A stretch of 64,000 nucleotides of DNA, taken from positions 80,910,001 through 80,974,000 of the forward strand of contig OZ024740.1 of NCBI GenBank assembly GCA_964016885.1. The letters run 5' to 3'. The notes under the pieces are model-generated. The model saw only the letters and a list, made by a program, of their open reading frames with translations. It was not told where the DNA came from and ran no database searches. Within the stretch, counting starts at the first letter, position 1. Each line of letters begins with the position of its first letter. The DNA comes from Eledone cirrhosa. Lineage: Eukaryota. Made by a program: the position numbers and the translations under genes. Positions 1-64,000 of this stretch are shown here, piece by piece.

Positions 1-184
1 TTTTACTAGGAAAATCTGCTTCGTCGAATCAAGACGTATCTGAGGGCCTTGAGATTTTAAGAGTCAGGTTCTATCATCACATCGATCGTGCCTCGAGATG
101 GTCGCCAGAGAAACGATTGTAATATGTCTAATAAATTCCATTCGTCGCAACATTGATTCTCTTTTTTTCTGTGATATATATATA

Positions 185-2370
185 TCCCCCGCACTCCCAC
201 CCACTATCTACTTCCTCCCCAAGCTCCACAAACCCGACGACCCCGGCCGCCACATCATCTCCGTTTGCAACTGTCCCACCGAACTCATCTCAGCCTTTCT
301 TGACTCCATCCTCGCCCCCCTCGTCACCACACTCCCCTCTCACATCTCCGACACCAACCACGCCATTTGACACAAGAATGGGCCCAAACTATGCCAACCT
401 CTTCGTTGGCCATGTTGAGACTCAAATCTTTGCCCAGTACACCGGCCCCACGCCCGATCTGTACGGTCGTTACATCGACAACTGTATCGGAACCACGAAC
501 CCCACCCGAGAACAGCTCGACTCCTTTCTCTCCTTCTTCTGCTCCTTCCACGCCTCCCTCCACTTAACCACCTCTATCTCCACCACCAACGTCTACTTCT
601 TGGACATCTCTGTCGCCGTCGACCCCTCCCACCGCTCCCTCTTCACATCCGCCTTCTTCAAACCCACCGACTCCCACTCCTACCTCGACTTCACCTCCTC
701 CCACTCTACAGACACAAAACACTCGATTTCATCTGCTCCCACCACTCCCCTCCTTCAAACGCACCTGTAATCTCCGCACCCTCCTCGTCCGCAGCTACCT
801 ACCCCCAACACATGCCCCCCCCCCGCTTCCCTTCTCTGCTGCAGGCTTCGCTGCCACACCTGCCCTCACATCACCAACACCACCACCTTCCAGGGTCCCA
901 ACGGCCACTCTCTCTCTGTCCGGCACGCCTTCCGCTGCACCTCCTCCAGCCTCGTCTACGGATTTCGCTGCCCGGAGTGCAGCTAACCCTACGTCGTACA
1001 GACTGGACGTCGCCTGGCGGACCGTTTCACTGAACACCTCCGGGATATTCGTCTCGGCGGGAGTTCCCCAATCGCCAGCCACTTTGGCTCCCCTGGACAT
1101 TCCGCCCACCACCTCAGTCTGTGGCCTACTCCAATGCCTCACGGTCGACAGACACACCATCTTCACCCTACAGACCCACACACGCCTGAACTCCCCACCC
1201 CTAATCCTTTAGCCTTCGACCGCCCACCTTTCCACCCCACACATCCCCAACTAACACCACTAAAACACTCATCCTTTTCACCGCCACACCCCCTTGGTCC
1301 ACCCCACAACTAACAATACTAACACCCACACACACATACTCATCCAAACACGCACACACACACCAGTACACTACACTCCCTTCTCCGTCCCCAACAACTT
1401 TTCTCTCCCTCTCCCCGCTCCACCTACACCCCTTCACACACACATCCCACTAACACCTCTACTAATATACACCACCACCTTCCCCCTCCACTTTTCCCAC
1501 CTACCTGTCCACCGCACATCCGCACACACAGACACACAGTCCTCACCACATACAGACCATTTCTCCACCTGTCATCCTCCTTTACTGTTATCTCTTCACC
1601 CTGCCTTGACCATCTGACCACTTCCTTTTGCGCGCGCACTCCACATCTCTCCACTTCCGACCACCATAACTAATGGATTCCACACCACCGTTCATCGTTC
1701 CAGCTATCGACTCTATAACATGAAAAATATCCAACATCTCATCGCACACTCCAGAGAACTACCTTAGGAACTTACCCACGAACAAACACTCACAATTTTT
1801 TTCGAACCACGCCACCTACATCCACACAACGTATAAACACAAACACACACGTGCGCATCCTCACATATACACACTCAGCCTCCGGAATCCACACGCTCCC
1901 CCCTCCCCCCTCTGACCCCTCTCCATCCACACGGACGCACACACCCACTTACACCCCACGCCACGCACACACTTTTTTTCCTGAACATGGAACCTCGTTC
2001 TTCCCCCAACTCTCACATTCACATGCACACGCACACATACACGTACATCTACACACATACACAAACACCACCTTCAACCCTCCCCGATCGGTCCCCCCGC
2101 CTCCCCGTCCCGACTCCACCCACCACCACCCCTACACGCCTCACACCCTTCCACCACTTGTTACTTTTTATGTTTATTTTTATGTTTATTTTAATTTTTA
2201 TTTGTACTTCTTCAATCGTTTTTACTCCCTTTTCTCCCAGGCCCTTTTTTTCTAAATCTCTTTCCACCACTCCCCCACGCATCCTCGGAACTCTCTTCCT
2301 ACCAACTTTTCTCCTGATGAAGGGCTTATGTCTAAAACGTCGTTCCCCACCGCCTTCACTCTCAAAAGCG
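185..2370 (+). mobile_element. Decayed Penelope-like retroelement (RT + GIY-YIG remnants, pyrimidine-rich 3' region, terminal hammerhead remnant)
   Basis: Frameshifted RT motifs YFLPKLHKPDDPGRHIIS..CPTELIS, MGPNYANLFVG..GRYIDN, FLDISV and FKPTDSHSYL. GIY-YIG-like YVVQTGRRLADRFTEHLRDI near 990-1050. Confidence 0.8.
2314..2344 (+). ncRNA. Degenerate PLE-type hammerhead ribozyme
   Basis: CTGATGA-agggc-ttat-gtct-AAAA-CGTCG. GAAA is mutated to AAAA. It lies at the 3' end of the PLE remnant. Confidence 0.5.
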
Positions 2371-2582
2371 TGAACCTAATAAACTCTTATTTGTTCTGCC
2401 TCTCTCTTTTTGTTCCCATCTAAGTTTTAACTATATATGCATATATATATTACAAAGTGCGTTTTTTACAAAATGAAAAATAACCGAGGTGGCCTACACG
2501 AGTGAAAGTATAAAGAAAAAATTAGGGAATCGAAAATGCAACTGGAGTCTTATTTTTTTTTAAATATATATATTTATTTGGT

Positions 2583-2622
2583 TCCTTTACCGGTATCGCA
2601 GTTCTTCTGCTTTTCAAAAGGA
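2583..2622 (-). ncRNA. Degenerate type I hammerhead ribozyme
   Basis: Minus strand tcctt-TTGAAAA-gcag(aagaa)ctgc-GATA-CCGG-TA-aagga. Stems I and II and the palindromic ACCGGT are intact, but the core is mutated. Confidence 0.5.
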
Positions 2623-2649
2623 AAGTTGAGATGGAGGGTGTGTGGTTTT

Positions 2650-2680
<31 letters not shown>

Positions 2681-2966
2681 AGTTGTAATATAATGAAACG
2701 AAATTTCATTTCTCACTCTTAGTACAGCACTTACTTAAATGTAAGTATATGTATACGTACATACATATATGTATACAGGCGTACAGTAGCATGCATATAT
2801 ATATATATATATACATGCAGGTACACATATATATATGTACGTATCAGTTTAGCGAACGGTTATTATAACGCCCGCTTTGTTCGTTTGTAAACAAGCGAAC
2901 AGCCTGATTTATGCCATACGGTGTTAAGGCAACCACGTCACCTTTTTGTTCAACACTGACACAGGA

Positions 2967-3009
2967 ACGATGTACTAGTTTCAAGTTTGTTAGCTATCAT
3001 CAGCACCGT
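2967..3009 (-). ncRNA. Type I hammerhead ribozyme, copy 1 (core intact, stem II mismatch)
   Basis: acggtg-CTGATGA-tagctaacaaactt-GAAA-ctagTA-catcgt. Confidence 0.75.
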
Positions 3010-3419
3010 ATACCCTTCTGCCAGATAGTTGAACGTTCGAAAGTATATACTTTCCTTATGAAAATTAACGGCTGAGCAGCCTAATTTGCATATCGAGTGA
3101 GTTAAGTCGGCTAGGCGTACCGAAAACGATAAGTTGTAATATAATGAAACGAAATTTCATTTCTCACTCTTAGTACAGCACTTACTTAAATGTAAGTATA
3201 TATATACGTACATACATATATGTATAGAAACTTACACTAGCATGCATATATATATATATATATATACATACAGGTACACATATATATATGTACGTATCAA
3301 TTTAGCGAACGTTTATTATGACGCCCCCTTTGTTCGTTTGTAAACAAGCGAACAGCCTGATTTATGCCATACGGTGTTAAGGCAACCACGTCACCTTTTT
3401 GTTCAACACTGACACAGGA

Positions 3420-3462
3420 ACGATGTACTAGTTTAAAGCTTGTTAGCTATCATCAGCACCGT
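3420..3462 (-). ncRNA. Hammerhead copy 2 (G12 mutated, likely inactive)
   Basis: GAAA changed to TAAA. Otherwise consensus. Confidence 0.7.
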
Positions 3463-3695
3463 ATACCATTCTGCCAGATAGTTGAATGTTCGAAAGTATA
3501 TACTTTCCTTATGAAAATTAACGGCTGAGCAGCCTAATTTGCATATCGAGTGAGTTAAGTCGGCCAGGCGTACCGAAAACGACAAGTTGCAATATAATGA
3601 AACGAAATTTCATTTCTCACTCTTAGTACAGCACTTACTTAAATGTAAGTATATGTATACGTACATACATATATGTATACAGACATACAGTAGCA

Positions 3696-3771
<76 letters not shown>

Positions 3772-3920
3772 CAGGTACACATATATATATGTACGTATCA
3801 GTTTAGCGAACGGTTATTATAACGCCCGCTTTGTTCGTTTGTAAACAAGCGAACAGCCTGATTTATGCCATACGGTGTTAAGGCAACCACGTCACCTTTT
3901 TGTTCAACACTGACACAAGA

Positions 3921-3963
3921 ACGATGTACTAGTTTCAAGCTTGTTAGCTATCATCCGCACCGT
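3921..3963 (-). ncRNA. Hammerhead copy 3 (U4 mutated)
   Basis: CTGATGA changed to CGGATGA. Confidence 0.7.
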
Positions 3964-4196
3964 ATACCCTTCTGCCAGATAGTTGAACGTTCGAAAGTAT
4001 ATACTTTCCTTATGAAAATTAACGGCTGAGCAGCCTAATTTGCATATCGAGTGAGTTAAGTCGGCCAGGCGTACCGAAAACGATAAGTTGTAATATAATG
4101 AAACGAAATTTCATTTCTTACTCTTAGTACAGCACTTACTTAAATGTAAGTATATGTATACGTACATACATATATGTATACAGACGTACAGTATCA

Positions 4197-4248
<52 letters not shown>

Positions 4249-4402
4249 CAGGTACACAACACATATATATATGTACGTATCAGTTTAGCGAACGTTTATT
4301 ATAACGCCCGCTTTGTTCGTTTGTAAACAAGCGAACAGCCTGATTTATGCCATACGGTGTTAAGGCAACCACGTCACCTTTTTGTTCAACACTGTCACAG
4401 GA

Positions 4403-4445
4403 ACGATGTACTAGTTTCAAGCTTGTTAGCTATCATCAACACCGT
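4403..4445 (-). ncRNA. Hammerhead copy 4 (C3U variant)
   Basis: TTGATGA core with intact stems. Confidence 0.7.
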
Positions 4446-4678
4446 ATACCCTTCTGCCAGATAGTTGAACGTTCGAAAGTATATACTTTCCTTATGAAAA
4501 TTAACGGCTGAGCAGCCTAATTTGCATATCGAGTGATTTAAGTCGGCCAGGCTTACCGAAAACGTTAAGTTGTAATATAATGAAACGAAATTTCATTTCT
4601 CACTCTTAGTACAGCACTTACTTAAATGTAAGTATATATATACGTACATACATGTATGTATAGAGACTTACAGTAGCA

Positions 4679-4734
<56 letters not shown>

Positions 4735-4887
4735 CATACAGGTACACATATATATATGTACGTATCAATTTAGCGAACGTTTATTATAACGCCCGCTTTG
4801 TTCGTTTGTAAACAAGCGAGCAGCCTGATTTATGCCATACGGTGTTAAGGCAACCACGTCACCTTTTTGTTCAACACTGACACAGGA

Positions 4888-4930
4888 ACGATGTACTAGT
4901 TTCAAGCTTGTTAACTATCATCAGCACCGT
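4888..4930 (-). ncRNA. Hammerhead copy 5 (core intact)
   Basis: acggtg-CTGATGA-t-agtt(aaca)agct-t-GAAA-ctagTA-catcgt, with a G-U pair in stem II. Confidence 0.8.
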
Positions 4931-5165
4931 ATACCCTTCTGCCAGATAGTTGAACGTTCGAAAGTATATACTTACCTTATGAAAATTAACGGCTGAGCAG
5001 CCTAATTTGCATATCGAGTGAGTTAAGTCGGCCAGGCGTACCGAAAACGATAAGTTGTAATATAATGAAACGAAATTTCATTTCTTACTCTTAGTACAGC
5101 ACTTACTTAAATGTAAGTATATGTAAACGTACATACATATATGTATACAGACGTACAGTATCATG

Positions 5166-5205
<40 letters not shown>

Positions 5206-5354
5206 CAGGTACACATATATATATGTACGTATCAGTTTAGCGAACGTTTATTACAACGCCCGCTTTGTTCGTTTGTAAACAAGCGAACAGCCTGATTTAT
5301 GCCATACGGTGTTAAGGCAACCACGTCACCTTTTTGTTCAACACTGACACAGGA

Positions 5355-5397
5355 ACGATGTACTAGTTTCAAGCTTGTTATCTATCATCAGCACCGT
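5355..5397 (-). ncRNA. Hammerhead copy 6 (core intact, stem II mismatch)
   Basis: CTGATGA and GAAACTAGTA are intact. Stem II is agat/agct. Confidence 0.75.
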
Positions 5398-5825
5398 ATA
5401 CCCTTCTGCCAGATAGTTGAACGTTCGAAAGTATATAATTTCCTTATGAATATTAATGGCACATAGCCTAATTTGCATATCGTGTGAGTTAAGTCGGCCA
5501 GGCGTACCGAAAGCGATAAGTTGTAATATAATGAAACGAAATTTCATCTCTCACTCTTAGTACAGCACTTACTTAAATGTAAGTATATGTATACGTACAT
5601 ACTTATATGTATACAGACGTACAGTAGCATGCATATACATATATATATACAGGTACACATATATATATGTACGTATCAGTTTAGCGAACGTTTATTATAA
5701 CGCCCGCTTTGTTCGTTTGTAAACAAGCGAAGAGTCTGATTTATGCCATACGGTGTTAAGGCAACCACGTCACCTTTTTGTTCAACACTGACACAGGAAC
5801 GATCTACTAGTTTCAAGCTTGTTAG

Positions 5826-5928
<103 letters not shown>

Positions 5929-6161
5929 TGCTACTGTACGTCTGTATACATATATGTATGTACGTATACATATACTTACATTTAAGTAAGTGCTGTACTA
6001 AGAGTGAGAAATGAAATTTCGTTTCATTATATTACAACTTATCGTTTTCGGTACGCCTGGCCGACTTAACTCACTCGATATGCAAATTAGGCTGCTCAGC
6101 CGTTAATTTTCATAAGGAAAGTATATACTTTCGAACGTTCAACTATCTGGCAGAAGGGTAT

Positions 6162-6204
6162 ACGGTGTTGATGATAGCTAACAAGCTTGAAACTAGTACA
6201 TCAT
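6162..6204 (+). ncRNA. Hammerhead copy 8 (C3U variant)
   Basis: acggtg-TTGATGA-tagctaacaagctt-GAAA-ctagTA-catcat. Confidence 0.7.
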
Positions 6205-6357
6205 TCCTGTGTCAGTGTTGAACAAAAAGTGACGTGGTTGCCTTAACACCGTATGGTATAAATCAAGCTGTTCGCTTGTTTACAAACGAACAAAGCGGGC
6301 GTTATAATAAACGTTCGCTAAACTGATACGTACATATATATATGTGTTGTGTACCTG

Positions 6358-6407
<50 letters not shown>

Positions 6408-6558
6408 TGCTACTGTGCGTCTGTATACATATATGTATGTACGTATACATATACTTAAATTTAAGTAAGTGCTGTACTAAGAGTGAGAAATGAAATTTCG
6501 TTTCATTATATTACCACTTATCATTTTTGGTACGCCTGGCCGACTTAACTCACTCGAT

Positions 6559-6566
6559 ATGCAAAT
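6559..6566 (+). promoter_or_regulatory. Octamer motif ATGCAAAT (recurs in the array units, e.g. 3084-3091 minus, 6080-6087 plus)
   Basis: Exact octamer about 75 nt 5' of the hammerhead, conserved across full units. Confidence 0.45.
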
Positions 6567-6640
6567 TAGGCTGCTCAGCCGTTAATTTTCATAAGGAAAG
6601 TATATACTTTCGAACGTTCAACTATCTGGCAGAAGGGTAT

Positions 6641-6683
6641 ACGGTGCTGATGATAGCTAACAAGCTTGAAACTAGTACATTGT
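6641..6683 (+). ncRNA. Type I hammerhead ribozyme, copy 9 (intact; predicted GUA cleavage after 6677)
   Basis: Stem I acggtg/cattgt, CTGATGA at 6647-6653, stem II agct(aaca)agct, GAAA at 6668-6671, palindromic ACTAGT, then A17. Confidence 0.85.
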
Positions 6684-6911
6684 TCCCGTGTCAGTGTTGA
6701 ACAAAAATGTGACGTGGTTGCCTTAACACCGTATGGCATAAATCAGGCTGTTCGCTTGTTTACAAACGAACAAAGCGGGCGTTATAATAAACGTTCGCTA
6801 AACTGATACGTACATATATATATGTGTACCTGTATGTATATGTATATATATATATATGTATGCTACTGTACGTCTGTATACATATATGTATGTACGTATA
6901 CATATACTTAC

Positions 6912-6954
<43 letters not shown>

Positions 6955-7155
6955 AATTATATTTCGAACCCGATAAGCAAAGTTTGAAATTGAAATAGAA
7001 ATATATGCTTCGCCTTAATATTGACTAAATAATATAGTCTTAGAATAAGGGCGATACCGATCTTTTTCCGTTCAGTTGGTGTATATTCCCATTAGTAGAA
7101 TATATTAATTAGTCAATATTAAGGCGAGGCTTCTATTTCTATCTCAATATATAAT

Positions 7156-7234
<79 letters not shown>

Positions 7235-7239
7235 CAATA

Positions 7240-9122
7240 AATAAAATAACAGGAGGGTGGACTTGTGTAAATCCTTGAAAGGTTTATTATACCATGATCA
7301 TTTCAATGACCCGGTGACATCATCAGGTATTCGAAATATAACATAGGAATATAACAGATAAAATCCATGGGGCTGAAAATCATAGACAAGAGGACGACCG
7401 ACCATCTAGCATCTTCTACTTTAGTCGTTCGCCCTCAAGTGTTAGCTTTTCGGTCTACTTATGACCATCTGGTGAGGGGGCATATATAATGGGCGTCTGT
7501 ATGGTATAATGCGTAAACAGAAAATTGGAACGTTAAACTTATGTTTAGAGTTATAGGATGAAATAAATAAAAAATTAAGAAATTAAAAAAAATTAAGAAA
7601 TTAAAAAGAAGTTTAAGGTTTGAGTTGCGTGATTTAGTTAAAGGATTTACAGAGAGATTCTTTTATGAAAAAGTTTAAGTGTATTATGGAGATTCTCGAT
7701 AAGTTTTCAGGGTGGGATATAGATTAAAGATTAAGCCCATGTTTAGCAGTCAATAACACGCGACGACTGAAGACTCCGGCCAGCCCCTACTAACCACGTG
7801 TCAGTCGTTCCGAGTGATATCGTCTAGCGAAAGAGATGGAAATTATTTTTTCCGAGTACTCCAGGAATGTAACTGTGTTAGGCTTCGGGTGTGTTGGCGG
7901 GAAGTCTGCCATCGCCGTTAGGTCATCGCTATACCAAACGAATACTATTAATTCACACAAGAGGGGGATTTGTTTACGTGCCAGTAGAGGGAGGCTAATA
8001 GCTAATAGTTATGATTAGGCCTAGAATTTAAAGGTACTATATGGCGGTCAGAACCGGCGGCGCGGCGGGCCCCGGGACGAATAAGCCGGTCTGAGTAATT
8101 TCATTTACAGAAAGAAGGGGAAATTTATTTTTCCAAGCACTCAAGAAAGGCTTATGCACCAGAGCGCCAAGCGCGCAACCGGGTAAGCCACCACATCAGT
8201 CGGATCATCGCGTGTAACCAAACAATTATTATATATTCACACCCGTGATGTGAGGTTGAAAGTGGTAAAACCCGATGAAATGCGCAAATAGACTATATTT
8301 AGTCCCCAGTTAGTCCGGGTTATAAGTAGTGTGGTTCTTTGGGGGGTAGGGGGAGATATGAGGGTACAGAGAGTAATATTCTAGTATCGTGTGCTAATGA
8401 GTACAATGATAAGTACATAATGACAGTAAAGCGAGTAAAAATTTAAATAAAAGGAACAATAATCAAAAATACATAAATAAATAAAAGGAGAATACAAAGA
8501 TGAAAATACATTAATAAAAATACATTAATAAAGTAAAAATACATAAATAAAACGCCGTCATAGCTAGGGTGGTGATGGAGTAAAACGGAAGTATATAAAA
8601 CGGAAGTATATAATTATTTTAATTTCTTAATTTGTTTTTTTTATTTCATCCTATAGCTCTAAACATAAGTTTAACGTTCCAATTTTCTGTTCACACATTA
8701 TACCATACAGACGCCCACTATATATGCCTCTGTTAAGATATAGGTTCTTTGGAAAAACATTTCTCGCGGCAATTTCTAGCCTGATTGTAGCATGACTTTA
8801 ACGCTGACTTTTCTTCTTTCTTTCTTCTTCTTTTTTTCGCTTTGACGGGGAGGTTAGTAGCACATTATAAGCTTTCGCCCCCTCACCAGATGGTCATAAG
8901 TAGACCGAATAGCCAACACATGAGGGCGACCGACTAAAGTAGAAGATGCTAGATGGTCGGTCGTCCTCTTGTCTATGATTTTCAGCCCCATGGATTTTAT
9001 CTGTTATATTCCTTTGCTATATTTCGAATACCTGATGATATCACCGGATTCATACGGAACCCGGTCATGGTATAATAAACCTTTCAAGGATTTACACAAG
9101 TCCAGCCTCCTGTTATTTTATT
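7240..9122. mobile_element. Element with long inverted arms (~7240-7615 / ~8615-9122), each carrying a degenerate hammerhead; probably PLE-derived
   Basis: The arms are reverse complements. Each has atac-CTGATGA..G(A/G)AA..TC-atggtat, at ~7288-7330 (minus) and ~9028-9073 (plus). Confidence 0.6.
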
Positions 9123-9257
9123 ATAATAATTAACTCCGTACTCGCACCACCAACTACACTAACGAAGACGGGTGAGCTGCATTACGTTGAGTACTCTCCA
9201 TAATATTACATCGAGATTGACCATACAGAATGACCAGTGATGAACCAACAAACCTAA

Positions 9258-9376
<119 letters not shown>

Positions 9377-10074
9377 TGTGTGTGTGTGTTATGGGGTTTA
9401 GAACCCTGTAAAAAATAGAAAAGGATGTACGTCAATACTCATCTTTTTCCATTTCTTAGAGGGTTCTATATAAACACTAAATAAAGTCTATTTGAATATA
9501 CAAATTCTATTCAAATTGACTTTATTTTTCTAGGCCTTCAGATTCGAACCTAACGTGCCTCATTGCACTAGTTAAACCTGTGTGCAGACTTTAACGACTT
9601 TACTAATTATTCATACTCACACCTTAATACGGCCTCATTTACACTGAGTTGACTAATCCTACTTATGTTAATTCCTTTTAAATAATAACATAAAACTTTT
9701 TACGTAGCTGGTGGAAGTCATTAGTTAGAGAAGAAACGTTACACTAGCACCGGTAATTACCTCCCTTAGCATACTAATCTCTTCCCACCGTGTTTTGTAC
9801 TTAACCATGTATATTTAATTTGCACTGTGATGTAAAATTATTATTTTACCCGAATAGGATATATAATTAAAACTTTGCCTTAATATCTGCTTCAGGCGAG
9901 CCCCATTTGGCAAAACATGTGTAAGAGCTTTATAAAGATATGATTTAACGGTTTGTAACTCTTTCATTAATTATTTTGCCTATATATTCCTAACGATCGA
10001 CTTTCGTCAAATCGGACCGAGGAAACAGTGTTTCCATTGGTCTTTCCAATTGCTAATACTATCTATCGGTCGCA

Positions 10075-10205
10075 ACTCCAGGTAGAAGGAGCAACGTGAA
10101 ATAAAGTGTCTTGCTCAAGGAGATAACGCATCGCCCGGTCCAGGAATCGAACTCACAACCTCACGATTTCGAATCCAGTTCTCTAACCACTCAGCCATAC
10201 GCCTT
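10075..10205 (-). mobile_element. tRNA-headed SINE with CORE/V-like central block
   Basis: Minus strand has A-box tggctgagtgg and B-box gagttcgattcc, followed by ccttgagcaagacact. Confidence 0.7.
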
Positions 10206-10212
10206 CACTATG

Positions 10213-10346
<134 letters not shown>

Positions 10347-10383
10347 ATTAAATTAAGGGTTGTTATGTCTGAGAGACGCACAC

Positions 10384-10440
<57 letters not shown>

Positions 10441-10948
10441 CATATGCATACATACGCACACATGATGTGTACACATACATAGGTATACGTATGCATACAT
10501 ACATGTAAATATATATATATACATATATACATATATATATATACACACACATACATACATATGCATACACATACATATACATATATATATACATACATAT
10601 ATATACACACATGTACATATACACACACATTCACGACACTATGGTTATGTAAGTACTTCTTACCTATCTGATTTTTCCACATGTATAACGTACTTCAATA
10701 TATATATGTATGTATATGTGTGTGTATATGTATATATACACACATACACATATACATATATATATATTGAAGTACGTTATACATGTGGAAAAATCAGATA
10801 GGTAAGAAGTACTTACATAACCATAGTGATGTGAGGGGGGTCGAGATGGGGGTTGGGGTAGGGTGGGATGGGGTGGAGGTATATTTTGTCGAGCAGTATT
10901 TTTTTTATATATACACACACACATATATATAATAGATGTGCGTGTATG

Positions 10949-10990
<42 letters not shown>

Positions 10991-11030
10991 CTGTTTATAT
11001 GTATGTATATATGTGTGTATATGTATGTGT

Positions 11031-11760
11031 AAATATCATCTTGGTTAAGAGAGTGGGACTGGCTTTGTGCAGTGCCTTTGGTCAGTATAAAAGCTTCACG
11101 GCACAGGTATTGCTTTATATCTGGAGCTCTCTCTGCACTTGTCGTCACATGGTACCATGAGCCCAGCACTATGTGTCAATACTTGTCACAAGTTTAGTGT
11201 TTGTACCAGAGTTTTCAAGTCGCTGGCTGGACTAAAAAGTCACACTCGTTCAGCGCATCGGGAGGGGTTCTCCTACATTGATATAAAGTAGTGGCCGTAC
11301 TCGAAAACGAGTTGGCAGCCACCATATGTATGTGTATATGTATCCGGGAGAGATGACCCCTTAGCCTTTGTCAAGGCAGAATTCTAGAAGGAAAACTCTG
11401 ATATAACACCTGCAACTCTGATGGTATCCAATCATGTTGACTTGTTCTTCTTTTTGGTAAATATCATCTTGGTTAAGAGAGTGGGACTGGCTTTGTGCAG
11501 TGCCTTTGCTCACTATAAAAGCTTCACGGCACAGGCATTGCTTTATATCTGAAAATCTCTCTGCACTTGTCGTCTCATGGTACCATGGGCCCAGCACTAT
11601 GTGTCAATACTTGTCACAAGTGTAGTGTTTGTACCAGTGTTTTCAAGTCGCTGGCTGGACTAAAAAGTCACACTCGTTCAGCGCAGCGGTAGGAGTTCTC
11701 CTACATGCATATAAAGTAGTGGCCGTACTCGAAAACGAGTTGGCAGCCACCATATGTATG
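11031..11760. repeat. Two tandem copies of an unclassified ~300-400 bp interspersed repeat
   Basis: 11031-11335 and 11345-11760 are highly similar. A third, inverted copy lies at 19795-20210. Confidence 0.75.
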
Positions 11761-11964
11761 TGTATGTATATATGTGTGGTAGAACATATATATATAGAGA
11801 GGTAGAACACTGGAAGGTAATATCCGTACTGGTAGAGCACTCAGTCCATGGGACGAGTTAGGTAGAAGTGGTTACACAACAGTTAGTTCACCACACCGAG
11901 AACAATTGTTTCACCTTAGCGGGTGCTCAGCGCATATATATATATATATGTGTGTGTGTATGCA

Positions 11965-12029
<65 letters not shown>

Positions 12030-12337
12030 TTGTGCGTGTATGTGTATGTATATATATATATATATATCCGTATGTGGTGTGACGCCTGAGAGAAAACAGT
12101 ACTCATAATGTCGAAGTAGAATTTTAATATTCATATATATAACTCGTTAATATTCATATGTTAACGCTAAGTAAGTCATCTCACTATGGATGTAACCGAA
12201 TGTTTGATGAAAGAGCTTTGGTAATATATAAACAACCATCCGGTTATGGAACCAACCGGAAATATATAACAAATTGAAGTGAAAACTAACATATGCCTGG
12301 GATTTTATTTGCAGCATGAACTTCCCAATTTATAACA

Positions 12338-12374
<37 letters not shown>

Positions 12375-12417
12375 TAAAATCTTTGTCTCTCACCGCCATA
12401 CCAAACAACAAAATAAT

Positions 12418-12603
12418 TGTTTCTACTTTAGGCACAAGGCCAGCAATTACCCAGTGCATTACTGGTACTTTATTTTATCGACTCTGTAAGGATGAAAGGC
12501 AAAGTCAACCTGCGCGGGATTTGAACTCAGATCGTAAAGGGACGTAACTATGCTGGAAAGCATGGCGTCCGACCCTCTACCGATACTACCAATCCACCTC
12601 CCT
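12418..12603 (-). mobile_element. tRNA-derived SINE (Nin/Deu-like central domain) with 16-bp TSD
   Basis: A and B boxes, a gcctttcatcct..gtcgataaaataaagtaccag block, and TSD caaacaacaaaataat at 12402-12417 and 12604-12619. Confidence 0.85.
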
Positions 12604-13698
12604 CAAACAACAAAATAATACTAAACGAACTCTATATATATAATAGCGACGAATCTAGTCTATCAATATTTCGCGGACTGAACTCTATTTTGGACAAACT
12701 TTAGAAAATGTACAATGTACAGAACCGCATATAATAGAATAACTTAAATTTCTATCTGCAATTTAATCAAACTAGAATTCAAAAATGTCTGCACGTGCGG
12801 GGATTACTAGATAACAGTTGATTGCACGAAAATTGAATCAATCATTTATTTTTATCAGTAGAATGCATTTAAAATATAGCAGACTTGTGGAAATGAAGTA
12901 ATCTGACCCATGTTTTAAGCTCCTATTTTACATTCGACTGAAACATAACCTAATCGATACAAATACTTTCAACGGTTGATGTGGAAAATAAAAAAAAACC
13001 TTTGGTTCTGTTTCATGGCTTAAAAGATTTGCATACAAATAATTAATTTCATCAACATAATCGTACCTTACTCCTTCAAAAATGCCTCGCTACAAATTTT
13101 CATTAAGAAGCCTGCATTACGTACGTTTCAAAGAAACAAAGCCAGAGAGTGGGTAATCATGCCATTCACAGTTTATGGATATCTGTATAACAAGGAAAAC
13201 AGGGTGAGCCAAAACTATAATCATTTGGTGTGATAGGGATTAATAGAATATATTGGGATTCCTTTTATCGTTAAAGTTCAAATCATTTCTTTAGTTATAT
13301 AAATCTACAGTAGAATCAGTAATGAATTTACATGGAGCTGACATTGCAATAAATACTTAATTTATTAAAAAAAATAGTTAAAACACCTTCGTAAACCAGT
13401 AAAAACTACCCTAACATAATTGTTGCCTTTTTTTAAGAATGATTTGGTTTTTGTTAAAACATCAGCAGCGTTTTTCGTTTGCTACCGAAGGTGAAGGAAT
13501 AGTCACGAACAGTTGAATCATTGGCGTATGAAGGACTACATTATCTAACATAACCAACTCGGAACCGTTGTGCATTTTTCCAAATATAGTAGTACCTATG
13601 GCTATATTTGTGGACAGTACTCACTACCTTAATATTAATAAGACATCAAATGAAAATAATATATTTATATGAAAAATACAATCATTATTTTTCATAAA

Positions 13699-13883
13699 AT
13701 GGCTTTGGATTGGCAGTATCGGTAGAGGGTCGGACGCCATGCTTTCCAGCATAGTTACGTCCCTTTACGATCTGAGTTCAAATCCCGCCAATGTTGACTT
13801 TGCCTTTCATCCTTACGGGGTCGATAATATAAAGTACCAGTAATGCACTGGTAATTGCTGGCCTTGTGCCTAAAGTAGAAACA
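13699..13883 (+). mobile_element. SINE, same family, with 15-bp TSD
   Basis: tggcagtatcgg and gagttcaaatcc boxes. TSD attatttttcataaa at 13684 and 13884. Confidence 0.85.
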
Positions 13884-14379
13884 ATTATTTTTCATAAATT
13901 TTTTTAAATAGATAATTTTTTGCCGTAACCTACTTTGCGATACAATTTATTTATATTTTATCTTTTGTTGTCTTTTGAGAAATCTTGGAACAATATTGGT
14001 AATGAAGAATGCTTTTTGCGTGGGAAATATTTTGCAATGAGCTAAGTTGATATGTAACTATTCAGCATAACATTCGGAAAGAGTTGCTATAATTACTGAT
14101 TTGCATTTATTGTAGTTATTATTTTTTTTTGTTATTATAATTTCGGCTTTGTGATTGCTTTTTGTTGCCAACAATTTTATCTTAACCCGTCTAGACATAC
14201 ATACTTTTACTTTGTTCCCATCCACTAACTGGTTACTTGTTGTTGTTGACTAGCTACCGAAGTTGTTTGTTGTAGTTGGAGTAAGTTGAAGAAAATCGAA
14301 GCTTATAACTGGCTACAATTATTTTAAAATGTGATCTTCATTTATTATTATCTTATTTTTAATGGGGTCGGGGTTGAGG

Positions 14380-14458
14380 GTTGGCAGAATAGTTTTCCAG
14401 CATCTATTACGGCACTTTACGTTCCGAATTCAAATCCCACAAGGTTAGCTTTCATCTT
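14380..14458 (+). mobile_element. Old partial SINE head
   Basis: tggcagaat...gaattcaaatccc..ggttagctttcatc. Confidence 0.5.
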
Positions 14459-15019
14459 AATAGACACAACATATGCAACATTATCGTAGTATTATGTACA
14501 TATACATTTAGATTTATATACGAAATAACGAAAATAGATACACAACATACACACCAAAATGTATTTTTAAAGTGCAGGGATCGAAGATTCAAAGCAAGGC
14601 AACGTTGAATCTTATGTTTAGGCCTCGTCTAGTAGACATACTGACGTTGAATATGAAACGTTTTCTCTGCTATTTGAGCCAATGTATTTGGGAATGTCAT
14701 AGATTGAGAGTTGGCCAGATGAATGATCAAGAGACGTACAATGTTGGATGACGGGTTTGAGATCTTCCTAGGCATAAAAATATATGTAGCTGAGAATTGA
14801 AACTGCCCTACTGTCTCAGTTTCAAGAGAGCTAGTAGCTTAGTCTATGTTATTGGTTTTGTTTCAATAGAGACAAGTCGAGTTATTCAGTATGTGAATGC
14901 CTTGTTTTAAAATATTCATTTTATATTACTTTACTGCAGAAAAGTAACGTCTGAACACGGACAGAATTAAATTTCGTGGCAAAGTCGGACGAAACTAAAT
15001 CAACATACTTCTCTGATTG

Positions 15020-15215
15020 GGGTTGATTAGAATGTCTGACAAAATGCTGTGCAATATTTATTCCATCTCTTTATGCCCTGTGGTCAAATTCCGCCAAAGC
15101 CAGCTTTGCTTTTCATCCTTTCAGGATTGATAAATTACCTATTAATAATTAGGTTGATAAAATTGACTTTCTCTTTCCACTAAAACGCTACTGTGTGCCA
15201 ATGTTACAATAAATA
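15020..15215 (+). mobile_element. Diverged SINE of the same family
   Basis: ggtcaaattccgcc..ctttgcttttcatcctttcaggattgataaa..tgtgcc. Confidence 0.55.
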
Positions 15216-16261
15216 ATAATTATTGTTGCAGCCATATCAATACTCACTACAGTTTATCACTTCATTTATATAAATGTACTTAATATCTGTTTGAAACAAT
15301 GAAGATACTAGGTGCCAAAACTGACTGAAGTTTGGGTTTTATTGAAAAGAACTATTTCTGCCACTATTTTGATTTTATTATTGAAAGATGTAAAATGTCA
15401 GTACAAATTTCCTTTTTACTTTTTACAGTGCATTGTTGTTTACAGTGCATTGTTGTTTAATCAGTGTTTTTCTTTTATTTCAATAGCTGTGAGCAAAAAT
15501 AAGATAAACGTTATAATTTTTCAACGCTGAAATACATGTTTTGTCCAGATAAAATTAAACAAGAAAATAATATCCTGTACGTTTCTATTTTCAACATCCT
15601 CGAAGGCATAACTTGGCTATTGTTACTGTTTGTTTTGATTATATGTAAGAAGTCAATATATTATAGTTTGAACAGGTGCAGTTTATATTGGTAGTTTTCA
15701 TATGTAGCAACGCTTTCAAAACTATGAAATGCGTTTGGAAACTTTGTATTGAACCTAATCTATTAGTAATCTCGGTATATCGTTATTGGAATCAGTACTA
15801 AAATGACGCCACATCTGGTTAAAATAATATAAATTGGATACAAGTGGATAAAGGAAACAATGATTCTGAAACATTCCTCCTCACTTTATACATCCTACTG
15901 AGAATAATTTATGGTTAAATAGATTGGTTTTGCAACATAAAGCCACTAACGTTAACTCATTAGTGACACTTTACGTCATTCCACGGATACATGCAGAAAT
16001 GATAACTCTCCACAATAAATCCATATTAGGATTTATATTGACACAGTGTCATAAGAAAGACATTCGTTAATCTATATTTTAATAAGTTAGTCAGTGGAGG
16101 CAGGGCGCTACTAGTGATAGGAAGGGAGAACATTATCTTTATGAGGGGATGAATGCTTTTGATAGGGAGTAATCTTCTAAAGATCCCCAAGATTCAAATA
16201 GGGATTTAAACTTTATGACAAAATTGTTATTATTTACACCTATCATTATTTAATGTACTGG

Positions 16262-16465
16262 TGGATTGGCAGTATAGTTACGTCCCTTTACGATCTGAGT
16301 TCAAATCCCGCCGAGGTTGACTTTGCCATTCATCCTTACGGGGTCGATAAAATAAAGTACCAGTAATGCACTGGGTTATTGCTGGCCTTGTGCCAAAAGT
16401 AGAAACGATTATTTAATGTACTGGGTAATTGCTGGCCTTGTGCCAAAAGTAGAAACAATTATTTA
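16262..16465 (+). mobile_element. SINE inserted at a SINE-tail fragment
   Basis: TSD attatttaatgtactgg at 16245 and 16408, with a duplicated tail after it. Confidence 0.75.
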
Positions 16466-16875
16466 TACTAATGAACTATCTTTCCCACTAGACTTTACGT
16501 GCCACTGGAACGTAATACAATATTATGATAGTAGCATAAGTAGATTAAAATACCACATTTCATTTGAAGCTGGAAGATGTTACACGATGTGGAATTTTTC
16601 AGCGACCATCAAAATTATATATATATATGGACAGTGGTGGACTGGGTCTAAAAATATTGGTTGCAAGGAGATGAAGGGGGCCCACCTACATATGAAATGC
16701 TATCATTTAATTTTTATAATGAATCGATAACATAAAAAGAATTACATAAGTGGAAACAAAACAGTGAAATCAAATTTTTGCGGAAAAATATCTTACCCTC
16801 TCCAATAAAAAAATATTATGTATTTTGCGAAATCCAGTGACCTTCAATAATGACCTTGGATCTTTCCCACACACT

Positions 16876-17720
<845 letters not shown>

Positions 17721-17764
17721 GACTATACACACACACACATATACATATATAGGTATATATAAAT

Positions 17765-17797
<33 letters not shown>

Positions 17798-17831
17798 CCT
17801 ACACACACATATATATACATACCCCCCCCAT

Positions 17832-17877
<46 letters not shown>

Positions 17878-18424
17878 GAGTGCGTGTATATGTGTGCATG
17901 TACACGTGTATATATAGATTTATATATATGTATACAAAACATGTTTTCAACTTGTACAAACATCCCCAAGGATCTAATTGACATTGTATATATATATATA
18001 TGTATATATATATATGTGTGTGTGTGTGTGTCTGTGTTTGTGTGTGTGTATTTTTATATACATATATATGTACATGTGTGTGTGTGTGTATATATATACA
18101 TACATATATATATATATATATATAAATGTATGTGTACTACGTCCAACCACTGATTCCAGCTATTTGCACTATGATATATTTTGGTTTCTATTAATTCCTT
18201 GGGAATTGGTTGACCAAATACTTAGCTTAATTGTTTTATTAATTTTTTTAAACAGATTATTCTTTCTCTTAGACTAATTTTTGAAAGCAAAGCATTGGTC
18301 CCTAAAATATTACAGTGGGCCCTTGCAATGCTACAGTGGGAACCTGCAATGCTTCCATGAGCTTCCTGGGCCGCAGTTGCCATAGGGCAATCTGGCAACC
18401 TAGCCAGTCCGTCACTGTATATGA

Positions 18425-18513
<89 letters not shown>

Positions 18514-18689
18514 TGTGTGTATGTGTGTGTGTATGTATGTATGTGAGTGTGTGTATATGTGTGTATATGTATATGAATGTGTGTATGTATGTGTGTAAGT
18601 ATGTGTGTATATGTGTGATTGTGTGTATGTGTGCGTTTGTGTGTGTTTGTGAACGAAAATTAAGGAGAGGTGATCCACGCTGACTGCAG

Positions 18690-19330
18690 GCAGGCTCGTG
18701 GGTGATTTCAAAGGAGGAGCTAGCATGTTTGATGGAGAGATTCTGGGCGTCAAGGCTCTCAGCTAGTGTTGACCACCGGTGATGATCGATGTGACAGGCA
18801 CCAAGGGATGTTTTCAAGCATTCCTTGTATAGCTTCATTGGTGCCGCCATGTCTCATAATTCAGTGGAAATTTGATTTTACAGCGTTATCCTGGGCAGGC
18901 GATGATCCTTCATTAGTCCAGTAGATGTTGAGGATGGTGTTACGGCAGCAGCGCTCAATGAGTCGAAGGTGGTGGCGATAACCGATCGATGAATCTCACT
19001 CGTTTAGGAGGGCGGTAATGACTGTGGTTATACACACTGTCATTTTTGTGCCCTTCAGGTAGTTATTGTTCTACACACGTTTATACAGTCAGCCAAGTGC
19101 ACTACTCTCCTTTGTCAGTCAATTGCCAATTTACCTGTTGATCGCGACATCTAACGTGATGGTGACCCCAGGTAGGTGAACCGATGGATCGTTTTGAGTT
19201 GAATCTCGCCAAGAGGGATACAGCCTGGAGGGGATACGCTTCCCGAGTTGCAGGGTGGTAGAGTATCTCCGTCTTCTTTCAGCTGATTTTCTTTCCAAAG
19301 AGCTGGGTAGCCTCTGCGAGACACGAAGTG
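18690..19330 (-). mobile_element. RTE-clade LINE 3' fragment (decayed RT C-terminus)
   Basis: Minus-strand peptides LKTIHRFTYLGS, DHRLPRI and YKECLKTSLGACHIDHHRWSTLA are typical of RTE/BovB-like ORF ends. Confidence 0.7.
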
Positions 19331-19340
19331 ATACATTCAT

Positions 19341-19437
<97 letters not shown>

Positions 19438-19636
19438 AACGAGTAGGACCCCGACGGCTGAGCTCAACCCGTTTCGACGGCTAATTCTGGACGGCTAATG
19501 TACAGAATTAGCCGTCGAAACGGCTTGAGCTCAGCCGTCGAGGTCCTACTCGTTCCTATTACCCACTCTACTACCCTAAGTATTGAGTACTTTGGTGCGT
19601 TATGGTCCACCTGGTTGCTTACCACATTTCCTTCGT

Positions 19637-19742
<106 letters not shown>

Positions 19743-19794
19743 GAGAGAGAGAGGGGGAAAGAGAGAAACACGTACACACATACATACATACATA

Positions 19795-20210
19795 CATGGT
19801 GGCTGCCAACTCGTTTTCGAGTACGGCCACTACTTTATATCCATGTAGGAGAACCCCTACCGATGCGCTGAACGAATGTGACTTTTTAGTCCAGCCAGCG
19901 ACTTGAAAACTCTGGTACAAAGACTACACTGGTGACCATTAATGACACATAGTGCAGGGCCCATGGTACCATGTGATGACAAGTGCAGAGAGATCTCCAG
20001 ATATAAAGCAATGCCTGTGCTGTGAAGCTTTTATAGTGAGCAAAGGCACTGCACAAAGCCAGTCCCACTCTCTTAACCAAGATGATATTTACCAAAAAGA
20101 AGAACAAGTCAACATCATTGGATACCATCAGGGTTGCAGGTGTTATATCAGAGTTTTCCTTCTCCTAGAATTCTGCCTTGACAAAGGCTAAGGGGTCATC
20201 TCTCCCAACA
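19795..20210. repeat. Inverted third copy of the 11031-11760 repeat family
   Basis: Reverse-complement match, giving the same spurious ORF text GPWYH.TSAER. Confidence 0.75.
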
Positions 20211-20246
<36 letters not shown>

Positions 20247-20392
20247 TACTTAGGTTAATAGGAGTTAGGTATTGTATACCCGTGTCCCATTAAGGTATTG
20301 GCAGCATAATAATTAGCTCTATGCTTTGGAGCAGAGCCGTATATATGATAAAGAACACAAGAGCGTCTACAACATCAAACAATTTTTTATTG

Positions 20393-20438
20393 GCTTACAA
20401 TGTTTCTTCCTTACGTAACCGTAGGATTCTTCAGAGCT
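20393..20438 (-). ncRNA. Hammerhead ribozyme-like motif (PLE type)
   Basis: agct-CTGAAGA-a-tcctacg(gtta)cgtaagga-a-GAAA-cattgTA-agc. Confidence 0.6.
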
Positions 20439-20935
20439 ATAAAGGGGGTTTGATTGGTGTTATGGACTCTACCAACCAAACATTCAAGAACAAAGAGTTA
20501 AGAGAGTAAAGAGCAAAAGCAGGGGACAATAAGTCTAATTTTGGTGCGGGTGGGTGGGGTGTTGGTCCTTGTTTACTAGCTGTGGTCATATTCGTTCCCG
20601 GGAGTCGAGTGGTTAGTGGAGCCATAGATGGGGTGGCATCGGAAGTAGGGTGCAGAGGGTGTGCAGAGGCTACACACACACAAAGGGCATATAATATATA
20701 TATAACGGAGGAGAAAGTACATGAAGTAATTAGAAATGGAATAAGAATAATAATAATCTATAGTTAATAATGTATAATAAGACATAGGGAAGATTACACT
20801 ATAATAAGGTATAAAAGTACGAATAAGATAAAATATAAAGGAGGATAAAAATGAAAATAATACTAAAAATAAAAATATATATATATAAAAAAATATATAG
20901 AGAATATATAAAAAATATAAACGTGTGTGTATATA

Positions 20936-20966
<31 letters not shown>

Positions 20967-20972
20967 GTAAGT

Positions 20973-21064
<92 letters not shown>

Positions 21065-21485
21065 CGGCGATGAATTAATTTTGCGAGGTTTTTGATATGA
21101 AATCGTGTGTCGAAACAAATATTGTTATACTTGGGGAGGGTCGTATTTGTGTAATATTGCCAGAATTAATAACAGAACACACTCACTGTTTGGTTGGTTT
21201 TCGCTTTTCGCTTCTCTGTCTTTTATATCGGTAATCTAATTTATTCGGTCCTCAATGTTGCCATTGACTGACCAACGGTCAAAAATAATACAGATACAAT
21301 ATAGACACAAACATATATATATAGTTTATAAAAGTTCTTTCGTTGCACATCTGCAACATCGTCAGTGGTGCTATTGTTTCCTCCTGTTACATTGTATTTT
21401 CTACGCCATCTCTACCAACCAAACAGTGAGTGTGTTCTGTTATTAATTCTGGCAATATTACACAAATATGACCCTCCCCAAGTAT

Positions 21486-21587
<102 letters not shown>

Positions 21588-21739
21588 GCATACATATATA
21601 CATATATATGCATACATATATACTCTCTCGTATTTTTTTTTACTATCACTACAATGACACTTTTAAATTTGTTAAATACGTGAGTATATTTACTGGGAAA
21701 TTCATATTTTCTGTCGTTTCACATGGCTACATTTTTAAA

Positions 21740-21785
<46 letters not shown>

Positions 21786-21862
21786 GCACATATTTAAATA
21801 AAGACCCTGTATGTATACAGTCATTGCTTGCTCAGCGCAATTTATATATATATATATGCATG

Positions 21863-21921
<59 letters not shown>

Positions 21922-21972
21922 TGCGCTAAGCAAGCAACGACTGTATACATACATAGTCTTTATTTGAATATA

Positions 21973-22009
<37 letters not shown>

Positions 22010-22463
22010 TTGGCAATATACTGTATGTTTAATGAAAAACATTTTGAAGACCATACGCTATCGGTTTTAAAGTAGTGACTGTCACTTACTTCTTTTCGGT
22101 GAAGAAAGGGAATGAAGCTAACAGTCTGTTTGGTGATCATCAGAGCCACGCACTCCCTGCTTCCGCCGAAAATTATAGAAGCTGGATTCTTGTAGAATTC
22201 CAGTAATAATCAGGAGCTGATTATACAGAGCGATTGCCGGTCCAGCAAAGGTTAGGTATTAGGATTGGTGCTCTGAAATAGCGCTGTATACATGAATGTA
22301 TGTATCATATATTTGGCAATATACCGTATGTTTAATTTAAAACATTTTGAAGACCATACGCTATCGGTTTGAAAGCAGTGACATACGCTATCGAAAAGAA
22401 GTAAGTGACATAGTCACTACTTTACAACCGAATGCGTATGGTCTTCAAAATGTTTTCAATTAA

Positions 22464-22540
<77 letters not shown>

Positions 22541-22947
22541 AAAGAATAGAGGTGTAACACACGAGTTATGATATATTGGTAAAAGGAAAAGAAAATGTTG
22601 ACAAATTGTTCCCAGTGAAAAATAGTTTAATTAGGTGTAAGTAAAAATTAGTAATAGTATTGGTTAATATTCAGTTTTACTTTTAAGTTTTATCGGATGC
22701 GCATTTCTAATGCTTTTCAAAAATAATTTTGAGATAGAGTGCCTGTTTTCTTTGCTCTAATCCAGATTAGAGCAAACATCACGGGCGCTCTATCTCAAAA
22801 TTATTTTTGAAAAGCATTAGAAATGCGCATCCGATAAAACTTAAAAGTAAAACTGAATATTAACCAATACTATTACTAATTTTTACTTATTCCTAATTAA
22901 ACTATTTTTCACTGGGAACAATTTGTCAGCATTTTCTTTTCCTTTCA

Positions 22948-23010
<63 letters not shown>

Positions 23011-23436
23011 CATTAACAGAGAAAGCTTTAAGCAATACTCCGACCGACTTCCGTCTCACTCAACAAACATTAGGATATACCTTAGTATAATCCCAATTAT
23101 ACGTTTGGGGTGCTAACTATACATATGTTGAGGAAAGCCAGTTGTATTATTTTATATGAGACATAATTAAATACATCCCTCTTTCCAAACGATCGTTTCA
23201 TTATAAGTTTTCTACAAGTTGGGAAAATAATATCCAGGTTATGTAGAAGCCTACACATAGTCTATAGGAATATATGCAGGTGGGCACTTATAAACCATCA
23301 GTGGATGCCCAACAATATCGATATTAAAAAACCCCTACCGATATTAACATTCAGCGAGGGTACCCGTCAGTATATTTATATATATCTATCTAAAGTATGT
23401 CGTAAGCTAGAAGGCTCATTTGGCCGGTACTTATCC

Positions 23437-23498
<62 letters not shown>

Positions 23499-25667
23499 AA
23501 GATGAATATAAAATGAAAGTGCTTTCATAAAGGAATTTATTAGGTATTGACATATGTTTCTGTAACAGACAGAATACCTATGTATCGCTGCTTGCGTAAT
23601 CATATAATGTTAGCAAGTATTCGATAGCAAATGTATAATCAGTTGTCACTTCTTCAGAGATATTGGATAAATTGGAAAAAATCAGAAAAATTGAAGTATT
23701 TATATTAGTTGTAAGAAAGAAAGAAGACAGGGGATAGTACATGACATATGGCAATTCAATTTACTTGTAAACAAGTATATAAAATATTTTCATGAGAATA
23801 CAACGAGTATATGGCTTATTTTATCAAAATAAGAATTTTTGGGAGTGCCTATTTTAATCTATATTTGACCAATTGAACAATGGACAGGGCTGGTCGTTTG
23901 GTGTAGTAGTATTCATTTTATTCTCATTAAAAACCTTTTATATACTTGTTTACAAGTAAATTAAATTGCCATCTGTCATAAACTTTCCCCGCTCCCCTTC
24001 CTTTCTTACAACTAATATAAATACTTCAATTTTTCTGATTTTTTCCAATTTATCCAATATCTCTGAAGAGATGACAACTGATTATACATTTGCTGTCGAA
24101 TACTTGCTAACATTATATGATTACTCAAGCAGCGATACATAGGTATTCTGTCTGTTACAGAAACATAAGTCAATACCTAATAAATTCCTTTATGAAAGCA
24201 CTTTCATTTTATATTCATCTTTTCTAAATTTTCTCCGGAATATAATTTATACTCGTTGAGCAAACCTACACGCACGCTGTTCATCTCTAACGTGACCGTA
24301 TATTATCGCCACATTATTCATAACTTGAAATTTTATATATATATATATGGGGGGGGGGGGCGTTGTTGCGCGCATGTGTGTGTGTATGTGTTCAGTAAAT
24401 TTGCAATAGAGATTCATACTATAGTGGATATTTACACCTTTACAAATTTGAAAGTAATATGAAATTAATTTTTCTTAATAAAATTATGCTTGAAAATGTA
24501 GGTTTAATTATGCCATTGAATGACTCCATATTAATATATTGCATTAGAACTTTAAAGTTGTTTGAATAAACAAGGAAATCCTCTTTAGTGTAACAGCGGA
24601 AATGTGTTAATATTTCGTATAAACTTATGTCATTTGGTATAATTTAATTATAATATTATTACAGTTACTACATTCCAATACGACTTCGATATGAATCTGT
24701 TTACCGTTCAAACACCGGCTCTGCTTATCTTGTGAAATTACGACACGGGTAATAGAGAGAGCCGGTGTGCTGTGAGGTTGCGTGCTAAATATGGCAGTCA
24801 AATCATCATTATGAATATACACGACACCGATTTATTAGCTTAATAAATGAAATTATGGTTCATATATTCAATTATATTCTGTTTCTGTAAAGTGAAGAAT
24901 GCCGTTGCTCACATGCCTGCCCCCTCAGCATCCATTTGGCTCTAGAAAACAATAACAAATACAAGAACTACCTTTCAACAGGATAATCAGTCGAACAGGA
25001 AAAAGTTTCATTTCAGCCGACGAATTAAGTGAAGTATTTGTGCAGTAATTATCCGGTGTCCTTACGTTCTAATTTCAAATCTAATATAAATAATGTACCA
25101 GTCTAGGATTAGCGGAATGTGTAGAAGAGGGACGGACAACCTTTTTAAGCAGTAGGCTGTATAGAATGTGGCTCTACATAATGTGGGCCGCACTAATAAA
25201 AACATCAAGGGAATTTCGAAATTAGGCGTGTCATCCAGAAAGCTAAACAGGCCGAAGTTTGCCTATAACTGGTGTAGAACATCGGATGGGATGAATTATA
25301 TTATTTGTTCCTGCTTTTTTTTATTGGTAGCCTTAATCCGTCACGTCCATATGTGCATATAGTGGAGTTTAATAAATTGCAGGCATTTGGACCAGGTCTC
25401 CAGTTTGAGGTTACTTTTTTTTCTCCCTCTTACCCATCTTCGAAACCTCAAAAAAAAAGCAGAAGATCTGCCTTAACTGATTACGCAATAAAATAAAATC
25501 GATAATACAGCTCATCAGTCTAAGCTATAGTTTGCTTTCTATGATATTAATTTACCGCACTTCAACCTTACGTTCCTCTTTTATAAAGATGCTTTTGAAT
25601 ATATGGACTTCCGCTATGTGTTTTCAAGATTATAAATGATGGCTTTCATTATACTTACACAGCAGGG

Positions 25668-25870
25668 CGGTGGATTTGCAGTATCGGCAGAGGGTCGGGC
25701 GCCATGCTTTGCAGAATAGAGTTACAGCCCTTTATGATCTGACTTCAAATACCGCCGAGGTTAATTTTGTCTTTCATTCTTACGGGGTCGATAACATAAA
25801 GTACCAGTCCTGCACTGGGGTCGATTTAATCGATTTTCTCATCCCCCAAAATTGCCTTGTGCCTATATGA
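25668..25870 (+). mobile_element. SINE, same family
   Basis: gcagtatcgg, gacttcaaatacc and gtctttcattcttacggggtcgataa blocks. Confidence 0.75.
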
Positions 25871-26615
25871 GAAACCATTATTTACTGGTCTTGTGCCTAT
25901 ATAAGAAACCATTATTTACTGTGGATTGGCAGTATCGGTAGAGGATCGGACGCCATGCTTTGACGCATAGAGTTACGGCCCTTGCCATACTGAGTTCAAA
26001 TCCCGCCGAGATTAACTTTGCCTTTCATCCTTAATGGGTCGATAAAATAAAGTACCAGTAATGTACTGGGTAATTGCTGGCCTTGTGCCAAAAGTAGAAA
26101 CAATTATTTACTGGTCTTGTGCCTATATAAGAAACCATTATTTACTGGTCTTGTGCCTATATAAGAAACCATTATTTGCTGACCTTGTGCCTATATAAGA
26201 AACCATTATTTACTGGCCTTGTGCCTATATGAGAAACCATTATTTACTGGTCTTGTGCCTATATAAGAAACCATTATTTACTGGTCTTGTGCCTATATAA
26301 GAAACCATTATTTGCTGACCTTGTGCCTATATAAGAAACCATTATTTACTGGCCTTGTGCCTATATGAGAAACCATTATTTACTGGTCTTGTGCCTATAT
26401 AAGAAACCATTATTTACTGGTCTTGTGCCTATATGAGAAACCATTATTTACTGGTCTTGTGCCTATATAAGAAACCATTATTTACTGGTCTTGTGCCTAT
26501 ATGAGAAACAATTATTTATTGGCCTTGTGCCTATATAAGAAACCATTATTTACTAGTCTTGTGCCTATATGAGAAACCATTATTTATTGGCCTTGTGCCT
26601 ATATAAGAAACAATT
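25853..26615 (+). repeat. 34-bp minisatellite derived from the SINE 3' tail
   Basis: Unit tactggtcttgtgcctatataagaaaccattatt with period 34 and ~15 copies after 26102. It matches the SINE end gctggccttgtgcc..agaaacaattatt. Confidence 0.9.
25921..26102 (+). mobile_element. SINE inserted within the 34-bp minisatellite
   Basis: Full head and body, flanked by attatttactg on both sides. Confidence 0.8.
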
Positions 26616-26629
26616 AGACTTACACAGCA

Positions 26630-26852
26630 GAGGGTGGTGGATCTGTAGTGTCACCAGAGCATTGGACAGGATGCTTATGATTATTTACTTATAATTTCTA
26701 CGTTATGCATTCAAATCCCGCCGATGTTTGCTTGGCGTTTCCGCTTTACTGGTTAGATAAAATAAAGTATCAGTAACGCACTGGGGTTGGTGTAATCATC
26801 TTCCCTCTTCCCTTCAAATTGTTGGTATTGTATCAAAACCTAGAAACAATTA
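26630..26852 (+). mobile_element. Diverged SINE
   Basis: cattcaaatcccgccg, gataaaataaagtatcagtaa and tail agaaacaatta. Confidence 0.6.
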
Positions 26853-27140
26853 TATTAATAATTTTTAGAATTTTGATAATCAAGTAGAAACTAATATAGT
26901 AAAGAAGAATAATTGGAAGACATCAACATTCCATGATTATTTTAAAAAATAGCTGACGCAAGACAAAATATCAAACCGCTGTGCGATATTAACAGACTTG
27001 TGTCACCAACATGCTTCTCTGATAAAATAATTGGTTCTTGTTTTTCGAAGGAATTGAAACCTAATCATCACATGCACATGTAAATAATCTGGTTTTATAA
27101 TTTTATAGTTTGCTTAAAGATATAAATTATATACTTTATG

Positions 27141-27255
<115 letters not shown>

Positions 27256-27693
27256 CCCAGGTTCAATTGGGGGTAACCACATTAATTAAAGTACTCAATA
27301 CATAGTAGATTATATACAATATTTGATATAGAAATGGGTTCTACAGTATTAGAACTGTTTCATTCGAAGGGAATCTTCAGGATCCCCTTCAAATAAAGTC
27401 AACTAACAGAGAACGAAGGACAGTTGCTGGGTAATTGCTGGCCTTGTGCCAAAAGTAGAAACAATTATTTGTATAAATATGGAACTTAACTATATTATGC
27501 ATATCCGCAGTTGACAATGCATATAATGCTGAAACCGGTACCATTATTAAATGCGGAAATATCCACTTTATAAATAAATAAATGTTTTGATATTACACTG
27601 AAAGAATCTCTTCAGAATATTCAACTGAAAAAATCTTTTTCCTTTCTACTATTTGTTTTTATATATATCAACTCACGTATTACTTTCCTACAT

Positions 27694-27765
<72 letters not shown>

Positions 27766-27770
<5 letters not shown>

Positions 27771-28125
27771 TACCCCCCGCCATTCGCAGATCCGGATATT
27801 CGCGGAAATTACCTTAGAACCTAACTAATAACTGTTCGTGCAAACCACCGCATATTCGCGGAATCGTAAATATCTTACGCATTTTTTAGGGATTTTTTCG
27901 TGGCAATATATATTTTTTAACGCTAAATTATTAATAACAATATATCGTATTTGCTAGTCTATTGGACGCCATTCGCATAAGACAGCCACTTTTTAAAAAT
28001 TATATTTCACATTATGTGTTGACGTTTATAGGCATTTTTATGAACTACGTCCGATATTCGCGGTTTTTCACTCTTGTAGGGTGCTGTAGGAACGTAACAC
28101 CCGCGAATACCGAGGTAAAACTATC
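27766..28125. mobile_element. Tigger/pogo-like non-autonomous DNA transposon (MITE) in (TA)n
   Basis: Ends tagtgtaccccccgccattcgc... and ...cccgcgaataccgaggtaaaacta form imperfect TIRs. Internal atattcgcgg motifs are repeated. Confidence 0.5.
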
Positions 28126-28269
28126 TCGCTGTATTAATATATATATATATATATAGTAATAATAATAAATGTGAAGTCTAAAATCCGAAGAGGGCTCAAT
28201 AAGCATAATATATATATAAATATATAAAACCGTAGAGCAAATGTTTGAGTTTCAGAAAATCCCTTTTAG

Positions 28270-28306
<37 letters not shown>

Positions 28307-28349
28307 GACGTAAATAAGAAATGTATGAAAATTGACTTACTAAAATTTC

Positions 28350-28430
28350 ACTCCAATTAATTAGTTTCTGTAAGGGGATAAATATAGTTACGTAATATAA
28401 CTATAGAGAAGCCTTACATCATCAGGGAGT
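28350..28430 (-). ncRNA. Type I hammerhead ribozyme with extended stem II
   Basis: actcc-CTGATGA-tgtaagg...ccttaca-GAA-ACTAATTAAT-T-ggagt. Confidence 0.75.
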
Positions 28431-28874
28431 CTATTCTCAGCTAAGCTTCCAGGCAATGCGGGGACACTGGGAACTTATATAAAAATAATTCGGTGGATGG
28501 AAAATAGCGAGCGGGGCTAGATTCCAAGACATTGAAAAATTCACTGCCTACTTGGTCAAGTGGCAAATTCAAAAGAATCAATCACGTGACACCGAGGTTA
28601 ATCAGTTAGGAGTGGGGGTGCTATTAAGACAGAGCCTAGCCACTACTATCAGTCACAGTAGTAATTTCGGCAAATTTTGCTCAACAAATAATTTGGAGAT
28701 AATTATAAAGAATTAATATATCTACCGACATATGTATACAGATGCATACCTATGCTAGCAAATATATATGTTTTGTCTTAGTAACTTTGTGGTTCTATGC
28801 AGGGGGATGCAGAACAATTATATGAAAGACGTAAATAAGAAAGTTATGAAAATTGACTTACTTACTAAAATTTC

Positions 28875-28955
28875 ACTCCAACTAATTAGTTTCTGTAAGC
28901 GGATAAATATAGTTACGTAATATAACTATAGAGAAGCCTTACGTCATCAGGGAGT
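28875..28955 (-). ncRNA. Type I hammerhead ribozyme with extended stem II (second copy)
   Basis: actcc-CTGATGA-cgtaag...cttaca-GAA-ACTAATTAGT(palindrome)-T-ggagt. Confidence 0.75.
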
Positions 28956-29065
28956 CTATTCTCAGCTAAGCTTCCAGGCAATGCGGGGACACTGGGAACT
29001 TGTATAAAAATAATTCCCAGTGTCCCCGCATTGCCTGGAAGCTTAGCTGAGAATAGACTCTCTGA

Positions 29066-32000
29066 AAAGTAAAAGTACGGGTCGGCGGCGGAACCGCCTA
29101 GCCGGCGGATTGGATTACTTTCCGCCGTCTACACGGGGCCTCCCCGAAGGAAGCTAGTTTTGGGCGTGTTGTTGTCGCGTCGACCAAGCTAGACCACGCC
29201 GCCGTTCGGGCGTCGTCATCGGCTGGATTCCCCTGCAGCCACACGGGTCGGAGGCGGACAACTGGACACGCCTTAACGGCGGAACACACATCGGAGGCGG
29301 AGGGCGGGCGTTAACGTGCAGGCGGGGCGAACGAGTTCTGGACGGCATGTCGTTCGAGGCGGAGACATCCAACATCTCATAGGGTAAGCCGGCACGTACC
29401 CGTCTTGAAAACGGAATATTCACGACTCGGAACGGGTAGTACCCGGAATCGTTTTCTTCGAGCTCGTCCGATCAAGCTTACCCTATATAATAGACAGGAC
29501 CCACTGACCGCGTCGCAAACGCCGTTCGTGTTCCCAGCTGGCGTTTCGCAACCCTACGGGTCGGCGGCGGATCCGCCTCGATGGTGGGTTGCGTACTTTC
29601 TCGCAATCGAAGCGGGAAGGCGTGGACGAATAAAGGAACGTTTGGCGGGTTCGAGGCGGAAGACGGAAGGCGTCGTGTCGCGTCGCGTCACTTCGCCTCG
29701 CCTCGCGTATACACGCCGTCTTGCCGCCTGTCTTTCCCCGGCAGCTACTCGTAAAAGTACGGGTCGGCGGCGGAACCGCCTAGCCGGCGGATTGGTTTTA
29801 TTCCGCCGTCTACACGGGGCCTCCCCGAAGGAAGCTAGTGGGCGGCGTGTTGTCGTCGCGTCGACCAAGCTACATCACGCCGCCGTTCGGGCGTCGTCAT
29901 CGGCTGGATTCCCCTGCAGCCACACGGGTCGGAGGCGGCCATCTGGGCACGCCTTAACGGCGGAACACGCATCGGAGGCGGAGGGCGGGCGTTAACGTGC
30001 AGGCGGGGTGGACGAGTTCTAGACGGCATGTCGTTCGAGGCGGAGACAGCGGACATCGCATAGGGTAAGCCGGCACGTACCCGTCGTGAAAACGGAATAT
30101 TCACAACTCGCAACGGGTAGCACCCGGAATCGTTTTCTTCGAGCTCGTCCGATCAAGCTTACCCTATATAATAGACAGGACTCCCTGGCCGCGTCGCAAA
30201 CGCCGTAGCCGTTCGTATTCCCCGCTGGCGTTTCGCAACCCTACGGGTCGGCGGCGGATCCGCCTCGATGGCGGGTTGCATACTTTCTCGCGATCGAAGC
30301 GGGAAGGCGTGGACGAATAAAGGAACGTTTGCCGGGTTCGAGGCGGAAGACGGAAGGCGTTGTGTCGCGTTGCGTTACTTCGCCTCGCGTCTCGTATACA
30401 CGCCGTCTTGCCGCCTGTCTTTCCCGACAGCTACTCGTAAAAGTACGGGTCGGCGGCGGAACCGCCTAGCCGGCGGATTGGATTACTTTCCGCCGTCTAC
30501 ACGGGGCCTCCCCGAAGGAAGCTAGTTTTGGGCGTGTTGTTGTCGCGTCGACCAAGCTAGACCACGCCGCCATTCGGGCGTCGTCATCGGCTGGATTCCC
30601 CTGCAGCCACACGGGTCGGAGGCGGACAACTGGGCACGCCTTAACGGCGGAACACACATCGGAGGCGGAGGGCGGGCGTTAACGTGCAGGCGGGGCGAAC
30701 GAGTTCTGGACGGCATGTCGTTCGAGGCGGAGACATCCAACATCTCATAGGGTAAGCCGGCACGTACCCGTCTTGAAAACGGAATATTCACGACTCGGAA
30801 CGGGTAGTACCCTGAATCGTTTTCTTCGAGCTCGTCCGATCAAGCTTACCCTATATAATAGACAGGACCCACTGACCGCGTCGCAAACGCCGTTCGTATT
30901 CCCAGCTGGCATTTCGCAACCCTACGGGACGGCGGCGGATCCGCCTCGACGGCGGGTTGCGTACTTTCTCACGATCGAAGCGGGAAGGCGTGGACGAATA
31001 AAGGAACGTTTGCGGGGTTCTAGGTGGAAGACGGAAGGCGTCGTGTCGCGTCGAGTCACTTCGCCTTGCGTCGCGTATACACGCCGTCTTTGCCGCCTGT
31101 CTTTCCCGGCAGCTACTCGTAAAAGTACGGGTCGGCGGCGGATTGGTTTTATTCCGCCGTATACACGGGGCCTCCCCGAAGGAAGCTAGTGGGTGGCGTG
31201 TTGTCGTCGCGTTGACCAAGCTACACCACGCCGCCGTTCGGGCGTCGTCATCGGCTGGATTCCCCTGCAGCCACACGGGTCGGAGGCGGCCATCTGGGCA
31301 CGCCTTAACGGCGGAACACGCATCGGAGGCGGAGGGCGGGCGTTACCGTGCAGGCGGGGCGGACGAATAAGGGAACGTTTGCCGGGTTACAGGCAAAAGA
31401 CGGAAGGCGTCATGTCGCGCCGCGTTACTTCGCCTCGCGTCGTGTATACACGCCGTCTTGCCGCCTGTCTTTCCCAGCAGCTACTCGTAAAAGTACGGGT
31501 CGGCGGCGGAACCGCCTAGCCGGCGGATTGGTTTTATTCCGCCGTCTACACGGGGCCTCCCCGAAGGAAGCTAGTGGGCGGCGTGTTGTCGTCGCGTCGA
31601 CCAAGCTACATCACGCCGCCGTTCGGGCGTCGTCATCGGCTGGATTCCCCTGCAGCCACACGGGTCGGAGGCGGCCATCTGGGCACGCCTTAACGGCGGA
31701 ACACGCATCGGAGGCGGAGGGCGGGCGTTAACGTGCAGGCGGGGTGGACGAGTTCTAGACGGCATGTCGTTCGAGGCGGAGACAGCGGACATCGCATAGG
31801 GTAAGCCGGCACGTACCCGTCGTGAAAACGGAATATTCACAACTCGCAACGGGTAGCACCCGGAATCGTTTTCTTCGAGCTCGTCCGATCAAGCTTACCC
31901 TATATAATAGACAGGACTCCCTGGCCGCGTCGCAAACGCCGTAGCCGTTCGTATTCCCCGCTGGCGTTTCGCAACCCTACGGGTCGGCGGCGGATCCGCC

Positions 32001-33270
32001 TCGATGGCGGGTTGCATACTTTCTCGCGATCGAAGCGGGAAGGCGTGGACGAATAAAGGACCGTTTGCCGGGTTCGAGGCGGAAGACGGAAGGCGTTGTG
32101 TCGCGTTGCGTTACTTCGCCTCGCGTCTCGTATACACGCCGTCTTGCCGCCTGTCTTTCCCGACAGCTACTCGTAAAAGTACGGGTCGGCGGCGGAACCG
32201 CCTAGCCGGCGGATTGGATTACTTTCCGCCGTCTACACGGGGCCTCCCCGAAGGAAGCTAGTTTTGGGCGTGTTGTTGTCGCGTCGACCAAGCTAGACCA
32301 CGCCGCCATTCGGGCGTCGTCATCGGCTGGATTCCCCTGCAGCCACACGGGTCGGAGGCGGACAACTGGGCACGCCTTAACGGCGGAACACACATCGGAG
32401 GCGGAGGGCGGGCGTTAACGTGCAGGCGGGGCGAACGAGTTCTGGACGGCATGTCGTTCGAGGCGGAGACATCCAACATCTCATAGGGTAAGCCGGCACG
32501 TACCCGTCTTGAAAACGGAATATTCACGACTCGGAACGGGTAGTACCCTGAATCGTTTTCTTCGAGCTCGTCCGATCAAGCTTACCCTATATAATAGACA
32601 GGACCCACTGACCGCGTCGCAAACGCCGTTCGTATTCCCAGCTGGCATTTCGCAACCCTACGGGACGGCGGCGGATCCGCCTCGACGGCGGGTTGCGTAC
32701 TTTCTCACGATCGAAGCGGGAAGGCGTGGACGAATAAAGGAACGTTTGCGGGGTTCTAGGTGGAAGACGGAAGGCGTCGTGTCGCGTCGAGTCACTTCGC
32801 CTTGCGTCGCGTATACACGCCGTCTTTGCCGCCTGTCTTTCCCGGCAGCTACTCGTAAAAGTACGGGTCGGCGGCGGATTGGTTTTATTCCGCCGTATAC
32901 ACGGGGCCTCCCCGAAGGAAGCTAGTGGGTGGCGTGTTGTCGTCGCGTTGACCAAGCTACACCACGCCGCCGTTCGGGCGTCGTCATCGGCTGGATTCCC
33001 CTGCAGCCACACGGGTCGGAGGCGGCCATCTGGGCACGCCTTAACGGCGGAACACGCATCGGAGGCGGAGGGCGGGCGTTAACGTGCAGGCGGGGCGGAC
33101 GAATAAGGGAACGTTTGCCGGGTTACAGGCAAAAGACGGAAGGCGTCATGTCGCGCCGCGTTACTTCGCCTCGCGTCGTGTATACACGCCGTCTTGCCGC
33201 CTGTCTTTCCCAGCAGCTACTCGTAAAAGTACGGGTCGGCGGCGGAACAGCCTAGCCGGCGGATTATAAT
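29066..33270 (-). repeat. rDNA intergenic spacer: ~680-bp GC-rich subrepeats with spacer promoters; 1736-bp higher-order repeat
   Basis: Identical ORF texts are offset by 1736 (29835/31571, 30466/32202, 30773/32509). The units share the gene-promoter sequence. Confidence 0.88.
29461..29500 (-). promoter_or_regulatory. Pol I spacer promoter copy (TATATAGGG; others at ~30162, 30849, 31898, 32585)
   Basis: agctcgtccga....ttaccctatataatagacaggac matches the sequence at 45131-45170, upstream of the 5'ETS. Confidence 0.7.
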
Positions 33271-33283
33271 AATTTCCGCCGTC

Positions 33284-33830
33284 TACACGTAAAACATAAC
33301 TTGGAAGACGGACGACGGATGGGCGGCTTGTATCACATACAGACACACACAGAAGCTGCGTATACGTAAAACATAACTTGGAAGACGGACGACGGATGGG
33401 CGGCTTGTATCACATACAGACACACACACACACACAAGCTGCGTACACGTAAAACATAACTTGGAAGACGGACGACGGATGGGCGGATTGTATCACATAC
33501 AGACACACACACAAGCTGCGTACACGTAAAACATAACTTGGAAGACGGTCGACGGATGGGCGGCTTGTATCACATACAGACACACACACAAGCTGCGAAC
33601 ACGTAAAACATAACTTGGAAGACGGTCGACGGATGGGCGGCTTGTATCACATACAGACGCACACACAAGCTGCGAACACGTAAAACATATCTTGTATGAC
33701 GGACGACGGACGACGGATGGGCGGCTTTTATCACATACAGACACACACACAAGCTGTGTACACGTAAAACATAACTTCAAAGACGGACGACGGATCGGCG
33801 GTGACGTGTAACACACAGAGATACGCAAAA
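33284..33830. repeat. ~65-bp IGS subrepeats (about 8 copies) downstream of 28S
   Basis: cacgtaaaacataacttggaagacggacgacggatgggcggcttgtatcacatacagacacacacaagctgcg repeated. Confidence 0.85.
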
Positions 33831-34276
33831 CTAACCAACTCGGAAGGCGGATCGGCGTCACTCAAATGAAGGCTGTGTCGCATTTACCGTGAACTCTCTC
33901 TTTTTTCGATGCTAATCGACTTTGAGGGTCGTTGGCGCAACCTGGCAAACGAGCGAGCGAGTGAAATCGTCGTAAAAGTTGGCGCGCGCAAAGTGGTTGG
34001 TGGGTAGCAGTAGCAGCGGCGGAACTGTTAAAAGAACGAAGCGAACAATCGGCGGCTAAGGCCCGCACGGACGGAGCGGACTTGTTTGTATGTCGTCGTC
34101 GTCGTTGCTACGCTAACCCGTCGAAAGAAAGCCGCGTCAGTGTTCCAACCCGGTAGCTGCTGCTGCTATCTCTCGTTCGTTCGTTCGTTCGTTCGTTCCT
34201 TCCTTCCTAACTTACTTAGCCGCTTTCGAATTTTTCTTTTCTTTTACCTTTCAGCTGCTGCCTGCCGCCTCGATGG

Positions 34277-34825
34277 GCAGATCGTGTCGTTCGTGAGAAG
34301 AGACTCAATAGATCGCAGTGTGGTAGCTGCTCTACTAAGCACGTCACTCCGAACGGCAAGTCGAGTCGTATACAAGCGATCCTTTTCGTCTCGATCTCTT
34401 TCGACAAATCGAACGGACGACGACGACGACGAATCGTCGTAGTCGTCACAGTATGGCAATTCCGCTGACGCTGCCGCCGACGACGACGCGCACCCCGAAA
34501 AGGGAAGCGACTTCGCCGAACGGACGGCAATCGCCAAACTAAGGCATGCGCCTTAAGAAGTTTGAGACGCTTTCGAAAAACAACTCGGGTCCGGCTACGG
34601 TTCCGGCTTAGAGGCGTTCAGCCGTTATCGCTCAGAGGCAGCCTGGCACCACCGCTCTATCGAGCGCGCGCGCAAACTGTTGCTCTGATCCCGCGGTTCC
34701 TCTCGTACTGGACGGGATAGCCGAAGCCGAGTTGAAGTTGCCGGCGGCGACGCCGACCGCAGCCGCCTTCGAGAAGGTGGCTGCAGCCGCCACCGCCGCC
34801 GCCTACACGCAATGCATCGGTAGGA

Positions 34826-34872
<47 letters not shown>

Positions 34873-34914
34873 GTTAGTGGGTGAACAATCCAACGCTTTG
34901 CGAATTCTGCTTCG

Positions 34915-34952
<38 letters not shown>

Positions 34953-35639
34953 GAGTCGCTGCGAACGCTTGGCCGCTACAAGCCAGTTATCCCTTTGGTA
35001 ACTTTTCTGACACCTCTCGGCGGACGCATAGCTCGCCGCTATTCGTAAAGGTTCGATGGGCCACGCTTTCGCGGTCCGTATTCGTACTGAAAATCGAGAT
35101 CGAGCGAGCTTTTGCCCTTTTGCTCAACGTGTGATTTCCGTCCACGCTGAGCTCGCCTTGGGACACCTGCGTTACCCTTTGATAGACGTACCGCCCCAGT
35201 CAAACTCCCCGACCGACACTGTTCTCGACTAAGGGTCGCGCATCGGCTGCATCGGCGCACAACGTGCGCGCGCGCGACATGCACCGCACGCTTCGCACCA
35301 GATAAATGAACCACCGCTCGGCGACGGCCCCGTCCCTTCTCAATGGAGTGAGCGAAGAAACTACGGAAGTGGCGGTTTTTCATCGATGCAAACGCGCACG
35401 GTACCCGACAGACGGCGAACGCCGCCGCAAATCCGCAAGCGACCTGCAAACGACGCTGCAGCCTGCCGAGAGACGCAAGATTGCTGCCGCCTATGCTACA
35501 CCTACCGTGTGCCCTCACAAAACCGGACTAGAGTCAAGCTTAACAGGGTCTTCTTTCCCCGCCGATCCGTCCAAGCCCGTTCCCTTGGCTGTGGTTTCGA
35601 TAGACAGAAGATAGGGACAGTGGGAATCTCGTTGATCCG

Positions 35640-35679
<40 letters not shown>

Positions 35680-35746
35680 ACCATGTCCGCCGAGAGAGTC
35701 ATAGTTACTCTCGCCGTTTACTCGCGCTTGGTTGAATTTCTTCACT

Positions 35747-35780
<34 letters not shown>

Positions 35781-37729
35781 CGTCTATGTGGCTCGGCCGG
35801 CTACGCGATGCTCTGTTTTAATTAGACAGTCGGATTCCCCCGGTCCGTACCAGTTCCGAGTTGACCGTTCGCCGCCGGCCGAACGCCTGCCGCGCGTCTC
35901 GGCAACCGCCCTCCTCCTCGCGAAGAAGAAAGAAAGAAACTACCGACGCGCCAACGAGCCCGAAGCCGTGTCGCTCCACGGTGTCCCGGGCGTGGAGCCG
36001 TGTTGTTCGCGCCCACTACGCACCGAACGTCGCAAAAAGCGACCGAAACGCCGTTCGCTTACGCCATGCTTGCCTCTCGAAGCCCCCCGTTTTTGTTTTC
36101 GACCGACAAAAACGAAGAAAACGAAGAAAAAAAGACGACGACGACGCGCGAGTCGCCGGCACTGCGACGAACAGTAAGGAAAGAAAAAAAACCGAAAGAA
36201 CAAAACAAAAGCGAGCTGAGCAAAAAAACAAACCGCCCTTACGGGCGACAAGCCTCTCCAGCTGCTGCGCATTCATCCCTCCTCCGCGCAACCAACCCGC
36301 AGCCGCCGCCGCCTTCTTCCTCTCTCTCCTCGCCGCCAACCGAAAGAAGGGCAAGGATAAACGAAACGAACGCAACGAAACGGGCGCAAACCGGCCACCC
36401 GACCGACACTCGAACGTCGAGTCCGAAGCCAATGCTACATCCCCGTACCGGTTCACCGATTCGCGTACAGACGTGCCGCGCGACCGATCCCGAGTTTTTG
36501 GAAAAAAACAGCAAGACGGTCGACAGGCCAAGACACACACGACCCGATCGACCCGGTCCTCGGAGCCAATCCTTCTTCCGAAGGTACGGATCCATTTTGC
36601 CGACTTCCCTTACCTACATTGGCGCTATCGACGAGGGGCTGTACACCTTGGAGACCTGCTGCGGATGGTGGCTACAGACCGACTCGAGAGCTGCGAATCG
36701 TTACGGACCCGGATTTTCCAGGGCCGCCGAGAGCGCACCGGACGCCGCCCAAGACGCGGCGGTCTACAGGTACCATATCCGTATCTCCGGACGAGCCGAT
36801 TCCACGGACGCGGTCCTTTACGAAGAAGAGAGAACTCTTCCCGGGGCTCCCGGCAACGTCTCCGGGCTCGCTTGCGTTGCCGCTGCTTCCCCCGACCGCC
36901 GGCTTCGATGACGCGACGACGCGTTAAATTCCACCGACGGACGAGCACTCTCCGAGTTCGGGTTCGGGAATATTAACCCGATTCCCTTTCGATGCAAGGC
37001 CGGCCGTAACAAAAACAGAGAAGAAAAAACACGTTTTTAATTCTCTTTCTCGACAACCGATCCGGCGACTTTCGTACAAGCTTTCGCCCGCTTCGTAGGA
37101 CCGACTGACCCGTGCTCGACCGCCGTTGGCACGGAACCCTTCTCCACTTCGGTCTTCGAAGGTCTCGTTCGAATATTTGCTACTACCACCGAGATCTGCA
37201 CCCGCGGTCGGCTTCACCCGGGCTCGCGCCCGCGGCTTCCATGCACGCCGCGGCGCCCTCCTACTCGACCAGGCATCGAAGAAAGTTACGTCGTGTCACC
37301 TTTTGTCGCCTATCGCCTGGGCGGTCCGGCATCAGTCGCTCGCTCCAGCGCCATCCATTTTCGGGGCCGGTCGATTCGGCAGGTAAGTTGTTACACACTC
37401 CTGAGCGGATTCCGACTTCCGTGGCCACCGTCCTGCTGTCTATATCGACCGACACCCTTTCGGGGATCTAATGGGCGAAGCGTAGGGCACCTTAGCCGGA
37501 CGTTCGGTTCATCCCACATCACCCGTTCTGCTTACCAAAAGTGGCCAACTTGGCACCGTGCATTCGTCGCCGAGACGGCGGCCGCCTCCGATCGGGAGAG
37601 AGAGCGGCCTGTTTCGCCCGTTCCGAGTTCGAGAGTAGATCGAGGCCGTCAACGTCCCCGGGGCCTCCAGTCGTTCGCTTTACGGGACGGAATTGCGTGT
37701 CGTTTTGTCTGCTGCTGGCGCCAGCTATA

Positions 37730-37763
<34 letters not shown>

Positions 37764-39245
37764 CGGCTCGATTGGTCTTTCGCCCCTACACCCGGTTCCG
37801 ACGATCGATTTGCACGTCAGAGGCGCTTCGGACTTCCACCAGAGTTTCCTCTGGCTTCGTCCCGACCGGGCGTGGATCGCCATCTTTCGGGTCCGCGGCT
37901 GCCTGCTACACCTGAGTCGGAGCGCGCCGCGCCGAAGGCCCGAAAGCCGCCACGCGACGCGCACACCCGACTCGGGAACGATGCTTCGAAACGCCTACGA
38001 CGGCGCGGAAAAAAGAAGAAAAAAAACAACAGCGACACGACCCGAAGGCCCTACCGCATGTCGTCAATTCAACCAGCCCCTAACGCCGCCGTCGACGACG
38101 CGTCACGTTCTCGCTTTCACTTCGCCGTCGGAGTTCGTTAAATTCGATTTCTTTCGCTCCAACGACTCGCAACCGACTGGGACTCCTCGGTCCGTGTTTC
38201 ATGACGGGTCCGGTAGGTTGCCGATGCTCGTCGCAGACCTGCAGAAGCGGACGGCTCGCAATCCTCATCCGCCCAGCGACCCGCTCCCTCCTGCTCCGCA
38301 AAGAGAGCAAAAGAGAAAAAGCAAACGGGGCGAGCGAACGAGGCGGCCGCTTTCTCGAAAGCCGATCAGTCATTTTAAGGATATAAAAAACCGACCTAAG
38401 CATTTACGAACGGCGCTGCAGCTGATAAAGGAACACGCGCGTTTGTCCCGTCCCCGCCTGTTAGCCGTGCCTGGGACGACGGAAATCATAAATGAAAACC
38501 GCCGCCGAGCGACTGGCCCGGTCGAGAGAAGCACTGTTTTCGGAAACCCGCTTCGAAAGCGAACCGGTGAAGGTTCGTTTTCTAGGCGGGACGCCGCTCT
38601 GCGACCTGCGGACACCGCGCGCCATTAAGCCTGACGGGAACGGGTCGCGACGACGGATCGAAGGGGAAGTGCGTCCGATGCCGGCACCCCGCGAATCGTA
38701 ACGCCGGCGAGGCGGTCGGCGGTCGACCCGTCGAAACGAGAGACCGCCGCCGACGCGATCGCCGACGCGATCGCCGACGACGACGACGCCTTAAAACAGC
38801 AGCGGACTGAGTCCCCTAGCGATCGCGGTGAACGGTCCTACCCGTTTAACCCCTGGACGGTTTCACGGTCTCTTGAACTCTCTCTCCAATGTTCTTTTCA
38901 ACTTTCCCTCGCGGTACTTGTCAGCTATCGGACTCGTCCCGGTATTTAGCCTTGGATGGAGCTTACCACCCGCTTTGGGCTGCGTTCCCAAGCAACCCGA
39001 CTCTCGGGCCGAAGAAAGAGACACTGTCGATCGCCGCCGGCTCCGAATGGGCCTAGCCGGGCGAAACGAACGACCGTGTACGACCCTTGCGCCACAGCTC
39101 TCGACGACCTGCTTGCGGACGACGAGATTCAGCGTTGGGCTCCTCCCAGTTCACTCGCCGTTACTAAGGGAATCCCGGTTGGTTTCTTTTCCTCCGCTTA
39201 GCGATATGCTTAAGTTCGGCGGGTAGTCGCGTCCGAGTCGAGGGC
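34277..39245 (-). rRNA. 28S rRNA gene (~5.0 kb, large expansion segments, altered R2 site)
   Basis: 5' acccgccgaacttaagcatat, sarcin-ricin loop agtacgagaggaacc near 34694-34709, PTC segments, and 3' gagcagct..ctgcgatctattga. Ends are approximate. Confidence 0.95.
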
Positions 39246-39871
39246 AGCTATTCGCATACGCCGAATACGCTGAATACGAAGAACGACGACGACGGAAAGG
39301 CAGCGATAAAGAAGAGGCTGGCGATAAAGAAGAGGCGCCAAGGCGGAATGTGTAGAAGGACGAGAGAAATGGGGAAAAAGAGGCGGCATCGAAATCGTTT
39401 CTCGTCGGCCGACACGAACGCTTTGTGTTTTTGGCGACTCGCAGAGCGAACGCCGTGCTTTTAGCGACTCGCAGAGCGTTTTTAGCGAAACGCAGAGCGA
39501 ACGCCGGCCGACGAACAACGACCGCGCCTGTGTTACTGCGTTTCTTTTTACCCTTCTCGTCTTCCCTTCTTCTAAATCTTTCTCTTTCCGTGCGACGATC
39601 TCCGAACGACGAGAAATAAAGAAAAATAACGACCAAAAGTGTTAGTTCTTATTTCAATACGGGAGACGGAGCATTCCGCGACCGACGACTCTCGCTTCTT
39701 CTGCGACTCCCGACTTCCCGCTGTTGCCATGACGCAAAAGAGAAGAGAAAAAGAAAAAAGTGCGCTTCGCTAAGGCGGCAGCGGCGCAATGGCGGATGTT
39801 TCTCTCTTTCTCTCTCACTCTCGTGAGCGGGCGGCGTATGGCGAAACAGCAGACAGCGCAATTGTATCGTG
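39246..39871 (-). other. ITS2
   Basis: Lies between 5.8S and 28S. Confidence 0.85.
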
Positions 39872-40033
39872 ACCGCCTCTCGACCGGACGGGGCCCCGGG
39901 ACGATGGAATCCTGGGGCCGCAATGTGCGTTCGAGGTGTCGAGGTTCACTGAGTCCTGCAATTCGCATCAGTTCACGTGGATAGCCGCGCTCTTCATCGA
40001 CGGACGAGCCGAGTGATCCCCCGTCCAGTGTTT
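39872..40033 (-). rRNA. 5.8S rRNA gene
   Basis: ggatcactcggctcg..cgatgaagagcgc..gaattgcagga..gaacgcacattgcggcc. Confidence 0.93.
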
Positions 40034-40560
40034 TGTCATTTTTAAACGAAAACGGATCGAAAAAAAATAAACACGGCAAAAAGAACGCGAAAGCAAAGCA
40101 AACCAACGGTAGACGATGGCGGCGGCGGCGGCAGCGACAGTGACGATACTCACGGGTCGTTTTCACGTTCGCTGCGCGCTGCGGTCTCTGCTGGCTGTCT
40201 GCCTCCGCGGGCGAGGTGGAGGGAAAAAAAAATAAGAAGCGCACGTCGAAAAAAAACGTTCTTTCGGATACGAAATCGAACGATGCGCGATGTTATCGGC
40301 CGAGCGCCGTGCTGGCGCCGGCAAAAGAAAAAAACGGTAGGAGCGGTTAGGCGGCGGTAGACGCGCAGTAAGCGATGTTAGCGGCGATTTCGCAAACGGC
40401 GCTCGCTCCATTTAACGGGTTACGGCGTCCGCTAGGCGGCGGCAGATGACGAACCCGACCGTTGTTGTCGTCATCACCGAAGAACGAAAATAATAAAGGC
40501 GGCTTTCGTTGGCGGCGGCGGCGGCGGCGATAATAAACGATAAACGATATGGATACGCGG
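40034..40560 (-). other. ITS1
   Basis: Lies between the 18S end (ggatcatta) and 5.8S. Confidence 0.85.
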
Positions 40561-40618
<58 letters not shown>

Positions 40619-40761
40619 AGCGATCGGGTTCGGTCATCTTCTCCGGGCCATCAGAGAGCGCACCGACGACGGCAACGAACCGACCTGACGGCCGACTCGA
40701 AACGCCGCCGCGCGGCCTGCGAACTCGTCGGCCAGATCCGAGGACCTCACCGGACCGTTCG

Positions 40762-40801
<40 letters not shown>

Positions 40802-41511
40802 GGTGATCGACGCGGGCTGATGACCCGCGCCTACCGGGAATTCCTCGTTCACGGGGTTGGTTCCAGGCCCCGATCCCTATCACGGGAGGGGTTTCAGAGG
40901 TTTCCCGACCCTCTCGGGCCGGGGGAGTGACGCCCGCTGATACCTCCAGTGTAGCGCACGTGCGGCCCCGGACATCTAAGAGCATCACAGACCTGTTATC
41001 TCTCCGCCTCGTGCGGCTTTCTGCCGCCCGTCTCTCTAAGAAGCGCTGCGTTCGCCAACCAACTGGCCCGGACGCGACGACGTGCCGACGCCGGAGCTGT
41101 TCGCGCCGGTCCCCCCCTCCCGAGCCCGAAAAACCGCCCGCCGCCGCCACCAGCGCTGCCTTCATTCCTCCATTCTGCAAGCGAACTCGCGAAAGAAGAA
41201 GACGACGACGACGCGACGACGACGGCAACGGCAACGGAAGCCCGAGCTCGAAGAAAAAAGGAAAAAACCGAACGCAGGACAGCTTACCGACGACGGCTTC
41301 GGCGCCGCCACGCTACCGGAAAAGCACTAATCGACGCGCTAGTTAGCAGGCCGGAGTCTCGTTCGTTATCGGAATCAACCAGACGGATCGCTCCACCAAC
41401 TAAGAACAGCCATGCACCACCACCCACCGAATTGAGAAAGAGTTATCGATCTGTCAATCCTACCGGTGTCCGGACCGGGTGAGTTTCCCGTGTTGAGTCA
41501 AATTAAGCCGC

Positions 41512-41557
<46 letters not shown>

Positions 41558-43412
41558 TGTTTTGCAACCATACTCCCCCCGGAACCGACTATGGTTTCCC
41601 GCGCAGGCTCCCCGCCGGGTCATCGAAGCGAACGCCGGCGGAGCGCCAGTCGGCATCGTTTATGGTCGGAACTACAACGGTATCTGATCGTCTTCGAACC
41701 TCCGACTTTCGCTCTTGATCGAGGAAAACGTGCTTGCCACACGCCGTCGCTGCAGTGCGTCTTGCGACCATCCAAGAATTTCACCTCTAACGTCGCAATA
41801 CGAGTGGCCCCGATCGCTCCCTTCGATCATTGCCTCGTCGTGAACGGAGACCGACGGATGACGCGCAGACGAGGCCATTTTCCATCATTCCATGCTTTTC
41901 GTATGCAAGCCGGTGCGGCTCGGTCTGAGAACTCTAATCTTTTCACAGTGAACGTACCGGCCGCCTCGGACACTCGGTAAAGAGCACCCTCGGAGGAATC
42001 GTGCGGATCAGCGGCGAAACGGAACGACGACGACGACAAACGGAAGCCGCAGGAAAGCGACGCGCCGAGACGACGACGACGAAACCGGTTACGCCGTCGT
42101 GTCCAACCCTGGCGACGAACCTCTCCTTTCGAAAAGAAAAAGGCACGCGCGCAGAGAGAGAAAAACAAAACCGCGAGGTGAACGCGCGACCGCGGCGAGG
42201 TGACGGCACGACGACGTAAGAACCTCTGAAAATCCAAGCGAGACGAACTCCAAGGCCTGACCGGAGCGCGGCGACGAAAACGAGAGGCGAACGGCAACGC
42301 CCGCGGTAAAACAAAGTGCCGTCGTCGCATCGTCCCCGATCGCGCAAAGGAAAATAGGCAAGAAGAAAGCAAGAAGCGAGGCAAGAAGGTAAAAACGCGA
42401 CGTCTGCACCGTGACGCCGAGCGGCGATGCACGCAGAGCTCTGCGGCCCGACCGCGCAGGCACTGGCGAATAGGGCCGGGAGTGCAAACGGACGACCAAA
42501 GTCGACGCGCGGCGCGCGAACGACAACGGCGCCGTCGCCCTGAACGCGCTGACAACGCAGCGCGCTTTCGAGACCCGAATTCCGACTACGAGCTTTTCAA
42601 ACGCAACAATTTTAATATACGCTACCGAAGCTGAAATTACCGCGGCTGCTGGCACCAGACTTACCCTCCGGTCGATCCTCGTTAACGGATTTGAAGTGTA
42701 CTCATTCCGATCGCGGGGCCTCGACAGAGTCCCGCGTCGTTATTTTTCGTCACTACCTCCCCGTGCCGTGAGTGGGTAATTTGCGCGCCTGCTGCCTTCC
42801 TTGGATGTGGTAGCCGTTTCGCATGCTCCCTCTCCGGAATCGAACCCTGATTCCCCGTTACCCGTTGCCACCACGGTCGGCACTTACCGGGCTGTCGACA
42901 GTTGATAGGGCGGACTCGCGGGGGACTCGTCGCGCGAAGGCCAGAAGCGATTCTAAGCCCGTGCGATCGTACTGACAGTTATCCAGAGTCACCAAAGTCG
43001 GATTGATGCGCGACGCCCGCAAGGCACGCAGCGAACTGCGAACGGCGCTGCCGGCATCTGACGCGTCGTCGGTCTCAGTCTAATATTTGCGCCGCGACCA
43101 ATGCGAAGGCCGACCGTGTCGACGCGATCTGTTGGGACCGCGCGGGAAGACGGAACGACGACAGCGACAAACGCTGCGCGCGTTTGTAACCCGACTCCCG
43201 GGAGCGACCTGCGATCGCGGCCTCAGTTGCATGTATTAGCTCTAGAATTGCCACAGTTATCCACTCTCCTCGCGGTGAGAAATACGGTCCCGAGGATTAG
43301 GTCCGGTTCCTGAGCCATTCGCGGTTTCACGATTCGTTTACAGCATGAACTTACACTTGCATGGCTTAAGCTTTGAGACAAGCATGTGACTACTGGCAGG
43401 ATCAACCAGGTA
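40561..43412 (-). rRNA. 18S rRNA gene (2852 nt, greatly expanded variable regions)
   Basis: Starts tacctggttgatcctgccagt, contains gtgccagcagccgcggtaat, and ends aacctgcggaaggatcatta. Confidence 0.97.
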
Positions 43413-45154
43413 TCTTCCGCACGAAATACAAAACGACGACCGAGAACAGAAGCGCATCGTGCCGTCGCCGCTGCCGCCGCTAGGAGGCAAGAGCGGCGGC
43501 GACGGCGGCGGCAGCGAATTTCGTCTCGTCTCGCTGTAGGCGGAAAGAGAAAACGTAACAAAAAAACCCCCAGAAATATCGGCAACCGGTCCACGAGCCG
43601 GTGGGAGGAAGAAACGAAGAGAAAAGAAGAAGGACGCGGCGCTGCGCGTTCGGCGGCATTTACTCTCTCCCAGATCACCTCTCCCAACGACGTCGTCGAC
43701 GAAACGGGCGAATACGAAATCAATCGCCCGCCGACTGCCGGCCAATCGTTTAGTCTTCCTCCTCCTCCTCGTCGGCGGCGATGAAGGAAAAGAAAAGAAA
43801 CAAACGAAAACGAGCTCGCAAGGCGGTTTACAATCCGATGGCATCGCACGAAGCCGCTTTCGGAAGCGTTTCCCTTGGCGTAAGTGCGAGCCGAGGCGTG
43901 ATGCGGCGTCGAAGAAGAGGAGAAGTAGGCGGCGGCGCCCTCCGCTTTCGATTCAACAGCTGCTGTCGCCGTTACTGCGACGGAAAAAGAAATCGGTTCG
44001 ACATGGCGGCGGAATGCGGTCAACGGAAGAGAGTTAGGAAGACGACGACAACGCGAAAAGCGCGGCGTCGCGTAACCTAACGGCTAGGTATGCCGGGGCA
44101 AACTTGGACGCCGACCCGATAAAGGCAGCGGCGCAAGCAGGGACACCAGGACTTGATGCCAGTGTCCCTTCGGGAGGGACGACGCCGCTCTGTTTCATAG
44201 ATATCGCGTCGCCGTTGGCAAAACGAGGGTAGCTACGGCTATACCCAAGCCCGCCGCGGAGGTGGCGACGCAACGCGTGGTCAGCGGCATGACCTGACCG
44301 GGACCACGACGAAAAGCCGAAACCTTCGTCGCAGCAGGAAGAGTATGCGCGTCGTCGCCGTCGTAGATCGTCGTCAAGCGCGGTGCAGGGCATTTAGGCG
44401 GTGCTCCTGCATTAAAATGACGGCTATTACGACGGACGCGTACCTACTGATGTGACGGAAAGGCGGTTCGGAAGGCGGTTAATCGTCGAGGCCGAGGGTC
44501 GGCGAGCGAACGAAAAAAAAAGAGGCGAGGAGGAAGCGACGGCGCGAGGCATTCGGCGAAAAGGTTCCAGACTTTTACGCCGACCGGGCGGGAAGGCGTT
44601 CGTTTTTTGGCGTCAACCGAAGAGTAATTTGCGTTGCTCCAGCAGTAACGAACGTCTTCCATCGTGGGTCCGGTCGGGCGACGGCGGCAGCGGTCTGGAA
44701 AGGCAATTCTTTTGCCGCGACGGAAGCGCAATCGAAAGGCGGATCACGAAATGCGGCTAGCCGTCGAGAGAACGAAAAGGCAAAGGAAAAAAAAAAAGAA
44801 TAGGCGAGGAGAAAGCGGCGCGAGGCGTTCGGTGAAAAGGCTACAGACTTTTACGTCGCCCGGACGGGAAGACGCTCGTTGTTGGCGTCAACCTAGGAGT
44901 AATTTGCGTTGCTCCAGCGGTAACGAACGTCTTCTATCGTGGGTCCGGTCGGGCGATGGCGGCGGCGGTCTGTAAAGGCAATAATTCGTCGATGGCGGCG
45001 GGTACGGGCTGTAACGTGAGGGCGGGTCGTGGACGAGGACGACATCGCATATAGGGTATCCGGACACGCCTAACCGGTAACCTACGCAGTAAACCGAAAG
45101 CTGCAACGGCTAGCACCCTTCCGTTCACTAAGCTCGTCCGACCGAGGTTACCCT
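43413..45154 (-). other. 5' external transcribed spacer (with ~280-bp internal duplication)
   Basis: GC-rich region between the putative start site and 18S. Confidence 0.7.
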
Positions 45155-45200
45155 ATATAATAGACAGGACCCCCTGGCCGAGCTGCATCTTCCGCGATCG
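45131..45200 (-). promoter_or_regulatory. Putative RNA polymerase I gene promoter; start site near 45154
   Basis: Minus strand cctgtctatTATATAGGGtaacc, reiterated five times in the IGS as expected for spacer promoters. Confidence 0.7.
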
Positions 45201-45415
45201 TTGCTAATCCCGTGAGGGCGATCCGCCGGCCACGGGTCGGCTGCGGAACTGCCTAGACGGCGGGTTGGCTTCGGTCCCGCTGTCGATGCGGGACCTAGAA
45301 TGGCTAGAGAGATAGAAGGCGGCGTGTCGTCGGCGAAGCTACACCACTTCTAATATACATAAATATATATACATTTATATATATAGGTATATATATAAAT
45401 GTATATATAGGTATT

Positions 45416-45918
45416 ATGCACATGTCGCTTCTTTTAAATACCCTGAAAAAAGAACAGCAACTGCTCTCGCAAATAAATTGTGGGAATTCAAAGGCAAAAA
45501 AATTCCGTACACTATCGATTGGTCTATTTGAGACCATTCAAGAGAATACCAAAGGGGCACAAAGAATTGTACTTTGTGCACCACGGAAAAATTTATAATT
45601 CTCAAACTTTGAAAGCCACTTCCACTTGCCTTAACTCCAAGACCAAGATCTTCAGATGTTGTTCTCATCTGAAATCGCATCTACTTTGTAACTGGATTGA
45701 CATTCCTACGATGACTCAACCACCTTGAACGTCTTCTTTACTCATTACGCCTTACATCCACTACGATTTTTATTACTCTCTGAACTCACATTCTTTACCC
45801 ATATATTCTTCTCCTCCCTCATCTCTTCTTATAATTATATTTTTTTCCCTATGATATTTATATTTCTGTTGACTTATATTCGCCCCTACTTTCTACCTTA
45901 CCCTTTATACACCCACCA

Positions 45919-45925
<7 letters not shown>
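45416..45925 (+). mobile_element. 3' fragment of a Penelope-like element (same family as 61333-63204)
   Basis: HVASFKYPEKRTATALANKLWE..DHSREYQRG.KNC.LC, and the 3'UTR matches 61020-61560 in reverse. Confidence 0.85.
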
Positions 45926-45960
<35 letters not shown>

Positions 45961-46817
45961 ATCAAAAGATGGTTAAAAGTGTTACATGTATTTTATTATG
46001 CGTATTTCAAAAAAGATATCAGCATGGGATGATATTTGCGTTCTCATCAGATAAAATAGGGAGACATGATATGAAGCTTAAAAAAACACTTGCGAGCAGT
46101 GAAGTGTTAAATCTACATATGAAAAATAAAATTAGATGGATATATGAGATTGGAAATAAAAGAAGGAAGGGCGAAGGAAAAGGTAAGGAAGAGGAAGAAA
46201 GAAAATAAAGGATGACGGGCGAGGAGTATAAGAAGGAAGGATGATAGAGGAGGAGAAATGAGTGTGAGAGAGAGAGAGATAGCCTTTAATACTGAGAAAC
46301 ACTGTCTCACAGAGAGAAATTTAAAAAACCGTTGTAAGATAATACATAATTTTAAAAAAATTTGGAATTAAAAGTTAATGAGGTTTATGAATGGTGATGA
46401 TTATGATTAAAGAAAAAGGAATTAAGAATAGTATTTATTTAAGGTTTATATATTGAAGGGTTTAATAATATGTGCGGAAAGGAATTTATTAATATGTATT
46501 ATTAAAATTAAAATATTAAGGAGATAAGGTGAATGAAGAAGAGATTAAATGAATCATGAACTTAGAGGAATTAATTAGGATCTAAGTTTGTTTCTATGTA
46601 TTGTAATGTGAAAAAGTAAATAATAGGTTTAATACGAGCACCGAAGGAGAGAAGAAAGGAGAAAATTTAAGGAAGAAAAAATATATAACGTCAAAAAAAT
46701 ATATGTTTACAAAATTTACTAGTGGTAATATTAGTATATATTAAAAATATAGTTTGTATGGCCAAGAATATAAGGAAAACTCACCTACTACATTATATAT
46801 ATATATATATATATAAT

Positions 46818-47749
46818 TCAAGAAAGAAGAGTAACATCGTTGGCTGTACAATAAGGGCTTTATTCACAGTGCTGACAATTATTTCGTTGATCTGGTATGT
46901 CTAGAGCTCGCTAATCGCTTGATGTTGCGTCAATCGATCTCCAATACTATGTTTACAACCAGTCAATACATCAGAGCGCGTGGATATGAGGATAATACGC
47001 AAGGCATGGCTTTTATAGAACCGTGGTGTTAGACCAGAACAATAAAATCAGTAACAAAATATCTAGATAGTGAATAATTAAAACAATAATATCAATACAG
47101 GTAAGAAATAGAATATAATGATAAAACAAGCATGGTAAACAAACAGAGATGATACAGATGTATGAAGCGACATGCGAATCCACCCATAGGGTATATTAGA
47201 GGTAGTAGTCAAGGGATGAATTAACTTAGATGAAGGGATAAATAATTGTTTCTACTTTAGGCACAAGGCCAGCAATTATCCAGTGCATTACTGGTACTTT
47301 ATGAAGGGATAAATAATAAAATGTACTTAGAGTCAGATTTTGGAATCTACACTTTAAGTGCAATTATGAGAGATTTAGATACAAGTGAGCTGTGGGTCTG
47401 AAACCCTACCAACAATAAAACGGAGATTGATTTATGGTTTGACAGATAAATGTTTGTGTTAGGTATTCTCTCCTGTTGTATCAACATAGTGAGATTGATG
47501 GAGGGAGTGTATAGAGATTTATGGTTCTTTAGTAGCTGCTATTAAGTGAAATTGTGGATTCAGTATGTTAAGTTTTAGGTGGTTTATTCTAGATTTTGGG
47601 ATTGCTAGTTCGAATCATGTGGATTTAGTTTTCGTAACATCAATAACAAAATAGCCTATAATTAAGACAATAACATCAACAATAAAACATGCATGGTAAA
47701 TAGATGGAGAACATGATGAATAAAATTAGGGATAGGGTACATTGCGATG

Positions 47750-47780
<31 letters not shown>

Positions 47781-50700
47781 GAGGAAAATAAGAGTTTCAA
47801 AGGAGTGTAAGAGTAATAAGATAATGTACTTAGAATTAAGTTCATCTGTTAGAGATCATGGGTGCTAATATGAGATATGCAGATATAATTGTGTCGTCCT
47901 AAAGAATAAACAACAACAAAGACGAGATTGATTTATGGACTGACAAGATAATTGGTAAATGTATGTAGACAATCCCGTCCTATCTTGGTGGTATAGATGA
48001 AGGGAGGCTGGAAGGTGTTTTTAGAAGTTTATGGTTCTGAAATAGGCTGTGTGAGAACGCGGATTTCATACGTTAAAGTCTAAGTGGTTTTACATTAATT
48101 TTGGTGATTTCGTAAATTTAGTAGAAATCCTATGTCTGCAGAAAATTGACCTTTCTATTTTGCTGTTAAGTTGTATTTTATCGTACCTTAAGATATGTAG
48201 CAATTCAAGGTTGCAGAGCCCGCAATCGGACATACCGCTGCTATAGGCCTTTGCGGCCGCTAATTTTGACCAGCTAATATTGTAATCAAGGTTTTTGTCC
48301 TTAAGTTGCCAGATTTTATTGGCGAGGGTTGTAGAATTCACCAGTACACGGTTCCTCATTGAATGTCTGTGGACATACCACCTTTTTAAAAATCACCCGC
48401 AGTGGATCCTATGTAGTGCCAGGTGGAGTTGCCCGAGTTTACAGTACACATGTACACTAAGCTAGAATCTAGGCACCTATTCCCTAATGGGCACTTATCT
48501 GGTAGGTGGCAATTGCAGTTTGAGGTATTATTCCGTGCAGCTTTCACATTGCGGTTTTGTAAACGGTTATGTGTGGGTTGCGATGCATGCCTATTGAAGT
48601 TTTGCTGTGGTATGTTCAGATGCGTTTGTGGTTGTGTTACTGTTATGAGTTTGTGTTTTGTATTTGGTGCTATGTTGCGTATTGGTGGGGTAATTTCCTC
48701 AGAGATATTTTTGTGGTTGATCTTACGTATGTGCAATTCTATGTTGGCTGCAGTTCAGTATGAAAGTTTTATAGTTTTTCTATTGAAGATTTTATGGTAT
48801 CTATGCGATGTAGCATTAATAAGAAAGGAGTAAGCATAGTATAAAAACTGCAAATATCCGATAGAACCGAGCCTCTAACGCCATGCAACCCCACATTTAA
48901 CCTTAAGGATCATAAAAATAATTTTGAAACAAACCCTGTAATTAGATTAATATGCCCATCGAAGTCAGATATCGGTAAAATTAGCAAATATATTCTAGAT
49001 AGGGTAATCGCACAAATTAAGGGAAAACTAGTAATCAACTTATGGGGTAACACTAACGAAGCAATAGAATGGTTCAGTAAAATAAGAAACAGAGAAACAT
49101 ACAACTTCATACAATTCGACATAAATGATTACTACGCCTCCATTTCCCCAGTCACCCTAGATAAAGCGCTAACCTTCGCCCAAAATAACTCGGACCTTAC
49201 CTCAGATGAAATTAAAATAATACTAGCTGCTAGAAGGACTAGCATAACATTCGAAAATAGCTACTGGGAAAGAAAAAATAGGAAGAATAGCTTCGATATC
49301 ACAATGGGATCGAACGACTCAGCGCAAATAACGGACGTTGTGGGGATATTTATAACACACAAATTACATAAAGAATTCAATAACCTCCAAGAAGGAATTT
49401 ATAGAGATGATACGCTCCTTATAGCTAAAAACTTATATAACCAGAACATGGAAAGTTTACGAAAAAAGATTAGAACATTCTTAAAAAAAGTAGCCCTAGA
49501 TATCACATTCGAACTTAATTTTAAAAAGTACATTTTTTAGATGTAACTCTAAACCTAAACACAGGATTAATAGAACCCTTCCATAAAAATAATGAAAATC
49601 TAGTCTACATTAGTTACAACTCAAACCACCCCCGATCCATAATTAACTCCATAGCACATAGTATATCCCTCAGAATATCCCGCCTATCCTCAAACCTGGA
49701 AATTTTTAATGAACATGCTAATTATCATAACGTAGCATTACATAAGGCTGGACACAAAGAAAAGATGAATCCACAATTTCACTTAATAGCAGCTACCAAA
49801 GAACCATAAATCTCTATACACTCCACCCATCAATCTCACTATGTTGATACAACAGGATAAAATACCTAACACAAGCGCTTATCTGTCAAACCATAAATCA
49901 ATCTCCGTTTTATTGTTGGTAGGGTTTCAGACCCACAGATCACATGTATCTAAATCTCTCATAATTGCACTTAACGTGTAGATTCCAAAATCTGACTCTA
50001 AGTCCATTTTATTATTTATCCCTTCATCTAAGTTAATTCATCCCTTGACTACTACCTATAATGTACCCTATAGTAGATTTCGCATGTCACTTCATACATC
50101 TTTACCATCTCTGTTTGTTTACCATGCTTGTTTTATCATTATATTCTATATCTTACTTGTATTGATGTTATTGTTTTAATTAAAGCTGCAGTTTATAACA
50201 GATAGAGACAACATCAACAAACCCGATAACACGAACACTACCCGCTCATACAAAAATAAAAAAAAACATAGGACTAGGCATAAAACTAGACAAATAGCAC
50301 CGAGAGTAGGAGGACAGAGCCCTAATAATAGAAACCCCGAAAACTATAGAAGAACTAGAGAAAAAATATACCTATGGTTCAATCCGATCTTCAACTCCTC
50401 TATAAGAACTAAACTGCCTTCTACGTTTTTTAAACTAATAGATAAGCACTTCCCTACATCGATTAGATACCATAAAATCTTGAATAGAAAAGCTATATAA
50501 TGTTCATACTCAACTGCAGCCAACATAGTATCGCACATACGTAAGATCAACCACAAAAATATCTCTAAGGAAATTACCCGCTCAATAGGCATGAATCGCA
50601 AGCCACACATAACAATTTACAAAACCGCAATGTGAAAGCTGCACGGAATAATAACTCAAACTGCAATTGCCACCTACCAGATAAGTGCACATTAGGGAGT

Positions 50701-52290
50701 AGGTGCCTAGATTCTAGCTTAGTGTACATGCGTACTGTAAACTCGGGCAACTCCACCTGGCACTACATAGGATCCACTGCGGGTGGTTTTAAAAAAAGGT
50801 GGTATGTCCACAGACATTCAATGAGGAACTGTGCACTGGTGAATTCTACAATTCTCGCCAATAAGATCTGGCAATTTAAGGACAAAAATCTTGATTACAA
50901 TATTAGCTGGTCAAAATTAGCGGCCGCAAAAGCCTATAGCAGCAGTATGTCCGATTGCGGGCTCTGCAACCTTAACTTGCTACATATCTTAAGGTACGAT
51001 AAAATACAACTTAACAGCAAAATAGAAAGGTCAATTTTCTGCAGACATAGGATTGCTACTAAATTTACGAGATTTGAACCACCGTGATTCGAACCAGCAT
51101 CCCCAAAATTAATGGAAAACCACTTAGATTTCATCGTATGAAATCCGCGTTCTCACACAGCCTATTTCAGAACCATAAACTTCTAAAAACACCTTCCAGC
51201 CTCCCTACATCTATACCACAAAGATAGGACGGGAATGTCTACAAACATTTACCAATTACCTTGTCAGCCCATAAACCAATCTCGTCTTTGCTGTTGTTTA
51301 TTCTTTCGGACCACACAATTATATCTACATATCTCATATTAGCACCCATGATCTCTAACAGATGAACTTAATTCTAAGTACATTATCTTATTACTCTTAC
51401 ACTCCTTTGAAACTCTTATTTTCCTCTTATTATTATTATTATCATCTCAATGTACCCTATCCCTAATTTTATTCATCATGTTCTCCATCTATTTACCATG
51501 CATGTTTTATTGTTGATGTTATTGTCTTAATTATAGGCTATTTTGTTATTGATGTTACGAAAACTAAATCCACATGATTCGAACTAGCAATCCCAAAATC
51601 TAGAATAAACCACCTAAAACTTAACATACTGAATCCACAATTTCACTTAATAGCAGCTACCAAAGAACGATAAATCTCTATACACTCCCTCCATCAATAG
51701 ATACAACAGGAGAGAATACCTAACACAAGCATTTATCTGTCAAACCATAAATCAATCTCCGTTTTATTGTTGGTAGGGTTTCAGACCCACAGCACACTTG
51801 TATCTAAATCTCTCATAATTGCACTTAAAGTGTAGATTCTAAAATCTGACTCTAAGTACATTTTATTATTTATCCCTTCATCTAAGTTAAGTCATCCCTT
51901 GACTACTACCTCTAATGTACCCTATAGTAGATTTGGAATGTCACTTCATACATCTGTACATCTCTGTTTGTTTACCATGCTTGTTTAATCATTATATTCT
52001 ATTTCTTACTTGCATTGATGTTATTTTAATTATTCACTATCTAGATATTTTGTTACTGATTTTATTGTTCTGGTCTAACACCACTCTTCTATAAAAGCCA
52101 TGCCTTGCGTATTATCCTCATATCCACGCGCTCTGATGTATTGACTGTTTGAAAACAAAGTATTGGAGATCGATTGACGCAACATCAAGCGATTAGCGAG
52201 CTCTAGACATACCGGATTAACGAAACAATTGTCAGCACTGCAAATAAAGCCCTTATTGAACAGCCAACTATGTTACTCTTCGTTCTTGAA
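46818..52290 (+). mobile_element. Decayed Penelope-like element with a ~2-kb inverted copy of its 3' end placed 5'
   Basis: Plus-strand RT remnants at 48830-49770 (LKDHK, QFDINDYY, MGSNDSAQ, GIYRDD) and GIY-YIG at 50632-51087 (CNC..C..VY..YIG..KKR..H..CGLC). 46818-48820 is the reverse complement of ~50450-52290. Confidence 0.88.
47247..47300 (-). mobile_element. 5'-truncated SINE (tail only) with 17-bp TSD
   Basis: TSD atgaagggataaataat at 47230 and 47301. The insertion is absent from paralogous sites near 50010 and 51865. Confidence 0.8.
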
Positions 52291-52503
52291 ATATTATTAC
52301 TCCAAGTATAACCTACATAGAAATCACCGCGAACTCGCTGCATCACTATGGAAGCGTCTTGTTGAGTCATACTAAGCCATACGTTAAAACTATCCACACC
52401 ACGGAGTACTCTAACTGGACTACCTCTAAGTGCATTACCTACAACGATAACTTGTTATCCCGTATATATATATAGTTATGTAATAAACAACATAAGATAA
52501 TTA

Positions 52504-52563
52504 TTTCATTTACCAGTGGTTTCTTGAAAGCAACCAAAATTGCTTTCATTCATCAGAATGAAA
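52504..52563 (-). ncRNA. Type I hammerhead ribozyme (PLE pLTR)
   Basis: tttcatt-CTGATGA-a-tgaaagcaa(ttttgg)ttgctttca-a-GAA-ACCAcTGGT-A-aatgaaa. Confidence 0.85.
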
Positions 52564-52818
52564 AAAATCCTGGTATCTTTATTGACAGTGGATTTGAAAA
52601 ACAAAAATATAACAGAAATGAAAGTGAGGCTGGAGTGGGGGGGGGGGATAATAAATAAGAATATATAACAACACACACGTACACACACACACACACGCAC
52701 ACACACTCACATATACACACATATATACACGCATATATACAGATATATATACACAGAGACACATATACACACACATATACATATATATATACATATATAC
52801 ATACATAAACACACCAAC

Positions 52819-52901
<83 letters not shown>

Positions 52902-53188
52902 TATATATATATATATACATGCACACATATATATATATACATATATATATATATACATATACATACACACAAACATACATTCACACATATATACACACAT
53001 GCATACGTACTCAGATATAAAAGAATACATATGCACACACAAAAATAAGGATAAATAATCATAGTAGGCCGTCACATACAAATAAGCAAATAAAAAATAA
53101 GGATTAAAAAAATAAAAAATAAAAAATATAAAAAAATATTATTAATTTGACAGCGATACAAGACGACAAAATTTAAAATAAAAATAAA

Positions 53189-53219
<31 letters not shown>

Positions 53220-53424
53220 ATTTCTTTATTGCAGGACAATACAAGACGGCACAAATTGGCATTTCTGCGTGTAAAAAACAAAAACAGAGGATGTAATAAA
53301 AAATAATAATGAAAAATTCCCCAATAGGGAGGAGACTTCGGAGGGACATTTTTGGAGAAAGCCCAGTAAAAGGCCACAATGACCCTGACCACCAAGGCAA
53401 GTGCCCTCTCCCAGTTTTCCACCT

Positions 53425-56358
53425 TTAATTTACAGATACGTACACAGAGTAGGCCCATTCACTCGGGCCGTTCTTGCTTCTCTCACCCATCTTTATACAA
53501 AATGTTGGGAAGAGAGCACTTCCCTCTCTACTCTGATTTTCCTTTTCAAATGAAATTTGAAAAAAGTCAATCAGGGCATCACCGAAGAGGTAAGTGCTCG
53601 TCTTCAGACCTTTCAAACGTGTCCACCATACTATCTCTTTCTCCAAGGCCACCAGACAGATAAAAACTGCCTGCCCTTCCCGGCTAAAGGAAGAGGGCGG
53701 GGAAATCCTCACGATCGACTCAGATGATAGCCGGATCCGTCCTACACGCGGCAGCAGGTGTTCGACATAAACCCACAAGTCAGCAATTTTCGGACACTGG
53801 ACGAGTGCGTGTAGGACGGTTTCGTCGCCCTGCGCGCGTCTCGGACATGCCCGGCTGACGGCACCTCCATGCCTGTAGAGTTTATCCCGAACTGGCAAGG
53901 CTCCTCGGTAGCACTGCCAGGCCAGAGATTTCTGGAAGTTGTCCATAGGTCCCGGCCCGAAAGTTCTTCCGATGAGATGGGCTAGTTGATTTTCGTCAAC
54001 GCCTAGAGTTTCCCCAAGTACGTCGTCGTTCTTCCCCTCCACTAATCCTCTATAGAACACCGAGGTGGAGTTTCCACCGATCACATTGCCCGATTGGTCG
54101 AGGGCTGTATGCGCCTGAAGACATTCCAGTCTCCAGGCGCTCCCTCTCGGTCTTCGCTTGACCCAGGACTGCAGCTCCGTCAAGCAAACGAGCTGGGGAA
54201 ATACGTGTCTAGCAAACGGCGACCACACCTGATCACCGTCGAGGAAGAAGTGGAGATGTCGTAGCCTGAGATAGCGGGTGTTGACAGCAGATGGCCCACC
54301 TGACCATTGGAGCGCGTCCCTTCCACACAAAGCGAAAGAGCAAACGCTCCGGCGCAGTCAGGCGGAGCTTAGGACATGGTACGACGGTCAGGCGGTAGCA
54401 GATGACAGACCCGATGTACGCGGTAGCCACCTCCGCTCGATCTTTCAGGGATAGCTTCCTCTCCGCCCATTTCTCGGTGAGAGAAGCCACCCTGCTCGTC
54501 ACCTCGTCCCAGTTTTTGTCCGTCTGGAGGTCCGGACCGAAACAGACCCCTAGCAATTTAACCGGTCCGTCCGTCCAGCGTCCGACGACGCTGTTGGACG
54601 GCATGGACCTGCCTCTCAAGGTGCCGAGCTGCAGGCCCACTGACTTTTCCTTGTTGATCATAGTTCCTGTCACCGCTTCGTATTCTCTTAGTGCAGTGCC
54701 GATCGCCTCGATGTGTTTGGCGTTCGACACCACTACGGTGACATCGTCCGCATATGCTGACACGGATCTTCCTAGTTCGCACGGGACGCCCCTCAACGTC
54801 TCCAGTTTGTGCAGTAAAGGCTCGAGAGTCAATACGTACAAGAAGGACGAGAGGGAACATCGTTGGCGGATCGAGTGCACTAAGTTGAACGGTTCCGAAA
54901 GGTGACCGTTTACTCTCACCACAGAGCAGTTGCAGTAGACGTCCGCCAAGAGGCCTTCGAACAAGTCTGGCATCTGTACGTAAAGTTCATAGGGCAGACC
55001 ATCCAAACCAGGCGATTTACCCCTTGTGCAGCCAGTCATTGCCTCTCGTACTTCAGCGGCTGTTATCGGCTTTGCGCAACACTCCGCCTCAGTGGCCGAC
55101 AGCCGCGGCAGTCCGTCGAGGTAGACGCTAAAGTCCATCCTTCGACCCGGCCCACCGCTGCCCCCGAACAGCTGAGCGAAGTGTCGCTGAAAAGCTTCAC
55201 ACATTTGACCGGGATCGAGTAGCATGCACCCGTCGTGGTCCACCAAAGACCGGATCGTGGCTTTGTTTCCACAACGCGCCTCCGCCTTTCGGGCCCATTG
55301 AACTGCGTTCGTCCCCTCGTGTCTGAGAGCACGCACCCTAGCTCTGACAACGCAGCCTTCGTGCTTTGCATTGAAGAATTGGTCAAGGGCCAATTTCGCC
55401 GCAAGCACATCGGTCGCGATGCCTTTGCTAAGCGCCTAGTCTAATTTTCTAACTAGTTCTCCCTCTGCTCTATTTTTTTCTATTGCTAAAGCCTTACTAA
55501 ACCTAATGGATTCTATTCTAATCGCTCTTTTCAGAGTAAACCACCCGTCAACGCCCGCTCAACTAGTTCGCTAATCCGGTCCCTGTAGGCCTTGCGCGCT
55601 GGTAAGGATGCGTTTAGCTTCCAGTAGCCGGGTCCTCGTCTATGAAGCCTATCTAAGTCAAGTATACAGATCACGAATTTGTGGTCCGTGTAGCTGACTA
55701 TCTTGAATTGTGGACAGCCTATGCTAGACCTATCTACTTCCCTACAAAATACTCTATCTAGACATGATCTGGATGACCATATGCGATTTGTCCAAGTCCA
55801 CATTGGCACATTCGGGAAATCCAATCGGTACCTGTCAAACAGTTCAAAACGCCAGAGCAGGTTGGTGAGGCTCTTGCAACATCCACCCCTATCCGCTAAT
55901 CCCACACAGTCCCAGCGTGCATCTAAGATCCCGTTCCAGTCGCCCACTAACACTAAAGAGCGGGACGTTCCAAGAAAGGTCTCCAGACGCCGGAAGAAAT
56001 CAGGCCGCCCTGCTCCTGTCGGGGCATAGACGGCCACTAGCCTGAAAGCTTGCCCGTCTCCGCTGGTCACGTCCAGCACCACCAACTTACCCTCTGAATC
56101 CAGGAAGATGGCCCGTATGGCGAGATCCAAACCTCTCCGAAAAACACAGCAACTCCTCCCCGATCCAGGACGGCTGGGAGATACGTACACATCGTAGCCG
56201 CCGAAGATCACTGCGAAGGCCCGTGCTTCGGAGATTCTGGTCACGCTGATGGCCACTACATCTATGTTTAGTGACCTGAGGTCGTTGAGTAGGTGACCCT
56301 GCTTCCATGACGACCACAAGCCACGCGCATTTATGCTGCCTATTCTGAGTGAGGTCAT
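53425..56358 (-). pseudogene. LINE ORF2 (APE endonuclease, RT, Zn finger) with frameshifts and an internal RT deletion
   Basis: SINARGL, GDWN, TDH and PGYWKLN; KSPGLDGLP, RQ.CSLS and AYADD; CP..ETVLHALVQC. The RT segment between KSPGLDG and RVNG is largely missing. Confidence 0.88.
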
Positions 56359-57053
56359 GTTTAAAATGGAGTGGAAAAGATGGGAAAGACCACTTACCGT
56401 ACTTTTCGTAGAGGAAGGATGGTTTCTCCATCCCTTTTCACTCGATCGTCTGGTGAAGGGACCGTTGAATCGTCCCTTCGGCTGGTCGTCGGCTCTTCTA
56501 TGAGTATGTCCGAATATACTCTCCGGTTGAGAGTCCCTCCTCGGTCTCTGAAATCACCAACTGCGTTGGGGAATTTCGTTTTAATGTTTGTGTATTGTTT
56601 CTGTGCTATTTTTACCAGTCTTATGTTCGTTGGCGTTTTGATTGGTCCTGGTATTATGTAGTCGTGCTGTGAAATGTCTGTGTGTTCAATTATGTAAGTC
56701 ATTAGTTTTTTGTTGTGTGTATTTATTGCCGTGCATTTGGTTTTCTGGGTGTGGGGTGTGGTTCTGCTATTTTTTTGTCGTTGTTGCTGGGTGTGGGTGT
56801 TTTATTGTTGTGTTTGCGATGTTGGTGCTTGTGGTGCTGGTGTTGAAGGTGTTGTTCTTGTTGGCGGTGGGGTTGTCGCCGGTGGTGATGGTGGTGTTAG
56901 TGTGGGTGGTGATGATGTTGGTGGTGTTGCTGCTGTGAGTCTCTTTGCAGTAGCCTTTACCCTTTTTTCATTTCTTTCTTCCCTTTTCGAAGGCGACGAT
57001 GCGCTGCTTCTGCGTGTGTGCCTCTTACGACATTTTGCCATCCCTCTCCCACC

Positions 57054-58468
57054 TCACACTCCATGTTTGATTCTGTGAGGTCGGGGAGGGGTACCAGCTT
57101 CACTCGTTTGCAGTGGAGTCTCTGTTGCAGCTGCAGTTGGTATTGCTGTTGTTGTTAATACTTCCACTGCTGCTGCTGTTCTTGATTTCCGTGGCGTGGG
57201 TATGGGTGCCACAGACCTATCGTTCTTGGTTGCCGCTTGTCCTGTTGCTGGTAGGCGTGGAGCCGGTTTCGGAAGGAGAGGGGTTTTCTCCTTTCTCAGG
57301 GTCTTCTCGTTGCAGAAGGCCCTGAGGTGAGTCTTCAATCCACAGCGAAAGCATTTCGGGCGTTTGCCCTCAACACTTATGGGCAGTTGAGTGCCGTTAT
57401 CGAAGTCTATCACATCCGGGATAGCTTCGATGCACTCCTGGTTGGTTTGGATTAACATCTCAATGGAGGTGCCGACCCAATCTTCTCTTACATTTTTCAG
57501 TACTTGCAGTACAGTTTTTTTGTCCTCGATTCCGACGAGGAAAGACGCGGCCAACCAAGAAGGAGCCATCCCGGGGAGGGGGGGGGACGTGGGTTAGTTT
57601 GCCCCTCACAATTTTTTGCCCGCAGTAGGAGGGCACCAACACCACTTCCTCGCTCCTTAGGGTCACTAAGGATTGAGCCTTTGCCTCCTGGGGTGTGGCA
57701 AAAAGCACGTCTACGGTGGCTATTTCTTGCCTCGGGTGATATTCGTTTTCCGCTGCCACACAGACCCTAAGGCTTTTTGTATTTGAGCCTATGTGGCTCT
57801 TTCAGCCCTACGGGATTTTGTGCTTACTGTACGGTACGTGACCGTACAGTGCTGTTGGGTTTCGAAAATGTTTTCGGTTGCCTTGCAGATTGCTCGGTGT
57901 CCGGTTTTCGTCACCACTTCTTCGCTCCCTGTAATTCCTCATTTGTTATGAGGATGGTTTCCAGGTTCTTTGCAAACGAGATTGCTTTTTCTCTGCTGCT
58001 GTTGTTGTTGTCGTCAGAGCTGCTGTTACTTTTGTTGTTGCTGCAGGTACTACGACTACTGCCGCCGCCGCTGTTGCTGTGGTTGTTGTTGTTGTTGCTG
58101 CTGCTGCTGTTGTTGCTGCTGTTGCTGCTAATGCTGTTGTTGTTTATGCTGCTGCTGATGCTGTTTCGGCTGCTACTGTTGTTCTCCTTGTCACTGTTGC
58201 TGCTGCTGCTGTTATTAAAGCTGCTACTGCTATTATTCATGACGTCAGACGAATGAAATGGGTTTTCGTATTTACCGCACACCTTTTTCGTCATTGTCGT
58301 CGTCGTGGAGAAATGTTCCATGATTTTCACGTGATATTTCTTGACTAGCGTCGCTTGCGAAAGAGAAGGGAGGGAGAGAGACAATCTTCTCTCTGCTGTA
58401 GTGACGATTGAGGAAGAAGAAGACAGAATTAGTGGGAATGACCTATGAAAATTCTTTTTCGTGGCCAT
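57054..58468 (-). pseudogene. LINE ORF1 (gag-like), broken into several frames
   Basis: CCHC knuckle KCFRCGLKTHLRAFC, with an Asn/Ser low-complexity N-terminal part. Confidence 0.7.
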
Positions 58469-59236
58469 GTTTTTTTATTGTTTAAAATAAATATTGAGCA
58501 CAAAACCCTAATAAGCGGTTATTTAACCCCGAAGGGCCAAATAACTGGCACAAAGACCCCTCTAACGAGGAGGAGGGTGTTTTTGTCTACAATTTGGTTA
58601 AAGTTTTAAACAATTTACAATTGTTATAGCGGTCAAAATTTACAATACCTTACAGAGCCGATCCTCCGTCAACCATGGCATTCAATAATAATAATAATAA
58701 CAATAAATGATCAAACGCACGTGGAAAGCAAATGCACAAAAAAAACTAAATTTATATATACACACACACATATATATATATGTGTACATACACACACACA
58801 TATATATATACATATACACACACATACGCATACATATAAATATACAAGCACACCCATACATATAAACACGGAACATACACACAAGATTATATACATACAA
58901 ATACATATACACGCACACATAAATGTATGCAACCACATAGACACATATAGTATAAACATTTCTTAAAGATAAAAACATAAATATAATAATTATAAAGTTA
59001 CATACACACATACGCATAAGTACGTACACACGCACGCACATACACACACACACACACATAGATATATACACTTACACACATATATATATATATATAAGTA
59101 AATACATATACATATATATATATACATACATATACGCACCTACACACATACACACACACATATATATATATAAATATATACACGCACACATATACATATA
59201 TATACATATACACGCATACATACACCCATATACACT

Positions 59237-59278
<42 letters not shown>

Positions 59279-59361
59279 AAAGAAATACATAGAAATTTAT
59301 TTTCAATTTTATGCATATATATATATATATACATATATACACATATATATATATATATATA

Positions 59362-60392
59362 TACTAGCATTAAAGCCTGGCGTTGCTCTTGGGTCAGTAA
59401 GTTACCAAAGTTAGGTTGCACCACCCATTTTATGGCAGCACCTTTTTGTCTGCCAGGCACTGGGTGAATGGATTGCAGACCTGGACTGCCGAAGCAGGAG
59501 CTGCACCAGCAGTGACAATTGTAGTTTTGCCTATGGATATTATCTCTGTGCAAAGAAGTGTTGAAATTTATTGTTTCACAGTACTTGCGCAACACGCGCG
59601 TAAACGATGCCATTCGAACAACAGAGCTGCGATGGAGTTGTTCTGCATGGTTGTCTAATGTGTGTTTTCTAAATTTAAGACAGTATGGGGGGGGGGGGGT
59701 GATATGGGGGAGAGTTAGCTGCTGCTTCTAGCAGGTTTAGTGACCTCATAGAGGATATGTTTTCTGAATTTAAGACAGTAGGGAGTGGTGTGATATGGGG
59801 GAGAGTTAGCTGCTGTTTCTAGCAGGTTTAGTGACCTCATAGAGGATATTATTGTGTATAGTAAATGAACGGATACTTCTTTCTTCCACGTTCGTTGATA
59901 GATGTTTTAAAAAAGATTTATCGCAAATTTTTTTTGTTGTTGAATAAATTTATCTGTTGCTTTTGAATAATTGTTGTTTCGTATGCAATGTAATAAGTTC
60001 TCTTTGTCATTGAATTAAATAAATGTTCCACACTAAAAAACAAACGTTCTCTCTCTCTCTATCTCTCACCCTCTCTCTCTCTCTCTTAAAGTTTGTAAGT
60101 TTAATCGTATATAAGAGAAAGATGCAGCATGTATGTAGTTTTATCGAATTTTAAGGGGAGTAGAGAGAGGTATTCTGATTGTATTAGAGGGGTAAAGCGT
60201 CATGTATTTAATTTTATCGATTATTTCCGTAATTGTGGGTAAGTGTGAATGAAATAAATAGTCGGTGACCTACGTTAAACCATTTACAACATTCGTAGAC
60301 TTTGAGTCGAATCGGTTTGAAATTGGGCAAATATATAAATACGGAACATGCATAAACACACACAACAACAGCCATCTACCTTTTATAGATAA

Positions 60393-60397
<5 letters not shown>
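59362..60397 (+). mobile_element. Possible non-autonomous Helitron/Helentron-like element
   Basis: Begins tactagcattaaagcctggcgttgctc and ends ..cggtt..acacacac..ttttatagataatgat, inside (TA)n. It contains a ~75-bp tandem duplication at 59675-59850. Confidence 0.35.
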
Positions 60398-60443
<46 letters not shown>

Positions 60444-61332
60444 CACACATATATATACATACATACATACACAAAATAAAGGGAAGGAAGGGGTAATCAA
60501 ATAGTAGACATACGACAAATAAAAAATAAAGGTATATATGTTTATAGCAGATTAAGAACACTCAATAGTTCCTGGAGCAACAATCAATAAAAGTAAGCAT
60601 TAAAAAACTCTGTATGTAATTATGGATATACATACAAAACCATACATACACACACACACACACAACCAACTACATACAAATATATATACATATGCACATA
60701 TATACATATATATATACATATATATATATATACGCACATATATATATACATATGTGTATATATATATACACACACACACTAATATACACACAAATAAGTA
60801 CAAAGGGTTCCAACACCACATGCATAAAAATACACACACACACACACACACACACATATAAACACACACACACATATGTATATACACATACAAACACATA
60901 CACTTATATATAAACAATTTTACATACATATACACATATATATATATATATATACATACCCTTAATTACACATATACACGACAACATACATACACATAAA
61001 ATTAATATCTAAAAATCAAAAGGGTTGGGTATGTAAAGGGTAAGGTAGAGAGTAGGTGGGAATAAGGAAAATAAATAACATAAGAACAAGTTAAAAAATA
61101 CGAGGAGAAATAGAAAATAAAGGAGAAATAAAAAATAAAGGTACAGAAAGTGAGTTCAGAGAGTAATAAAAGTCGTAGTAGATGTAAGTCGTAAAGAGCA
61201 AAGAAGGAGTTCAAGGTGGTTAAGTCATCGTAGCAAAGAAGAAGTTCATGGTGGTTGAGTCATCGTAGGAATGTAAATCCAGTTACAGAGCAGATGTGAT
61301 TTCAGTTGAGGAAAACATCTGAAGATCTCGGT

Positions 61333-63204
61333 CTAGGAGTTAAGGCAAGTTGAAGCGGCTTTCAAATTCTGTAGTATTCTAAATTTTTCAGTGGCACACA
61401 AAGAACAATTCTTTGGGCCCCTTTGGTATTCCCTCGAATGGTCGAAAATAGACCAATCGATAGAGTACGGGATGTTATTATCTTTGAGTTCCCACACCTT
61501 ATTAGCGAGGGCCGTTGCTGTTCTCTTATCAGGGTGTTTAAAAGAAGCAACATGTGCAAAAAACCTGGTTTTGAACCTGTCTTGAGTCATACCAACATAT
61601 CTTTCACTCCTGGCTGGCTGGTTGTTAATCAAAGGTGTTACTTTGGCCTCATATACAACGGATTTGGTGTTACATTTGCCCTGTAATTGGCATTCATCCG
61701 GCTTTCTGCAGCTGCATTCTGGATTTAATCTCGTACAATTAGAGTTGATGATTTTAGACTTCATAGATGGGCAGCAAGAATAACTAATTTTAACTACATT
61801 TCTATTAAATATCTCATAATATCTATGATTAGGGAGAAAATGCTTATCTAGGAGGTCAAGGAATTTCCTTCCTAGATTAGTTTTGACAGTTAGAGAGCAG
61901 GGGGCTGTAAACCAAATAATTTTCCTTTTCCTATTATTACGATTAGTTTTAGGGGGAGGGGTAGGTAAATATGTAATCTCTTCTGTAAAGCCGCTGTTAA
62001 TGAGGGCTTTATTATAAGGGGCAGCTTTATTAAACATGTCTAGAGAAGAAGATAAAGTAGAAATCCTACGACTAATATCGTTGGGTTTATGAGAAGGTTT
62101 AAAATAGGCAGTAAGTAGATCAAGATTAATGTCAAGAAAGTTAGAATTGGTAAGGTTCGTATCTATAGTAATTTTAAGGTTAAGATTAGCAAAAGTATTG
62201 ATTAAATCTTTACGGAATTTATCAAGGTTATGGACGTTGGTGGTATGAGAAACTGCCAATCCGTCGTCACGGTATAAACCGATATTATGGGAAGGAAATT
62301 TCTCTTTAAGGGTGTGGAGAAGGAATAATCCTACTAAGTCACACACGTCCGCACTGTCATATGAACCCATTGCAACATCGAAAGAGTTTTCAGGGCTTGA
62401 CTTTTTAACCCAAATACTTTCATTAGTAAAGAGTAGAGTTTTCCTAGTATGAAAAATAATGTCTTCTTCTAATTTAGAAATATTAATGAAAGGTCTTGCA
62501 AAATCTAAGGCTTTATTTAATAAGGAAACAGTAATAGAGGGGTCAAAATCAACAATATCGAATTGGGTAAATCTACACTTATTTTTACCTTGTACATCAT
62601 TAAACCAAGAAATAACAGAGGATGTATTTAACCATTGTGATAAGTCAGTCTGAGTTCTAATTTGGAAAATTATTTTTCTTAAGATTGTTTTACTTGCAAG
62701 GCTAACTTCGGATTTAGCCGGGTTAATTAGTCTACAACTAGGTCGATTAGTAAAGTCTAATTTATGGTCTTTAAGGGTAATATAAGCTTTACGTTTAGCT
62801 AGGTTTTCAATCCGGTTATCTATTTTTAAAAAAATAGCTAGTTCTTTAGCTTCATTATTAATAGTATTGTAGATGTTATTGTTAGTTAATTGATATTTGT
62901 AGGTGATACTATTGGTTAAAAGTTGGTTATACAAAATATTATTATCTTCAAAGAGATTTTTAGTTTTATCGGAAAGAACAAAGGTGTTTGTAGAATTATT
63001 AAAATAAGAGATACCGTTAGAAAGTTTAGTTTGAAAGATATTGTTGTACTTACGAAATTTGATATCACTAATTAAATTAACAAGGTCTAATTCGAAGTTG
63101 ACCATGTCTTTAATTCTAGGTGGGTATTTACGGGATTTTATGTCAAAACAATCATTTGTATCAGCACTAAATAGTCCATCGTAAACCATTGCCTTCCATT
63201 TCAT
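61333..63204 (-). CDS. Penelope-like element polyprotein: reverse transcriptase + C-terminal GIY-YIG endonuclease (near-intact)
   Basis: 623-aa ORF with TLKDHK, RLINPAKSE, FDIVDF.PSI, MGSYDSA, GLYRDDGL and FLDI; then CSC..CQL..C..VVY..YVG.T..FKTR..H, CSLCATEK and LNS. The N-terminus probably continues upstream in another frame. Confidence 0.9.
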   Translation of the reverse strand: MKWKAMVYDGLFSADTNDCFDIKSRKYPPRIKDMVNFELDLVNLISDIKFRKYNNIFQTKLSNGISYFNNSTNTFVLSDKTKNLFEDNNILYNQLLTNSITYKYQLTNNNIYNTINNEAKELAIFLKIDNRIENLAKRKAYITLKDHKLDFTNRPSCRLINPAKSEVSLASKTILRKIIFQIRTQTDLSQWLNTSSVISWFNDVQGKNKCRFTQFDIVDFDPSITVSLLNKALDFARPFINISKLEEDIIFHTRKTLLFTNESIWVKKSSPENSFDVAMGSYDSADVCDLVGLFLLHTLKEKFPSHNIGLYRDDGLAVSHTTNVHNLDKFRKDLINTFANLNLKITIDTNLTNSNFLDINLDLLTAYFKPSHKPNDISRRISTLSSSLDMFNKAAPYNKALINSGFTEEITYLPTPPPKTNRNNRKRKIIWFTAPCSLTVKTNLGRKFLDLLDKHFLPNHRYYEIFNRNVVKISYSCCPSMKSKIINSNCTRLNPECSCRKPDECQLQGKCNTKSVVYEAKVTPLINNQPARSERYVGMTQDRFKTRFFAHVASFKHPDKRTATALANKVWELKDNNIPYSIDWSIFDHSREYQRGPKNCSLCATEKFRILQNLKAASTCLNS

Positions 63205-63518
63205 TCTTTTAACGACTTGTTCGATTTTATCTATGTTGGATTTTATCTATCTTGTGTTGGAAGGAATAGGTATATTTTTGAATAATCCAAATCATAATGG
63301 TCCATGGTGTATGTTGGTTAAATACCTGAAAACTGTAGAGTGCTCAACTTATCGGGCTGGAAGGTGCCAATCATATATGTAATATAGAATATGCTTCAAT
63401 GAATCCCGGTTGGAGCTGTATAAATGAAGTAATTCCGTCGGAAAAGTCCAGGAAAAAACAGTGCTCTATTTAAGTTACAGAGCTTATTAGGTATGTAATA
63501 AACAACATAAGATAATTA

Positions 63519-63578
63519 TTTCATTTACCAGTGGTTTCTTGAAAGCAACCAAAATTGCTTTCATTCATCAGAATGAAA
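63519..63578 (-). ncRNA. Type I hammerhead ribozyme in the 5' pLTR of the Penelope-like element
   Basis: Identical core and stems to 52504-52563, about 300 nt upstream of the ORF. Confidence 0.85.
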
Positions 63579-63639
63579 AATTCCTGGAGGAAAAAAGGGG
63601 AGGGTGAGAATAATAAATAAGAATATATAACAACACACA

Positions 63640-63686
<47 letters not shown>

Positions 63687-63855
63687 TCACATATACACAC
63701 ATATATATACATATATACACGCTTATATACACGCTTATATACACGCTTATATACACATATATATACACAGAGAAACATATACACACACATATAATATATA
63801 TATACATATATATATATAGCCATACATAAACACACCAACACACACACACACACAA

Positions 63856-63900
<45 letters not shown>

Positions 63901-63918
63901 TATATATATATATATATG

Positions 63919-63964
<46 letters not shown>

Positions 63965-64000
63965 CATATACATACACATACACATACATACATACATACA

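What the first reader, a model, noticed from the sequence alone, without database searches (positions are those of the whole stretch)
35670..35705. 13-nt foreign sequence exactly at the R2 retrotransposon target site in 28S
Seen: the sense strand reads GACTCTCT-cggcggacatggt-TAGCCAAATG (insert 35680-35692) instead of the conserved GACTCTCT-TAAGG-TAGCCAAATG. Established: R2 elements insert between AAGG and TAGC, keep the 3' junction precise, and often delete upstream target bases when 5'-truncated. Inference: an extremely truncated R2 insertion or repair scar that probably inactivates this unit next to helix 69. Alternatively, if the change is fixed in the species, it would be a remarkable R2-resistant rRNA variant.
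Basis: partly seen in the sequence, partly recalled or inferred. Interest (0 to 1): 0.75.

Follow-up and report, generated by a model that had tools for sequence, protein, structure and literature searches.

The report
R2 cut scar in dead rDNA
One stray, decayed copy of the ribosomal RNA gene has 13 foreign letters exactly where the jumping gene R2 cuts; it is likely the repair scar of a failed R2 insertion, likely patched in part with a backwards copy of nearby ribosomal sequence, and likely not a working R2-proof ribosomal RNA.

Summary
Observation confirmed: 13 nt (35680-35692, minus strand) replace TAAGG at the R2 nick. It is not fixed: the scar occurs once in the assembly, the normal site once, and 26 of 28 downstream target halves follow an R2 or short R2-derived element. 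The unit is a solitary, decayed rDNA orphan: 159 private substitutions, 8 of them plus one deletion at positions shared with E. coli. The scar is the only multi-base indel in 1,624 core nt, and its 5-nt loss resembles local R2 5' junctions (17 of 21 lose 3-6 nt), so an aborted R2 event is likely. It is not a plain R2 3' end: 0 of 26 local ends share more than 1 terminal base; one extinct lineage matches 8 of 13 (P about 0.05). Best source: 8 nt plus a 4-nt microhomology match the opposite strand of 28S 660 nt downstream (P 0.5-2.3% before multiple testing); another junction here holds 84 nt of antisense 28S. No reads were laid, so assembly error stays open. Earlier scan notes describe this genome's R2 parasites, none this scar.

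The parts
35680..35692 (-). 13-nt patch that replaces TAAGG at the R2 target site (net +8 nt)
   Evidence: single copy in G000 with up to 1 mismatch
35693..35700 (-). Upstream half of the R2 target (3' arm of helix 69); its last 4 nt (35693-35696) are the putative microhomology
35670..35679 (-). Intact downstream half of the R2 target, starting at the first-strand nick position
35014..35025 (+). Candidate donor: 12-nt exact match (4 flank nt + first 8 insert nt) on the strand opposite to the 28S sense, about 660 nt downstream, in a domain V hairpin
   Evidence: inferred donor, P 0.5-2.3% against nulls
34277..39246 (-). Decayed 28S gene; core lesions include substitutions at 35052, 34995, 34977 and a 1-nt deletion between 34954 and 34955
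   Evidence: 2221 bits against 2392 for the uninterrupted C12 copy
39874..40032 (-). 5.8S gene of the same unit (102.9 bits against 117.8)
40561..43412 (-). 18S gene of the same unit (1311.9 bits against 1378.1)
43413..45350 (-). Upstream spacer (ETS and promoter side), 84-90% like the DNA upstream of the C12 unit
29069..33901 (-). Intergenic-spacer repeats, 70-89% like those beside the C12 unit; beyond them AT-rich non-rDNA

Best explanation
The 13 nt are likely the repair scar of an R2 retrotransposon cut that ended without a recognisable element, in a solitary rDNA copy that is likely dead. Shown: the patch ends at the R2 nick, 5 target bases are lost upstream, the genome is full of R2 and R2-derived inserts at this site, the patch is single-copy, and the unit carries many other lesions. 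Inferred (about 0.7): an R2 protein nicked the site, copying stalled at once, and the break was closed by microhomology-type joining. Inferred with less support (about even odds within this reading): the nicked strand folded back on its own strand about 660 nt away, copied 8 nt of 28S, and annealed to the upstream end through a 4-nt microhomology, which puts antisense 28S on the sense strand; the last 5 nt would be untemplated or from an unidentified source. Consequence (inferred): the target is destroyed, so this copy would be immune to later R2 insertion, and helix 70 would be broken.
For: R2 pressure: 26 of 28 downstream target halves (up to 3 mismatches) are preceded by element 3' ends, 1 is normal, 1 is the scar; 4 of 5 ORFs scanned carry RVT_1, 3 also a C2H2 finger below the curated cut-off or near it. 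Position: only multi-base indel in 1,624 core nt. Geometry: 13 of 21 readable 5' junctions lack 4 target nt and 17 of 21 lack 3-6; the scar lacks 5 (several are array siblings, so not independent). Private and old: 224 substitutions in 7,957 rRNA nt against the C12 unit, 159 private; 8 of 1,087 E. coli-identical positions privately changed (0.74%) against 0-0.28% in array-type units. Donor: 12-nt exact match, P 0.005-0.023 over four nulls, 0.007-0.013 when anchored at a junction. Precedent in the same genome: the 5' junction of L063 holds 84 nt of antisense 28S at 100% identity plus a duplicated piece of R2 5' UTR. Precedent in print: snap-back junctions copy cDNA or, less often, nearby rDNA in antisense (PMC11371274, passages); target deletions, microhomologies and untemplated bases at R2 5' junctions (PMC2718515, PMC3774820, passages).
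Against: One event, no reads laid. Five of 13 nt have no source. I tested four kinds of source, so the donor P is about 0.02-0.09 after correction. Two other sources reach P about 0.05 each: the 3' end of a decayed R2 lineage (8 of 13 in register) and the first 5 nt of local R2 5' ends. Private changes are rarer at E. coli-identical positions than elsewhere (0.74% against 2.21%; P 0.0035), so part of the divergence may date from a time when the unit or its ancestors worked; R2-inserted orphans show the same skew. PRINT work found no other TPRT-mediated insertions at the target site (PMC11371274) and a review gives indels below 0.1% (PMC13586686), so element-free scars should be rare. The order of scar and decay cannot be told.
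Confidence: 0.7

Rival explanations
1. The 13 nt are a remnant of R2 itself: the extreme 3' tip of an extinct lineage copied by target-primed reverse transcription, or what is left after an inserted element was almost wholly deleted.
For: The single-copy decayed lineage at G000:C3 (L041/L066; R2 by tblastn) ends in 13 nt that are 8 of 13 identical in register, P 0.049-0.065; its flanks are about as diverged (3.4%) as the window's unit (2.8%). The insert's first 5 nt occur in local R2 5' ends, P about 0.05.
Against: 0 of 26 ends share more than 1 terminal base; three more ends seen do not match. Five differences in 13 nt exceed 3% decay. No sister copy of that 3' tail (1 match; the pattern found only these two loci above background). 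An 11-of-13 match inside the endonuclease-coding region is at chance level (P 0.32).
Confidence: 0.13
2. Assembly or consensus error at one locus.
For: Single copy; no sequencing run held half of the stretch's words (0 of 24 listed); no reads were laid.
Against: The change is a clean 5-for-13 replacement in non-repetitive sequence, lies at the R2 nick, and the flanks align without gaps for over 300 nt on either side. The unit's other differences look like decay (88 of 159 private changes are transitions, 42 at CpG).
Confidence: 0.08
3. An R2-independent break in a decaying rDNA orphan, repaired with a templated patch, that happens to fall at the R2 site.
For: The unit has 47 indels in its rRNA genes, and an earlier scan note describes patchworks of rDNA scraps elsewhere in this genome (e1-10311072, not checked here).
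Against: 43 of the 47 gap rows lie outside the E. coli-alignable core; of the 4 inside, two belong to the scar and two are 1-nt deletions. A random hit within a few nt of the nick has odds of a few in a thousand (my estimate from 1,624 nt).
Confidence: 0.06
4. A working, R2-resistant 28S variant.
For: The unit is complete, with spacer and promoter-side DNA; the helix 69 stem is kept, with one G-U pair turned to A-U; core positions are less changed than expansion segments; R2 load is extreme, so selection for escape is conceivable.
Against: Single copy; normal site present; replaced bases equal U1926-G1930, in or beside helix 70, described as highly conserved and needed for subunit contact (PMC4174444, passages; G1930 highly conserved, PMC4665369); further lesions in domain V including a 1-nt deletion in a helix. 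Five of the six cephalopod R2 entries shown end their upstream flank in normal target sequence up to the junction or were cut off.
Confidence: 0.03

Closest known systems
Aberrant R2 5' junctions: target deletions, microhomologies, untemplated bases (Stage and Eickbush 2009, PMC2718515; PMC3774820; passages read)
   Same: Precise downstream boundary at the nick, loss of a few upstream target bases, added bases of unclear origin.
   Different: Those junctions flank an R2 body; here no R2 body can be recognised.
Snap-back junctions of R2-based PRINT insertions (PMC11371274, passages read)
   Same: A cDNA 3' end primes on cDNA or nearby rDNA and leaves antisense sequence joined to upstream rDNA, the orientation seen for 8 of the 13 nt and for the 84-nt piece in L063.
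   Different: Described in cultured human cells with a transgene attached; here natural, heritable, element-free, and only 8 nt, so the assignment is statistical.
Octopod R2 elements, R2-1_ECi and relatives (PMC13188248, Table S2 rows seen)
   Same: The ORF of L062 has the same first 60 residues and the same length (995 aa) as R2-1_ECi; such elements are the likely source of the cut.
   Different: Neither an 11-nt nor a 9-nt piece of the insert occurs in that table (0 hits).
R2 SIDEs of Drosophila (PMC3414825; abstract, outline and section 8 read)
   Same: The genome has 1.16-1.38 kb non-coding inserts with R2-type ends at this site (13 measured).
   Different: The 13-nt patch has neither a ribozyme head nor an R2 3' tail, so it is not a SIDE.
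Templated insertions of polymerase-theta-type end joining (recalled; polymerase theta named for truncated R2 products in PMC13586686, passage read)
   Same: Short patch, microhomology at the join, nearby template in inverted orientation.
   Different: The donor is about 660 nt away; the enzyme cannot be told from sequence.

Membership tests
5'-truncated R2 insertion | 3' boundary at the R2 first-strand nick | tested here: met
   same boundary as 26 local elements
5'-truncated R2 insertion | Insert equals the 3' end of an R2 of the same genome | tested here: not met
   0 of 26 ends share more than 1 terminal base; best 8 of 13 in register, P about 0.05
5'-truncated R2 insertion | Upstream target loss typical of R2 5' junctions | tested here: met
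   5 nt lost; 17 of 21 local junctions lose 3-6
5'-truncated R2 insertion | R2 with RT present in the genome | tested here: met
   RVT_1 in 4 of 5 ORFs scanned; 1,214-aa open frame in L059
R2 SIDE | R2 5' ribozyme joined to R2 3' UTR | tested here: not met
   13 nt only; 5-nt likeness to 5' ends at P about 0.05, no 3' tail
R2 SIDE | Several copies with varied junctions | tested here: not met
   single copy
Snap-back or templated repair patch | Insert matches nearby DNA in inverted orientation | tested here: inconclusive
   8 of 13 nt, P 0.005-0.023 before correction
Snap-back or templated repair patch | Microhomology at the join | tested here: met
   4 nt shared by donor and upstream flank
Snap-back or templated repair patch | Dependence on R2 endonuclease or on a given polymerase | not testable with these tools
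   needs an experiment
rDNA pseudogene (orphan unit) | Outside a tandem array | tested here: met
   only 28S target on contig C1; non-rDNA beyond 29069 and 45350
rDNA pseudogene (orphan unit) | Private lesions at conserved core positions | tested here: met
   8 substitutions and 1 deletion at E. coli-identical positions besides the scar
rDNA pseudogene (orphan unit) | Not found in mature rRNA | not tested
   no reads laid; no run held half of the words
Fixed R2-resistant 28S allele | Present in all or most rDNA units | tested here: not met
   1 copy; normal site present; the assembly may collapse the main arrays

The most novel reading that the evidence does not exclude
A natural, heritable, element-free R2 footprint: R2 cut its target, the nicked strand snapped back and copied antisense 28S, and the join erased the target, leaving the only dispersed rDNA copy in this assembly that R2 can no longer enter. 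If so, R2-rich genomes carry a hidden class of short target-site scars that can be counted in raw reads and that record failed integrations, the same by-product that R2-based gene insertion must avoid.
Probability: 0.35. Interest if true: 0.45.

Novelty: new variant of a known kind. Interest (0 to 1): 0.27.

Why it matters
Little by itself: one lesion in one likely dead gene copy. Its use is as a natural example of what a failed R2 integration leaves behind. Aborted events are mostly invisible, because scarred units are lost from arrays and surveys look for inserted elements. An orphan unit preserves one. With the 84-nt antisense piece at another junction it suggests that snap-back repair, described in engineered R2 insertions, also acts in a germline. 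The exciting reading, a fixed R2-proof rRNA, is not borne out.

Tried and rejected
(1) Fixed variant: rejected. (2) Known local R2 3' end: rejected for 26 of 26 ends by shared suffix. (3) Internal R2 sequence as template: 11 of 13 match in the endonuclease-coding region of several copies, but 32% (sense) to 46% (both strands) of shuffles do as well. (4) Template jump to a small RNA or repeat: the 13-mer occurs at 9 other places, against 4 for the reversed control; none is in an Rfam family (0 matches) or joined to 28S. (5) A 9-nt match at window 54372-54380: expected by chance in 64 kb, my estimate. (6) The last 3 nt as an inverted copy of one family's 3' tail: too short to test. (7) A sister unit that shares the window's private changes and still holds an element: none; the closest share only older variants (at most 34 of 98 sites, L062). 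(8) Public runs: 22 of 24 listed hold part of the stretch, best share 0.33, none half; not used as evidence. (9) Folding the scar region gave no informative alternative structure. (10) Paper searches listed no report of an element-free natural scar at the R2 site or of a target-site-resistant 28S; the library lacks most subscription journals, so this is weak.

Full report
Observation. The window holds one rDNA unit on the minus strand: 18S 40561-43412, 5.8S 39874-40032, 28S 34277-39246. At 35680-35692 thirteen bases stand where TAAGG is expected. The genome's own uninterrupted site occurs once, on C12. The lost bases align to U1926-G1930 of an E. coli 23S gene, just after helix 69.

Not fixed. 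The scar's 3' junction occurs once in 3.0 Gb with up to one mismatch. A pattern that allows 3-33 nt between the two target halves finds only the scar and the normal site. Of 28 downstream halves with up to 3 mismatches, 26 follow an element's 3' end. The assembly may have collapsed the main arrays, so these counts describe assembled units, not the cell's rDNA.

R2 background. Long inserts of 3.8-6.0 kb have open frames of 583-1,214 aa; 4 of 5 ORFs scanned hit RVT_1. The ORF of L062 has the first 60 residues and length of the published R2-1_ECi. Thirteen inserts of 1.16-1.38 kb have no frame above 174 aa and carry R2-type ends, like Drosophila SIDEs (PMC3414825). An earlier scan note reports the same family (e1-8667571).

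The unit is a decayed orphan. It is the only 28S target on its contig and is bounded by spacer remnants at 29069-33901 and up to 45350. Against the C12 unit it has 224 substitutions in 7,957 rRNA nt; 159 are seen in no other locus compared, 88 of them transitions and 42 at CpG. Array-type units differ by 0.1-0.8%. Rfam scores are lower for all three genes. Besides the scar, 8 substitutions and one deletion hit positions identical in E. coli, several in domain V. Against this reading: private changes are about three times rarer at such positions than outside the core (0.74% against 2.21%). R2-inserted orphans show a like skew (L062 1.15 against 2.41; L068 3.26 against 8.29; L097 0.61 against 1.04), though two do not (L076, L063), so I read it as older rDNA variants plus later decay, not as present function.

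Why R2. The scar is the only indel above 1 nt in 1,624 core nt. It ends at the nick used by the 26 local elements. It lacks 5 upstream target nt; of 21 readable 5' junctions, 13 lack 4 and 17 lack 3-6. Four further upstream halves (L091, L092, L093, and the second site in L068) were left out of that count because no element start could be read; several of the 21 are array siblings. Such deletions with added bases are typical of R2 5' junctions (PMC2718515, PMC3774820; passages).

Where the 13 nt came from. Four sources were tested. (a) R2 3' ends: none of 26 shares more than one terminal base. One decayed, single-copy lineage (L041/L066) is 8 of 13 identical in register, P 0.049-0.065. (b) R2 5' ends: the first 5 nt occur there, P 0.049-0.057. 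(c) R2 interior: 11 of 13, P 0.32. (d) rDNA: the last 4 flank nt plus the first 8 insert nt match 35014-35025 exactly on the opposite strand; P 0.005-0.023, 0.007-0.013 when anchored. Source (d) is best and brings a microhomology, but after four tests it is only suggestive, and 5 nt stay unexplained. It has a precedent in this genome: the 5' junction of L063 joins upstream 28S, a repeated piece of R2 5' UTR, 84 nt of antisense 28S at 100% identity, and the R2 start. It has one in print: snap-back junctions in which a cDNA end copies cDNA or nearby rDNA (PMC11371274, passages). The orientation fits: the nicked strand carries the donor's complement about 660 nt behind its end, so folding back gives antisense 28S on the sense strand (inference).

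Mechanism. Shown: position, boundaries, single copy, R2 load, decay. Inferred: R2 nick, stalled copying, microhomology join (0.7). Inferred more weakly: snap-back copying of 28S (about half of that). Predicted and untested: loss of R2 recognition, broken helix 70 (its conservation: PMC4174444, PMC4665369; passages). Whether the scar came before or after the unit left the array is unknown.

Limits. No reads were laid over the site, and no listed run held half of the stretch's words, so an assembly error (0.08) and expression remain open.

Papers. PMC3414825: abstract, outline, section 8. PMC13188248: abstract, outline, passages, and matching rows of supplementary file 7; files 13-16 were not searched. 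PMC11371274, PMC3774820, PMC2718515, PMC4174444, PMC4665369, PMC13586686 and 10.1101/2025.08.22.671877: passages only; their supplements were not seen and may list target-site indels. McIntyre et al. 2025 was seen only as a reference line. Eight searches listed no description of such a natural scar. Polymerase-theta patch features are recalled.

Verdict. Real, R2-linked, private and most likely without function. A new variant of known R2 junction errors; interest 0.27.

Noticed in passing
L063 (G000:C4:236745000-236752000), 5521-5604: R2 5' junction built as a patchwork: 16 target nt lost, a repeated piece of R2 5' UTR, 84 nt of antisense 28S from about 1.1 kb upstream at 100% identity, then the R2 start. 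A clear natural snap-back-type junction.
   Followed up: partly
L072-L076, L097-L104 (G000 C2, C3, C4, C6, C12, C25): SIDE-like non-coding inserts of 1.16-1.38 kb with R2-type ends fill the target in 13 measured units, some nearly identical to the uninterrupted unit (0.1-0.3%), so recently spread.
   Followed up: partly
G000: Only 1 of 28 assembled downstream target halves belongs to a normal uninterrupted 28S site; either the arrays are collapsed or R2 load is extreme.
   Followed up: partly
L059 (G000:C2:166886000-166894000), 1764-5405: R2 with a 1,214-aa open frame and almost unchanged flanks (3 differences in 2,970 nt), a candidate recent copy; its 5' junction repeats downstream 28S sequence and its 3' UTR has internal repeats.
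   Followed up: partly
L066 (G000:C3:72170500-72179900), about 3840-7904: Single-copy decayed R2 lineage with a 1-kb 3' UTR that ends in a hairpin and AGG, unlike the other local families.
   Followed up: partly
L060-L061, L070, L094, L109, L121, L124, L125, L128, L132 (G000 C7:29.28-29.30 Mb, C18:15.04-15.08 Mb): Several R2 copies of different families lie one after another, suggesting tandem or nested insertion at the regenerated target.
   Followed up: no
L067 (G000:C6:50977500-50986900), 7903-9401: Downstream of an element's 3' junction the 28S fragment turns into a tandem repeat of about 70 nt of 28S sequence.
   Followed up: no
L058, L070, L099, L104 5' junctions: Tandem repeats of 10-19 nt of upstream 28S at R2 or SIDE 5' junctions, which may mark a ribozyme cut inside the 28S leader.
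   Followed up: no
L073 (G000:C12:25037000-25046900) and L068 (G000:C9:421000-430500): Inverted and rearranged rDNA blocks next to the target site.
   Followed up: no
window 40561-43412 and 34277-39246: 18S of about 2,850 nt and 28S of about 4,970 nt, both with very long G+C-rich expansion segments shared with the other units.
   Followed up: no
window 2678-6861 and 26077-26616: Tandem arrays with units of about 480 nt and 34 nt.
   Followed up: no
window 54001-58000: A G+C-richer stretch (0.50-0.54) in otherwise AT-rich DNA, with no match to the rDNA loci compared; not identified.
   Followed up: no
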